Part shown: in pieces, positions 1 through 33,164 of the stretch
How positions within the stretch are numbered: the stretch's first letter is position 1
Layout of the letters: the number at the start of each line of letters is the position of its first letter
IMG/VR virus record: IMGVR_UViG_3300009503_000073
Strand: one strand, 5' to 3'
DNA from: a virus
DNA length: 33,164 bases
Program-made: the position numbers and the translations under genes
The notes under the pieces: model-generated
What the model saw: the letters and a program-made list of their open reading frames with translations, nothing else
Database searches by the model: none
Told to the model about the DNA's origin: nothing

Positions 1-570
1 GAATTCTTAGAAGACGCCACATGGAACGTGCTTAGCAACGCCATAGCGAAGGCTGGCAAGGCGGTTGGGCAGAAAGAAACCGAGAAGATCATTGCCTTGT
101 ACGCTGGAATAGCCGACGGTGACCTGGCAACTGGCGCTGTACTTGCTGGAGGCGGCACGGTGATGAGCTGGACTAAACTGCTTTCGCTGTGGTATGCCAT
201 CAAAAGCGAGAAGTGGATGGCTAACGTGTTAGCGATTAACGACATGCAGATGGCTCAGCTCCTCAATGATGCGACCTTCACTAACGCGCAGTACCTGCAA
301 TCAGGCCAGACCGATGTTGAAGCTGGTGTTGTTTCAGGTGCTTTGGGCATGAAGATAGTTTCAAGCCCACTGGTGCCGAATGGGACAGCTTACGCTATTG
401 ATACGAGTGTGGCTTCGGTGATGCTGCTGCGAAGAGATGTGACTGTGCAGGATTGGGAAGACGTCAAGTCAGGCAAGTTCGGCGTCCGCGCAACCACACG
501 GTTTGGCCTTGGTATCCTACGCGCCAACGCAGTTGCCAAGATGACCAACATCAAGACCACGCTAACTTAA
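1..570 (+). CDS. Major capsid protein (HK97-like fold), 5'-truncated by the window edge
   Basis: Frame +1 is open from base 1 (EFLEDATWNVLSNAIAKAGKAVG...). C-terminal pattern GMKIVSSPLVPNGTAYAID...GVRATTRFGLGILRANAV resembles HK97-type MCP C-termini. Lies directly upstream of portal and neck genes. Confidence 0.85.
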   Translation, partial: EFLEDATWNVLSNAIAKAGKAVGQKETEKIIALYAGIADGDLATGAVLAGGGTVMSWTKLLSLWYAIKSEKWMANVLAINDMQMAQLLNDATFTNAQYLQSGQTDVEAGVVSGALGMKIVSSPLVPNGTAYAIDTSVASVMLLRRDVTVQDWEDVKSGKFGVRATTRFGLGILRANAVAKMTNIKTTLT

Positions 571-599
571 GCGCTGTAACACTGCGAGTATCTGTTCAT

Positions 600-612
600 T
601 TCCCCGTTTTTT
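600..612 (+). terminator. Putative T-rich terminator after the MCP gene
   Basis: TTCCCCGTTTTTT 30 nt after the MCP stop; the same 12-mer follows the last tail gene (10407-10418). Confidence 0.45.
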
Positions 613-633
613 GTTGTTTGAATCGTTTCGAGG

Positions 634-891
634 TTGAGCAGGTTGAGGAAGAGTCTGCAGGAAAAATACTTGGACCGCATGCATCTGGTTTTGCGTGAGC
701 TTAGCCGAAGGCCTCTTTCGCGCATTGAACTGCAGACACGTTTCATGCAGAAATTTGACTCGCCCTCAGCTTTTGAGGGCACGTTTCTGTTTCTCGTTAG
801 AAGTGGCAGAGTCCAGAAGAGCGGAACCGAGTACCGGTCGCCCTACAAAATCACGGAGCGAGGACAAAAACTTCTGGAGGCTCTGTCATGA
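634..891 (+). CDS. Small winged-helix DNA-binding protein
   Basis: 85 aa, TTG start; wing motif SPYKITERGQKLLEAL; ATGA overlap with the portal start. Confidence 0.7.
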   Translation: MSRLRKSLQEKYLDRMHLVLRELSRRPLSRIELQTRFMQKFDSPSAFEGTFLFLVRSGRVQKSGTEYRSPYKITERGQKLLEALS

Positions 892-2117
892 GTTCTGTCA
901 TTAAAAAGATTCGTGAAATTCTAACATATGCTCCAGTAGCTGGTCGCGCCTCACCTAACAGTCCAGTCTTCTTTGAGACCGCAGACATCCCCTTAGGAGA
1001 CGTCATGCAATTGTACGAGCGTGACCCAACCTGCAAATCTAGCGTAGACTTGCTGGCTGCAAGCACCGTGGGCATGGGCTTCTACACCACATGCGAGCAA
1101 GGACACGAGAAAGCCAAAGCTGCAGTCGACAGCTTCTGCGAAGAAGTAAACATTGACTGTCTCCTCAATGACATGGCTAAATCCTTGATTGCGTGCGGAA
1201 ACGATTTCTGGCTCAAGCTGATGCCTGAGCGGCTCTCTGATGTTCTGCGCATGCCCATAGACGTAGTTGAGCGAGTTCAATTGACCTCTGTTAAAGGGGT
1301 AAGGCTTCCCTACAAAGTCGAAGGATATAAGCTCCGTTCCAAATATCAAGCGAATACTACGAGCATCCTAAGCCCTGAGGCGGTGATTCATTGGCGCTTG
1401 AACTCATCTAACACAAGCAGCTTAGGTTTAGGACTGCTTCAGGTGCTAGTTCACACGTTGACGGTCGGGACTGATAAGCGTCCAGCTTACAGTTGGATGA
1501 AAGCCAAAATCGAACGCATCATGCCCAAGATTTTCGAGAAGTACGCAGGACCAGACGTGCTTGCGTACGTTGACAAGGCTGATGCTGCAACCATAAAACA
1601 GTTCGAATCAGCCATAAAGAATCGCCCTGAAGAGGGCGCTTGGCTATTCTACAATAAACCCTGTGAAGTCAAACCAGTCACAATTGACCCGAGGGCGCAA
1701 GGTTTTGTCTATTATATCGACCATATTGTGAACCAGTTCTATCTTGGGTGCGAAACGCCTTTGCCACGTCTGTTTAGCACTCCAGGCTTCACTGAGGCAA
1801 GCGCGAGAGCTGCTTTAGATTTGCAGGACATGCTCATTAGACCAGTTCAACGCTACATAAAGCGGCAAGTCGAGAGAGAAATCTTCAACCCCATCCTCAG
1901 GCAAAGCGGTTTTGACCCTGCTAAAGCTAAGGTGCGTTTGAACTGGGGAAGCCCTGAAACGCCTGAAATTGTTCCAGCCGACTTGATTCATGCTGCGCAG
2001 CTTGGGCTTATTCGTCCTGAAGAGTTTCGCAAGAATGCAGTCAAATTCGGCTGGGAACTTTGGGATGCTCCCGAAACGGAAGCGGGTTCTAATCAGTCTC
2101 AGGAGGCTAACACCTGA
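888..2117 (+). CDS. Portal protein
   Basis: 409 aa; portal-like SPEAVIHWRLN...GLGLLQ segment and PVQRYIKRQVEREIFNPIL...VRLNW C-terminal pattern; head-module context. Confidence 0.8.
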   Translation: MSSVIKKIREILTYAPVAGRASPNSPVFFETADIPLGDVMQLYERDPTCKSSVDLLAASTVGMGFYTTCEQGHEKAKAAVDSFCEEVNIDCLLNDMAKSLIACGNDFWLKLMPERLSDVLRMPIDVVERVQLTSVKGVRLPYKVEGYKLRSKYQANTTSILSPEAVIHWRLNSSNTSSLGLGLLQVLVHTLTVGTDKRPAYSWMKAKIERIMPKIFEKYAGPDVLAYVDKADAATIKQFESAIKNRPEEGAWLFYNKPCEVKPVTIDPRAQGFVYYIDHIVNQFYLGCETPLPRLFSTPGFTEASARAALDLQDMLIRPVQRYIKRQVEREIFNPILRQSGFDPAKAKVRLNWGSPETPEIVPADLIHAAQLGLIRPEEFRKNAVKFGWELWDAPETEAGSNQSQEANT

Positions 2118-2145
2118 TTTTCTCAACCGCGATGGAGGTGAAAGC

Positions 2146-2352
2146 ATGGGATTAAGCAACAGAGCACAAGCAGTTCTAGTTGGGTTAAGCGCTGGACTAG
2201 GCGCTTTCGGCACAGCGGCTGCAACAATTCCTGATTTTGTCCCTATCGAGTTCAAGGTTCCACTCGCCGTTATATCTTGGCTTGCAGGCATCGTTGGTTT
2301 CAGCATCAAAGAAGCACTAGGCGGCCAAGCTCCTTCTCAGAAAAATACATAG
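2146..2352 (+). CDS. Small two-TM membrane protein (holin-like topology)
   Basis: ATG at 2146 preceded by GGAGGTGA; 68 aa with two hydrophobic stretches (VLVGLSAGLGAFGTAAATI, VPLAVISWLAGIVGFSI). The ORF-track start at 1990 overlaps the portal and is unlikely. Confidence 0.65.
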   Translation: MGLSNRAQAVLVGLSAGLGAFGTAAATIPDFVPIEFKVPLAVISWLAGIVGFSIKEALGGQAPSQKNT

Positions 2353-2508
2353 AATAGTCTGGTAGCGGCATTGCCTCATTTTTTCAGTTGAATTGCAAGT
2401 TTTGACTTAAAGGAATAACACTTTTTTTGACATCTCTGTTTAGAAAATCTTTATTTCCCTGAATTGACTTCCCGGTCGGAACTTGTTTAATGTAGGTGAG
2501 GTGACAAG

Positions 2509-2640
2509 ATGCTGTCTCGTGATTGTGACGGTTGCGCCCTGCAGCTTTACGATTGTAAGCGCCGTTACGCCAAAGTCAAAGTCGGCGAGAAAGTGTATTG
2601 TCCCGACGGCACAGCACATCTAGTCGATACCGCTGACTAA
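2509..2640 (+). CDS. 43-aa Cys-rich, probably Zn-binding microprotein
   Basis: Read manually: MLSRDCDGCALQLYDCKRRYAKVKVGEKVYCPDGTAHLVDTAD; strong SD AGGTGAGGTGA upstream; CxxC...C...CPxG..H. Confidence 0.65.
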   Translation: MLSRDCDGCALQLYDCKRRYAKVKVGEKVYCPDGTAHLVDTAD

Positions 2641-2665
2641 TCGTTAAAACTGTTGTTTGCCAAGC

Positions 2666-2680
2666 AAAAACGTATATATC
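2666..2680 (+). promoter_or_regulatory. Putative archaeal BRE/TATA promoter
   Basis: AAAAACGTATATATC, an A-rich BRE-like run followed by TATATA, about 70-80 nt upstream of the Lys-rich micro-ORF. Confidence 0.4.
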
Positions 2681-2754
2681 GCTTGCAGAAAGCGGCTAAT
2701 GCTAGGCAAGGTTCATTCATTCGCGGCTGAAAGTCAGCAGGAGGGATGGAGCGG

Positions 2755-2811
2755 ATGCCTAAGAAGAAGAAAGAAGAGAAATCGAAAACTGAAGAAAAGA
2801 AAACTCAGTAA
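2755..2811 (+). CDS. 18-aa Lys/Glu-rich micro-ORF
   Basis: MPKKKKEEKSKTEEKKTQ, with an alternative in-frame ATG at 2746; preceded by GGAGGGA/GGAG purine tracts and followed by a poly-T tract. Confidence 0.4.
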   Translation: MPKKKKEEKSKTEEKKTQ

Positions 2812-2842
2812 TCCGTTTAGCTCATCTTAAACCCTGTAAAAT

Positions 2843-2866
2843 TTTAACTTTTCTTTTTCTTTTTTT
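2843..2866 (+). terminator. Oligo-T terminator
   Basis: TTTTAACTTTTCTTTTTCTTTTTTT downstream of the micro-ORF. Confidence 0.5.
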
Positions 2867-2960
2867 GTGGTTAACTTTTCATGCTGATTTTTCCGCGGGA
2901 TTGCTTATCAAACGCGCCTTTACATATCCGATTTAATAATGGTTTGGATGTTAGGCGCCC

Positions 2961-3266
2961 TTGGATTACTGCGCTGTTGCCAACGTGAAGGCTGTTCTGC
3001 AAATCAGCGAGGATAAGTGGGACAGCGAACTCTCCGAATGCATAACCAGCGCCAGCGCCCTTGTGGATGGTCTCTTGTCACGTGAAGGCTTAACCGTGCC
3101 TTCTGTTGTGCCGCAGGTTCTAGCTGATGCGACGAAGTATTTTGCTGCTTGGGATTTCAGACGCAGACGAGACCCTGTGGGCGCTGAAGCCTTCTGGACT
3201 GAAGCAAACCGCATATTAAGCGTCTACGTGGACGCTGAGAAAGAGCTGTACGTGGGGGTGGCTTAA
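2961..3266 (+). CDS. Head-tail connector/adaptor (gp6/gp15-like)
   Basis: 101 aa, N-terminal YCAVANVKAVL motif, helical; position before the gp10-like and tail genes. Confidence 0.7.
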   Translation: MDYCAVANVKAVLQISEDKWDSELSECITSASALVDGLLSREGLTVPSVVPQVLADATKYFAAWDFRRRRDPVGAEAFWTEANRILSVYVDAEKELYVGVA

Positions 3267-3268
3267 CC

Positions 3269-3700
3269 GTGCTTAGCTTCGAAGTCTCCACCAGCGGTCT
3301 TGAGTTTGATGACGTGGCTCAGAAGCTTAGCGGACCGATGCGTCAGAAGTTGGTTGAGAAGCTTGCGGACATTGCGTGGGCTTCGGCTTTCTGGAATGCT
3401 CCAACACAAACAGGCTACTTAGCCAGCACAGTAGTCAAGGAAGTCGGCGACGGTGAAGCGTCAATTAACGTTTTGGCTTCTTATGCCATGTACGTGGTGA
3501 AGGGCACAAGGCCTCACGTGATTAGACCCGTTAATGCTTCGGTTTTGGCTTTTGAGGCAGCAGACGGAAGATTAGTTTTCACTCATCTGGTTAATCATCC
3601 TGGTACGAAGCCTAACCCGTTCATTCAGAACGCGGTTGATGATGCACGTTGTAAAGCCGAGGAAACATTCGCCAGACTATGGCTGGAGATGCTTAGCTAA
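3269..3700 (+). CDS. HK97 gp10-like neck/tail-completion protein
   Basis: APTQTGYLAST...YAMYVVKGTRPHVIRP...VNHPGTKPNPFIQNA is the typical gp10-family pattern. Confidence 0.85.
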   Translation: MLSFEVSTSGLEFDDVAQKLSGPMRQKLVEKLADIAWASAFWNAPTQTGYLASTVVKEVGDGEASINVLASYAMYVVKGTRPHVIRPVNASVLAFEAADGRLVFTHLVNHPGTKPNPFIQNAVDDARCKAEETFARLWLEMLS

Positions 3701-4122
3701 TGGGCTTCTACACTGCATACAAGGACGTCTTCGACGCGGTCAAGACTGCCATCGAAACTAAAAGCTCCATCAAGGCTGTGTTGCTTGGCGAACAGTTCAC
3801 TTACGATTCGCTACCCAAAGCAGTCATAAACGCCATGCCCTCTGGAATTTCACAAGGCACACTCGGCGACATGTTGGAAGTCAAGGTCAACTTCAGCGTC
3901 ATTCTGGTCATTAACGAGAATGAGCCGAAGGACTGGTTCCAAGACATAATCTCAGTAATGGCAGATGTCGTCGACGCTGTTTTAGCTGACCGAACCTTGG
4001 GCGGAAAAGCAGCTGACTGCATTCCTGTGAGTTTTGCTCCGGGTGAAATCAAGTTTGAGAACAAACTGTTCTATGGCGGAGAAACCCGCTTCCAAGCCAT
4101 CATCTATCATCCAAGTAACTAA
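3700..4122 (+). CDS. Probable tail terminator
   Basis: 140 aa, TAATG coupling, position between the gp10-like gene and the tail tube; alpha/beta pattern. Confidence 0.6.
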   Translation: MGFYTAYKDVFDAVKTAIETKSSIKAVLLGEQFTYDSLPKAVINAMPSGISQGTLGDMLEVKVNFSVILVINENEPKDWFQDIISVMADVVDAVLADRTLGGKAADCIPVSFAPGEIKFENKLFYGGETRFQAIIYHPSN

Positions 4123-4136
4123 AGGAGGAAAAGAAA

Positions 4137-4529
4137 TTGAGTACACCAATAGTTGGAAGAAACGGTGTCGTCAAGAAAGCTGGAACGGCAATCGGATATG
4201 CGAAAGGCGTCTCCGTAAGCATAGGCGTCGAACTTGTGAAAGACTACGCTTTAAACAGCAACAAGCCCGCCATAGTTGAAGACGGCAACCAGAGCTACAA
4301 AGTTTCTGTGGAAAGCATGTACGTGGACAACACGTATGCGCAGGTGGTTTTGACTGGTGACCCCGTGGACATTGAGTTGGATCCCGCTGGCGCAGCTACA
4401 GGCAAGCCCAAGGTGACGGTGAAGAATGTGGTTTTCACCAACTGGAAATTGGATCAGAAGCAAACTGGTGTTGTTATGCAGTCGATGGAAGGCGAAGGCG
4501 ACGACCTGCAACTAGGAACCATAGCATAA
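4137..4529 (+). CDS. Major tail (tube) protein
   Basis: 130 aa, beta-rich, SD GGAGG with TTG start; precedes chaperone and tape measure genes. Confidence 0.7.
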   Translation: MSTPIVGRNGVVKKAGTAIGYAKGVSVSIGVELVKDYALNSNKPAIVEDGNQSYKVSVESMYVDNTYAQVVLTGDPVDIELDPAGAATGKPKVTVKNVVFTNWKLDQKQTGVVMQSMEGEGDDLQLGTIA

Positions 4530-4539
4530 CGTGAGGGCC

Positions 4540-4974
4540 ATGACTGAAACTGAAGAGCAGAAAGTTGCCGAGTACAAGCAGAAACTCGAAGAACACGAAA
4601 TAGAGGATGCTGAAGCGAAAGCTGAAATCGCCAAGAAATTCGATGCAAAAGCTCTGGCGGAATCCACTCGCAAAATCCAAGTGTTAGTTGACCCTGACCT
4701 TGGAGAAATCCGATACGGGCTGCTTTCTCAAAGCGAGTTTGCAGCTCTGCATCTTGAAGCTATCCAAAGTGACAACGAGAAAGCCGAACGTTTAATCCAT
4801 GCCATGCTTCAAAAAGCTGACCCAGCCCTGACTTGGGAAGACTATCAAGCCGTACCCTTCGACGTTAGAGGCGCATTGACGCTGGTGATGTCGCAGTTGT
4901 TTACCCGTTTTTTGCACGTCCAACAGCGGATTGGATCGACGCCACTCCACAAGCCCAAATCATCGGCATCATAG
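4540..4974 (+). CDS. Tail assembly chaperone (gpG-like, short form)
   Basis: Acidic 144-aa ORF (ATG 4540) between tail tube and tape measure; contains the slippery heptamer T TTT TTG at 4908-4914. Confidence 0.75.
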   Translation: MTETEEQKVAEYKQKLEEHEIEDAEAKAEIAKKFDAKALAESTRKIQVLVDPDLGEIRYGLLSQSEFAALHLEAIQSDNEKAERLIHAMLQKADPALTWEDYQAVPFDVRGALTLVMSQLFTRFLHVQQRIGSTPLHKPKSSAS

Positions 4975-5069
4975 CACACGAGTACGGTTACACCCTCGAC
5001 TACATCAGCTCCCTAACACCGTTCCAGCTATCGTTCCTAGTCAGTTGGCTGCGTTGGCGCCACAAATAG
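4908..5069 (+). CDS. -1 frame extension of the tail chaperone (gpGT-like C-terminus)
   Basis: The -1 frame is open to TAG 5067-5069 with no ATG: FFARPTADWIDATPQAQIIGIIAHEYGYTLDYISSLTPFQLSFLVSWLRWRHK, resembling gpT-type C-termini. Confidence 0.75.
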   Translation, partial: FFARPTADWIDATPQAQIIGIIAHEYGYTLDYISSLTPFQLSFLVSWLRWRHK

Positions 5070-5079
5070 GCGAAATCGT

Positions 5080-6567
5080 ATGAGCTCCAACATAAACGTG
5101 ACAATCAAAGCAACCGATGAGGCAAGCGAAGTTGTAGCGGAAGCTGGACGCAACATAACCGAAAGCATGCAAGACGTGGAATTAGCAGGAAAACAAGTAA
5201 CCGAGTCGCAGAGAAAGACAGATGCGAGCGCCAAGGACCTTGCATTGGGTTTCAGCGGATTAGCTACGTCTGCTTTTTCACTCTACTGTGCCTATGACCG
5301 AGTCCAGAACGCAGAGCTAAGCGTCGACAAAGCTACTTTGGGGTTGCAGCGAAGCCAACAGGCGCTTACTAAAACTCAGCAGGAAGCCGAGAAAGCTGGA
5401 CGGGACTTGGAGAAAGCGCAAGTTGACCTAGAACAGGCAATCGAACAGTACGGCGACGGTAGCAAGGAAGCGGAAGCAGCACAGCGAAAACTCGACGACG
5501 CCACACAGAAATACACAAACTCGTCTAATCAGCTGCAAATTGCTCAAGACGCATTGAGGGTCTCTGAAGAACGAGTTAAACAAGCAGAAGAAAACAAAAC
5601 TCAAGCCATGATTAGCGGTTCACTACAGGTTATACCTACTGTCATAACAATGGTTGGCGGTTTAAGCACGATAACTGGAAGCTGGACAGCTATCCAAGGA
5701 GCCGCAACCACTGCAACCGGAGCATTGAGTGGCGCTTTGAATTTTCTTGCGGCTAACCCGATTGTGGCTGTTGTCACGGCCATAGGCTTGATTGTTGCTG
5801 CTTTAATTGCTGCCTATAATGCTTGTCCACCTTTCCGTGATGCCATAAACGCCATTGGACAAGTCCTCGGAGGCGCCTTAAGCGCCGCGATTAACGCGGT
5901 CTATAACGGGTTGAAGTGGCTTTGGGACAACGTGCTGGTTCCGCTTGGGAAATTCGTGGCATCAGTATTCATCGGTTACTGGAACGGACTGGTTGCTGTT
6001 TGGAATGTGCTTTCGTCTGCCATAGGCGCAGTTTACAATGGGCTGAAATGGCTCTGGGACAATGTTCTGGTGCCTCTTGGCAACTTTGTTGCCGGCGCCT
6101 TGCTGGGTGCTTGGAATGCTTTTGCTGGTGGTTTGAAGTGGGCCTATGACACATTCATCAAGCCAGTTGTCGATGCGTTAACATGGGCTTATAATAACAT
6201 CCTCAAGCCCATTGGCGATTTCTTCAGCGGAGTCGGCAATGCTCTTGGCGGTTTAGGGAACGCTATCAGCGGAGGCTTAGGCAGCATAGGCAAGATGCTG
6301 GGTTTAGCTGAAGGGGGAATAGTCACCAGTCCGACCGTTGCCCTAATCGGCGAGACAGGACCTGAAGTCGTCGTCCCACTCGACAAACTGTCAAGCAGTT
6401 CCAGCGTTGGTTCTCAGACGCTGGTTTTGGCTCCTACATTCAACTTTCCAGAAGGTAGCGTAAGCCAGAGTCAGGAACCGAGAGAATTCGCTGAAGCTGT
6501 TTACGAGCATCTTAGCAGGATTGTGCGTTCCGACTTGAAGGCTCAGACGTTCTTTGTGCCGAGGTAA
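5080..6567 (+). CDS. Tape measure protein
   Basis: 495 aa; N-terminal INVTIKATDEAS, coiled-coil region, Ala/Gly-rich hydrophobic repeats with periodic W/F/Y, C-terminal LAEGGIVTSPTVALIGETGPEVVVPL motif. Confidence 0.92.
   Translation: MSSNINVTIKATDEASEVVAEAGRNITESMQDVELAGKQVTESQRKTDASAKDLALGFSGLATSAFSLYCAYDRVQNAELSVDKATLGLQRSQQALTKTQQEAEKAGRDLEKAQVDLEQAIEQYGDGSKEAEAAQRKLDDATQKYTNSSNQLQIAQDALRVSEERVKQAEENKTQAMISGSLQVIPTVITMVGGLSTITGSWTAIQGAATTATGALSGALNFLAANPIVAVVTAIGLIVAALIAAYNACPPFRDAINAIGQVLGGALSAAINAVYNGLKWLWDNVLVPLGKFVASVFIGYWNGLVAVWNVLSSAIGAVYNGLKWLWDNVLVPLGNFVAGALLGAWNAFAGGLKWAYDTFIKPVVDALTWAYNNILKPIGDFFSGVGNALGGLGNAISGGLGSIGKMLGLAEGGIVTSPTVALIGETGPEVVVPLDKLSSSSSVGSQTLVLAPTFNFPEGSVSQSQEPREFAEAVYEHLSRIVRSDLKAQTFFVPR
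5896..6081 (+). repeat. Internal duplication in the tape measure gene (2 x 54 nt, 132-nt period)
   Basis: AVYNGLKWLWDNVLVPLG is encoded at 5896-5949 and 6028-6081, with 12 of 18 codons differing synonymously. Confidence 0.85.
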
Positions 6568-6574
6568 CCCAAAA

Positions 6575-7375
6575 ATGACGGTGTCACTTGGAGGACTAAA
6601 CCTTGGCGTCGTGAATGGCTTCAGCTTCTCTGACCCGAAGAGGCTGGAAGACATTGATTTGCCAGCAGCCCGAGGAAGCAGCAGTCAAGACTTAGGCGAA
6701 CAAGCTTCAACCATAGAGCTGACTGGAATATTGCGTGAACCAAGCAGGTTCGATGACTTCAAGCAGCTTCAAAGAGCAAAGCGCTTGGGAAACAGTTTAA
6801 AACTGGACTCAGACGCCGTTTCCACCGTTGTCTTTGTTAAAGAGGTCAGACTTGCCAAAGTTGGCGTGAACATTCTCAGATACAGCCTTTCACTAAAGGA
6901 GAGTCTGTTTAAGCTGGTTAACTCATGTGACAGCCTCTTGGATTGGTCAACTCAAACGGTGGATGCAGTTGTTGGCGTCGTTTCAGGTTCACCGGTTCCG
7001 CTTGAAGGTGCAGCATGCATAAAAGTCAGTCACGACGCAGAGGCTGCCGAAGAAGTCAACCTAACCTATGACCCGATAGACGTTATAGACCTCGAGGATT
7101 TTGATTGGCTAAGCTTCGCATGGTTAATGAGCGATGTCTCGGGGATTAGCGGTGCCACCATAAAGGTTAGTGAAGGCACAAACAATGCTACATACGATTT
7201 CTCAGCACTGATAGCAGAAGCTGAAAAGTGGTTAAGGCTTCGAATCCATAAAACCTCTTTCATAAACCATGGCGCTCTCGATTGGGGACAGATTGACAAG
7301 ATAAAGTTCGCTGTAACTAAGGCTCAGGCTCAAAACTACTTTTTCGCTGTTGATGATGTGGGAGGTTTTGAGTGA
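6575..7375 (+). CDS. Distal tail (Dit-like) protein with a C-terminal beta-sandwich, possibly carbohydrate-binding, domain
   Basis: Follows the TMP; N-terminal DIDLPAARGSSSQDLGEQASTIELTG; C-terminal WLRLRIHKTSF...LDWGQIDKIKF is CBM-like. ATG 6575 chosen as start. Confidence 0.55.
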   Translation: MTVSLGGLNLGVVNGFSFSDPKRLEDIDLPAARGSSSQDLGEQASTIELTGILREPSRFDDFKQLQRAKRLGNSLKLDSDAVSTVVFVKEVRLAKVGVNILRYSLSLKESLFKLVNSCDSLLDWSTQTVDAVVGVVSGSPVPLEGAACIKVSHDAEAAEEVNLTYDPIDVIDLEDFDWLSFAWLMSDVSGISGATIKVSEGTNNATYDFSALIAEAEKWLRLRIHKTSFINHGALDWGQIDKIKFAVTKAQAQNYFFAVDDVGGFE

Positions 7376-9468
7376 TGGGTAGTTACAAGAACGTTCTGTT
7401 CAAGGACTCCTTCATTGGAACCGCTGGTTATCCACCTGATAGGGGGAAGTGGTTTGCCTTTCTCACACGTGAGAACACTAGCGTAAAATTCACTGACGGT
7501 GCCATTGAGCCGACTGTGAATGGTTGCCGCTTTGTTGCTGCTGTGGATTCTAACGGCTGGGGTGGCTTAAACCTGATGAGCAGAGCCGAATTCAAGGTGC
7601 CCTTCAAAGTTCGAGTAATCATAAAGCCGATCACGTTTGGCTTCTACTTCTATCTTTTGTCGCCTGATATTCGTGATGGTCACTTTTTGGGAACCGAAGT
7701 CTACGGCATGTGGGTTGCCATACTCTACGGCACAGTTGCGGACAACAAATTCCGGTTTGTCGTCAGCCAAGACTACTCGCCAAAGGCCAAATCGTCAGAG
7801 GCAACTTGGAGACTAAACACTGAGTACATAGTCGAAATGGAAATAACACCGTATGCTTCTAACTCTCGCAAATTTAACGTGGATTTGACTGTTAAGCTGG
7901 TTTCTGACGGTTCGTTGGTTTGGCGGGTTAGCGACTGGTGTGACCAGAGCTTATCAGCAACTTTGCGTTGCGCTTTTAGTGCACGTGCAGACGCTTCAGG
8001 GGCAATCGAGTTCTACGCTAAATCACTGCTTGTCTTTGGAAACCAGAGTCGAAAAGCAAAGGCAATCGTAAGTGCAGTGACAGGTAATGATAAGCGGGTT
8101 ATCACTGATGATGTCATAGACTTCAGGGTCGTTCTCCGTGACGGCAGTCACCCTCAGGCTTCTTTAACGATTAAGAATGAGGGCAACAAGTACGACGAGC
8201 TCAGTGTCAAATCGGAAATTGAGATCAGAGCGGGCACAGAGGCTATTCTCTACTTGCTTTTCCGAGGCTACATCGACGCTCCCGAGAGGACTTATCCGCC
8301 GTCTCGGCTTAAGGTTGAGAGTGGCAAAGGCTATGCTAAACGCTTAGACTTCAGAGAAGCCTACAACAAAACGTACACGAACAAGACATGCGGATTTATA
8401 GTCAAAGACTTAATCAAGACCTATTTTGACGGCGTCTTTTGGTATGACAACGTCTTAGACGGCATAGTCATCTCTGCAGAATACAACGCTGCCCCAGTTT
8501 CAAAGATAATCAAGGAGCTTGCAGACGTCAATGTTTTCGTCTGGGGCGTAGACTTCAACAAAACCGTCTACTTCTACCCATTCAGCCTCGCACGCAGCCA
8601 AAGCAGCATACCGTTCAAGAGCAAAAGCGACCAGTTCAACATCAGCAACCGAGACATCGACGAAGTCGTAAACTACGTGCATCAGGTGGGCAAGACTGTT
8701 TCTGGCTTGCCCTACGACTACACGGCGCATGATGCGACTAGCGAAGCTAACTTTTGGCGACGTGACAAGACGTTCAAGGACGTAAGCCTGTCATCTCAGG
8801 CTGCAACTCAAGCCAAAGCCGAAGGCTTGCTGCAGAAGTACAAGGAGCTAACCAAGGAAATTGCGCTTGAAACCAAGAACATCGTGCCCATCGACCTGTA
8901 CTGCATGGCAACCATAACCAACACAGAAGTTGGCTTAAACGAGTATAACGGCGAAGTCAAGAGCGTAGAGTTCACCTACTCGGCACGAGGTGTCAGGACC
9001 ACCGTTTTGTTCCAGAATCGTGGCTTCAAGCTTGCGGATGCTTTGGCTGCTTATCAGGAGGCTTTGTCGGCTAAGGATTCAGGCTTAAACAACGCTGGCA
9101 CGGGAACAGACGGTGAAGAGGAGCAGCCGGAGGAAGAATTTGGCTTCATAACCATCAACCTTGCAGACGGCTACGTCCAGAGTTTGGAGCAGGCGCTTCT
9201 CTCAGACAGCATACTCTTCGATCCAATAGAGCTAACACGTTTCGAAGACGAGGTTTTGTGTAATCTTGCTCCTCAGGCCTCTCTTTTGGAAGAGCGAAGG
9301 CAGCTTGAGTTCTGCATGACCGAGTCGCTCTACTTGAACCATGGCGGGACAAAGCAGGTTGGCGAAGTCTGCGTTTATCTTGAAACTCATCTTCGGAGCA
9401 TGAATGAGAATTATGCTGGAGCTGATGTTCCAGCTTTCGATGAGGTTTTGGAGGTAACCAATGAGTGA
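7372..9468 (+). CDS. Tail tip/baseplate hub protein with an N-terminal beta-rich insertion
   Basis: 698 aa; hub-like segment IIKELADVNVFVWGVDFNKTVYF...IDEVVNYVHQVG...AKAEGLLQKYK; acidic C-terminus; GTGA overlap with the upstream gene. Confidence 0.65.
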   Translation: MMGSYKNVLFKDSFIGTAGYPPDRGKWFAFLTRENTSVKFTDGAIEPTVNGCRFVAAVDSNGWGGLNLMSRAEFKVPFKVRVIIKPITFGFYFYLLSPDIRDGHFLGTEVYGMWVAILYGTVADNKFRFVVSQDYSPKAKSSEATWRLNTEYIVEMEITPYASNSRKFNVDLTVKLVSDGSLVWRVSDWCDQSLSATLRCAFSARADASGAIEFYAKSLLVFGNQSRKAKAIVSAVTGNDKRVITDDVIDFRVVLRDGSHPQASLTIKNEGNKYDELSVKSEIEIRAGTEAILYLLFRGYIDAPERTYPPSRLKVESGKGYAKRLDFREAYNKTYTNKTCGFIVKDLIKTYFDGVFWYDNVLDGIVISAEYNAAPVSKIIKELADVNVFVWGVDFNKTVYFYPFSLARSQSSIPFKSKSDQFNISNRDIDEVVNYVHQVGKTVSGLPYDYTAHDATSEANFWRRDKTFKDVSLSSQAATQAKAEGLLQKYKELTKEIALETKNIVPIDLYCMATITNTEVGLNEYNGEVKSVEFTYSARGVRTTVLFQNRGFKLADALAAYQEALSAKDSGLNNAGTGTDGEEEQPEEEFGFITINLADGYVQSLEQALLSDSILFDPIELTRFEDEVLCNLAPQASLLEERRQLEFCMTESLYLNHGGTKQVGEVCVYLETHLRSMNENYAGADVPAFDEVLEVTNE

Positions 9469-9477
9469 GGATGAACT

Positions 9478-9729
9478 ATGCCAGTTGAAATCGTGAGAGG
9501 ACAAGTTGGAAGGGAGAACGTTTGGAACGTGGGGCAAGAAAGTGGCTTCATAGCGTACATGCGGGGTAGCATAGGCGACGCCCCATTAAGGGAAGAGGCG
9601 TTGAGTTTTGGAGATGCAAGGATGCTGAGCGATTCCTACGGCTTGGTTGAGATTTTGCTTTACAGTGAAGGAAAGATTGGGGAGGATGTGCTCAGTCTTT
9701 CCGAGTCAACAACAATCACGAACACGTAA
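9478..9729 (+). CDS. Hypothetical tail-associated protein
   Basis: 83-aa acidic ORF within the tail operon. Confidence 0.55.
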   Translation: MPVEIVRGQVGRENVWNVGQESGFIAYMRGSIGDAPLREEALSFGDARMLSDSYGLVEILLYSEGKIGEDVLSLSESTTITNT

Positions 9730-9748
9730 AGGGAGGTGGAAAAAGCAA

Positions 9749-10402
9749 ATGGATTTGCCAAGAAGACCGCTGACAATTGCGGAGTACAACGTCTTGAAGC
9801 GGAGTATCTGCCTGTCAAAACAGAAAATCAAAGACGTCTTCAAGCGCAGAAACACTTTCGGCGATGTCGTTACCATAACAGACGAAATCAGAGTTTACGA
9901 GGGCAAGAAACTCAGGTTCGCAACCAAAGGTCACATCGTCAACCAAGGTTTAACTCACCTGATTAACTTGTTGTCACCGACTGCTTTAGCTTACAGCTCA
10001 GGGTTGCATGGGACGTCCTATCAATGGACTTCCAAGACGACGTACATGCGACTCGGCACAGGCGGGAACGTTACTCAGGGAACCACGACTGGATTAACAA
10101 CTCCTGTCGGGGCAGCCCCTGACTCCCAAGCTGGAGTTACATCTTCTCCTGGTGGCGGCACTTATCGCATAGCATGGACTGCAACGTGGAATGCCGGTTC
10201 GTTGACGGCTATAACAGTTTCAGAAATTGGCCTGTTCCTTGACTTGGTAACTAACTTGCAGGGCTTTGGTTGGACGTACGGTGGCGGCGGCACAGCCTTG
10301 TTCAGTCGCCTAAGCGCTGCAGATGGCGATTTCACGGCTTTCGTGGTTAACACAAGTGTGCCTTTGACGATTGAGTGGCGGTTGACCTTCACTTTCGCAT
10401 AG
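9749..10402 (+). CDS. Tail fibre/collar-associated protein (DUF3751-like pattern)
   Basis: ATG 9749 with SD GGAGGTGG; IVNQGLTHLINL...MRLGTG...TATWNAG...SEIGLF...LFSRL...LTIEWRLTF pattern seen in tail-collar/fibre anchoring proteins. Confidence 0.55.
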   Translation: MDLPRRPLTIAEYNVLKRSICLSKQKIKDVFKRRNTFGDVVTITDEIRVYEGKKLRFATKGHIVNQGLTHLINLLSPTALAYSSGLHGTSYQWTSKTTYMRLGTGGNVTQGTTTGLTTPVGAAPDSQAGVTSSPGGGTYRIAWTATWNAGSLTAITVSEIGLFLDLVTNLQGFGWTYGGGGTALFSRLSAADGDFTAFVVNTSVPLTIEWRLTFTFA

Positions 10403-10407
10403 TTTGT

Positions 10408-10423
10408 TCCCCGTTTTTGGGGA
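10408..10423 (+). terminator. Hairpin at the end of the tail operon
   Basis: TCCCC-GTTTTT-GGGGA immediately after stop 10402. Confidence 0.45.
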
Positions 10424-10456
10424 TTTCGCAGTCACGATGAGGGGAGTTGAGGAAAA

Positions 10457-10654
10457 ATGGAGAGACGGAACATGGAAAAAGTTAGAAATTACGTTAAGTC
10501 AGCGTACTTGCGCAGGAAATGGCAAGCCATCTGGGAAAAGGTCGGGAAACGAATCTTAGCTTTGCCTGAGCAGACGCAAGAGGACTTGCTGCAGGACATC
10601 AGCGAAGCTGTTGAAAGTCGCATCGCCACCATGGAGAGAGCTAATCGTGAGTAA
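10457..10654 (+). CDS. Hypothetical small helical protein
   Basis: 65 aa, SD GAGG/GGAG upstream, coupled to the next gene. Confidence 0.65.
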   Translation: MERRNMEKVRNYVKSAYLRRKWQAIWEKVGKRILALPEQTQEDLLQDISEAVESRIATMERANRE

Positions 10655-11081
10655 GGCGGTGTTGAAGGCTTTGGAGCAGGTTAAGCCAGGAGACTTGATC
10701 TGTGTGGATTGGCTGGATGCTAGCCGAGGCAAAATCGAAACCGTCCGAGAGCTCCGAGAAGTGGGCGTTCCAGGAGCCGTCATAGACAGCCCCGTCAAGA
10801 GCTACGGCGTATTCATTGGATTATTCGGCAAGAGAAGCAAGCACATCGTCATGGTTGCAAGCCTCTGGGTGTTCACCGCTGTAGCCGACTATGGCCAAGT
10901 GGACACGACTATCATTCCTGTGGGCACGGTTGAGAACGTGCACGTCATCCAGTCTGGAATTCTGGACGTGGAGCGTGTTCGGCTTTGTCAAGCGGCTTTC
11001 ATGATGGGACGCTGCCATCACTACCTTAGGCGTTTTCAGATTAAGGGCAGAACCTTCGAGGTGAAAAGAGACGCTAGATAA
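10647..11081 (+). CDS. Hypothetical protein with an Sm/SH3-like beta-barrel pattern
   Basis: GTG 10647 overlaps the previous stop; GDLICVDWLDAS...SYGVFIG...TTIIPVGTVENV pattern common in viral small-barrel proteins. Confidence 0.6.
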   Translation: MSKAVLKALEQVKPGDLICVDWLDASRGKIETVRELREVGVPGAVIDSPVKSYGVFIGLFGKRSKHIVMVASLWVFTAVADYGQVDTTIIPVGTVENVHVIQSGILDVERVRLCQAAFMMGRCHHYLRRFQIKGRTFEVKRDAR

Positions 11082-11118
11082 ACTAAGACAATTCATCAGA
11101 GAACGCTTCACTCGGGTT

Positions 11119-11394
11119 ATGCTGGTTTCCGAAGGCACCCCTGAGAGCATACCAGCTGATACTACAAGGACAAGCAGGACTCGGTCAAGAAGGTTCAGGC
11201 GTGTTACTGTTCCGCCTTCTGAACGTTTTGTCTGGGGCATGGTCGGCTTAATCATCGCCTTGATAGGCGCCATCATCTTGGAAGGGATGTACTTGGTTTT
11301 GACTAGTGGCAAGGTAAGCATGGAGTTGCTTGCTGTCATTTCTGGACTTGTGGGCAGCTTGACGACTTGCGTGGTCATGGGGAAGAGAACATGA
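11119..11394 (+). CDS. Two-TM membrane protein
   Basis: Hydrophobic segments FVWGMVGLIIALIGAIILEGMYLVL and LLAVISGLVGSLTTCVVM; the frame is open upstream to 11065. Confidence 0.65.
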   Translation: MLVSEGTPESIPADTTRTSRTRSRRFRRVTVPPSERFVWGMVGLIIALIGAIILEGMYLVLTSGKVSMELLAVISGLVGSLTTCVVMGKRT

Positions 11395-11690
11395 GAAGCT
11401 TCGAAGTTAGAGCAGCATTCGAGAAGGTCTTCAAGAAACTTGACATTATAGATGCCAAAGTAAGCGCTATGCCCCAAGTACAGGTTCAGGTGTCCGAAAA
11501 GTTCCTGCCTACCCTGAACGCTCTCACCAAACTGGGCAAGCCAGCCACAAGCTCCGACATAGCACAGATTACAGGCAGAAACCGGGCGACGGAAAGTCAG
11601 ATTCTCAACGAACTTGCAGGTCGAGGAGTCGTGATTAAGGCAAGAAAGAGTCGCAAAATTCTTTTCTCATCAAGGAGGAGTCAGGCGTGA
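11391..11690 (+). CDS. Winged-helix transcription regulator (TrmB/ArsR-like)
   Basis: ATGA overlap at 11391; PATSSDIAQITGRNRATESQILNELAGRGVV HTH. Confidence 0.75.
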   Translation: MRSFEVRAAFEKVFKKLDIIDAKVSAMPQVQVQVSEKFLPTLNALTKLGKPATSSDIAQITGRNRATESQILNELAGRGVVIKARKSRKILFSSRRSQA

Positions 11691-11776
11691 TTTGGCTTGT
11701 TTGGGTCTTAACTTGGCTGGGCGGATTCCTATTCGGTTTTTCTGTGGGTTACTGGTTGGTGGGTAAGCGGAAATGA
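11687..11776 (+). CDS. 29-aa single-TM microprotein
   Basis: Read manually: MIWLVWVLTWLGGFLFGFSVGYWLVGKRK; SD GGAGGAG; GTGA overlap upstream and ATGA overlap with the terminase small subunit start. Confidence 0.65.
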   Translation: MIWLVWVLTWLGGFLFGFSVGYWLVGKRK

Positions 11777-12201
11777 CGAAGGGTAAGCCTTGGACTGTTG
11801 AAGAGGAAAAGCAGCTGGAGCAGATGCTGCGTGAAAACAGGTCAGTTAGGGCTATTGCTAAAGCGCTTGGGAAAACTCGTGATTGCGTACGCATGAAGAT
11901 AGCGCGTCTTGGGTTAGAAGTTGTTGTTCAGGCTAAATCAGAGCGAACAACAACTACCAGTTTAAAGCTGCCGACCGAGTTGCCCAGCCTTGAAGAAGCG
12001 TTGAAAACGTTAAGTGCAGCGATGAAGGCTTTGGAGACTCCTGGTTTGGATCAGGCTGAGGTTTTGCGTTTGCGCAGCATCATTCAAGCCGTGAAAATCT
12101 ACAATGAGCTCTTTCCCAAGTATGTGGATATTCGGGGTTTTGAAGCTGAAGTTATGGAGCTGAAGAAAAAACTTGATGACGAGAGGGACAAGAAGGGCTA
12201 G
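11773..12201 (+). CDS. Probable terminase small subunit (N-terminal Myb/SANT-like HTH)
   Basis: KPWTVEEEKQLEQML...VRAIAKALGKTRDCVRMKIARLGL; directly upstream of and overlapping TerL. Confidence 0.6.
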   Translation: MTKGKPWTVEEEKQLEQMLRENRSVRAIAKALGKTRDCVRMKIARLGLEVVVQAKSERTTTTSLKLPTELPSLEEALKTLSAAMKALETPGLDQAEVLRLRSIIQAVKIYNELFPKYVDIRGFEAEVMELKKKLDDERDKKG

Positions 12202-13687
12202 AACGTGGCATAAGGCGGACTATGACCTGCAACGCCAACAGCTAAGAGAGGGTGCCAAGGTTCTGGACGAGTCTAGGAAGGCGGCTGTTGAACAGGTTAG
12301 GGGCGACACTGCTAGGTTCTTCAGAGACGTCTGCAAGCTGACGCCTTTCTGGTATCAGCTTGAGCTGGCGCAGTTGTACCGTGAGAACCAGTTTTTGGCT
12401 GTGCGTTGGCCACGTCAAACGGGTAAGAGCACGTCTATTGGGGCTTTGCTTTTGCAGGATGCCTACGAGAACCCTGACCTCTACATAGGTTTTATCGGTC
12501 CAAGCTGGCGCCAAACCAAGCTCAACATCAGGCGAGTAGCCAGCTTCTGCCGAAACCTTCCAGCTCAAGATGTTCGTGTGCAGAAGACAAGAATCAGCTT
12601 CTCCAACGGTTCAATCATCGAGGCGTTTCCGAACAATCCTGATACGGTGAGGGGAAACACGTTTCACCGTTTGTACTGGGACGAATGCGGATTCACACCC
12701 AACGATGAAGACTTGTACGATGCCATTCTTTTCACGTTGGGAACAACCAACGGCAAGCTAATTGCCAGCAGTACGCCATTTAATAGTGATTCTTTGTTTT
12801 GGAAGATGTGCAATCACCGCGATTATTCGGATTTTGCTAGGCATCACTTCACGTATGAACGGGCTTTGGCGCCTAATGGTCCCTTGAGTCCTGAGATGGT
12901 TACGCGGATTAAGCGGCAGTTTGGCGATGACCCAGCACGATGGCGACGCGAAATGGAAGCCGAATGGGCAGAAGATGAAGATGTTTGGCTGGCGCAGAGC
13001 CTCATCGTTTCTTGTGTGGGCACTGCTAAGAATTGTGGGGAAGACTTGCAAGAGTTTAATCCTGAAGCAAGTTATGAAGGCGAGTTCTTTGGCGGCTTAG
13101 ACCTTGCACAGACACGGGATTACTGTGTGTTTGCTGTGGTTGAGCGGGTTAATGATAGGCTTTTGCTTAGGCATCTGAAGGTGTTTTCGCAGCCGACTAA
13201 GTATACTCATGTGTTAGGCTACATCAAAGCCTTGCAGGACCGTTGGGGCGGGTTTGAGAAAATCCGTGTCGACTTTACACGTGAAGGTCCAAGCATCATT
13301 AGTGACATGGAGAATGCTGGCATAAACAATGCTGAAGGCGTCAACTTTAGTGTGCCCCGCAAGAGTGAGATGGCTTCGCTGTTGAAGCAGCGGATGATGG
13401 ATCAACGGTTCTTTTATCCGCTTTTGACTTGGGAGAAGCCTTACCGCGGGGACATCTGTAGTGAATTGAATGTGGAGCGTTATGAGCTGCGCAGAGACGG
13501 AGCCGTCGGTTTTAGTCATCCAAACGGCACGCATGACGACGTGTTCTGGAGTTTGGCGCTTGCATGTTATGCGACTGTGACTATGGGTCCTGAACCCTTC
13601 TTATCAGTTGTGCCAAGGATTGCTAACCGATTGAGCAAAATCAGGAAGCAGTTGGTGAGGCGCAAAATGTTGGGGGATACGCATTGA
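12173..13687 (+). CDS. terL: Terminase large subunit
   Basis: Walker A RWPRQTGKST, Walker B LYWDE, ASSTP coupling motif, RNaseH-like nuclease GGLDLA...HDDVFWSLALA. Confidence 0.95.
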   Translation: MMTRGTRRARTWHKADYDLQRQQLREGAKVLDESRKAAVEQVRGDTARFFRDVCKLTPFWYQLELAQLYRENQFLAVRWPRQTGKSTSIGALLLQDAYENPDLYIGFIGPSWRQTKLNIRRVASFCRNLPAQDVRVQKTRISFSNGSIIEAFPNNPDTVRGNTFHRLYWDECGFTPNDEDLYDAILFTLGTTNGKLIASSTPFNSDSLFWKMCNHRDYSDFARHHFTYERALAPNGPLSPEMVTRIKRQFGDDPARWRREMEAEWAEDEDVWLAQSLIVSCVGTAKNCGEDLQEFNPEASYEGEFFGGLDLAQTRDYCVFAVVERVNDRLLLRHLKVFSQPTKYTHVLGYIKALQDRWGGFEKIRVDFTREGPSIISDMENAGINNAEGVNFSVPRKSEMASLLKQRMMDQRFFYPLLTWEKPYRGDICSELNVERYELRRDGAVGFSHPNGTHDDVFWSLALACYATVTMGPEPFLSVVPRIANRLSKIRKQLVRRKMLGDTH

Positions 13688-15126
13688 GGAACAGAAACAA
13701 CTACTTTAGAGTGAGAAGGGTTTGCCGAACCTACGACCGAACGCAGGGCAAGTTCAGCTTCAACATTTCTTACGAAACCACGGTGAAGCTTACGCCACGA
13801 GCTTTGGTTGTGGCTGAAGCGTTTGGGTTAGGTGTTGACCAAGCCCAGAAATTCACCGTTCTAAACACTGAGCTGATGATTGCTCCAACCGACATCGTCT
13901 ACATCACAGGCGACAGTGGTAGCGGAAAATCTGTTTTACTGCGGGCGTTGCGCAAAGACTTGGGTGAGGAGGCTGTGGATTTATCCGAGGTTGCAATCAA
14001 TGTGGATAAGCCTCTTATCGAGACAGTTGGCAGAACAGTCGAGGAAGGCCTGGAGCTTCTGAGCAAGGTTGGCTTGAATGACGCGTTTCTTTTCCTACGT
14101 ACATACAGCCAGCTAAGTGACGGTCAGAAGTACCGTTACCGAATAGCCAAGCTCATCGAAAGCGGCAAGCAGTGGTGGCTTATGGACGAGTTCGCCGCTT
14201 GCTTGGACAGGGACACAGCTAAGATTATTGCGTTTAACCTGCAGAAAATCGCTCGGCAACAGGGCAAAGCCGTGATAGCCGCCACAACCCACAGCGACCT
14301 GCAAGAGGACTTAAAGCCCAGTGTGCTTGTGCGGAAACGGTTTGGAGAAGAAATCCAGATCAGCTATTACCCAAACGAAGCAGCGAAAGAATGCAGTCTC
14401 GTCCGAGAGATGAAGGCTGAACAAGGAACCATCAACGACTGGCGCAAGCTCAGCAACTTCCATTACCGAGGACACAAGGTTGCTGCACCCCGAAAGATAT
14501 TCCGCTTGGTAAGAGGCGAGGAGCTATGTGGTGTTATTGTTTACACGTATCCTCCCCCTAATTGTTTCGGAAGGCGAATGGTGTTGCCTCGAATGTCTAT
14601 CCGAGAAATAAACAATCAACTGAGCATCATAAACCGGGTAGTTATCCATCCAAAATACAGAACCATTGGGTTAGGCTCCATGATAATTCGGGAGACATTG
14701 CCTTTGGTGGGCACACCATACGTGGAGATGATTGCAGTTATGGCAAAGTATTCACCTTTTGCGGAGAAGGCAGGTATGCGTAAGGTTGCGGAGCAGCGAA
14801 CCGTTGAAAGTGTTTCGGCTGTTTCTGGGGTGCTTTTGGATTTAGGGTTTGACCTGCAACTCTTAGGCAGCGAACGCTATGTTACTGACAAACTTGTAAG
14901 CCTGTCCTCCTCACAACTTGAGAAATTGAAAGAAACGTTTGCTAAATGCGTGCACCCTCGATTCAAGAAGGAGTTTGAGAGTAGCAGACATCAACCTTTT
15001 GGAAAAACAGCAGATTACGTTAGAAGCGTTAAGAAATCAGATAAAGGAAAGCTGGCTAAGCTTATTAAAGTGGCTGGAATGCTCTTGCAAACAAAAGTCT
15101 ATCTAATATGGAAAGAAAAGGAATAA
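13684..15126 (+). CDS. ABC-type ATPase fused to a GNAT acetyltransferase
   Basis: Walker A GDSGSGKS, ABC signature LSDGQKYR, Walker B WLMDEF, H-loop ATTHSD; C-terminal GNAT acetyl-CoA motif RVVIHPKYRTIGLG. No TM segments. Confidence 0.85.
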   Translation: MRNRNNYFRVRRVCRTYDRTQGKFSFNISYETTVKLTPRALVVAEAFGLGVDQAQKFTVLNTELMIAPTDIVYITGDSGSGKSVLLRALRKDLGEEAVDLSEVAINVDKPLIETVGRTVEEGLELLSKVGLNDAFLFLRTYSQLSDGQKYRYRIAKLIESGKQWWLMDEFAACLDRDTAKIIAFNLQKIARQQGKAVIAATTHSDLQEDLKPSVLVRKRFGEEIQISYYPNEAAKECSLVREMKAEQGTINDWRKLSNFHYRGHKVAAPRKIFRLVRGEELCGVIVYTYPPPNCFGRRMVLPRMSIREINNQLSIINRVVIHPKYRTIGLGSMIIRETLPLVGTPYVEMIAVMAKYSPFAEKAGMRKVAEQRTVESVSAVSGVLLDLGFDLQLLGSERYVTDKLVSLSSSQLEKLKETFAKCVHPRFKKEFESSRHQPFGKTADYVRSVKKSDKGKLAKLIKVAGMLLQTKVYLIWKEKE

Positions 15127-15180
15127 TTAACAGGCTTAAGATCCATTTTACGGGAATGGTATTCAGTGGTCTTTTTGGTT

Positions 15181-16902
15181 TTACTCAATTATTTTAACTA
15201 TAACATCTGGTAATTCATCTTTAATTCTTTGGCATACCAATTGAGCGCGTGCATACAGGAAGTCCTTGTAGTCTTTTGGCTGGAATTCATTTCTGCTTAG
15301 AAATTCTTTTGGAATCAAGTGGGATTCAAGTATTTTTTCAAAGTTCTTTACGTCTTTAAACTCATTAAAGTAATCGAGTGGATTCTTGTCTCCAATTTTG
15401 ATGTTCGTTTTTGCGCGTAGATAACAGATGTTCATCAAGCTGTTTATGTCTGCTTCTTGGGGTAAATCATTAACGTTTTCTAAGAAATTCTGTGGGTAAA
15501 TGTGATGAAGATTTGGTGCTTGTGAGAGAAGTAAGTAGACATCATCCAAGACCTCGGCGTCGGGGTCTGAGAAATCAAGTGGATTCTGTTTGGCCAACAA
15601 GGCTAACACTGCTCTGCTAAGTGAACTCCTGTAGTAGTAACTTGTTTTAACGAGTTTAGATTTGGACAGCACCAATTCGGATAGGGCTGTTTTCTCTCCC
15701 TTTTCAATTTTGTCAAAATAGTTGTTACAGTAGTCATATACTTGGTCTGCACGTCGGAAATCTTCATCGCCAAAAACGGTTCTCCAAAACCATTGTTTGG
15801 CTAAGTGTTTGTTTGGGTTTGGATTTTTGTAGAAATAGTGGCATAGTGGGAAGAGTAAGTATGCGTTGGGTAGCATATTTGGACCTTGAATCTTTAAGTC
15901 TGAAAGAAATTTTATTGTCTCGAATATCGTTTTTTGACAATTATCCCAGTTTTTCTCCAGGCTATCAGTCGTCAAATTGTCCAGCGCTTTTGGGGTGATG
16001 CCGAAGGATTTTCGGTCGCCGCTTTCATCTTTTCTTAAACATATGGAAAACATTTGAATCAGAGCGTAGTCATCAATCTCTCGAAATCTATTTCCAATTG
16101 GCGATAGGGTTTTCTTGAGTGCTTCAAGATTGTCTCGTAAATAAAACATTGTTATTCCTTTCTCCCGGTTTTCGTTGCGGTAGGTTCTGGCGACTATTAT
16201 GTCAACAGGGTCGAGTCTTTTTCCTTCTTGGTTAACTCTTTCAAATATTTCTGTAACTTCGTCTACATCTACTCCTTGGATTCTTACAAAGACTAGCATG
16301 TAATCTGTGAATATTCGGTAAAGCTGTTTTATGTTGTTTTTAATTGATTCATTGATTCCAGGTTCATTGAAAATCCTTTCGTAGTAACTTAGGAAGTCAC
16401 CTTTGGTCACGTCTTTGAGCCGAAGGAGAAATGCTGGATTAACCTTGGTTTTTCGCCTTTGAAGGTCTTTTTCAAAGAAAAAATCAGCCGTTGTAGCGTC
16501 AAAGTAAACTGTGTAGTCAAAGTTTTCATTCTCTTTAACTTTGCCTTTTCCTCCCATGAGCGAGACAAGCAATGAAGTAGCCCTTTGCTGGCCGTCTAGA
16601 ATGTACTCCCATTCCTTAAATTGTCTTAAAGTTTCTTCATCATGAGGAAATTTAAAACCGCCAATTTTTCGGTGAGTATGCAGATAAGTGTCTGTTACCC
16701 AGTACAGCATGCTCCCCACTGGATAGAATTTGTAAATGCTATCCCACAGTTTTAGTATATTTTCAGGTTCCCAAACAAAGTCTCTTTGAAAAGTCGGAAT
16801 GAGTATCTTGTCTTTGGTTAATTTTTCTTCAACGAACACATTAATCCTCATGGTCTCTGATTTAATCTCACGCTGTAAGTTCGTCATTTGGTTGCTTTCC
16901 AC
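15181..16902 (-). CDS. GmrSD-like protein (DUF262 plus C-terminal HNH-like DUF1524 domain), putative Type IV restriction endonuclease
   Basis: IPTFQRDFVW and ILDGQQRATSL DUF262 motifs, IFERVNQEG; C-terminal NLHHIYPQN...NSLMNICYL...N..I.DKNP. Confidence 0.88.
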   Translation of the reverse strand: MESNQMTNLQREIKSETMRINVFVEEKLTKDKILIPTFQRDFVWEPENILKLWDSIYKFYPVGSMLYWVTDTYLHTHRKIGGFKFPHDEETLRQFKEWEYILDGQQRATSLLVSLMGGKGKVKENENFDYTVYFDATTADFFFEKDLQRRKTKVNPAFLLRLKDVTKGDFLSYYERIFNEPGINESIKNNIKQLYRIFTDYMLVFVRIQGVDVDEVTEIFERVNQEGKRLDPVDIIVARTYRNENREKGITMFYLRDNLEALKKTLSPIGNRFREIDDYALIQMFSICLRKDESGDRKSFGITPKALDNLTTDSLEKNWDNCQKTIFETIKFLSDLKIQGPNMLPNAYLLFPLCHYFYKNPNPNKHLAKQWFWRTVFGDEDFRRADQVYDYCNNYFDKIEKGEKTALSELVLSKSKLVKTSYYYRSSLSRAVLALLAKQNPLDFSDPDAEVLDDVYLLLSQAPNLHHIYPQNFLENVNDLPQEADINSLMNICYLRAKTNIKIGDKNPLDYFNEFKDVKNFEKILESHLIPKEFLSRNEFQPKDYKDFLYARAQLVCQRIKDELPDVIVKIIE

Positions 16903-17040
16903 ACCCTTTATAATGTACCTGTAGCGTTCTTAAAAACTTTGCAGGCTTACTGCACATTCTTTCGTTTACTGTTATCTTGCCTTTATAGGGCAAGTCATAT
17001 TAGCAATTTAGTATAGAAATTGGAGGAAGATTGATGTAAT

Positions 17041-17478
17041 ATGAATGAAGTTGCAGGTGTCATCTTTCCGGTGCCCAAACACTTGGTTGATAGGTTGCTG
17101 ACGGAAAAAAGGAATGTGTTTGTCAAATATGTTGGCAAAACTGGCCTTCTAAAAAGGTTATTAGTTAAACATCGGGTCTTGTTTTATGTTTCTGGTTCAT
17201 CTAAAGAGATCGTGGGCGAGGGTACGATTGATGAAATTAGTTTTCTTACACCTATCGAAGCTTTGCAGAGGTATGGCAGAAAGTTGTTTCTTGATGAAGG
17301 TGAATTGGAAGCGTATATTCGCTTACAGCCAAATAGGGATTCTTCTAAGAAGATGCTTGTCTTGGTGCTTTCCAAAATTAAAAAATACGCGAAGCCTAAG
17401 GTTTTTGGAAAACCTATTAGTATGTCTGGCCTTTACTTGTCTAAAGAGGACTATAGGTTGCTGCTTGCTCAGCAATAA
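17041..17478 (+). CDS. DUF365-family PUA/ASCH-like protein
   Basis: GVIFPVPKHLVDRLL...VFVKY...VLFYVS...IVGEGTI...YGRKLFLDEGELEAY...GLYL matches the archaeal DUF365 pattern as recalled. Confidence 0.7.
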   Translation: MNEVAGVIFPVPKHLVDRLLTEKRNVFVKYVGKTGLLKRLLVKHRVLFYVSGSSKEIVGEGTIDEISFLTPIEALQRYGRKLFLDEGELEAYIRLQPNRDSSKKMLVLVLSKIKKYAKPKVFGKPISMSGLYLSKEDYRLLLAQQ

Positions 17479-20400
17479 TTAGTAATGACCTAACTCCAAG
17501 AATCGCGAACATTCTTTCTATGCATGACTTGTTGGGGATGCCTGCGTCTGTGGATTGGAAGAGGACGTGTTTTTCCGTTTCAAAATAGTCCATTGTCAGG
17601 TGCGGTCCATGTAGCCTTGATAGGTCTCGGAAGGGCGTTACTGAAACTACGAATGCGTCGAGTTTTATGTTTGGGTTGCCGATTTCTTTCTCTATCTGCT
17701 CGTGCAGGTATTCGTGGAGTTTTAGTTTGGGGTCGTCTAAGCCCATGTGAGTTAAGCCTTTAGGGTCAATGAATACTATGGTTTGTTTTTGTTCTTTCTT
17801 TATCCACATGATGAAGTCTGGGTAGAATGAGTGGGCTTCGTAGAAACCGACGCCTTTGCTTCTTGTTAGGTTTCTTAGTAGGTAGATTTCGGCGTCTGTT
17901 TGGTGTGTGCTGAGGTAGTTTTTGAGGTCTTCAACAAAGGTTGATTCGCCTACGTTTAGTCCCGTTGGAATGGTGACTATGCTTGAATTGTCTTGTTTTA
18001 CGAGGAGCGGTTGGTATAGGTGTCCTTTGAATGGGGCAAGTTTTAGGGTTGCGGGGGTTTGGTCTATGTAGGTTCTGAGTCCGTCGGTGAGTTTTTGTTC
18101 GGTTATTAGGTTGTAGATTTTGCCGGTTTGGATTAGGTTTTCGAGGTTACTGATTAGCATTTGGTCTTCTTCGTTTAGTTGGATGCGGTACATGGTTAGG
18201 ATGTTGTCGTCTTCTTGTTTGAGTGGTTTGAGTTCTATGTGTGTTTTTTCGGCGGCGTTTCTTTTCTTTTGGTAGTAGAGGTTTAGGTATTTTTGGAGTA
18301 TGAGGATGACTATGTCGGTGGTTTGTTCTATGGCTTGGAAGGTTTTGGGTTCTATGAGTTCGGGGTCGCAGAGTAGTGTGTATTTTTGGTTGTAGATGAT
18401 TTGTTTGAGGGCTTCTTTGGTGATGGCTATGTTGAAGAGTTCGCGTTCGTTTTTGTATTCTAGGATTTTGTAGTAGATGTCGTTCCAGTCGAGGATGTCG
18501 AGGATTTCTTTTCTGATTGTTCGTGGTGTTTGAGTGGTTGTTGTTGATGTTAGGGTTTGGTCGCCTCTGCCGTCTATTACGAGTGCTCTGGGGATGAGGT
18601 CGAGTTTTACTTGTAGCTCGTCTGTTGGTTCGAGTTTGAAGAGTTCTTGTTCGAAGGACCAGCCTTGTTTTAAGCCTATGATTTGGAGGTCTGTGGGGAA
18701 GGGTTCTATTTTTTTGGTTGGCAAGGGGATTTCGTATATGGGGAGGTCTTCTTTTTCGATTATTTCTTTGAAGGTTTCCATGTAGTTTGCTTGTATGCCG
18801 TAGATGTGGAGTGTTTCAAGAATTTCTATGAATTGTGGGTGAGGAGGAGGCACGTATCGGCTTCTTTTGAGTCCGAGGTTTTTGCCTTTTAGTCTGACGC
18901 CTCTGCCGAATAGTTGTATGATTTGTGGTCCTGCGCCTTTTCCGATGTAGAGTAGGCTCATGGTGGATACGCGCCATGAGTTCCAGCCTTCTACGAATTT
19001 CTTTGAGCCTATGAGTAGGTTGATGGGTGAGTTTGGTTCGTTTATGTCTTCGAAGAGGGATTTGCTTATGGCTGCTTTTTGTATGGTTATGTCTTGGGCT
19101 GTTGTTTCGACTAGTTTGAGGAATTCGCGTTTGTCGCCTATGTTTATGACGGCGAAGTATTTTTCTGCTGTTCCGGCTTTTAGGCCGATTTCGCCTTCGG
19201 CTTCTTTTAGGTCGATTAGGTGGAGTTTGCAGCTTGTGTTTTCGGGTGAGATGTAGAATATGTCGTTGAAGATGCCGTTGTAGATTTCTTGGGCGGATGT
19301 TTTCTTTTCTCTGAAGTAGGCGAAGTTTCTTTCTGGGTGTCTTGGTGCGAATACGTCTTTGTTGTTTGCTATGATGCCTGATTGGCCTGTTAGGATGTTT
19401 TGGATTAGTTGTGTGATTTCTGTTTTGTTTGTGTTTAGGAGCCAGTTTAGGAATTGGACGACTTTGAAGACGTCGGAGGCTTCTTTTTGGACTTTGCTTC
19501 CGACGAATATCCAGAGGGGTTTTTCAATGTTGTATTCTTTTAGGCTTTGGCCTGCTTCGCGGTATTGGATGAGTTGCTCGTAGAATGCCATGGCGTTGGC
19601 TAGGAGTAGCGTTTTGGTTTGTTTGTCGTTGAATTCTTTTTTTCCGAGGTTTAGGATGCGGAAGTCTTTGCCGTAGCCGTCGCCGTAGAAGTACTTGTAT
19701 GAGTAGTCGAAGAGTATGGCTTTTGAGTATTCGCGGAAGGATTCTTCTTTGCTGCTGTCGATGGCTTGCCCAAAGGTGGCGCTGTATTCGAAGGTGAAGC
19801 CATCTTTTGCCAGTCTTTCTCGGGTTCTCTTCCATTTCATGTCCTCAGATTTTTGTCCTTTGTGCCCTTCATCTACAAAGACGAGGTTTTTTGTGCCGAG
19901 GGTTGAGATGTCGATGGTGACGCCTTCGCCTTTTTTGTCTTCGGGCAGTTTAAGTTTGTGTATGCTTATGACTTTGACGGTGTTTTTGTCGGCTTCGAAG
20001 TAGCCGCCGTTTTCACCTTGGAAGAGAGTTGCGGGGATTCCGCTTGCTTTGAGTTCATCTAGGTGTTGTTTGGACATGTCGTCTCCGGTTGTGATTAGGA
20101 TTATGTTGTCGTAGTCTATTTTGTACGGTCCTTTGTTGTAGGCTAAGAATTGCCAGTAGTTTGCATGCATGATGAGGGTTTTTCCGCTTCCCGTTGCCAT
20201 CCAGTAAGCGATTTTTTGTAGGTCTGGGCGCCGTGAGAAGTAGTTGTCTGATTTTGCTTGTTCCACCCACTGGTTTAACTCGTTTAGGAAACGGACGGGG
20301 TTTTGAAAGTAGCTGTCCAAGTATATTTCTGCAAACAGCAGAGCAAGGTATTGGTAGTATTTGAACGAGATTTTCTCCTCTCTGTTCTTTTTTAGCTTTT

Positions 20401-20656
20401 GAAAGTATTTTCTAATGTTGTCGTCATATTGCCTCAGCTTGCCCTCTGGGACGGTGTTGCCTTTCTTTGAGATTAAGCTGTAGTACATGTAGCTTTTGCC
20501 GTCTTCCCCAAAGCCCTCGTTGACATCGCTGAACTGTTTAATGTCTGAAACTTTGTGTAGACCGAGTTTGTTGGCTATGAACTGGGCAAGCAACAAATGG
20601 TTTTCTAAACTGAATCGAGTCTTCAGCTGAGCAGATGCTTGGCTTACCTTGGGCAT
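17441..20656 (-). CDS. res: Type III restriction endonuclease/helicase (Res)
   Basis: SF2 motifs WMATGSGKT, VFVDEGH, EYSATF, EGWN, QLFGRGVRL; C-terminal nuclease FYPDFIMW...IVFIDPKG. Confidence 0.9.
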   Translation of the reverse strand: MPKVSQASAQLKTRFSLENHLLLAQFIANKLGLHKVSDIKQFSDVNEGFGEDGKSYMYYSLISKKGNTVPEGKLRQYDDNIRKYFQKLKKNREEKISFKYYQYLALLFAEIYLDSYFQNPVRFLNELNQWVEQAKSDNYFSRRPDLQKIAYWMATGSGKTLIMHANYWQFLAYNKGPYKIDYDNIILITTGDDMSKQHLDELKASGIPATLFQGENGGYFEADKNTVKVISIHKLKLPEDKKGEGVTIDISTLGTKNLVFVDEGHKGQKSEDMKWKRTRERLAKDGFTFEYSATFGQAIDSSKEESFREYSKAILFDYSYKYFYGDGYGKDFRILNLGKKEFNDKQTKTLLLANAMAFYEQLIQYREAGQSLKEYNIEKPLWIFVGSKVQKEASDVFKVVQFLNWLLNTNKTEITQLIQNILTGQSGIIANNKDVFAPRHPERNFAYFREKKTSAQEIYNGIFNDIFYISPENTSCKLHLIDLKEAEGEIGLKAGTAEKYFAVINIGDKREFLKLVETTAQDITIQKAAISKSLFEDINEPNSPINLLIGSKKFVEGWNSWRVSTMSLLYIGKGAGPQIIQLFGRGVRLKGKNLGLKRSRYVPPPHPQFIEILETLHIYGIQANYMETFKEIIEKEDLPIYEIPLPTKKIEPFPTDLQIIGLKQGWSFEQELFKLEPTDELQVKLDLIPRALVIDGRGDQTLTSTTTTQTPRTIRKEILDILDWNDIYYKILEYKNERELFNIAITKEALKQIIYNQKYTLLCDPELIEPKTFQAIEQTTDIVILILQKYLNLYYQKKRNAAEKTHIELKPLKQEDDNILTMYRIQLNEEDQMLISNLENLIQTGKIYNLITEQKLTDGLRTYIDQTPATLKLAPFKGHLYQPLLVKQDNSSIVTIPTGLNVGESTFVEDLKNYLSTHQTDAEIYLLRNLTRSKGVGFYEAHSFYPDFIMWIKKEQKQTIVFIDPKGLTHMGLDDPKLKLHEYLHEQIEKEIGNPNIKLDAFVVSVTPFRDLSRLHGPHLTMDYFETEKHVLFQSTDAGIPNKSCIERMFAILGVRSLLIIAEQAATYSPL

Positions 20657-20661
20657 GACGG

Positions 20662-23600
20662 TTATGCTCCCATTAACCGCTTAAACTCAGGCTCTATAGG
20701 ACGTGCATTCTCAACGTAGCTGTCACCGTTGACGAAAATGAGGTCAAAGTTTTTGCCTGCAAGAATCTTACTTTCAATGAACGCTTTGTCTTTTTCAAGG
20801 TCAATTTCATCTAGGTTTCTCCAGATAACACATACACTCTGGTTTTCCACCTTGCCAAACACTGCCCTGTAAACCCGTTCCTCATCACTGAACCGCTGCA
20901 ACTTCTCAACAGTTAAGCCAAGAAGATAATTAAAGGTCTCAACGAGGTCAACAACTACCGTTTTCTCCCCATCGGCGTTTACTGTTTTGATTTTATAATC
21001 AAAAGGCCTCACAAGCTTGTCTACCATCAGCCTTGTTGGGCTTTCCCTTGTCTCATAATCAAGCATGTAATGCAAAAAGTAGTCTCCAAAGCGGTCAAGG
21101 GTTTCTTGAGCCGTTTTATCAGGTTCCTTAATTATTATGTTGTTTAGGGTGTCCTCGTAGTTTTCGATGTACTGGTATTTGAAGCAATGGCTTTTTCCAT
21201 TAGTAGACTGTGGCTTGCCATCTTTCCAGTCGCTTGAAAACATGGCTTTTTGAATGCGCTTTTTCATTGTTGACTCAAAGTAGTCGCCAATTTCGATCAG
21301 TATGTATTTCCTTTTTCCAGAGTCCTCAGAATTCAAATCAATTGTTGCTTCTGCTGTCGTTCCTGACCCAGCAAAGAAATCCAAAATTATCGAATCGTTG
21401 TTAGTGCCTATTGTAATTATTCGCTTAAGAAGACGCTTAACCTTAGGTGTGCTAAATATTTCTCCCTCAAAAATCATTGATTTAAGTTCTTGTTTACCTT
21501 CTTGATTGTGACCGACTTCCTCATAGGTCCAGATTGTCAATGGAGTAATTCCTTCTTTGACCTCGCTAAGGAATCTCTTGATTCGAGGAACATTATTTCC
21601 ATCTTCACCAAACCAGATTCTGTTATCTTTTACCATTTGCTGAAATCTCTCAGGAGATACTCGCCAACAGTATCCCGCTGGAGGATTGACAATTCTTCCC
21701 GAAGGCGTGGTAATCGGGTAATCATAAGAAGCAGAATACGTCTTAACATCAAGTCCACCTGACATCCAGGGACCGCGAGGGTCGTTATCGGGATTTTTAT
21801 ATCGTTCATTGTGCCCTTCAGTTCGCGGTAAGAGATTCGGGCGCCAGATCTCTTTGTTTTTGGCATAGCATATTATGAAATCATGATTATCGGAAAACCA
21901 TTTTGCATCATTCTGAGGAGAAAATTTCTTCTGCCAGATTATGTTTGAAACGAAATTATGTTGTCCAAAAACTGAATCTTCAAGCGCCTTAAGCCGGGCT
22001 TGTTCTGTGTCGTCTATGCTGATAAAAACTGATCCTTCTGAATTTAGTAATGGAACAGACTGCTCAAGACATGACTTCATCATTGTTAACCAGCTTGAAT
22101 GCTGGTAATTGTCTTTATAGATGAAGTCGTCTCCGCCTATGTTGTAAGGTGGATCTATGTAGACGCACTTTATTTTTTCGCCAAATTTAGTCTCCAATAA
22201 TCGCAATGCTTGGTAGTTGTCGCCTTTAATCATCAATCCATCGGTGAATTCATCTATATTGTCGATTTTTTGCAGTAGCCTTTCTTTGAAATCCTGTGGA
22301 AAATTTTTGGTGTCTAAAGTAAGATACTTGTATTGTTTGAGGAATTCAACAGGCAACGTTTTCTTATTAGCGGTACTGTAAAATGACCCTTTTGTTATTT
22401 CATCCAATTGGTAAAGTTGCTTCCATTCTAAAACTTGTTTTTCATTTCGTCCAATTTCCTCATAAAACTCGACAGGTACACGGTCTAATGTCATGCAGTA
22501 GTCGGTTCGCAAAACAAGTTTCTTTTTCTCGTAGAGCTTCTTCTGGAAGTCTTCTATCTGATTGAGGAACTCTATTATTTTGGCTGCTATGTTGTGGATT
22601 GCTTTTGCTTTGGCTGCAAGAATTTTAGCACCGTTCCCATCGGCTGCTTCAAGGTCACTTAGGCTCCACATTTCATTTTTGAGGTAGAAGTCAAGTTCAC
22701 TCTCAAGAAAGCCTTTTAGGTTTTTGTGGATGAAGAAGTCCCGTGTGTTACGTTCCACATAGCTATTCAAGTGCTTTTCTAGTAAGGGTTTTTCTCCTTC
22801 ACCCCGAGATTTGAGGATTCCCGCAACAGGGCTGTTCTCCAACAAGGGAGTTATCTTTTCTATGGCATCCTTGACCAGAGCCGCTTGGACGTCCGACTTA
22901 CCAAACTTGGAAGTTTCCTCGTCTGTAAGCCCACGATAATTAAACCGAATCTCAACAGAACCGGCAGCATCATCTATGGTAACGGACTCATCTGGGGAAA
23001 GCAAGAAGTACTTCTTTTCACCCTTAACATTTCCTACTTCAACCTTTGCTTCGGCAAGAACAAAAGTTACCAGATACCGTCCAGTTCTAAAACTGTATTT
23101 TTTGAAGAACTCTCCAGTCTTAACATAGTACATGTCTTTAGTTGCCCAGTAGAGCGCTACTTCTTCGCCGTTGTAGGGAATGTAGTACTTGTTTTTGCCA
23201 CCGTACCGCCGTTTGGGAATAAAATCACCTTTATCGTAGTAACGGGAGAAGAACTCGTAGATGTGGTTGAAGACGTCACTTACTTGAGATTGAGTTAACT
23301 TTGCTTCTTCGAGCTGCTTCTTTTTGCCAAGGTACAGTTTAACCTTTGGCGCATCCTCGTTTCTCTTTACGTTGCCCTCGATGTCCAAGGTGCCCTCGCC
23401 AAAATCGCGAACAATCTCATTCTTAAGCTTCTCAACCTCGCTTTTCAGCTCCTCTTGCCCAACTTGGCTGTACGCTTGGAACTGTTTTTCAGCCTCAGCA
23501 ATCAAATCTTGCTCTATGAACTTCTCAATCTCTTTTCGCTTAAAATTCATGATTCGGTAAATGCCAAAATCAAGGTCCTGATTATCAAACTGGAAAAGCT

Positions 23601-23667
23601 CTCGCAATAAGCTCTTGACTTTTTCTCGTACATCCTCTTCAATCTGAACCACAACTATTTCCTCCAA
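20662..23667 (-). CDS. mod: Type III DNA adenine methyltransferase (Mod), long form
   Basis: Catalytic YIDPPY precedes SAM-binding LDFFAGSGTT (beta-class order); N-terminal DLDFGIYRIMN extension. The true start may be GTG 23652 (SD GGAGG). Confidence 0.92.
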   Translation of the reverse strand: MEEIVVVQIEEDVREKVKSLLRELFQFDNQDLDFGIYRIMNFKRKEIEKFIEQDLIAEAEKQFQAYSQVGQEELKSEVEKLKNEIVRDFGEGTLDIEGNVKRNEDAPKVKLYLGKKKQLEEAKLTQSQVSDVFNHIYEFFSRYYDKGDFIPKRRYGGKNKYYIPYNGEEVALYWATKDMYYVKTGEFFKKYSFRTGRYLVTFVLAEAKVEVGNVKGEKKYFLLSPDESVTIDDAAGSVEIRFNYRGLTDEETSKFGKSDVQAALVKDAIEKITPLLENSPVAGILKSRGEGEKPLLEKHLNSYVERNTRDFFIHKNLKGFLESELDFYLKNEMWSLSDLEAADGNGAKILAAKAKAIHNIAAKIIEFLNQIEDFQKKLYEKKKLVLRTDYCMTLDRVPVEFYEEIGRNEKQVLEWKQLYQLDEITKGSFYSTANKKTLPVEFLKQYKYLTLDTKNFPQDFKERLLQKIDNIDEFTDGLMIKGDNYQALRLLETKFGEKIKCVYIDPPYNIGGDDFIYKDNYQHSSWLTMMKSCLEQSVPLLNSEGSVFISIDDTEQARLKALEDSVFGQHNFVSNIIWQKKFSPQNDAKWFSDNHDFIICYAKNKEIWRPNLLPRTEGHNERYKNPDNDPRGPWMSGGLDVKTYSASYDYPITTPSGRIVNPPAGYCWRVSPERFQQMVKDNRIWFGEDGNNVPRIKRFLSEVKEGITPLTIWTYEEVGHNQEGKQELKSMIFEGEIFSTPKVKRLLKRIITIGTNNDSIILDFFAGSGTTAEATIDLNSEDSGKRKYILIEIGDYFESTMKKRIQKAMFSSDWKDGKPQSTNGKSHCFKYQYIENYEDTLNNIIIKEPDKTAQETLDRFGDYFLHYMLDYETRESPTRLMVDKLVRPFDYKIKTVNADGEKTVVVDLVETFNYLLGLTVEKLQRFSDEERVYRAVFGKVENQSVCVIWRNLDEIDLEKDKAFIESKILAGKNFDLIFVNGDSYVENARPIEPEFKRLMGA

Positions 23668-26405
23668 CGGCAGATTTGAGTATGGTCACACCGTTTACAG
23701 TTTTCACCCGGATTGGGCTTAAACTTGCGTTTAGTTATTTGCTCTACAACCTTTTGTGCATTTTGCTTCGCCTCAGCTAAGCGCTGCTCCGAGACGTCAA
23801 CAGGTTTTACGTCGGCATCATCAAGATACGCCACGGAACCACTGGAAACTGGCCTGCCCATAGTTTTCAAGCCTGCAGTGTAAAGCCGAATTTGAGTAGA
23901 AACCTCTTCCAGAGTCCGTGCTTCCTCTGAACTCTTATAATCCCTAACTTCCAACTCCCCACCGCTTCGCAGGATAACATCAACTTTACCCATTATAGTT
24001 GCGCTCGTAACACCTTCATCATGAATCGGAAACTCCAATCGGTACTCAACTTCTTCTATGCGCTTCAAGTCATCACCATACTTCTGGGTAAAAGCCACCA
24101 ACCGCTTCTTTGCACTATTCTTAAAGTTGTCAAGCACAACACCGCCAACAAACGGCATATGAAAATCCGCATCAACACTCGAAGCCACCGCACTAACCGG
24201 GCTATAACCTTCTTTAACAAGCTCACCAGCCCGCTTGAGACAATAATGCATACCATTACCATAACCGATAGCAGGATTAAGCTGCGGCTGATAACCCCAA
24301 AGCTCCCTCAACAAATACATATGCGGACAAATATCAAAAGTCACAATTTCGCCCGCAGAATAGGTCTGAATCTCATCCGACATCACGCCCGGACTAACAA
24401 CAATGGGCGGAATAGCCGCACCACCGCTAAGCGGCACAGCATTACGCAAATCCATATCATCAATAAACTGGCTCCTAGAAACACTCCGAGTTAACCTCTC
24501 AAAATGACTAACCACCAAAGCATCCCGCGCCCTAGTAATGGCAACATAAAACAGCCGCCGCTCATCCTCTTCACTGCCCTCATACCGGGCAACATCAAAC
24601 ATATCCCTAGGCACACCACACCAATTCTGCTCCCGCCCAACCATACAGGAAGGAAAACGCCTCGTCACAGTAGCGAACAGAAAAACAATAGGCCACTCCA
24701 ACCCCTTAGCTTGATGAACCGTCATAACCTGAACAGCATCAACTCCGCGAATATCATCCGAAGGCTGCTCCTCATAAGCAGCAATCGCATAGGTATTCAT
24801 AAACCAGCACAAACTCTTCAAATCCCGCTCCCAATCAGGACGGCGCCCACCAAAACGGTTAGCAGACTCAAAATCGGTAAGAAGATTATTAAACCTGCCC
24901 AAGTTAGCCATGACCGCCGCATCATTCCCGTTTTTGTAATCCAAATTGCGGTAACCCAAAGCCGTCAAAACATCATAGTAAATCTTGGTGAAATTGTCGT
25001 AAGAAGGCTTCACAGAATTCAGATCATCCTTAATCGCCCGAAGCTTTTTCTCCGCATCCCTCGGGTGACCATGAGTGTGCGCAGCATCCCAACAAGCTAA
25101 AGCCGCAGTCAACAAGTCATCGCCTTCAATTTTCTCACTCCAGTTATGTGCATCGGGAGTCCAAAAGCCTTCATTCCAGAACCAAGAAAATATCATACCA
25201 ACAGCTTGAGCTTCATCTCTCTTGAAAAGACCAACCTTCCCACCCACGATATATGGAATATGCCTTTCCTTCAACTCATCAATAAGAGGACCTGCGGAAG
25301 TGCTAACACTTCTCGTTAAAACTCCAAAATCCGAAAACTTCAACCCATCATTAGCCGTCATAAGTGCCTCAATTTGATTAACAATCCATATTGCCTCATT
25401 CTCGGGGCTCTCGTTGCTGGCAACAGCAACAAACCCTTCTTCAGACCTAGTGGGATCCATGGCATCATAATGCGCTCTGGTAAAGGTGCCTGCAAATTTG
25501 TTGGCGTTCCAAACAATGCGCTTCCCGCTTCTCCGATTCTCATTAATACTGACCAACTTTGCATCAGGAAATTTCTTGGAAAAATCAGAAAAGAACCGCT
25601 CATCCGAACCACGCCACTGATAAATGCTCTGCCGAGGATCACCAACAACAAACACGCTTCCGTTCTTACCTATGTACTCAATCAATTCAGCCTGCGCTCG
25701 ATTAATATCCTGATACTCATCAACAAGAAGATGCTTAACACCACTAAGCTTATCCGGAGCCTCTCTAAGCTTCAAAACTGCCTCATAAATAATCCTGCCA
25801 AAAGTCAACAACCTGTGCTCCCGCAAAAGCTCCTCATACCATTTCAATTTCCCAAAAAATTCAGGCGCCCGCTTCTCAAGCGCTTTCTCATCCAACATCT
25901 CATCCCAAGCCATGTTAACCGTCCGCAAAAAAGTCCGACAACATTCAGCATAAGAACCTCCCAACTTATGGATGCCCTTGTTCCAGCCGTGCCGCATCAG
26001 AAAAGCAATCTCTTGATTATCATCTAAGACATCATAATTGCCAAACCTAAAGTGATCTTCCAAAACTCTCTTGGCATAAGCATGAATAGTTCCAACGTAC
26101 ATCTCACCCAGATTAGCGGTCGCCGCCTCCCCGCAAATCTCACCAACACGCTGATAAACACGGCTTTTCATACTCTGAGCAGCCTTCTCAGTAAACGTGA
26201 AAGCCACAATCTCAGAAGGCTTCACACCCTCAACCGCAAGCAAATAAACAATCCGCCTAGTTAACGTCTCAGTCTTTCCAGCACCAGCCCCTGCAATAAC
26301 CCGATTATACCGAGACTTCGACAAAACCGCCTCTTCTTGGTCCTTCGACAAACGACTCGGTGTACTCAAAATCTTTTCAATCAAAGCAGACTCAACTGTA
26401 GCCAA
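23655..26405 (-). CDS. UvrD/PcrA-like SF1 helicase fused to a C-terminal PD-(D/E)XK nuclease with probable 4-Cys Fe-S cluster
   Basis: AGAGAGKT, LVDEYQD, VGDPRQSIYQWRG, NRRSG, TVHQAKGLEW, RRLFYVAITRA; nuclease GKVDV...VRDYKS; Cys in CPH and CKRCDHTQIC. Confidence 0.92.
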   Translation of the reverse strand: MATVESALIEKILSTPSRLSKDQEEAVLSKSRYNRVIAGAGAGKTETLTRRIVYLLAVEGVKPSEIVAFTFTEKAAQSMKSRVYQRVGEICGEAATANLGEMYVGTIHAYAKRVLEDHFRFGNYDVLDDNQEIAFLMRHGWNKGIHKLGGSYAECCRTFLRTVNMAWDEMLDEKALEKRAPEFFGKLKWYEELLREHRLLTFGRIIYEAVLKLREAPDKLSGVKHLLVDEYQDINRAQAELIEYIGKNGSVFVVGDPRQSIYQWRGSDERFFSDFSKKFPDAKLVSINENRRSGKRIVWNANKFAGTFTRAHYDAMDPTRSEEGFVAVASNESPENEAIWIVNQIEALMTANDGLKFSDFGVLTRSVSTSAGPLIDELKERHIPYIVGGKVGLFKRDEAQAVGMIFSWFWNEGFWTPDAHNWSEKIEGDDLLTAALACWDAAHTHGHPRDAEKKLRAIKDDLNSVKPSYDNFTKIYYDVLTALGYRNLDYKNGNDAAVMANLGRFNNLLTDFESANRFGGRRPDWERDLKSLCWFMNTYAIAAYEEQPSDDIRGVDAVQVMTVHQAKGLEWPIVFLFATVTRRFPSCMVGREQNWCGVPRDMFDVARYEGSEEDERRLFYVAITRARDALVVSHFERLTRSVSRSQFIDDMDLRNAVPLSGGAAIPPIVVSPGVMSDEIQTYSAGEIVTFDICPHMYLLRELWGYQPQLNPAIGYGNGMHYCLKRAGELVKEGYSPVSAVASSVDADFHMPFVGGVVLDNFKNSAKKRLVAFTQKYGDDLKRIEEVEYRLEFPIHDEGVTSATIMGKVDVILRSGGELEVRDYKSSEEARTLEEVSTQIRLYTAGLKTMGRPVSSGSVAYLDDADVKPVDVSEQRLAEAKQNAQKVVEQITKRKFKPNPGENCKRCDHTQICRWRK

Positions 26406-26548
26406 TTCAAATTAACCCCAGACTTGCATTAGCCTGATACCACAAATAGTCCCTCACAGATAATATGATTTACGCATTCCAACTCAACAACACGCAACCG
26501 ATGCATCATCGAAAATCTTAAACCACACATCCACCAAACAAAGCAAAC

Positions 26549-26699
26549 ATGAGTTCAACGAAGAAAAAAGCGCTTCTGCGAAGTCTGCGGCAAAGAAATA
26601 TCCCAGCAAGAGTACGAAGATTATGACGGGATGTGTTGGGAATGCTGGGACAACCAGCTAACCGAGGAATCCGACGCCATGTTCGGAGACCTAATTTAG
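26549..26699 (+). pseudogene. Zn-finger microprotein interrupted by one extra A in an A-run
   Basis: The frame with KRFCEVCGKEISQQEYEDYDGMCWECWDNQLTEESDAMFGDLI has no start. ATG 26549 joins it if the A6 run at 26564-26569 were A5. Confidence 0.55.
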
Positions 26700-26705
26700 A
26701 CTTTC

Positions 26706-26852
26706 CTAAACTTTTCCTGCCCGTGAAATCAAGTCTTCGATGACATCATTGAAGGTCTGGGCTTTTCCCGTTTTAACCATCCGCTCGCCCAGCAATCGCG
26801 TAAGCTTGCAGTAGACAGAAATTAGAATACTACAGAAAAATAGCAAGCCCAT
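26706..26852 (-). CDS. Possible small antitoxin/RHH-like protein, perhaps degenerate
   Basis: Read manually, 48 aa: ...KLTRLLGERMVKTGKAQTFNDVIEDLISRA resembles archaeal small DNA-binding/antitoxin proteins; the N-terminus is atypical. Confidence 0.35.
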   Translation of the reverse strand: MGLLFFCSILISVYCKLTRLLGERMVKTGKAQTFNDVIEDLISRAGKV

Positions 26853-26945
26853 CTCAGACTAGCTTCAGGATTGACAGGAACCCATATGAAATAGTTAAAC
26901 CTGAAAAGTTTCTCTATATCGGGTTCCCAGACGATATGTCGGAGA

Positions 26946-27194
26946 GTGAGGAAGATGGTTAGGTTCCAAAAACGTTGGACAAGTAGACGTTATAAGGGTA
27001 ACAATCGCCGCTACCCAATCTACTCCGTAAACTTCCCAGCAAAACTAAACGAAAACGTCGAAACTAAACGGAAAAAGGACTACGACCTGAAATGGTTAGA
27101 GCAGGAAACGGATGAAGAAGAGATAATTACTGTAACCTTCACAAGAAAGAAAACCAAAAGTCCCGCTCAAACTGTCAGTCCGCACAAATCGTAA
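26946..27194 (+). CDS. Small basic hypothetical protein (possibly AbrB-like)
   Basis: 82 aa, basic N-terminus, YSVNFPAKL beta-strand pattern; SD-like GGAG/GAGG upstream. Confidence 0.55.
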   Translation: MRKMVRFQKRWTSRRYKGNNRRYPIYSVNFPAKLNENVETKRKKDYDLKWLEQETDEEEIITVTFTRKKTKSPAQTVSPHKS

Positions 27195-27279
27195 TTTCTT
27201 AGAAACTGCTACCCCCCGCACAAAGAATTCTGGCAGCCGTTTGCCCTTTGTCTCAGCTAGAAATGTTATGGGAAAAACG

Positions 27280-27437
27280 TTGCTAGCACTAGAAAAACTC
27301 GAAAAAGACCTCGATAAAACTCGAGAAAAAGACGACTATAAACCACGCTTGCAACTAAATTTTTACATGAACCTGTCAATTTTGGCAACATAGCGGCTTT
27401 AACCGAATTTTGCCCAAGGGATTTCTAGCGCTAGCAA
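27280..27437. repeat. 16-bp inverted repeat enclosing CTCGA/A-tract repeats
   Basis: TTGCTAGCACTAGAAA (27280-27295) versus TTTCTAGCGCTAGCAA (27422-27437): 15/16 reverse-complementary. Confidence 0.7.
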
Positions 27438-27541
27438 AAATTTTCTCAAGACAAAGTAGCGAAAAAAACTAACACTAACGTGATAAGCTGGTTTCAGCGC
27501 CTAATTTTCTACCTTCAACCTCCTTAGCGGAGCTGACAAAT

Positions 27542-27949
27542 ATGGCGCAAACAAACAGAAAGGGCATACCGCTTCAACCATTCATCGGCAGAGGAGCCGC
27601 CCTAAACCGCGCCATAATCAGCACCCTGGAAGACAAGCAGCCTCAGACGACACGTCAAATAGGAAAGAACGTAACCAGCACAAGAAAGTTTAAAGGCACA
27701 AGCCTTTCCACCGTAAACAAAAGAGTAAGAAACCTTGAAGAACAGGGCTACCTCAGCAAAATCCAAGTTAAAGAAAGAATCGGCGGACCAACAAATTACT
27801 ACCAGCTGACACCCAAAGCGTACCTTGCCCGATTCATAGACAGCAACAGCATCGAAGACCTATTTGAAAAAATAAGCGGCGAAACTGCCCTAATACTTCT
27901 CGCAGACCTGGCGAACACCAAACTGGACAAGGAAACACAAAAACAGTGA
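27542..27949 (+). CDS. Winged-helix DNA-binding protein
   Basis: QTTRQIGKNV...SLSTVNKRVRNLEEQGYL...YYQLTPKA. Confidence 0.8.
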   Translation: MAQTNRKGIPLQPFIGRGAALNRAIISTLEDKQPQTTRQIGKNVTSTRKFKGTSLSTVNKRVRNLEEQGYLSKIQVKERIGGPTNYYQLTPKAYLARFIDSNSIEDLFEKISGETALILLADLANTKLDKETQKQ

Positions 27950-27985
27950 CTCCCACTCCATCAACTACCTTGTCTTCTGAAAAGT

Positions 27986-28348
27986 TCATCGTTCAACAAT
28001 ATGGTCGGTAAGACCATTTAAAATGCCAACGTAAACAGGCACGTATTTTCTAACGACAGGTTCAATCTGTTGAAGAACCACAAAAATCAGAGCCCTAAAC
28101 TTCACATCCTGCACGGACGCTTCCGGATAATTCTTTCGCATTCGACGCATGGCCTCAATTATGAAGCACTCAGCCTTCTCCGTAATATCGTACGTACCCA
28201 CGTCTGAGCCATCTTTCACCAAGCCATGCACCTTTAGCTCCCTGATGCACTCTTCAACTATCTTTTTAGTTACTTTCGCATGCATCTTCACTCTACCCTT
28301 CCTTCTGACAATCGACAGGATCAGAATCACTCGCTGGTCGGCTTGCAC
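27986..28348 (-). CDS. Hypothetical protein with a wHTH-like wing motif
   Basis: IRELKVHGLVKDGSDVGTYDITEKA; the real start may be the internal MHAK. Confidence 0.55.
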   Translation of the reverse strand: MQADQRVILILSIVRRKGRVKMHAKVTKKIVEECIRELKVHGLVKDGSDVGTYDITEKAECFIIEAMRRMRKNYPEASVQDVKFRALIFVVLQQIEPVVRKYVPVYVGILNGLTDHIVER

Positions 28349-28745
28349 TTTTTTTGGGCGCCTCTTTGAGAAACGGATACTTATCCTCTAAATGGCAACA
28401 CAACCCACCCACCATAGTCGCATAGACATCGAACATCTCAACCTTACTCTTCTTGCCAATCTTCGATTTCATTATCTCAAAGAGTATCTTCTCGTTGCGC
28501 CGTAAAAGCCTCTCAAGCTTGCGTCCTAAGGGTTGTTGAGACGGCGTTTCGTTAAAGATGCTTCTAACTGTCTTTTCTGTTCCCATATCTGTTCCCATTG
28601 TTCCCATGCCACTGTTCCCAATAGTGTGCTTTACAAACTTACGCTTTCCGTCAATATACTCATAATGAATGATTCTAACAGAATTGCCTCTTTGCTCCAC
28701 TATGCCTTCTCTACCACAAACAGAACAAACTGCTTTCATGCTCAC
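28293..28745 (-). CDS. Zn-ribbon protein resembling N-terminal fragments of archaeal split integrases
   Basis: CSVCG...IIHY...KH putative Zn ligands, then MGT repeats (GTTCCCA x4 on the plus strand); SD GAAGGTG. Relation to an integrase is inference. Confidence 0.55.
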   Translation of the reverse strand: MSMKAVCSVCGREGIVEQRGNSVRIIHYEYIDGKRKFVKHTIGNSGMGTMGTDMGTEKTVRSIFNETPSQQPLGRKLERLLRRNEKILFEIMKSKIGKKSKVEMFDVYATMVGGLCCHLEDKYPFLKEAPKKSASRPASDSDPVDCQKEG

Positions 28746-28752
28746 ACCTTCT

Positions 28753-28875
28753 TTAGTTTAATCCTTTCAGCTTATTCTCTATCAGTCTTGATAGGCTAAG
28801 ATTCTTCTCTTTCATTTCCTTCTGGAGTTCTGCTAACAACTGCTCATCGATTGAGATGTTTATTTTCTTTCTCAT
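28753..28875 (-). CDS. Ribbon-helix-helix (CopG-like) regulator, 40 aa
   Basis: Read manually: MRKKINISIDEQLLAELQKEMKEKNLSLSRLIENKLKGLN, a classic alternating beta-ribbon followed by LSRLIE. Confidence 0.8.
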   Translation of the reverse strand: MRKKINISIDEQLLAELQKEMKEKNLSLSRLIENKLKGLN

Positions 28876-28890
28876 GTTAACCATCTATCT

Positions 28891-28920
28891 AATAAGTAGT
28901 AATAAGTGGTATATTATAAT
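28891..28920 (-). promoter_or_regulatory. Promoter with a 10-bp tandem repeat (candidate RHH operator)
   Basis: AATAAGTAGT-AATAAGTGGT (28891-28910) between a TTATAAT box and the RHH start codon. Confidence 0.5.
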
Positions 28921-29132
28921 TAACCTTCGACATCTATTCGATAAATATTCCCCTGCTCACTAGAATTCTAAAAATTGCCTGTCCATAAAAGACGTTAAGA
29001 CCAACAAAACACAAACGTCACAGTATAATCATGCTTTCGGTTGCAATTAACAAAACGCTATCATAATCATACTTGACATTGTCGGTAATTGCATAGAAAT
29101 AGAAGGGATTCGTGCTAAAGCTATCGTAACCA

Positions 29133-29321
29133 TTATTCTTTAAATTTTCTCTTAAGGTAATAATACTGTAGAAAAGCTCCAACTCCAGCCAAACCAATGC
29201 CTATGAGAATTTCATTTTGATTATTTGTTTTAAGTCCATCGTATAAAAACCATAATCCACCAAGAATAAAAGCAGTTGTTGGAATTATTTTCATAAAGAT
29301 ATTAAGGCTAATTAATCCCAA
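29133..29321 (-). CDS. Small two-TM membrane protein
   Basis: 62 aa, two hydrophobic helices, basic C-terminus; AT-rich region. Confidence 0.6.
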   Translation of the reverse strand: MGLISLNIFMKIIPTTAFILGGLWFLYDGLKTNNQNEILIGIGLAGVGAFLQYYYLKRKFKE

Positions 29322-29332
29322 TAGTTACACCT

Positions 29333-29578
29333 TTAACTTTTAATTATTTTTCTTTTTGACAATCTATCATATATTCTTTCAGTTGCTTCAGTTAGAAGTG
29401 CTGCAATAAAACAAGTGCCACCAAAAATCCATATCCATCCAAATATGTTAGACATTGGAATTTTATCATAGTCTATTGTGCCAGCATAATTAGGTGTGTT
29501 ATAAGTTTGAAAAAACATTATCAAAGCTATGACGGTTAAATATAAGAAAAACAACCACCACATTCTCAAGTTTATCAC
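29333..29578 (-). CDS. Small two-TM membrane protein
   Basis: 81 aa, two hydrophobic helices, basic C-terminus; AT-rich region. Confidence 0.6.
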   Translation of the reverse strand: MINLRMWWLFFLYLTVIALIMFFQTYNTPNYAGTIDYDKIPMSNIFGWIWIFGGTCFIAALLTEATERIYDRLSKRKIIKS

Positions 29579-29768
29579 CTAAGACCTATTTCTATGCCAT
29601 GTAGATTTAAGCTTTCTCATGCTCTCTGAAAACCAATTCAAAAAATTACTCTAGCCGTAAAAGCCAATAGGCCAACAGAACCCAGACCGCATAGTATAAA
29701 CAGATGCTCTCAGTTGCAACAATAAAAAATAGAAGCTATGGGAACCAGCAACAGACCTCTTCTCACTT

Positions 29769-30056
29769 CTACTTCTTTTCTTTCTTAACAAGCCAAACCT
29801 CTGTAACTTTCTTCTTAGCGTCTCTTACTGTTTTTACATATAAGGATTCTTTCCATCCGAGCTTTTCTATTCTATCCTTCAATGCAACAGCTAAAGAATC
29901 TAGCGTCACATCATTAACTGATACCTGAACACTAGTTGCACTGCTTTTATTGAATGCCTTTATGTCGTCATCGTAACGCTCTCGTTTCCCATGCCTTACT
30001 ATTTTAACTTCTTTGTCCCAATTAGATGGTATTTCTTTGTGTGTTGCAGAATGATT
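29769..30056 (-). pseudogene. Start-less 95-codon ORF, probably a 5'-truncated small DNA-binding protein
   Basis: Stop-free frame ...KEIPSNWDKEVKIVRHGKRERYDDDIKAFNKSSATSVQVSV...LAVALKDRIEKLGW...VWLVKKEKK; no ATG, only internal GTG/TTG. Confidence 0.5.
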
Positions 30057-30250
30057 CTAGCGTATGTCTTAGCGTATTTTGCATTTACCCAGTTCTGAAA
30101 TTGATTCCAGTCAAGAAAAGATTTATCCATGCCATAGACATCATTACCGTTACACGTGCGGTCGTCGTCTAGCTGGTTTAGGACACAATAGTCATGTATC
30201 TGTGGAAGCCTTCCAAGCTTGCCATCCATACGCTCCTGCTCTGACACCAA
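29999..30250 (-). pseudogene. Truncated integrase-like ORF spanning the tRNA-derived att site
   Basis: Antisense read-through of the tRNA fragment (GKLGRLP...VLNQLDDDR), then LDWNQFQNWVNAKYAKTYARIILQHTKKY, resembling the start of the core region of archaeal tyrosine integrases; stops before any catalytic domain. Confidence 0.5.
30158..30227 (+). tRNA. 5' fragment (positions 1 to about 49) of tRNA-Gly(TCC) with a 19-nt non-canonical intron at 29/30; no T-arm or 3' acceptor strand
   Basis: GCGGTCG acceptor 5' strand; D-arm GTCT-AGCTGGTTTA-GGAC; anticodon arm CAA[TAGTCATGTATCTGTGGAA]GC-CTTCCAA-GCTTG; relaxed BHB geometry. Confidence 0.8.
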
Positions 30251-30393
30251 AACAATCCCCTCAAAGCTTTCACAAACTTCAACCTCACCCTAATTACAGA
30301 GCCATTTTCAGTGATTTAAGCAAATTTGCAAGAAAAAACGCAAACTAATCCGAGAATTCAACCCTTTACTCCTCAAGTTTACACATTGCCAGA

Positions 30394-30465
30394 CCCTGTT
30401 CTTTGAGAGGCACTTCAAAGTACCCGGTTCTTTGTGAAGCCCCTGAAAGATCCCTGTTCTTTGAG
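30394..30465 (+). repeat. Three 14-bp direct repeats at exact 29-bp period
   Basis: CCCTGTTCTTTGAG (30394), CCCGGTTCTTTGTG (30423), CCCTGTTCTTTGAG (30452). Confidence 0.85.
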
Positions 30466-30518
30466 GCTGCCAGAATTCCTTTATTTTCCTGCCACGACAC
30501 AGTTTTAGGTGATATGAA

Positions 30519-30758
30519 GTGGTCAACCTCGTGGATGAGTGGGAAGCCCTCGAAAAATACGCTGGCAACACGCCAGGACATTACCAGCTACTAGAGAATG
30601 AAAATAAAATTGAAGTTCGTATCTGGATTGGCAACTGCGGCATCAAAGCCGAGTTCGAAGCCAACGACCCCAAGCTGATGCGGGTTTTGGATTTCTGCTG
30701 GAAACACTGCACCAAGATTTGCGGAAACATCCCAGACAGCGAATTCTTCAACCCATAA
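30519..30758 (+). CDS. Hypothetical protein
   Basis: 79 aa, GTG start with SD AGGTGA; first gene of the rightward replication operon. Confidence 0.7.
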   Translation: MVNLVDEWEALEKYAGNTPGHYQLLENENKIEVRIWIGNCGIKAEFEANDPKLMRVLDFCWKHCTKICGNIPDSEFFNP

Positions 30759-30771
30759 CGGAGACAAGTGC

Positions 30772-30924
30772 ATGGCAGAAACAGAAGACAACCGAAAGGA
30801 GCTGACTCGCCTATTGCGTTCTATCGCCCGAGAAGTCGCCTACGAAGTCATAGACGAACACCTAGAAGACTACGAACACAAGCAGAAGAAGCCAGACGCA
30901 GCCGAGCTGGAGGGCGAGGCTTAA
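30772..30924 (+). CDS. Hypothetical 50-aa protein
   Basis: Read manually: MAETEDNRKELTRLLRSIAREVAYEVIDEHLEDYEHKQKKPDAAELEGEA; TAATG coupling to the next gene. Confidence 0.65.
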   Translation: MAETEDNRKELTRLLRSIAREVAYEVIDEHLEDYEHKQKKPDAAELEGEA

Positions 30925-31295
30925 TGGATAAGCAGGTTGAGTTTCTCGTCAAGCTACGAGACGCCAGCCAAATGATCGCTGACGCAGCAAACGAATACCT
31001 TGAAACCTTCGCGCCGCCAGCAGCAAAAGAGAACAAGCAGCCAGCAGCCGTCCAAGAGATAACTTTCTCGACGTTGCGGTTTGAGGCTCAGCAAGGCGCC
31101 AAACTCGGCGAGTACGAAATTGCCTACAGAACAGGCAACATAGAGGATAAGTGGCGCCAAGCATACAATATCCTGCGGAATAGTAACGCAACCATCCAGA
31201 ACCGCTACTACGGTGAAGGCTACCAGCACAGCTACTGGCTTTATGGAGAAGACAGAATCTACCGCCAGAAACTGAAGCCCAAGACTAGAAACTAA
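30924..31295 (+). CDS. Hypothetical protein
   Basis: ATG 30924 coupled to the previous stop (MDKQVEFLVKLRD...); preferred over the ORF-track start at 30768. Confidence 0.7.
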   Translation: MDKQVEFLVKLRDASQMIADAANEYLETFAPPAAKENKQPAAVQEITFSTLRFEAQQGAKLGEYEIAYRTGNIEDKWRQAYNILRNSNATIQNRYYGEGYQHSYWLYGEDRIYRQKLKPKTRN

Positions 31296-31313
31296 CCGCT
31301 GGAGGCTAAAGTT

Positions 31314-31637
31314 TTGAGGAAATATGATACTTGGGCTAATCTGAACGCTGAAGGCAAAAAGCACTGGGGAGACATCTTCCCCGACGGAGTTGTCCCAGTC
31401 AAAAGCATCATCGAGATACCCGCTAGACTCAAGGGCGTAAGTGGCACCGAAAAAGTGTACATGGTCGACTGGAAAGAACTAACAAAACAGCAACAGGATG
31501 CAATCTTAGAAAAGCTGAACAAGTGCAGTGGCGCACCGAAGGACGAAATTCTAAAAGAAATCCTGAAAGTAGGTTTGCCCCTTCGAGAAAAATACACGAG
31601 CGGCAGCGGCACAACCAGAACAGAGCTTTTCACTTAG
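31314..31637 (+). CDS. Hypothetical protein
   Basis: 107 aa, TTG start with GGAGG upstream, co-oriented in the operon. Confidence 0.65.
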   Translation: MRKYDTWANLNAEGKKHWGDIFPDGVVPVKSIIEIPARLKGVSGTEKVYMVDWKELTKQQQDAILEKLNKCSGAPKDEILKEILKVGLPLREKYTSGSGTTRTELFT

Positions 31638-31649
31638 AGGATTCTTTGC

Positions 31650-33164
31650 ATGGCAGAACGCGGAAGAACCTGCGGCGAATGTGCACACTGGAAAGTCGCT
31701 GGGAGCCCTTGCACATACTACGACGCAATCAGGCGAGGCGTACTGCTCAAGACTGACCGAGCCTGTGATGATTTTGAGCTTAGCAAGAAAGCGAAGAACA
31801 AGCCCAAACCACACAAAGTATGCGGCTACTCAGACCAAGGCTACTTCGAGGCAATATACCACCAGGGAAAACCAGCTTTCCTAGTGCTCAGAAAAGACAT
31901 CTTTTGCGTCTATGAATTTCTCACGATGGAAGATGAAAGCTTCCTGCCAAAAGAGTACCCAAGCGAGTATCCGTATGAGCCCTACGGCTACTACGAAGAA
32001 GCAGTGCCAAACCGGGAGGAACTGTTCTGGAAGGTCAGAGAAGAATTCGACCTCTTTTTAGATTTGGAGCCGATTTGGAAGGACTACCTTGCAGCCTGCG
32101 TTCTGCTAACTTACCAGCAAGAGAAGGTCCGCACTGTTCCATACGCCTATTTTGTGGGTGACAACGAGAGCGGCAAAACCGTAGCTTTAAGCTTGCTGAA
32201 TTGGCTGTCCTATCGTCCGATGCTTGGTGTAACAATTCCTTCAGCTGACGTTTACGGCTACCTGGATGACTCAGATGCTCCCGGCACAATCTTGGAAGAC
32301 GAAGCGCAAGGTCTCTACAAGGACTTGGACAAGGCGAAAATCTACAAAGCAGGCTACAAGCAAGGCGCCGTCGTCCCCAGAACCATGATAACGCAGCACA
32401 AGCGTTTCATCAAATACTTCCGCGTTTTCTGCTTTAAGGCATGCGCAGCCGAAGAAATGCCACGTGTCAAAGGTTTGCTTGAACGCTTCATCTTTATCCC
32501 CATGACTGAAGGCTACCCCAGAAAAGACTGGGCAGACCTAAATAGGGAAGACGAAAATAGACTCCGCCAGCTGAGGAACATTCTGCTGAAGTGGCGTTTA
32601 GCTACACGTGAATGGGAGCTGCCTGAAGTCGAGTTGCCCGCTAAAGGCAGACTGAAAGAGCTCTGGAAGCCCATTCTCCAAGTTGTTTCAGGGTTAACGG
32701 TTGAGAAGGACCTGAGAGCACATTTAGAGCAACTGCAGAAAGAACGCCTAAGTGAGAAAGTCAACACGCTTGAAGGTCACATAGTTAAAGTTGTTTGTGA
32801 ACTCTATGTCGCAGACCAGCTGCTTGCTTTCACTGATATTTGGGACGCTTTGGTCAAAGACTTGGAGGGTAAACTGGACGATAAGAAACCCAACAAAATG
32901 GATACGCCCGAATTCGGCGAAGTTACCAAACAGAAAGTCGGTTACCGTCTGCGTGAAGTCTTAAGCGGCAGAAAAACCAAAGCTAGACTGCAAGAGGGAC
33001 CGACTGTTGCCTACGATTTTAATGGTGAAAAGCTCAAGCGTATAGCAAAAAAGTATGGCTGGAGTCTTGTTCCCAAGTTCTCGACTGAACCGAGTTTGGG
33101 AGGTAAGATACACCTAGAACCTGAAAATCAAGTCGAAGAAAAAGGCGCTCTTCCCGAAAATAAC
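31650..33164 (+). CDS. Putative replicative P-loop helicase/ATPase with N-terminal Cys cluster, 3'-truncated by the window edge
   Basis: Missing from the ORF track because there is no stop. Open from ATG 31650 to the end: CGECAHW...C...C; Walker A GDNESGKT, Walker B ILEDEA, LLERFIFIPM arginine-finger-like motif, C-terminal wHTH-like region. Confidence 0.8.
   Translation, partial: MAERGRTCGECAHWKVAGSPCTYYDAIRRGVLLKTDRACDDFELSKKAKNKPKPHKVCGYSDQGYFEAIYHQGKPAFLVLRKDIFCVYEFLTMEDESFLPKEYPSEYPYEPYGYYEEAVPNREELFWKVREEFDLFLDLEPIWKDYLAACVLLTYQQEKVRTVPYAYFVGDNESGKTVALSLLNWLSYRPMLGVTIPSADVYGYLDDSDAPGTILEDEAQGLYKDLDKAKIYKAGYKQGAVVPRTMITQHKRFIKYFRVFCFKACAAEEMPRVKGLLERFIFIPMTEGYPRKDWADLNREDENRLRQLRNILLKWRLATREWELPEVELPAKGRLKELWKPILQVVSGLTVEKDLRAHLEQLQKERLSEKVNTLEGHIVKVVCELYVADQLLAFTDIWDALVKDLEGKLDDKKPNKMDTPEFGEVTKQKVGYRLREVLSGRKTKARLQEGPTVAYDFNGEKLKRIAKKYGWSLVPKFSTEPSLGGKIHLEPENQVEEKGALPENN

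Follow-up and report, generated by a model that had tools for sequence, protein, structure and literature searches.

In the siphovirus-like virus of Bathyarchaeia analysed here, the ORF at 4540-4974 in all likelihood encodes the tail assembly chaperone and is decoded into two proteins: a short form (G), read in the 0 frame, and a long form (GT), made by a -1 frameshift near the 3' end of that ORF. The DNA is a stretch of 33,164 nucleotides from IMG/VR record IMGVR_UViG_3300009503_000073, referred to at its full length as the window, and the tail-module genes discussed below lie on its + strand. A programmed -1 frameshift in an archaeal-virus tail assembly chaperone had been proposed from the letters of this DNA (the sequence-only reading), and comparison of 46 related loci supports the proposal. 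Judged from that comparison, the G/GT-type frameshift is very probably real, strongly conserved and unannotated, with mechanism and function assigned by analogy to phage systems.

Locus anatomy and gene neighbourhood

The 0-frame chaperone ORF (4540-4974) starts with the ATG at 4540, ends with the TAG at 4972-4974 and encodes 144 aa. Its codons CGT (4906), TTT (4909) and TTG (4912) place the slippery heptamer T_TTT_TTG (4908-4914) in the X_XXY_YYZ phase required for a tandem -1 slip, so that the phasing put forward in the sequence-only reading agrees with the codon register. The -1 frame is open from 4869 to the TAG at 5067-5069, and the extension that it would add past the heptamer (T; 4914-5069) consists of 51 codons and this stop. 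The whole -1 ORF of the window contains no ATG, as had been claimed, and GTG and TTG are also missing, which leaves the extension devoid of a start codon of its own. The ATG of the tape measure gene lies at 5080, after a gap of 10 nt, in keeping with the earlier description of a -1 frame that reaches 5069 just ahead of that gene. A shift at the heptamer would join 125 codons to 51, and the two predicted products, of 144 and 176 aa, match the sizes first suggested (144 and approximately 176 aa).

The genes that surround this ORF follow the order of a siphovirus tail module: head-tail connector (2961-3266; PF05135), tail completion or Neck1 protein (3269-3700; phrog_5), an ORF without family evidence (3700-4122), tail tube, chaperone ORF, tape measure, and distal tail proteins with PHROG matches (6554-7375 and 7372-9468). 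The 130-aa tail tube protein, encoded directly upstream of the chaperone gene (4137-4529), was assigned through PF18906 (Phage_tube_2; E 9.4e-6, with 25.9 bits just below the 27-bit cut-off) and through phrog_290, a minor tail protein family (E 6.7e-7). The 495-aa tape measure protein (5080-6567) matches phrog_58 and about 15 further tape-measure PHROGs, with a best tape-measure E value of 2.5e-21. The ORF at 4540-4974 thus occupies the exact position of the tail assembly chaperone, between the tube and tape measure genes where G/GT is located, and the same order is found in related loci, in which a long ORF begins at or just past the -1 stop. Elsewhere in the window, an ORF of the capsid family (PF05065) lies at the left edge (1-570) and the terminase large subunit (12173-13687) comes after the tail module, an arrangement that makes the gene order permuted with respect to the usual one. 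The ORF at 888-2117 (409 aa) has no family match, and a megablast comparison of positions 1-15000 with a phage collection gave no near matches.

Family searches do not place G or T by sequence. Neither matches a Pfam or PHROG family at E <= 0.01, no chaperone family is matched at E <= 1 by any of 21 G homologues or 17 T tails, and a profile search of the PDB returned nothing relevant. The description of the extension as "gpT-like" in the sequence-only reading is consequently upheld by position and arrangement, but not by sequence family, since neither part matches a chaperone family of PHROG or of Pfam, where these comprise the Phage_TAC families, lambda gpG and Phage_tail_T. The AlphaFold model of the T extension is a confident four-helix domain (pLDDT 85), while that of G has a mean pLDDT of 71, with values of 78-92 for the core (residues 40-120). 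Searched against 48,161 solved chains, the G model finds YqbN (3klu_A), presumably an XkdN-like tail chaperone, as a weak best match (Z 5.3, 93 residues aligned, rmsd 5.7); in a Foldseek search, the HK97 chaperone (2ob9_A) appears weakly at rank 35 (E 2.5). Several of its top matches in BFVD are named tail assembly chaperone (E 0.014-0.3, again weak), among them the chaperone of Halobacterium virus ChaoS9 (E 0.037). The G model is consistent with a chaperone fold, its resemblance to known chaperones being weak and not conclusive. The 51-aa model of T, searched by fold on its own, gives only weak matches (E ~1-5).

Taken alone, this single sequence goes modestly beyond chance and is weak evidence, the case being carried by comparison. 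We estimate the odds of 51 open codons arising by chance at ~49% GC as ~0.09, and an in-phase X_XXY_YYZ motif is expected about once per 256 codons; the +1 frame of the window is also open, for 55 codons. This +1 frame includes a candidate gene at 4931-5083 (50 codons, TTG start, extending past the tape-measure start), which was rejected because it is not conserved: +1 tails vary from 1 to 55 codons across loci. Runs of six T (T6) occur 38 times in the window, under half of the 81.5 expected from dinucleotide-preserving shuffles, and the run at 4908 is the only one on the coding strand within a supported ORF of the 15-kb structural module. This depletion fits the avoidance of slippery runs in coding sequence.

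Conservation of the heptamer and of the -1 frame

Relatives of the locus were gathered via the tape measure protein, via a search of viral, genomic and metagenomic contigs with 21 aligned chaperones, and from Bathyarchaeia genomes searched with a protein that bears the T domain. With copies of the window's own contig excluded, the census contains 46 loci, of which 44, all distinct in nucleotide sequence, were fully analysed; all 46 share ancestry, and the counts that follow are not independent events. The nearest record is a 12.6-kb IMG/VR fragment (G001), whose matched stretch of 1,501 bp is 100% identical to the window.

Conservation of the heptamer and of the -1 ORF in homologues had been proposed as a check, and both are kept in all 46 loci. 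The heptamer is T_TTT_TTN in 45 loci and A_AAT_TTA in one, and it is in phase in every case. Among the 44 fully analysed loci, T_TTT_TTA is the most frequent form (20), followed by T_TTT_TTG (16), T_TTT_TTT (5), T_TTT_TTC (2) and A_AAT_TTA (1); the two loci beyond the 44, one rearranged (L033) and one with a decayed gene (L049), both carry T_TTT_TTR. Since all four bases are found at the last position of the heptamer, and the second codon consequently specifies Leu or Phe, the constraint acts on the bases and not on the encoded residue. The codon preceding the heptamer points in the same direction: in loci with T_TTT_TTN it may be CGT, CTT, GGT, AGT, AAT or GAT, thus specifying six amino acids, and its third base is always T, while elsewhere in the same ORFs T occupies 21% of third positions and Phe is encoded by TTT and TTC at similar frequencies (60 vs 57). 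The sole switch of heptamer among the 46 loci is found at the homologous place in L039 (852-858, on G381:C98), where A_AAT_TTA is preceded by CTA, a codon that ends in A. The upstream base of the putative shift site thus covaries with the heptamer as the X_XXY_YYZ rule predicts.

The -1 tail measures 51-68 aa, is conserved in every complete locus, and carries the shared motif W[IV]..AQ..GLIAHEYGY.L[DE]YI..LTPFQ..FL..WL.W, whereas 0-frame tails can be as short as 4 codons or as long as 32. No potential start codon appears in the -1 ORF of any locus before codon +18, by which point the conserved W and the AQ..G residues have been passed. Four loci, namely the window, L004, L005 and L020, contain no ATG, GTG or TTG in this ORF at all, and in the other loci the position of the first candidate is not conserved. 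The -1 ORF that overlaps G is hence conserved as a protein and has no initiation signal, the arrangement that characterizes G/GT genes. In most loci the -1 stop is adjacent to the tape-measure start or overlaps it, and 1-base overlaps of the ATGA type are seen at L009:3521-3524, L010:3524-3527, L015:2530-2533 and L017:2518-2521, among others; such overlaps suggest translational coupling between GT termination and tape-measure initiation. The rearranged locus differs from this description: in L033 (846-1104), after the heptamer and ~8 normal T-domain codons, the -1 frame enters a sequence resembling a tyrosine recombinase C-terminus, in the region of the HTFRH...LGH motif. The assembly may be chimeric here, or an element may have entered the chaperone gene.

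Selection follows the frame change. Pairwise divergence at codon positions 1/2/3, computed over 24 non-redundant loci, is.367 /.251 /.581 in the 0 frame for the 60 codons upstream of the heptamer and.339 /.250 /.524 in the -1 frame downstream of it, indicating that coding periodicity shifts back by one base at the heptamer. The -1 frame keeps this pattern both where it overlaps the 0-frame tail (.382 /.324 /.499) and beyond the 0-frame stop (.313 /.210 /.536), and within the overlap the synonymous share of differing codons is highest in the -1 frame (.235), followed by the 0 frame (.149) and the +1 frame (.099). Compared across loci in this manner, the candidate frameshift gene lies far beyond chance.

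Proposed frameshifting and alternative explanations

By the proposed mechanism, the majority of ribosomes would remain in the 0 frame up to the TAG at 4972 and release the 144-aa G protein, while a minority would slip back by one base at U_UUU_UUG (4908-4914). In the P site, tRNA-Phe would move from UUU to UUU, and in the A site tRNA-Leu would re-pair its first two anticodon bases on UUU. The shifted ribosomes would then resume at GCA (4914), read 51 more codons and stop at UAG (5067), generating the 176-aa GT protein, whose additional part is modeled as a small four-helix domain. If G and GT behave as do gpG and gpGT of lambda, the part that they share would form a coat on the tape measure protein and the T domain would bring in the tail tube protein, with both forms absent from the finished virion.

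A stimulatory RNA structure, which the sequence-only reading proposed to seek at 4915-4990, was not found: the fold of 4915-5000 is indistinguishable from shuffled sequences (z = 0.08), and RNAalifold predicts 0 pairs in an alignment of 13 diverse loci. The six bases ahead of the heptamer, inspected as a potential Shine-Dalgarno-like stimulator, differ between clades. Because no conserved stimulatory structure lies downstream, the heptamer alone would be expected to suffice for the slip, as in lambda and P2.

Slippage by the polymerase, in place of the ribosome, could generate the same fusion if one U were added within the T6 run, so that some mRNAs, with a run of seven, encode GT in frame. 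A homopolymer run is indeed found at the site in 45 of the 46 loci, and it is the run itself, not the encoded residue, that is conserved. Known cases of productive transcriptional slippage, however, involve runs of ~8-9 or more bases, and the run here is short, with six bases in the window, seven where the Z base or an adjacent base is also T, and never more than seven in the 44 distinct loci. In addition, every locus retains the X_XXY_YYZ phase, to which a slipping polymerase would be indifferent, and the A_AAT_TTA of L039 is not a homopolymer, yet represents a canonical ribosomal heptamer with a matching upstream base. Strict phasing, a run of no more than 6-7 bases and the switch in L039 together favour a ribosomal shift and make transcriptional slippage improbable. 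The existence of two separate genes, in which the -1 ORF would produce a small independent protein from a non-canonical start and the heptamer would be incidental, is less probable still. Gene callers do predict proteins of 36-62 aa from internal TTG or ATG codons in other contigs, but four loci (the window, L004, L005 and L020) offer no such codon, and in the others the first candidate is found at codon +18 or later, past conserved residues and at a position that is itself not conserved; moreover, an invariant in-phase heptamer with a covarying upstream base would be left without explanation.

The last alternative, by which a sequencing or assembly indel would have split a single in-frame ORF of 176 aa, draws on the fact that homopolymers are prone to such errors, and it is the least credible of the three and all but refuted. 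The same two-frame arrangement recurs in each of the 44 distinct loci, which stem from metagenomes, MAGs and viral contigs that are independent of one another, with 0-frame tails that stay open for 4-32 codons. Homologues that encode the extension in frame had been named beforehand as the mark of an indel, and a search of 5.8 billion proteins, in which lengths of 79-252 aa were covered, returned 32 homologues of G, all of 85-157 aa and none with an in-frame form of ~176 aa. When 1.84 billion representatives were searched with a T-domain profile, 30 proteins were recovered, most of them being fragments of 36-62 aa called from internal codons. Databases thus carry G-only proteins of 126-157 aa and orphan T fragments of 36-62 aa, as anticipated by the statement in the sequence-only reading that automatic annotation misses the frameshift.

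Two proteins that do have a T domain in frame with an upstream part could be taken to favour an indel. The first (P0037, 180 aa) is a singleton from a contig of 740 bp. Its reading frame changes ~15 codons ahead of the T6 run, which is intact, and the protein is probably an error or a mutant. The other (P0048, 169 aa) joins G-like and T-like parts in one frame and is encoded on 4 contigs of up to 133 kb, drawn from the 3 sources NCBI, JGI and Logan. Weak similarity to the G profile (hhalign E 3.9e-4) is seen in its N-terminal part and a match to the T profile (E 2.9e-7) in its C-terminal part, while its junction lacks the FL or FF that a T6 run would encode. It appears, from these matches, that the two domains are naturally fused in frame in a distant lineage, possibly one that lost the frameshift, and P0048 thereby supports the notion that G and T belong in one polypeptide. 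L044, the readable locus closest to this protein, retains T_TTT_TTA and two frames. The DNA of P0048 and P0037 was not found in the viral contigs searched, nor was that of P0048 in two samples of 401 Bathyarchaeia genomes each. A ribosomal -1 frameshift in a single chaperone gene hence remains the preferred explanation.

Host, significance and relation to known systems

The archaeal host named in the sequence-only reading is supported by cellular genomes. When 185,579 prokaryote species were scanned, each represented by one genome, five true matches emerged, all in Bathyarchaeia MAGs and on contigs of up to 197 kb, and more copies lie on Bathyarchaeia contigs of 1.4 and 2.3 Mb. A sixth match in that scan, of 21 residues in a deltaproteobacterial MAG, was taken as chance and does not figure among the loci counted here. 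Three of the host genomes encode ribosomal protein S8e, which is archaeal/eukaryotic, on contigs other than those of the provirus. Individual Bathyarchaeia genomes (G002, with C3 twice, C4 and C6, as well as G117, G564 and G381) contain two to four copies of the T domain, implying that each carries several proviruses, or remnants, of a related kind. Internal stops in G002:C6 and in L049 (G590:C34) suggest that these copies have decayed. We know of no cultured pair of host and virus for this group.

This kind of frameshift has long been known in phages and has already been predicted for other archaeal viruses; no new mechanism is involved. What changes is how an entire group of Bathyarchaeia viruses and proviruses is annotated, since the predicted 176-aa product is missing from databases, and the near-universal frameshift of tail chaperones is extended, if the present reading holds, to viruses of an uncultured and globally abundant archaeal class within Thermoproteota. 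A study of Bathyarchaeia virus diversity makes no mention of frameshifting (PMC10848311), and a survey of proviruses lists chaperones without frameshifts (PMC11705971). The 44 natural variants of a site that is of the structure-free U_UUU_UUN type in all but one could also provide test material for studies of -1 frameshifting by archaeal ribosomes. To our knowledge, experimental data on such frameshifting are almost absent.

The G/GT frameshift of lambda is conserved in long-tailed dsDNA phages (Levin 1993; Xu, Hendrix & Duda 2004; reviewed by Atkins et al. 2016, PMC5009743). In systems of this type, as defined by Xu, Hendrix & Duda (2004), the two proteins occur at a fixed, low GT:G ratio, tail assembly depends on both, and neither is present in virions. 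The present locus resembles it in its location between the tube and tape measure genes, in an in-phase X_XXY_YYZ heptamer near the 3' end, in a -1 ORF that lacks a start and ends at the beginning of the tape measure gene, and in short and long products, here predicted, with a common N-terminus. It differs in that its host is an archaeon and that its predicted proteins show no detectable resemblance in sequence to the families of lambda G and T (no Pfam match). The shift sites also differ, being G_GGA_AAG in lambda and U_UUU_UUG here.

A closer parallel in terms of the site is offered by gpE and gpE+E' of phage P2, which shift at TTTTTTG without a downstream structure (PMC3091744, citing Christie 2002 and Xu 2004), as the sequence-only reading had stated of the heptamer. 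The heptamer is identical, both lack downstream RNA structure, and both genes precede that of the tape measure. P2, in contrast, is a contractile-tailed phage of bacteria with no detected sequence relationship to the present virus, and its products measure 91 and 142 aa, as compared to the 144 and 176 aa predicted here.

Within archaea, -1 frameshifts in g/gt have been predicted for the haloarchaeal siphoviruses HVTV-1 and HCTV-1/-2/-5 (Pietila 2013; Sencilo 2013; in PMC5009743). These are likewise archaeal tailed viruses with a chaperone arranged as two ORFs, known in both cases from prediction, but their hosts belong to Halobacteriota and not to Thermoproteota, and the only link found between the two groups is the weak structural match to the ChaoS9 chaperone mentioned above. 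It is conceivable, though rather unlikely, that tailed viruses of Bathyarchaeia have settled on a structure-free U_UUU_UUN site, as opposed to the G_GGA_AAC or A_AAA_AAC of haloarchaeal viruses, and that at least one lineage, represented by P0048, has abandoned recoding and makes the fused protein only. If so, the preference for U_UUU_UUN would mean that slippage of tRNA-Phe is unusually easy on these ribosomes, perhaps through the wyosine state of archaeal tRNA-Phe, a modification that has been linked to U-rich sites (PMC5009743), and a lineage with the fused form alone would contradict the rule derived from lambda by which a large excess of G over GT is essential.

Follow-up and report, generated by a model that had tools for sequence, protein, structure and literature searches.

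The stretch of viral DNA analyzed here, hereafter the window (33,164 nucleotides; IMG/VR record IMGVR_UViG_3300009503_000073), carries six adjacent genes between positions 13684 and 26405, which encode an ABC ATPase with an acetyltransferase-like domain (ABC-GNAT), a GmrSD-family nuclease, a DUF365 protein, the Res and Mod subunits of a Type III restriction-modification (R-M) system and a UvrD-Cas4 helicase-nuclease. Do these genes form one integrated system, or have they been gathered separately? The six gene identifications of a first-pass annotation proved correct, all being intact ORFs with family matches, and it had offered both answers. The best explanation, which we consider likely, is the second one: a variable cargo region in a temperate, siphovirus-like tailed virus of Bathyarchaeia of ∼39 kb, holding at least two independently acquired defense modules.

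Capsid, tail, TMP and terminase (TerL) genes in the window identify the element as a virus. Its cargo region separates the end of the late operon (TerS-TerL-ABC-GNAT) from the early/integration region. On the left, the cargo slot is flanked by the conserved TerL gene (12173–13687, + strand; Pfam Terminase_6N 1.3e-12, PHROG terL 8e-36). The right flank is the rest of a low-G+C variable or early region (26406–30500) made of small ORFs, with a winged-helix regulator (27542–27949) and, by the call of the first-pass annotation, a possible integrase remnant and att site; the replication module follows at 30.7–33.1 kb. A related provirus is found on a 1.14-Mb Bathyarchaeota contig (GCA_026014735.1; G006 provirus, loci L143/L194), where the order is integrase, further on a GmrSD-like gene, then UvrD-Cas4 (79% identity), Mod (78%), Res (77%), DUF365 (72–77%), ABC-GNAT (78%) and TerL (69%), followed at a distance by MCP (63%) and finally by g31650 (74%) and g30768 (67%). 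Compared with this order, the window is thus circularly permuted, and the island has the late operon on one side and the integrase on the other. Cargo and core of the window have diverged to a similar degree from their G006 counterparts, which shows that the Type III block has been carried for long; it behaves like a stable component of this sub-lineage and not like a fleeting insert. Between 15.1 and 30.5 kb, G+C content is 0.38–0.46 per gene, versus 0.49 in the virus core (GmrSD 0.381, DUF365 0.39, Mod 0.41, Res 0.44, UvrD-Cas4 0.46), differences from which the times of acquisition cannot be dated.

The first gene of the set, ABC-GNAT (13684–15126, + strand), is an intact ORF whose COG2401-like product joins a soluble ABC ATPase and a GNAT-like domain. 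The gene matches Pfam ABC_tran (3.6e-09) and PHROG "ABC transporter" families (5e-34 and 7.5e-19), contains Walker A (GDSGSGKS), signature (LSDGQ), Walker B (WWLMDEF) and GNAT-like (HPKYRTIGLG) motifs, and retrieves ABC ATPases in a fold search. The acetyltransferase match is weak in PHROG, as are those of the C-terminal profile to N-acetyltransferases of the PDB (best E = 0.003), and JGI names its relatives "ABC-type ATPase with predicted acetyltransferase domain". These relatives comprise more than 120 protein clusters at 74–81% identity. The gene lies directly 3′ of TerL in most of 54 IMG/VR relatives, whatever the cargo downstream, as well as in the proviruses L143 and L197–L200. ABC-GNAT is thus a core late gene, the last conserved one before the variable cargo, and stands outside the defense cargo itself.

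The slot downstream of ABC-GNAT is a hotspot. It is occupied by Type I HsdRSM in one provirus (L200), by SLFN_AlbA_2, an SMC ATPase, a DEAD helicase and DndB in a second (L198), and by DndB in a third (L197); a Piwi-domain protein (pAgo) lies between ABC-GNAT and Res in L201, and PemK with two unknown genes fills the slot in L055. In the IMG/VR relatives the cargo includes a radical SAM enzyme resembling viperin, DpnII accompanied by a D12 methylase, and also Mrr_N, HATPase_c_3 and a C5 methylase, 20 of the 54 contigs ending within 100 nt past ABC-GNAT, so that no cargo is visible in those. Defense systems have been described on archaeal tailed proviruses, including Bathyarchaeia ones with pPIWI and DISARM parts (PMC11705971). 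The region is best read as lysogenic-conversion or superinfection-exclusion cargo, composed mostly of already-described, separate modules, which agrees with the alternative offered by the first-pass annotation, namely independent acquisitions at a hotspot. We found no earlier description in the literature of a virus carrying Type III, UvrD-Cas4, ASCH and GmrSD genes as one cargo set.

The larger module is encoded on the − strand and is headed by UvrD-Cas4 (23655–26405; start at 26384 according to the gene caller), a UvrD-like SF1 helicase (UvrD-helicase 3e-50, UvrD_C 3e-36) fused to a Cas4-like PD-(D/E)XK nuclease (PDDEXK_1 6e-22, Cas_Cas4 2e-08) with four invariant cysteines. Its ORF overlaps that of Mod by 13 nt (a 3-nt gap by gene calls), and a gap of 5 nt separates Mod from Res. 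Mod (20662–23667; PADLOC MTase_III 5.9e-162) is a long form of ∼996–1001 aa and a beta-class N6/N4 methylase in which DPPY precedes FAGSGTT; Pfam N6_N4_Mtase (1e-37) covers residues 499–801, and the N-terminal extension of ∼470 aa matched no family. Res (17441–20656; PADLOC REase_III 2.9e-153, Pfam ResIII 7e-10) is likewise a long form, of 1071 aa, with SF2 ATPase motifs (MATGSGKT, VDEGH) and a PD...DxK nuclease motif at its C-terminus. The three genes are adjacent in L055, L056, L067, L101, L143/L194 and L202; in L055 they are 94, 85 and 90% identical to UvrD-Cas4, Mod and Res of the window, and a homolog of the window gene g26946 (66–67% identity) adjoins them. In about 24 of 80 genome loci, the gene after UvrD-Cas4 is Mod-like, the third gene giving weak REase_III matches, and the order recurs from Bathyarchaeia to Leptospiraceae. 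UvrD-Cas4, Mod and Res thus form a conserved three-gene operon of archaea and bacteria. This neighborhood has already been described by Hudaiberdiev et al. (2017, BMC Evol Biol; PMC5704561), who reported such fusions in bacteria and mesophilic archaea and predicted them to be defense accessories.

From these identities we infer both the activities and their order. Mod would methylate its site on a single strand, both in the virus DNA and, in lysogens, in the chromosome of the host, and Res, which combines a PD-(D/E)XK nuclease with an ATP-driven SF2 motor, would cut incoming unmethylated DNA. UvrD-Cas4 would most likely unwind and degrade DNA from the ends made by Res, acting as a built-in "shredder" resembling RecBCD/AddAB. 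Together with the GmrSD module, the net effect may be that lysogen and virus exclude competing viruses and plasmids.

The small DUF365 gene (17041–17478, + strand; Pfam 2.1e-13) is convergent with Res, their 3′ ends overlapping by 38 nt. The "PUA-like" label given to it at first holds, because both its profile, which hits AF2351 in the PDB (2KKU, 2.9e-32), and its AF2 model (pLDDT 91.6), which matches AF2351 and ZmASCH at TM 0.75–0.79, point to an ASCH/PUA-like beta-barrel; McrB-N, EVE and YTH are also among the fold matches. The neighbors of 25 DUF365 relatives are nearly all R-M or defense enzymes. Of 25 large ones, 17 are Eco57I/MmeI-type methylase proteins, four are ResIII, and BrxL, an N6_N4 methylase and SMC occur once each, the R-M enzymes being ones with an adenine methylase. 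DUF365 adjoins Res in L143 and in L144; the Type III pair with which it converges in L144 is another one, of short form. It is not obligatory, since the operon occurs without an adjoining DUF365 gene in L055, L056 and L201. Stand-alone ASCH/PUA-like proteins have been linked to R-M systems and N6A methylases (Iyer et al., 2016, PMC4738411; Bell et al., 2020, PMC7641849), the contexts described being mostly operons of the Type I R-M or GNAT-EVE kind, and ZmASCH (5GUQ) is a reported ssRNA ribonuclease. We propose that this gene may be an accessory of methylase-bearing R-M enzymes, probably a reader of the adenine-methyl mark or a regulator.

GmrSD (15181–16902, − strand; start at 16887 according to the gene caller) is an intact ORF of the DUF262 plus DUF1524 type. 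It is divergent from DUF365 across a 138-nt spacer (16903–17040, by ORF coordinates), presumably a promoter region. GmrSD_N is matched at 1.5e-30 and GmrSD_C at 1.9e-4 (21.7 bits, slightly below the 23-bit cut-off); PADLOC assigns the gene to PDC-M55C (8e-47) and HEC-05 (6e-39), and DGQQR and HHIYPQ motifs are present. We regard GmrSD as an independent one-gene module, a Type IV, modification-dependent nuclease predicted to cut DNA bearing modified cytosines. Type III and Type IV enzymes do occur together on this virus, as first noted, and the idea of complementary coverage is reasonable since the former address unmodified and the latter modified DNA. The operon occurs with a GmrSD-family gene in two related viruses, which could reflect selection for the combination, a weak functional linkage.

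The R-M operon might instead be chiefly a selfish addiction or stabilization cassette, killing post-segregationally upon loss of the provirus, with defense as a by-product. This is in line with the movement of the operon among chromosomes, proviruses and viral contigs of distant taxa, with the PemK and PIN toxin genes adjoining it in L055, and with the toxin-antitoxin-like behavior of R-M systems in general (PMC7641849). Yet the slots of relatives hold non-addictive defense genes (pAgo, a viperin-like enzyme, a Type IV enzyme). Moreover, Type III enzymes, which require two inversely oriented unmethylated sites, are deemed poorer addiction modules than Type II. We therefore find addiction as the chief role unlikely, and it would be compatible with defense rather than exclusive of it.

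Very unlikely, in our view, is the integrated system first imagined, in which the virus DNA would be acyl-marked by ABC-GNAT, GmrSD would depend on the ASCH protein as a reader of marks, and self would be told apart from differently modified invaders by the Type III and Type IV enzymes together. The six genes are indeed adjacent and kept as a block in at least eight contigs, modified-base readers occur among ASCH/PUA-like folds, and acylation of a DNA base by phage ABC-ATPase–GNAT fusions of the COG2401 type has been predicted (Iyer et al., as cited in PMC7824862). But the block is seen only in near-identical copies of this one virus (L139–L142), and dozens of relatives have ABC-GNAT with unrelated cargo or none, so that any self-marking would be a trait of the whole virus family and not of the island. 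GmrSD is missing from the slot after ABC-GNAT in L143, the closest provirus, where ABC-GNAT and DUF365 have no GmrSD between them, and in L055 and L201, which have PemK and pAgo there; the GmrSD of the G006 provirus is non-orthologous (22–24% identity) and on the opposite side of the operon. Nor does the PUA-like protein pair with GmrSD: its relatives adjoin Type IIG, Type III and BREX enzymes, and tblastn found no GmrSD of the window's type beside them. Of the two observations that the first-pass annotation named as refuting its idea, unrelated cargo downstream of ABC-GNAT in relatives is indeed seen, but not a complete lack of co-occurrence elsewhere: subsets of the families recur together, UvrD-Cas4 beside Mod and Res, and DUF365 beside Res.

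We hold it highly improbable that UvrD-Cas4 serves virus replication or recombination, its position next to the R-M genes being incidental. Stand-alone Cas4-family nucleases are common among archaeal viruses (PMC5704561), and close UvrD-Cas4 homologs (46–84% identity) lack adjoining Mod and Res in L058–L060, L063–L066 and L070; against this stand the very tight same-strand junction with Mod, the recurrence of the gene order in distant taxa, and a location in low-G+C cargo rather than in the replication module. That the island stems from the host chromosome or from chimeric assembly, as the sharp G+C drop at 15.1 kb, the chromosomal close homologs in Bathyarchaeia and other archaea and the many relatives stopping directly past ABC-GNAT might suggest, is hardly credible given the virus genes on both sides of it, its position inside the G006 provirus, and identical copies with the same arrangement on contigs of 35.9–39 kb, with the ABC-GNAT/GmrSD and GmrSD/DUF365/Res junctions spanned by contigs of two further studies with 0–5 mismatches.

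Independently acquired modules in a variable cargo region thus remain our preferred reading, and each has known counterparts. The UvrD-Cas4 of the window shares with the fusions of Hudaiberdiev et al. (PMC5704561) the SF1 UvrD helicase, the C-terminal Cas4-like nuclease with four cysteines and the neighbors Mod and then Res, but here a tailed archaeal virus or provirus carries the operon, together with a convergent DUF365/ASCH gene. The classical Type III systems EcoP15I and EcoP1I have the same order of mod upstream of res, a beta-class DPPY Mod and the same Res layout, whereas the window subunits are much longer and a third gene, the helicase-nuclease, is added. DUF365 resembles AF2351, ZmASCH and other stand-alone ASCH/PUA-like proteins in being a small single-domain beta-barrel beside methylase-bearing restriction enzymes, mostly archaeal, but differs in that its contexts are Type IIG/IIL-like (Eco57I/MmeI), Type III and BREX. 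GmrSD shares the two-domain layout, DGQQR and a His-containing C-terminal motif with the GmrSD/Eco94GmrSD/BrxU family, in which it is a distant archaeal/viral member, its C-terminal domain slightly under the Pfam cut-off, grouped by PADLOC with candidate systems. ABC-GNAT is virus-encoded and soluble like the COG2401-type phage fusions, a membership based on domain layout with acylation as a prediction, but here the gene belongs to the virus core and goes with the terminase rather than with the island. Finally, defense hotspots are also carried by temperate phages such as P2/P4 of E. coli; these and archaeal tailed proviruses share with the window conserved core flanks around interchangeable defense cargo, while the slot described here is defined by TerL-ABC-GNAT, with which the late operon ends in one large group of Bathyarchaeia viruses.

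The first 15 kb of the window carry genes for a fragment of a capsid protein, for tail completion and tail proteins, for a tape-measure protein and for the terminase large subunit (TerL), with a small HTH protein occupying the position of the terminase small subunit, and the nearest relatives of the window genes are found in Bathyarchaeia and other Thermoproteota. A related provirus (the G006 provirus, loci L143/L194) is part of the Bathyarchaeota MAG GCA_026014735.1, on a contig of 1.14 Mb. Read in the direction of the window, its genes run from homologs of the window genes g30768 and g31650 through MCP, g888, the tail genes, TerS and TerL to the gene of an ABC ATPase with a predicted acetyltransferase domain (ABC-GNAT); there follow DUF365, Res, Mod, UvrD-Cas4, three small or unknown genes, a GmrSD-like gene and, at the far end, a homolog of the window ORF 30519-30758 and a 476-aa tyrosine integrase. 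By this gene order, the window is a circularly permuted form of the genome, ∼39 kb in size, of a temperate virus, and proteins identical to those of the window are found on contigs of 35.9, 37.6 and 39.0 kb. The nearest genome record (G001) is a 12.6-kb fragment ending in ABC-GNAT. No tRNA was found by a tRNA scan of the window and of loci L195 and L196, and a search of the window for terminal or long direct repeats returned none. The 476-aa integrase has no homolog detectable in the window at E ≤ 1e-3, which agrees with the integrase remnant that the first-pass annotation had noted at 29700-30600.

The defence island (GmrSD, DUF365, Res, Mod and UvrD-Cas4) is internal to the virus, with the end of the late operon on one side and the early/integration region on the other, and has a G+C content below that of the core, with values that vary by module and are lowest in GmrSD (0.38). 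In two other studies, contigs run across both the ABC-GNAT/GmrSD junction and that of GmrSD/DUF365/Res, at 0-5 mismatches; four DNA runs gave fragmentary contigs along the window, none of which spans GmrSD from end to end. At position 15115, 11 nt before the ABC-GNAT stop codon, one contig of the sediment run X5 departs into unlike sequence; it may stem from a co-occurring relative with alternative cargo, a weak hint from a single contig.

The left flank of the island is formed by TerL and ABC-GNAT (13684-15126), the latter an intact gene with clear ABC motifs and an ABC fold. The protein has the COG2401-like layout of ABC ATPase motifs followed by a C-terminal GNAT fold, with weaker evidence for the second part: profiles of the C-terminus match N-acetyltransferases of the PDB with E = 0.003 at best, a PHROG acetyltransferase family matches at 0.005, and relatives are named "ABC-type ATPase with predicted acetyltransferase domain" by JGI. 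A fold search with the whole model returned ABC ATPases only, so that the GNAT assignment depends on weak profile matches. The family is very large and tightly conserved (>120 protein clusters at 74-81% identity), and a scan of viral contigs yielded 54 relatives at 50-78% identity (L001-L054), of which ∼46 have a detectable TerL directly upstream. ABC-GNAT is better conserved than the terminase: on contigs where TerL has fallen to 28-34% identity with that of the window, ABC-GNAT is still ∼55-78% identical. It is a core virus gene and not cargo. Phage ABC-ATPase+GNAT fusions are predicted in the literature to acylate a DNA base (PMC7824862). If ABC-GNAT does so, DNA acylation would be a trait of the whole virus group, whichever cargo follows.

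What follows is indeed variable, as read from untrimmed proviruses and contigs (L055, L197-L201). In a second provirus of GCA_026014735.1 (L200), ABC-GNAT is followed by a Type I HsdR/S/M system; one Bathyarchaeota MAG thus holds, on its contigs 1 and 2, two related proviruses with Type III, UvrD-Cas4 and DUF365 versus Type I HsdRSM in the same slot. Elsewhere the slot contains a Schlafen/AlbA protein, an SMC-like ATPase, a DEAD helicase and DndB (L198), DndB in a decayed element (L197) or host genes (L199). A 727-aa Piwi-domain protein, i.e., a prokaryotic Argonaute (pAgo; L201:3250-5433, minus strand), lies with two unknown ORFs between ABC-GNAT and Res, in the place taken by GmrSD and DUF365 in the window, and two unknown genes and a PemK toxin precede Res-Mod-UvrD-Cas4 at 90/85/94% identity in L055. 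Among 45 downstream ORFs from the IMG/VR relatives are a viperin-like radical SAM enzyme (pVip 1.5e-25) and DpnII together with a D12 methylase; an Mrr_N protein, a C5 methylase and HATPase_c_3 also occur, as do two integrases and a few genes of host-like character. The viperin-like protein, a 695-aa radical SAM/SPASM protein encoded directly after ABC-GNAT (L001:11646-13730, plus strand), matches PADLOC viperin models and has an N-terminal part of 340 aa without family match. Twenty of the 54 IMG/VR contigs (within L002-L052) end 3-100 nt past the ABC-GNAT stop and carry no information on cargo; the likely reason is that proviruses were trimmed at the last virus-like gene or that the assembly broke off where the cargo varies. 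Taken over all loci, a conserved core flank, TerL-ABC-GNAT, borders cargo comprising Type I, II, III and IV restriction-modification (R-M) genes, pAgo, a viperin-like enzyme, an SMC/helicase/DndB cluster and PemK. This makes the position behind ABC-GNAT a defence hotspot in a large group of Bathyarchaeia viruses.

The first-pass annotation had proposed that ABC-GNAT and the island genes form one integrated system that modifies the virus's own DNA and cuts differently modified invaders. All the genes it named are present and intact, as judged from profile matches, motifs and folds, but their union into a six-gene system is largely unsupported, as the genes are not co-inherited in relatives. All six occur together only in identical copies of the window virus; ABC-GNAT is followed by other cargo in relatives, the L143 slot lacks GmrSD, L055 and L201 lack both GmrSD and DUF365, and the five island genes are present in none of the available flanks of the 54 ABC-GNAT relatives. 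The fallback offered at the same time, that of independent acquisitions at a hotspot, is the reading that the relatives support.

The part of the island that recurs as a unit is the operon of UvrD-Cas4, Mod and Res. Mod (20662-23667, minus strand; PADLOC MTase_III 5.9e-162; N6_N4_Mtase 1e-37) shows in translation the beta-class motif order, with YIDPPYN before DFFAGSGTT. The mod gene lies directly upstream of res on the shared minus strand with a gap of 5 nt, and Res (17441-20656, minus strand; PADLOC REase_III 2.9e-153; ResIII 7e-10) has the SF2 ATPase motifs MATGSGKT and VDEGH and a C-terminal YPDF...FIDPKG nuclease motif of the PD-(D/E)XK type, spotted by eye. A beta-class Mod, a Res with both sets of motifs and the mod-res order are as expected of a Type III R-M system. 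Such enzymes cleave DNA in an ATP-dependent reaction that needs two inversely oriented unmethylated sites, and Mod hemimethylates its site. Residues 1-470 of Mod have no Pfam match, and the long forms of Mod and Res accompany UvrD-Cas4. Within res, at 18000-20000, the plus strand has a GC skew of +0.28 to +0.42 and an AT skew of -0.45, so the coding strand of res is unusually rich in A and C. At another locus (L057:11206-14392) Res is split into ORFs of 145 aa and ∼900 aa, and the otherwise matching L056 has an intact Res of 1061 aa; either a frameshift variant or faulty assembly may account for the split.

The first gene of the operon (23655-26405) encodes, in a single polypeptide, N- and C-terminal UvrD helicase domains (UvrD-helicase 3e-50, UvrD_C 3e-36) and a Cas4-like nuclease (PDDEXK_1 6e-22, Cas_Cas4 2e-08) with four cysteines (C693, C903, C906, C912) that are invariant in 12 homologs. 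Homologs at 57-94% identity abound in the chromosomes of Bathyarchaeia, Methanomethylicia and Asgard archaea, and some close ones stand alone. UvrD-Cas4, Mod and Res follow each other in that order on one strand in the G006 provirus, in L055 and L067, in a provirus (L056/L057) that also encodes an integrase, an AEP primase and a homolog of g30768, in a viral contig (L202) and in a Leptospiraceae genome (L101), so that the adjacency extends to unrelated genomes. A Mod-like methylase comes right after UvrD-Cas4 in ∼24 of 80 sampled genome loci; next comes, in most cases, a 1050-1100-aa protein weakly similar to Type III Res.

DUF365 (17041-17478), whose gene overlaps the 3' end of res by 38 nt, belongs to the ASCH/PUA-like proteins by both sequence (Pfam DUF365 2.1e-13; profile match of 2.9e-32 to the AF2351 structure, PDB 2KKU) and beta-barrel fold, which bears out its initial labelling as PUA-like. 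The model is confident (pLDDT 91.6), overlays AF2351 as well as the ASCH protein of Zymomonas (ZmASCH) with TM scores of 0.75-0.79, and matches more weakly the N-terminal domains of McrB, EVE and YTH domains and the ac4C amidohydrolase YqfB. The DUF365 gene of the G006 provirus comes directly after ABC-GNAT and is convergent with Res, with no GmrSD in between; on a 2.0-Mb contig, the convergent partner of a DUF365 gene (60% identical) is another Type III pair, this one short (727-aa Res and 541-aa Mod). We scanned 25 large ORFs adjacent to relatives at 48 metagenome loci: 17 carry Eco57I/MmeI-type methylase domains (Type IIG/IIL or PglX-like), four ResIII, and BrxL, an N6_N4 methylase and an SMC ATPase occur once each. 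No relative of the window's GmrSD was found by tblastn beside DUF365 at the 48 loci, except in the copies of the window virus (L139-L142), and a search of four archaeal genomes gave no DUF365 match and was uninformative. By these neighbourhoods, DUF365 pairs with methylase-bearing restriction enzymes and not with GmrSD. Stand-alone ASCH proteins are already known to adjoin R-M systems and N6-adenine methylases and have been proposed to bind modified bases (PMC4738411, PMC7641849). The most economical reading is that DUF365 would serve the methylase-bearing enzyme as an accessory, by reading the m6A mark or by regulation. The operon also occurs without it, in L055, L056 and L201, so DUF365 is not obligatory.

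GmrSD (15181-16902) has an N-terminal DUF262 (ParB-like) domain (GmrSD_N 1.5e-30) with the DGQQR motif (as LDGQQR) and a putative C-terminal DUF1524 (His-Me finger) region that matches GmrSD_C with E = 1.9e-4 and 21.7 bits, under the Pfam cut-off of 23 bits, and contains HHIYPQ. Type IV cleavage by this family depends on modified (hm/glucosyl-hm) cytosine. Of the relatives that retain the Type III operon, the three closest (L143, L055, L201) have no GmrSD gene in the slot, and tblastn recovered no relatives of GmrSD in the viral contigs. The G006 provirus has its own GmrSD-family gene with both domains; because this is only 22-24% identical and lies on the opposite side of the operon, the two viruses most likely gained their Type IV enzymes independently. 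Two such gains are compatible with selection for both kinds of restriction, not with a fixed multi-gene system.

The identities of the genes, the existence of the operon, the variability of the slot and the location within the virus are shown directly; from them we infer the following course of action for Mod, Res, UvrD-Cas4, DUF365 and GmrSD. Mod would methylate adenines of an asymmetric site on virus and host DNA, in the lysogen or during infection, and Res would cleave incoming DNA without the methyl mark. UvrD-Cas4 would then load at the cut ends, and the DNA would be unwound and degraded; in bacteria, RecBCD/AddAB degrades DNA after restriction, and to our knowledge archaea are generally without these enzymes. 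DUF365 may modulate the Type III system through the methyl mark or through res expression, and GmrSD would independently cut modified-cytosine DNA that would escape Type III, such that competing viruses and plasmids are excluded. The R-M cassette might also have an addiction role, which would not conflict with such exclusion. A tighter coupling can be imagined, a four-part Type III machine in which the adenine-methyl mark is read or gated by DUF365, recognition and cutting fall to Mod and Res, and UvrD-Cas4 shreds the products, possibly feeding CRISPR adaptation; GmrSD would be retained by selection because it and the Type III system together bar the escape of hypermodified competitor viruses. 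We regard this as rather unlikely. If the four-part machine did exist, archaea without RecBCD would gain a post-restriction degradation step.

Phage hotspots in bacteria have been mined for defence genes, and Bathyarchaeia are abundant, uncultured sediment archaea; the hotspot after TerL-ABC-GNAT could likewise be mined for new archaeal defence genes. UvrD-Cas4 and the ASCH protein are two accessories recurring beside restriction systems, with predicted roles. What is new is limited to the definition of this hotspot, the wider partner set of DUF365 and the set of cargo on a Bathyarchaeia virus. No new principle emerges, each component and the hotspot idea being already in the literature: all parts are of known kinds, namely a Type III R-M system with UvrD-Cas4, GmrSD, an R-M-linked ASCH protein and defence cargo of an archaeal provirus, and such cargo has been described on archaeal tailed proviruses (PMC11705971). 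The arrangement of UvrD-Cas4, Mod and Res is likewise already known, since Hudaiberdiev et al. (2017) described Type III Mod/Res as "the most common genomic neighborhood" of the UvrD-Cas4 fusion (PMC5704561), and the operon of the window has the same arrangement.

Follow-up and report, generated by a model that had tools for sequence, protein, structure and literature searches.

An intron-bearing tRNA-Gly(TCC) 5' fragment in a tailed Bathyarchaeia virus, very probably the attR scar of a dead SSV-type integrative element

The viral window and its tRNA-Gly(TCC) fragment

The stretch of DNA analyzed here, referred to as the window, comprises the 33,164 nucleotides of the IMG/VR virus record IMGVR_UViG_3300009503_000073. 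The window contains a fragment of an HK97-type capsid gene (1-570) and a large terminase gene (12173-13687), followed from ~15.1 to 30.2 kb by a leftward block of lower GC content and from 30519 onward by a rightward module, which includes a 505-aa P-loop protein. Within the leftward block, between 15181 and 26405, lie genes for a GmrSD-like nuclease, a ResIII helicase, an N6/N4 methylase, and a UvrD-PD-(D/E)XK/Cas4-like protein. The nearest virus record, viral contig G001, is 93.8% identical, covers 2245-14797 only, and lacks the region discussed below. A second viral contig, L002, has the rightward module in common with the window (76% amino-acid identity); there, the position equivalent to the leftward block is occupied by another low-GC block, which encodes a 1,066-aa protein that, judged from its sequence alone, would be of the SNF2-helicase type. 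L002 also encodes a classical integrase of 476 aa (PF00589; L002:12167-13597) two genes downstream of its replication gene, and the equivalent place falls just past the right end of the window.

Three similar boxes with the consensus CCYGTTCTTTGWGA and a spacing of ~29 bp are found at 30394-30465, between the interrupted gene described below and the rightward operon, and could be iterons or operator sites. Homology with a related module of the Bathyarchaeota genome G004 begins at the last of these boxes. G004 has homologs (70% identity) of the replication protein and the terminase of the window on different large contigs (contig 5, 23.5-27.2 kb; contig 9, 19.4-21.2 kb), and these regions may be provirus remnants. 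The replication module of G004 abuts host-like genes; neither a tRNA nor an integrase was found at this border, which is uninformative on an att site.

On the plus strand, 30158..30188 corresponds to the 5' exon of a tRNA-Gly(TCC), positions 1-29, and is followed by a 19-nt BHB intron at 29/30 (30189..30207) and by a stretch that reads as tRNA positions 30 to ~50 (30208-30227), where the T-arm is absent. The BHB, two 3-nt bulges with a 4-bp helix between them, is present in relaxed form: the outer pairs are AGG/CCT, the central helix ACAC/GTGG contains an A.G mismatch and three Watson-Crick pairs, and the bulges are AAT and AAG, each divided after the second A. Without its intron, the fragment matches Bathyarchaeia tRNA-Gly(TCC) through position 50 with one mismatch, and the similarity then ends; removal of the intron thus yields no complete tRNA from the window copy, as there is no T-arm. 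Neither ARAGORN nor Rfam called a tRNA when run on the whole window, which is due to the missing T-arm and the odd intron site rather than to a lack of tRNA-derived sequence. A search of the window at up to 3 mismatches detected no tRNA-Gly 3' half.

The frame antisense to the fragment is open over 83 aa, of which 51 aa align at 90% identity to P0001, a 300-aa integrase that matches PF16795, the SSV-type or "suicidal" family. A BRE/TATA-like box, GAAAAGATTTAT (30116..30129, plus strand), lies in the first codons of the integrase and precedes tRNA position 1 by 29-42 nt. The initial annotation of this DNA had described the 5' fragment with its intron and without a T-arm, the relaxed BHB, the antisense integrase-like frame, and the upstream box, and all four are present as described.

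An inserted element with a split integrase

Contig L035 aligns to the window in two blocks, 31213-30206 (92% identity) and 28522-27745 (96.5%), and these blocks have 17 nt of L035 in common. In the more distantly related L036, the same two blocks abut across the intervening DNA, again with a 17-nt overlap. Both contigs carry the uninterrupted, or empty, target site, and the two overlapping blocks therefore identify 28523..30205 of the window as an insertion of 1,683 bp flanked by a 17-bp repeat; it is best read as a decayed SSV-type integrative element. The GC content of the insert is 0.35, vs. 0.44 and 0.49 in its flanks. Two further joints in the contig lay-down, 26699>31075 and 22612>26563, were not counted, as they stem from a relative that is more distant and conserved in short patches. 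An independent contig of 4,848 bp, from a public run, covers 26531-31378 and has five differences, and the stretch is present in runs of at least four studies; the junction is not an assembly artifact.

The insert is flanked by direct repeats of an att core, with one copy at attL (28506..28522, plus strand) and the other at attR (30206..30222, plus strand), the latter covering the anticodon stem-loop of the tRNA fragment. The copies match each other at 15 of 17 positions, and at one synonymous position neither has the base of the empty sites, so that we infer part of the history of the overlap. When attL and attR are compared with the empty sites, the exchange maps to the 7-nt equivalent of the anticodon loop.

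The target in the window is not a tRNA gene but the 5' end of a protein-coding gene for an 87-aa protein. The start and first five codons of this gene (MDGKL) lie at 30213..30229 on the minus strand, where the plus strand resembles tRNA positions 37-50, and its 3' part, from codon 6, lies at 28293..28522 (minus strand), fused in frame behind the N-terminal integrase moiety, Int(N). Stand-alone homologs of the interrupted gene are 87-93 aa in length. P0121, which is 99% identical, begins MDGKLERLL, and P0124 and P0125 extend upstream with ..SEQERMDGKL, the residues encoded on the window minus strand just right of the tRNA fragment. When the empty site is compared on the plus strand with tRNA-Gly positions 27-50 (anticodon arm and variable region), 19 of 24 bases are alike. 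Simulated excision of the insert restores an ORF of the 87-aa type and brings Int(N), a linker, and the Int(C) stub into one frame.

The att site lies inside the integrase ORF, which is split into Int(N) and Int(C). Int(N), a Zn-ribbon N-terminal moiety of 74 codons (28523..28745, minus strand), reads into the attL core, and together with the target-gene part it forms a 150-aa ORF (28293-28745, minus strand) in which the Zn ribbon comes first and the last 79 residues belong to the target gene. Int(N) was matched to the N-termini of unsplit 366-415-aa integrases with an hhalign probability of 80% (E 1.4e-5), and is 67-73% identical to an Int(N)-like ORF of L008. Int(C) begins at an internal ATG (MDKSF...) and is reduced to its first 34-35 codons (30026..30131, minus strand), with integrase homology ending at ~30026-30030. 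According to a profile of 28 relatives (E 2e-11), only positions 6-41, or 36 of 281, are present anywhere in the window; the integrase is therefore a dead stub, its catalytic C-terminal domain being gone. A start-less open frame of ~90 codons (29769..30041, minus strand) abuts the junction of the catalytic-domain deletion, and its beginning where integrase homology ends fits a deletion that fused the stub to another gene of the element. The remaining cargo consists of two small hydrophobic ORFs of 62 and 81 aa (29133..29578, minus strand) and, directly upstream of Int(N), a 43-aa gene of ribbon-helix-helix (CopG-like) type (28753..28884, minus strand), which scores 7e-6 with DUF6364, just under the curated cut-off, and 0.003 with RHH_1, below cut-off.

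Each base of the tRNA fragment can be assigned to one of two sources. The element is the source of positions 1-29, of the intron, and of the beginning of exon 2, and the target gene is the source of the remainder, such that the last "tRNA" bases (~30223-30227, plus the core common to the target) derive from the interrupted gene and not from a tRNA. This composite origin accounts for the missing T-arm, for the mismatch at position 46, and for a match that stops at position 50. The stretch at ~28520-28545 behind Int(N) had also been considered as a sense-strand tRNA relic; the antisense orientation fits better (14/17 vs. 11/17, by eye). It consists of the attL core and the Int(N) linker, and the anticodon arm is nearly palindromic.

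Intact relatives in Bathyarchaeia

Relatives of this integrase comprise 327 proteins at E below 1e-5 and form a large Bathyarchaeia clade. A profile-guided scan of the viral-contig collection with two peptide patterns returned no relative of the family, and neither a free circular form nor an intact sibling of the window element was found. Exact-pattern scans of viral contigs and JGI metagenome contigs, using the tRNA 5' part and an integrase-side 30-mer, gave no match. The 22-mer of tRNA positions 5-26, searched among 185,579 species with one genome each, has 11 matches, all of them in Bathyarchaeia. The fragment is thus a sound host tag for Bathyarchaeia, and this holds because the element and the virus must have met in one cell. 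The precise host prediction of the initial annotation can be retained to this extent; the fragment is not evidence that the virus itself integrates.

Full tRNA-Gly(TCC) genes with an intron at 29/30 are carried by L006 (20 nt), L014 (23 nt), L015 and L016 (19 nt), L017 (29 nt), and G039. The intron of the window is matched at 18 of 19 positions in L015 and L016 and at all 19 in G039, which supplies the archaeal gene with an identical intron for which the initial annotation had proposed to search. The central helix is a perfect 4 bp in L015 (GTGT), and in L017 it reads ACAT/ATGG, with a compensatory change from C-G to U-A. In their spliced forms, the intron-bearing full genes are called tRNA-Gly(tcc) by ARAGORN. 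With intron search on, the unspliced tRNA-Gly genes of L014-L017 and L028-L031 were instead called tRNA-Trp, tRNA-Ser, or undetermined, and intron-bearing tRNA-Gly genes are likely missed or misnamed by ARAGORN-like tRNA finders. In L028 and L030, the intron-bearing gene has a native promoter.

At L014, L015, L016, L017/L018, L029, and L031, the DNA immediately upstream of a complete tRNA-Gly(TCC) gene with intron is occupied by an integrase body in antisense orientation. The initial annotation was thus right in placing an SSV-type att site in the window, with the integrase antisense to the tRNA and with the 5' part of tRNA-Gly(TCC), intron included, as the targeted sequence. Complete integrated elements are present at two loci, one of 4,657 bp (L015) and one of 3,619 bp (G039 contig 7). 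At the far end of both elements, behind a native-looking TATA region, lies a partial and intronless tRNA copy (positions 1-44), and the full gene adjoins the integrase; attR thus contains the intron and attL lacks it. In G039, the two tRNA copies differ in their D-loops as well. Since the intron is present only in the rebuilt copy, the 5' ~30 bases of the rebuilt gene are element-derived and the crossover lies 3' of the intron. Simulated excision yields single ORFs of 406 codons (L015) and 403 codons (G039), in which the Zn-ribbon N-moiety is followed by a linker of antisense tRNA and intron (the intron residues being QIHDY) and then by the catalytic body. The 366-415-aa integrases in the database have the same layout, unsplit. 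Aside from the integrase and att sequences, these 3.6-4.7-kb elements have nothing in common with the virus.

The GAAAAGATTTAT box is identical in L014 and near-identical in L015, L016, and L031, where full tRNA-Gly genes come after it. In G039 and G388, the intron-bearing gene next to the integrase is the only tRNA-Gly(TCC) gene found by pattern search, so this gene must depend on element DNA for its transcription, and its intron must be removed by splicing. These data suggest that the element may supply a replacement promoter for the tRNA gene that it rebuilds, with the BRE/TATA-like box as the putative promoter. The initial annotation had assigned such a role to the window sequence itself. 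Promoter supply is plausible for the intact relatives, in which a TATA-like box precedes the sole tRNA-Gly(TCC) gene; the fragment of the window could be transcribed from the TATA-like box in the integrase start, but is most likely an inert, non-functional by-product.

Several further observations concern the att sites. The attL at true tRNA sites (L015, G039 contig 7) forms a perfect 13-7-13 palindrome around the anticodon loop, and in attP and attR the intron interrupts the left arm of this palindrome. The intron may prevent re-use of the rebuilt gene as a target or affect directionality. The Int(N)-like 108-aa ORF of L008 (4891-5217), with a Zn ribbon 67-73% identical to Int(N), continues directly into a complete tRNA-Gly gene, on the sense strand of that gene. 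It seems that one type of Int(N) is combined with an att in either orientation, which the near-palindromic anticodon arm may permit. In L007 (850-2650), L003 (two copies), and L004, a full tRNA-Gly(TCC) gene has a second, unrelated integrase (PF00589, a 324-aa ORF) in antisense orientation at its 5' end, and at such loci a partial copy (positions 1-34) is found 1.7 kb upstream behind a native-looking promoter. In five loci, the 38 nt that precede the full gene are conserved. Several element families of Bathyarchaeia appear to share the 5' end of tRNA-Gly(TCC) as a hot spot.

Origin of the fragment, its significance, and related systems

Taken together, the fragment is very probably an attR scar, left by a dead SSV-type element that lies at a secondary site in the 87-aa gene of a tailed Bathyarchaeia virus. 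A small element with an SSV-type ("suicidal") tyrosine integrase would have inserted into the genome of such a virus, using an attP inside its integrase gene composed of antisense tRNA-Gly(TCC) positions 1 to ~44 and the 19-nt intron. The partner site would have been the first codons (MDGKLERL) of the 87-aa gene, which mimic the tRNA-Gly anticodon arm on the opposite strand, with strand exchange in the 7-nt equivalent of the anticodon loop. Insertion would have duplicated the 17-bp core and split the integrase, leaving Int(N) at attL, fused to the remainder of the target gene, and Int(C) at attR. A later deletion would then have taken the catalytic domain of Int(C), reducing the element to a 1.7-kb fossil, immobile on its own. 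We know of no experimental demonstration of secondary-site integration by this integrase family, and for the window we infer both integrase-mediated recombination at such a site and the order of these events.

The initial annotation had instead interpreted the junction as an excised or episomal attP of the virus's own integrase, poised for the 5' end of the host tRNA-Gly. The order of features, from integrase body through tRNA positions 1-50 to non-tRNA DNA, does look attP-like, and relatives of the integrase do adjoin full tRNA-Gly genes. However, an episomal attP would require Int(N) upstream of the fragment, where there is a stop in frame; Int(N) lies ~1.4 kb off at the second core copy, and the integrase has no catalytic domain. 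The sibling contigs lack the whole 1.7 kb, the related virus L002 has a different integrase (PF00589, 476 aa), and the two peptide patterns found no member of the family among the viral contigs. The pair of attL and attR and the empty site contradict this reading, which is highly improbable: the junction is the attR of an integrated element, with attL and Int(N) ~1.7 kb to the left, and the att belongs to this small separate element and not to a lysogeny module of the virus. An early alternative, in which the stub was a decayed lysogeny module of the virus as the first leftward gene beside the iteron region, was likewise dropped after the empty sites and Int(N) were found. The fragment is probably not the virus's own integration module.

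Uptake of host DNA by imprecise excision of a provirus from a tRNA-Gly locus would bring in low-GC DNA with tRNA-derived sequence and integrase relics, all of which the segment has, but it would hardly leave precise boundaries and a 17-bp duplication inside an otherwise intact gene, and the tRNA part is of the element type, with the intron and the integrase-side upstream sequence; such an origin is very unlikely. The initial annotation had also weighed, as a less likely alternative, a functional 5' half of a split, trans-spliced tRNA-Gly, which would be consistent with the promoter-like box upstream and with the BHB-forming intron. This idea, already given little credence, becomes scarcely tenable, as the window contains no 3' half at ≤3 mismatches, the 3' end of the fragment is target-gene coding sequence, and the hosts have complete tRNA-Gly(TCC) genes. 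A chimeric assembly of the virus contig with an unrelated element might be suspected from the very high depth of tRNA-derived k-mers in the runs and from one contig that breaks inside the fragment. It is nevertheless extremely improbable, since the independent 4.8-kb contig crosses both junctions, the stretch is present in several studies, and a chimera would not yield a target-site duplication or split halves in frame.

The attR scar and its intact relatives bear on an old question, namely the introns at odd positions in archaeal tRNA genes and the origin of split tRNAs. With rather more doubt than confidence, Bathyarchaeia SSV-type elements might be regarded as vectors of the 29/30 intron of tRNA-Gly(UCC), which swap the promoter and the first ~30 bases of the gene at each integration, with the intron in frame in the integrase linker and perhaps blocking further integration, and with off-target copies that scatter promoter-bearing 5' tRNA halves. 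If true, the scattered 5' halves would provide natural raw material from which disrupted and split tRNA genes could arise. The earlier proposal of mobile-element att sites as intron carriers rested on a single inferred case; with two complete elements that have the intron only in the rebuilt gene, and with integrases that can be reconstituted, the vector model becomes testable at the bench. The window adds the case of a virus that carries such a mobile element, inserted at a look-alike site, and of the orphan tRNA 5' half that the insertion leaves behind.

Temperate phages such as lambda integrate at secondary sites that resemble the core of the normal attB. In contrast to the lambda situation, the DNA invaded here is that of a virus, into which the element carries the 5' half of a tRNA.

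The suicidal integrases have been described mainly from hyperthermophiles and mainly at the 3' ends of tRNA genes, a 5' end target being a noted exception (PMC7253208; PMC8371274). The reconstituted ORFs of L015 and G039 fall within the definition of a suicidal integrase (PMC8371274). Like the SSV1/SSV2-type (type I) systems, which include pTN3 and pT26-2 of Thermococcales (PMC8371274; PMC7253208), the elements described here have an attP in the integrase ORF, which is split into Int(N) and Int(C), an att that is translated as the junction between the two moieties, a tRNA gene as target, and integrated copies that decay to pseudogene relics. Unlike these systems, the host is a member of the Bathyarchaeia, the att is an antisense 5' part with an intron, and Int(N) contains a Zn ribbon; moreover, the window copy, which no longer has a catalytic domain, interrupts a viral protein-coding gene.

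Integration at the 5'-distal side of tRNA genes is rare, with CalSub-E1 among the cases cited in PMC6563490 and AveSNP6_IE1 in PMC7253208. As in these cases, the 5' part of the tRNA gene and the sequence upstream of it have to come from the elements described here; a promoter is not mentioned in PMC3293823, PMC7253208, or PMC6563490. The closest precedent for the intron is the insertion in tRNA-Thr(GGU) of Caldiarchaeum subterraneum, for which an intron-bearing attP was proposed as an intron vector (Sugahara et al., 2012, PMC3293823). There, too, the direct repeat is the tRNA 5' terminus and the intron is found only in the reconstituted gene. On the other hand, the Caldiarchaeum case was inferred from one locus and involves a pNOB8-type element, a recombinase gene that does not overlap the att, and an intron at 24/25 (PMC3293823), whereas the Bathyarchaeia elements have an SSV-type integrase with the intron in its reading frame, and are represented by two complete elements and a stray copy in a virus.
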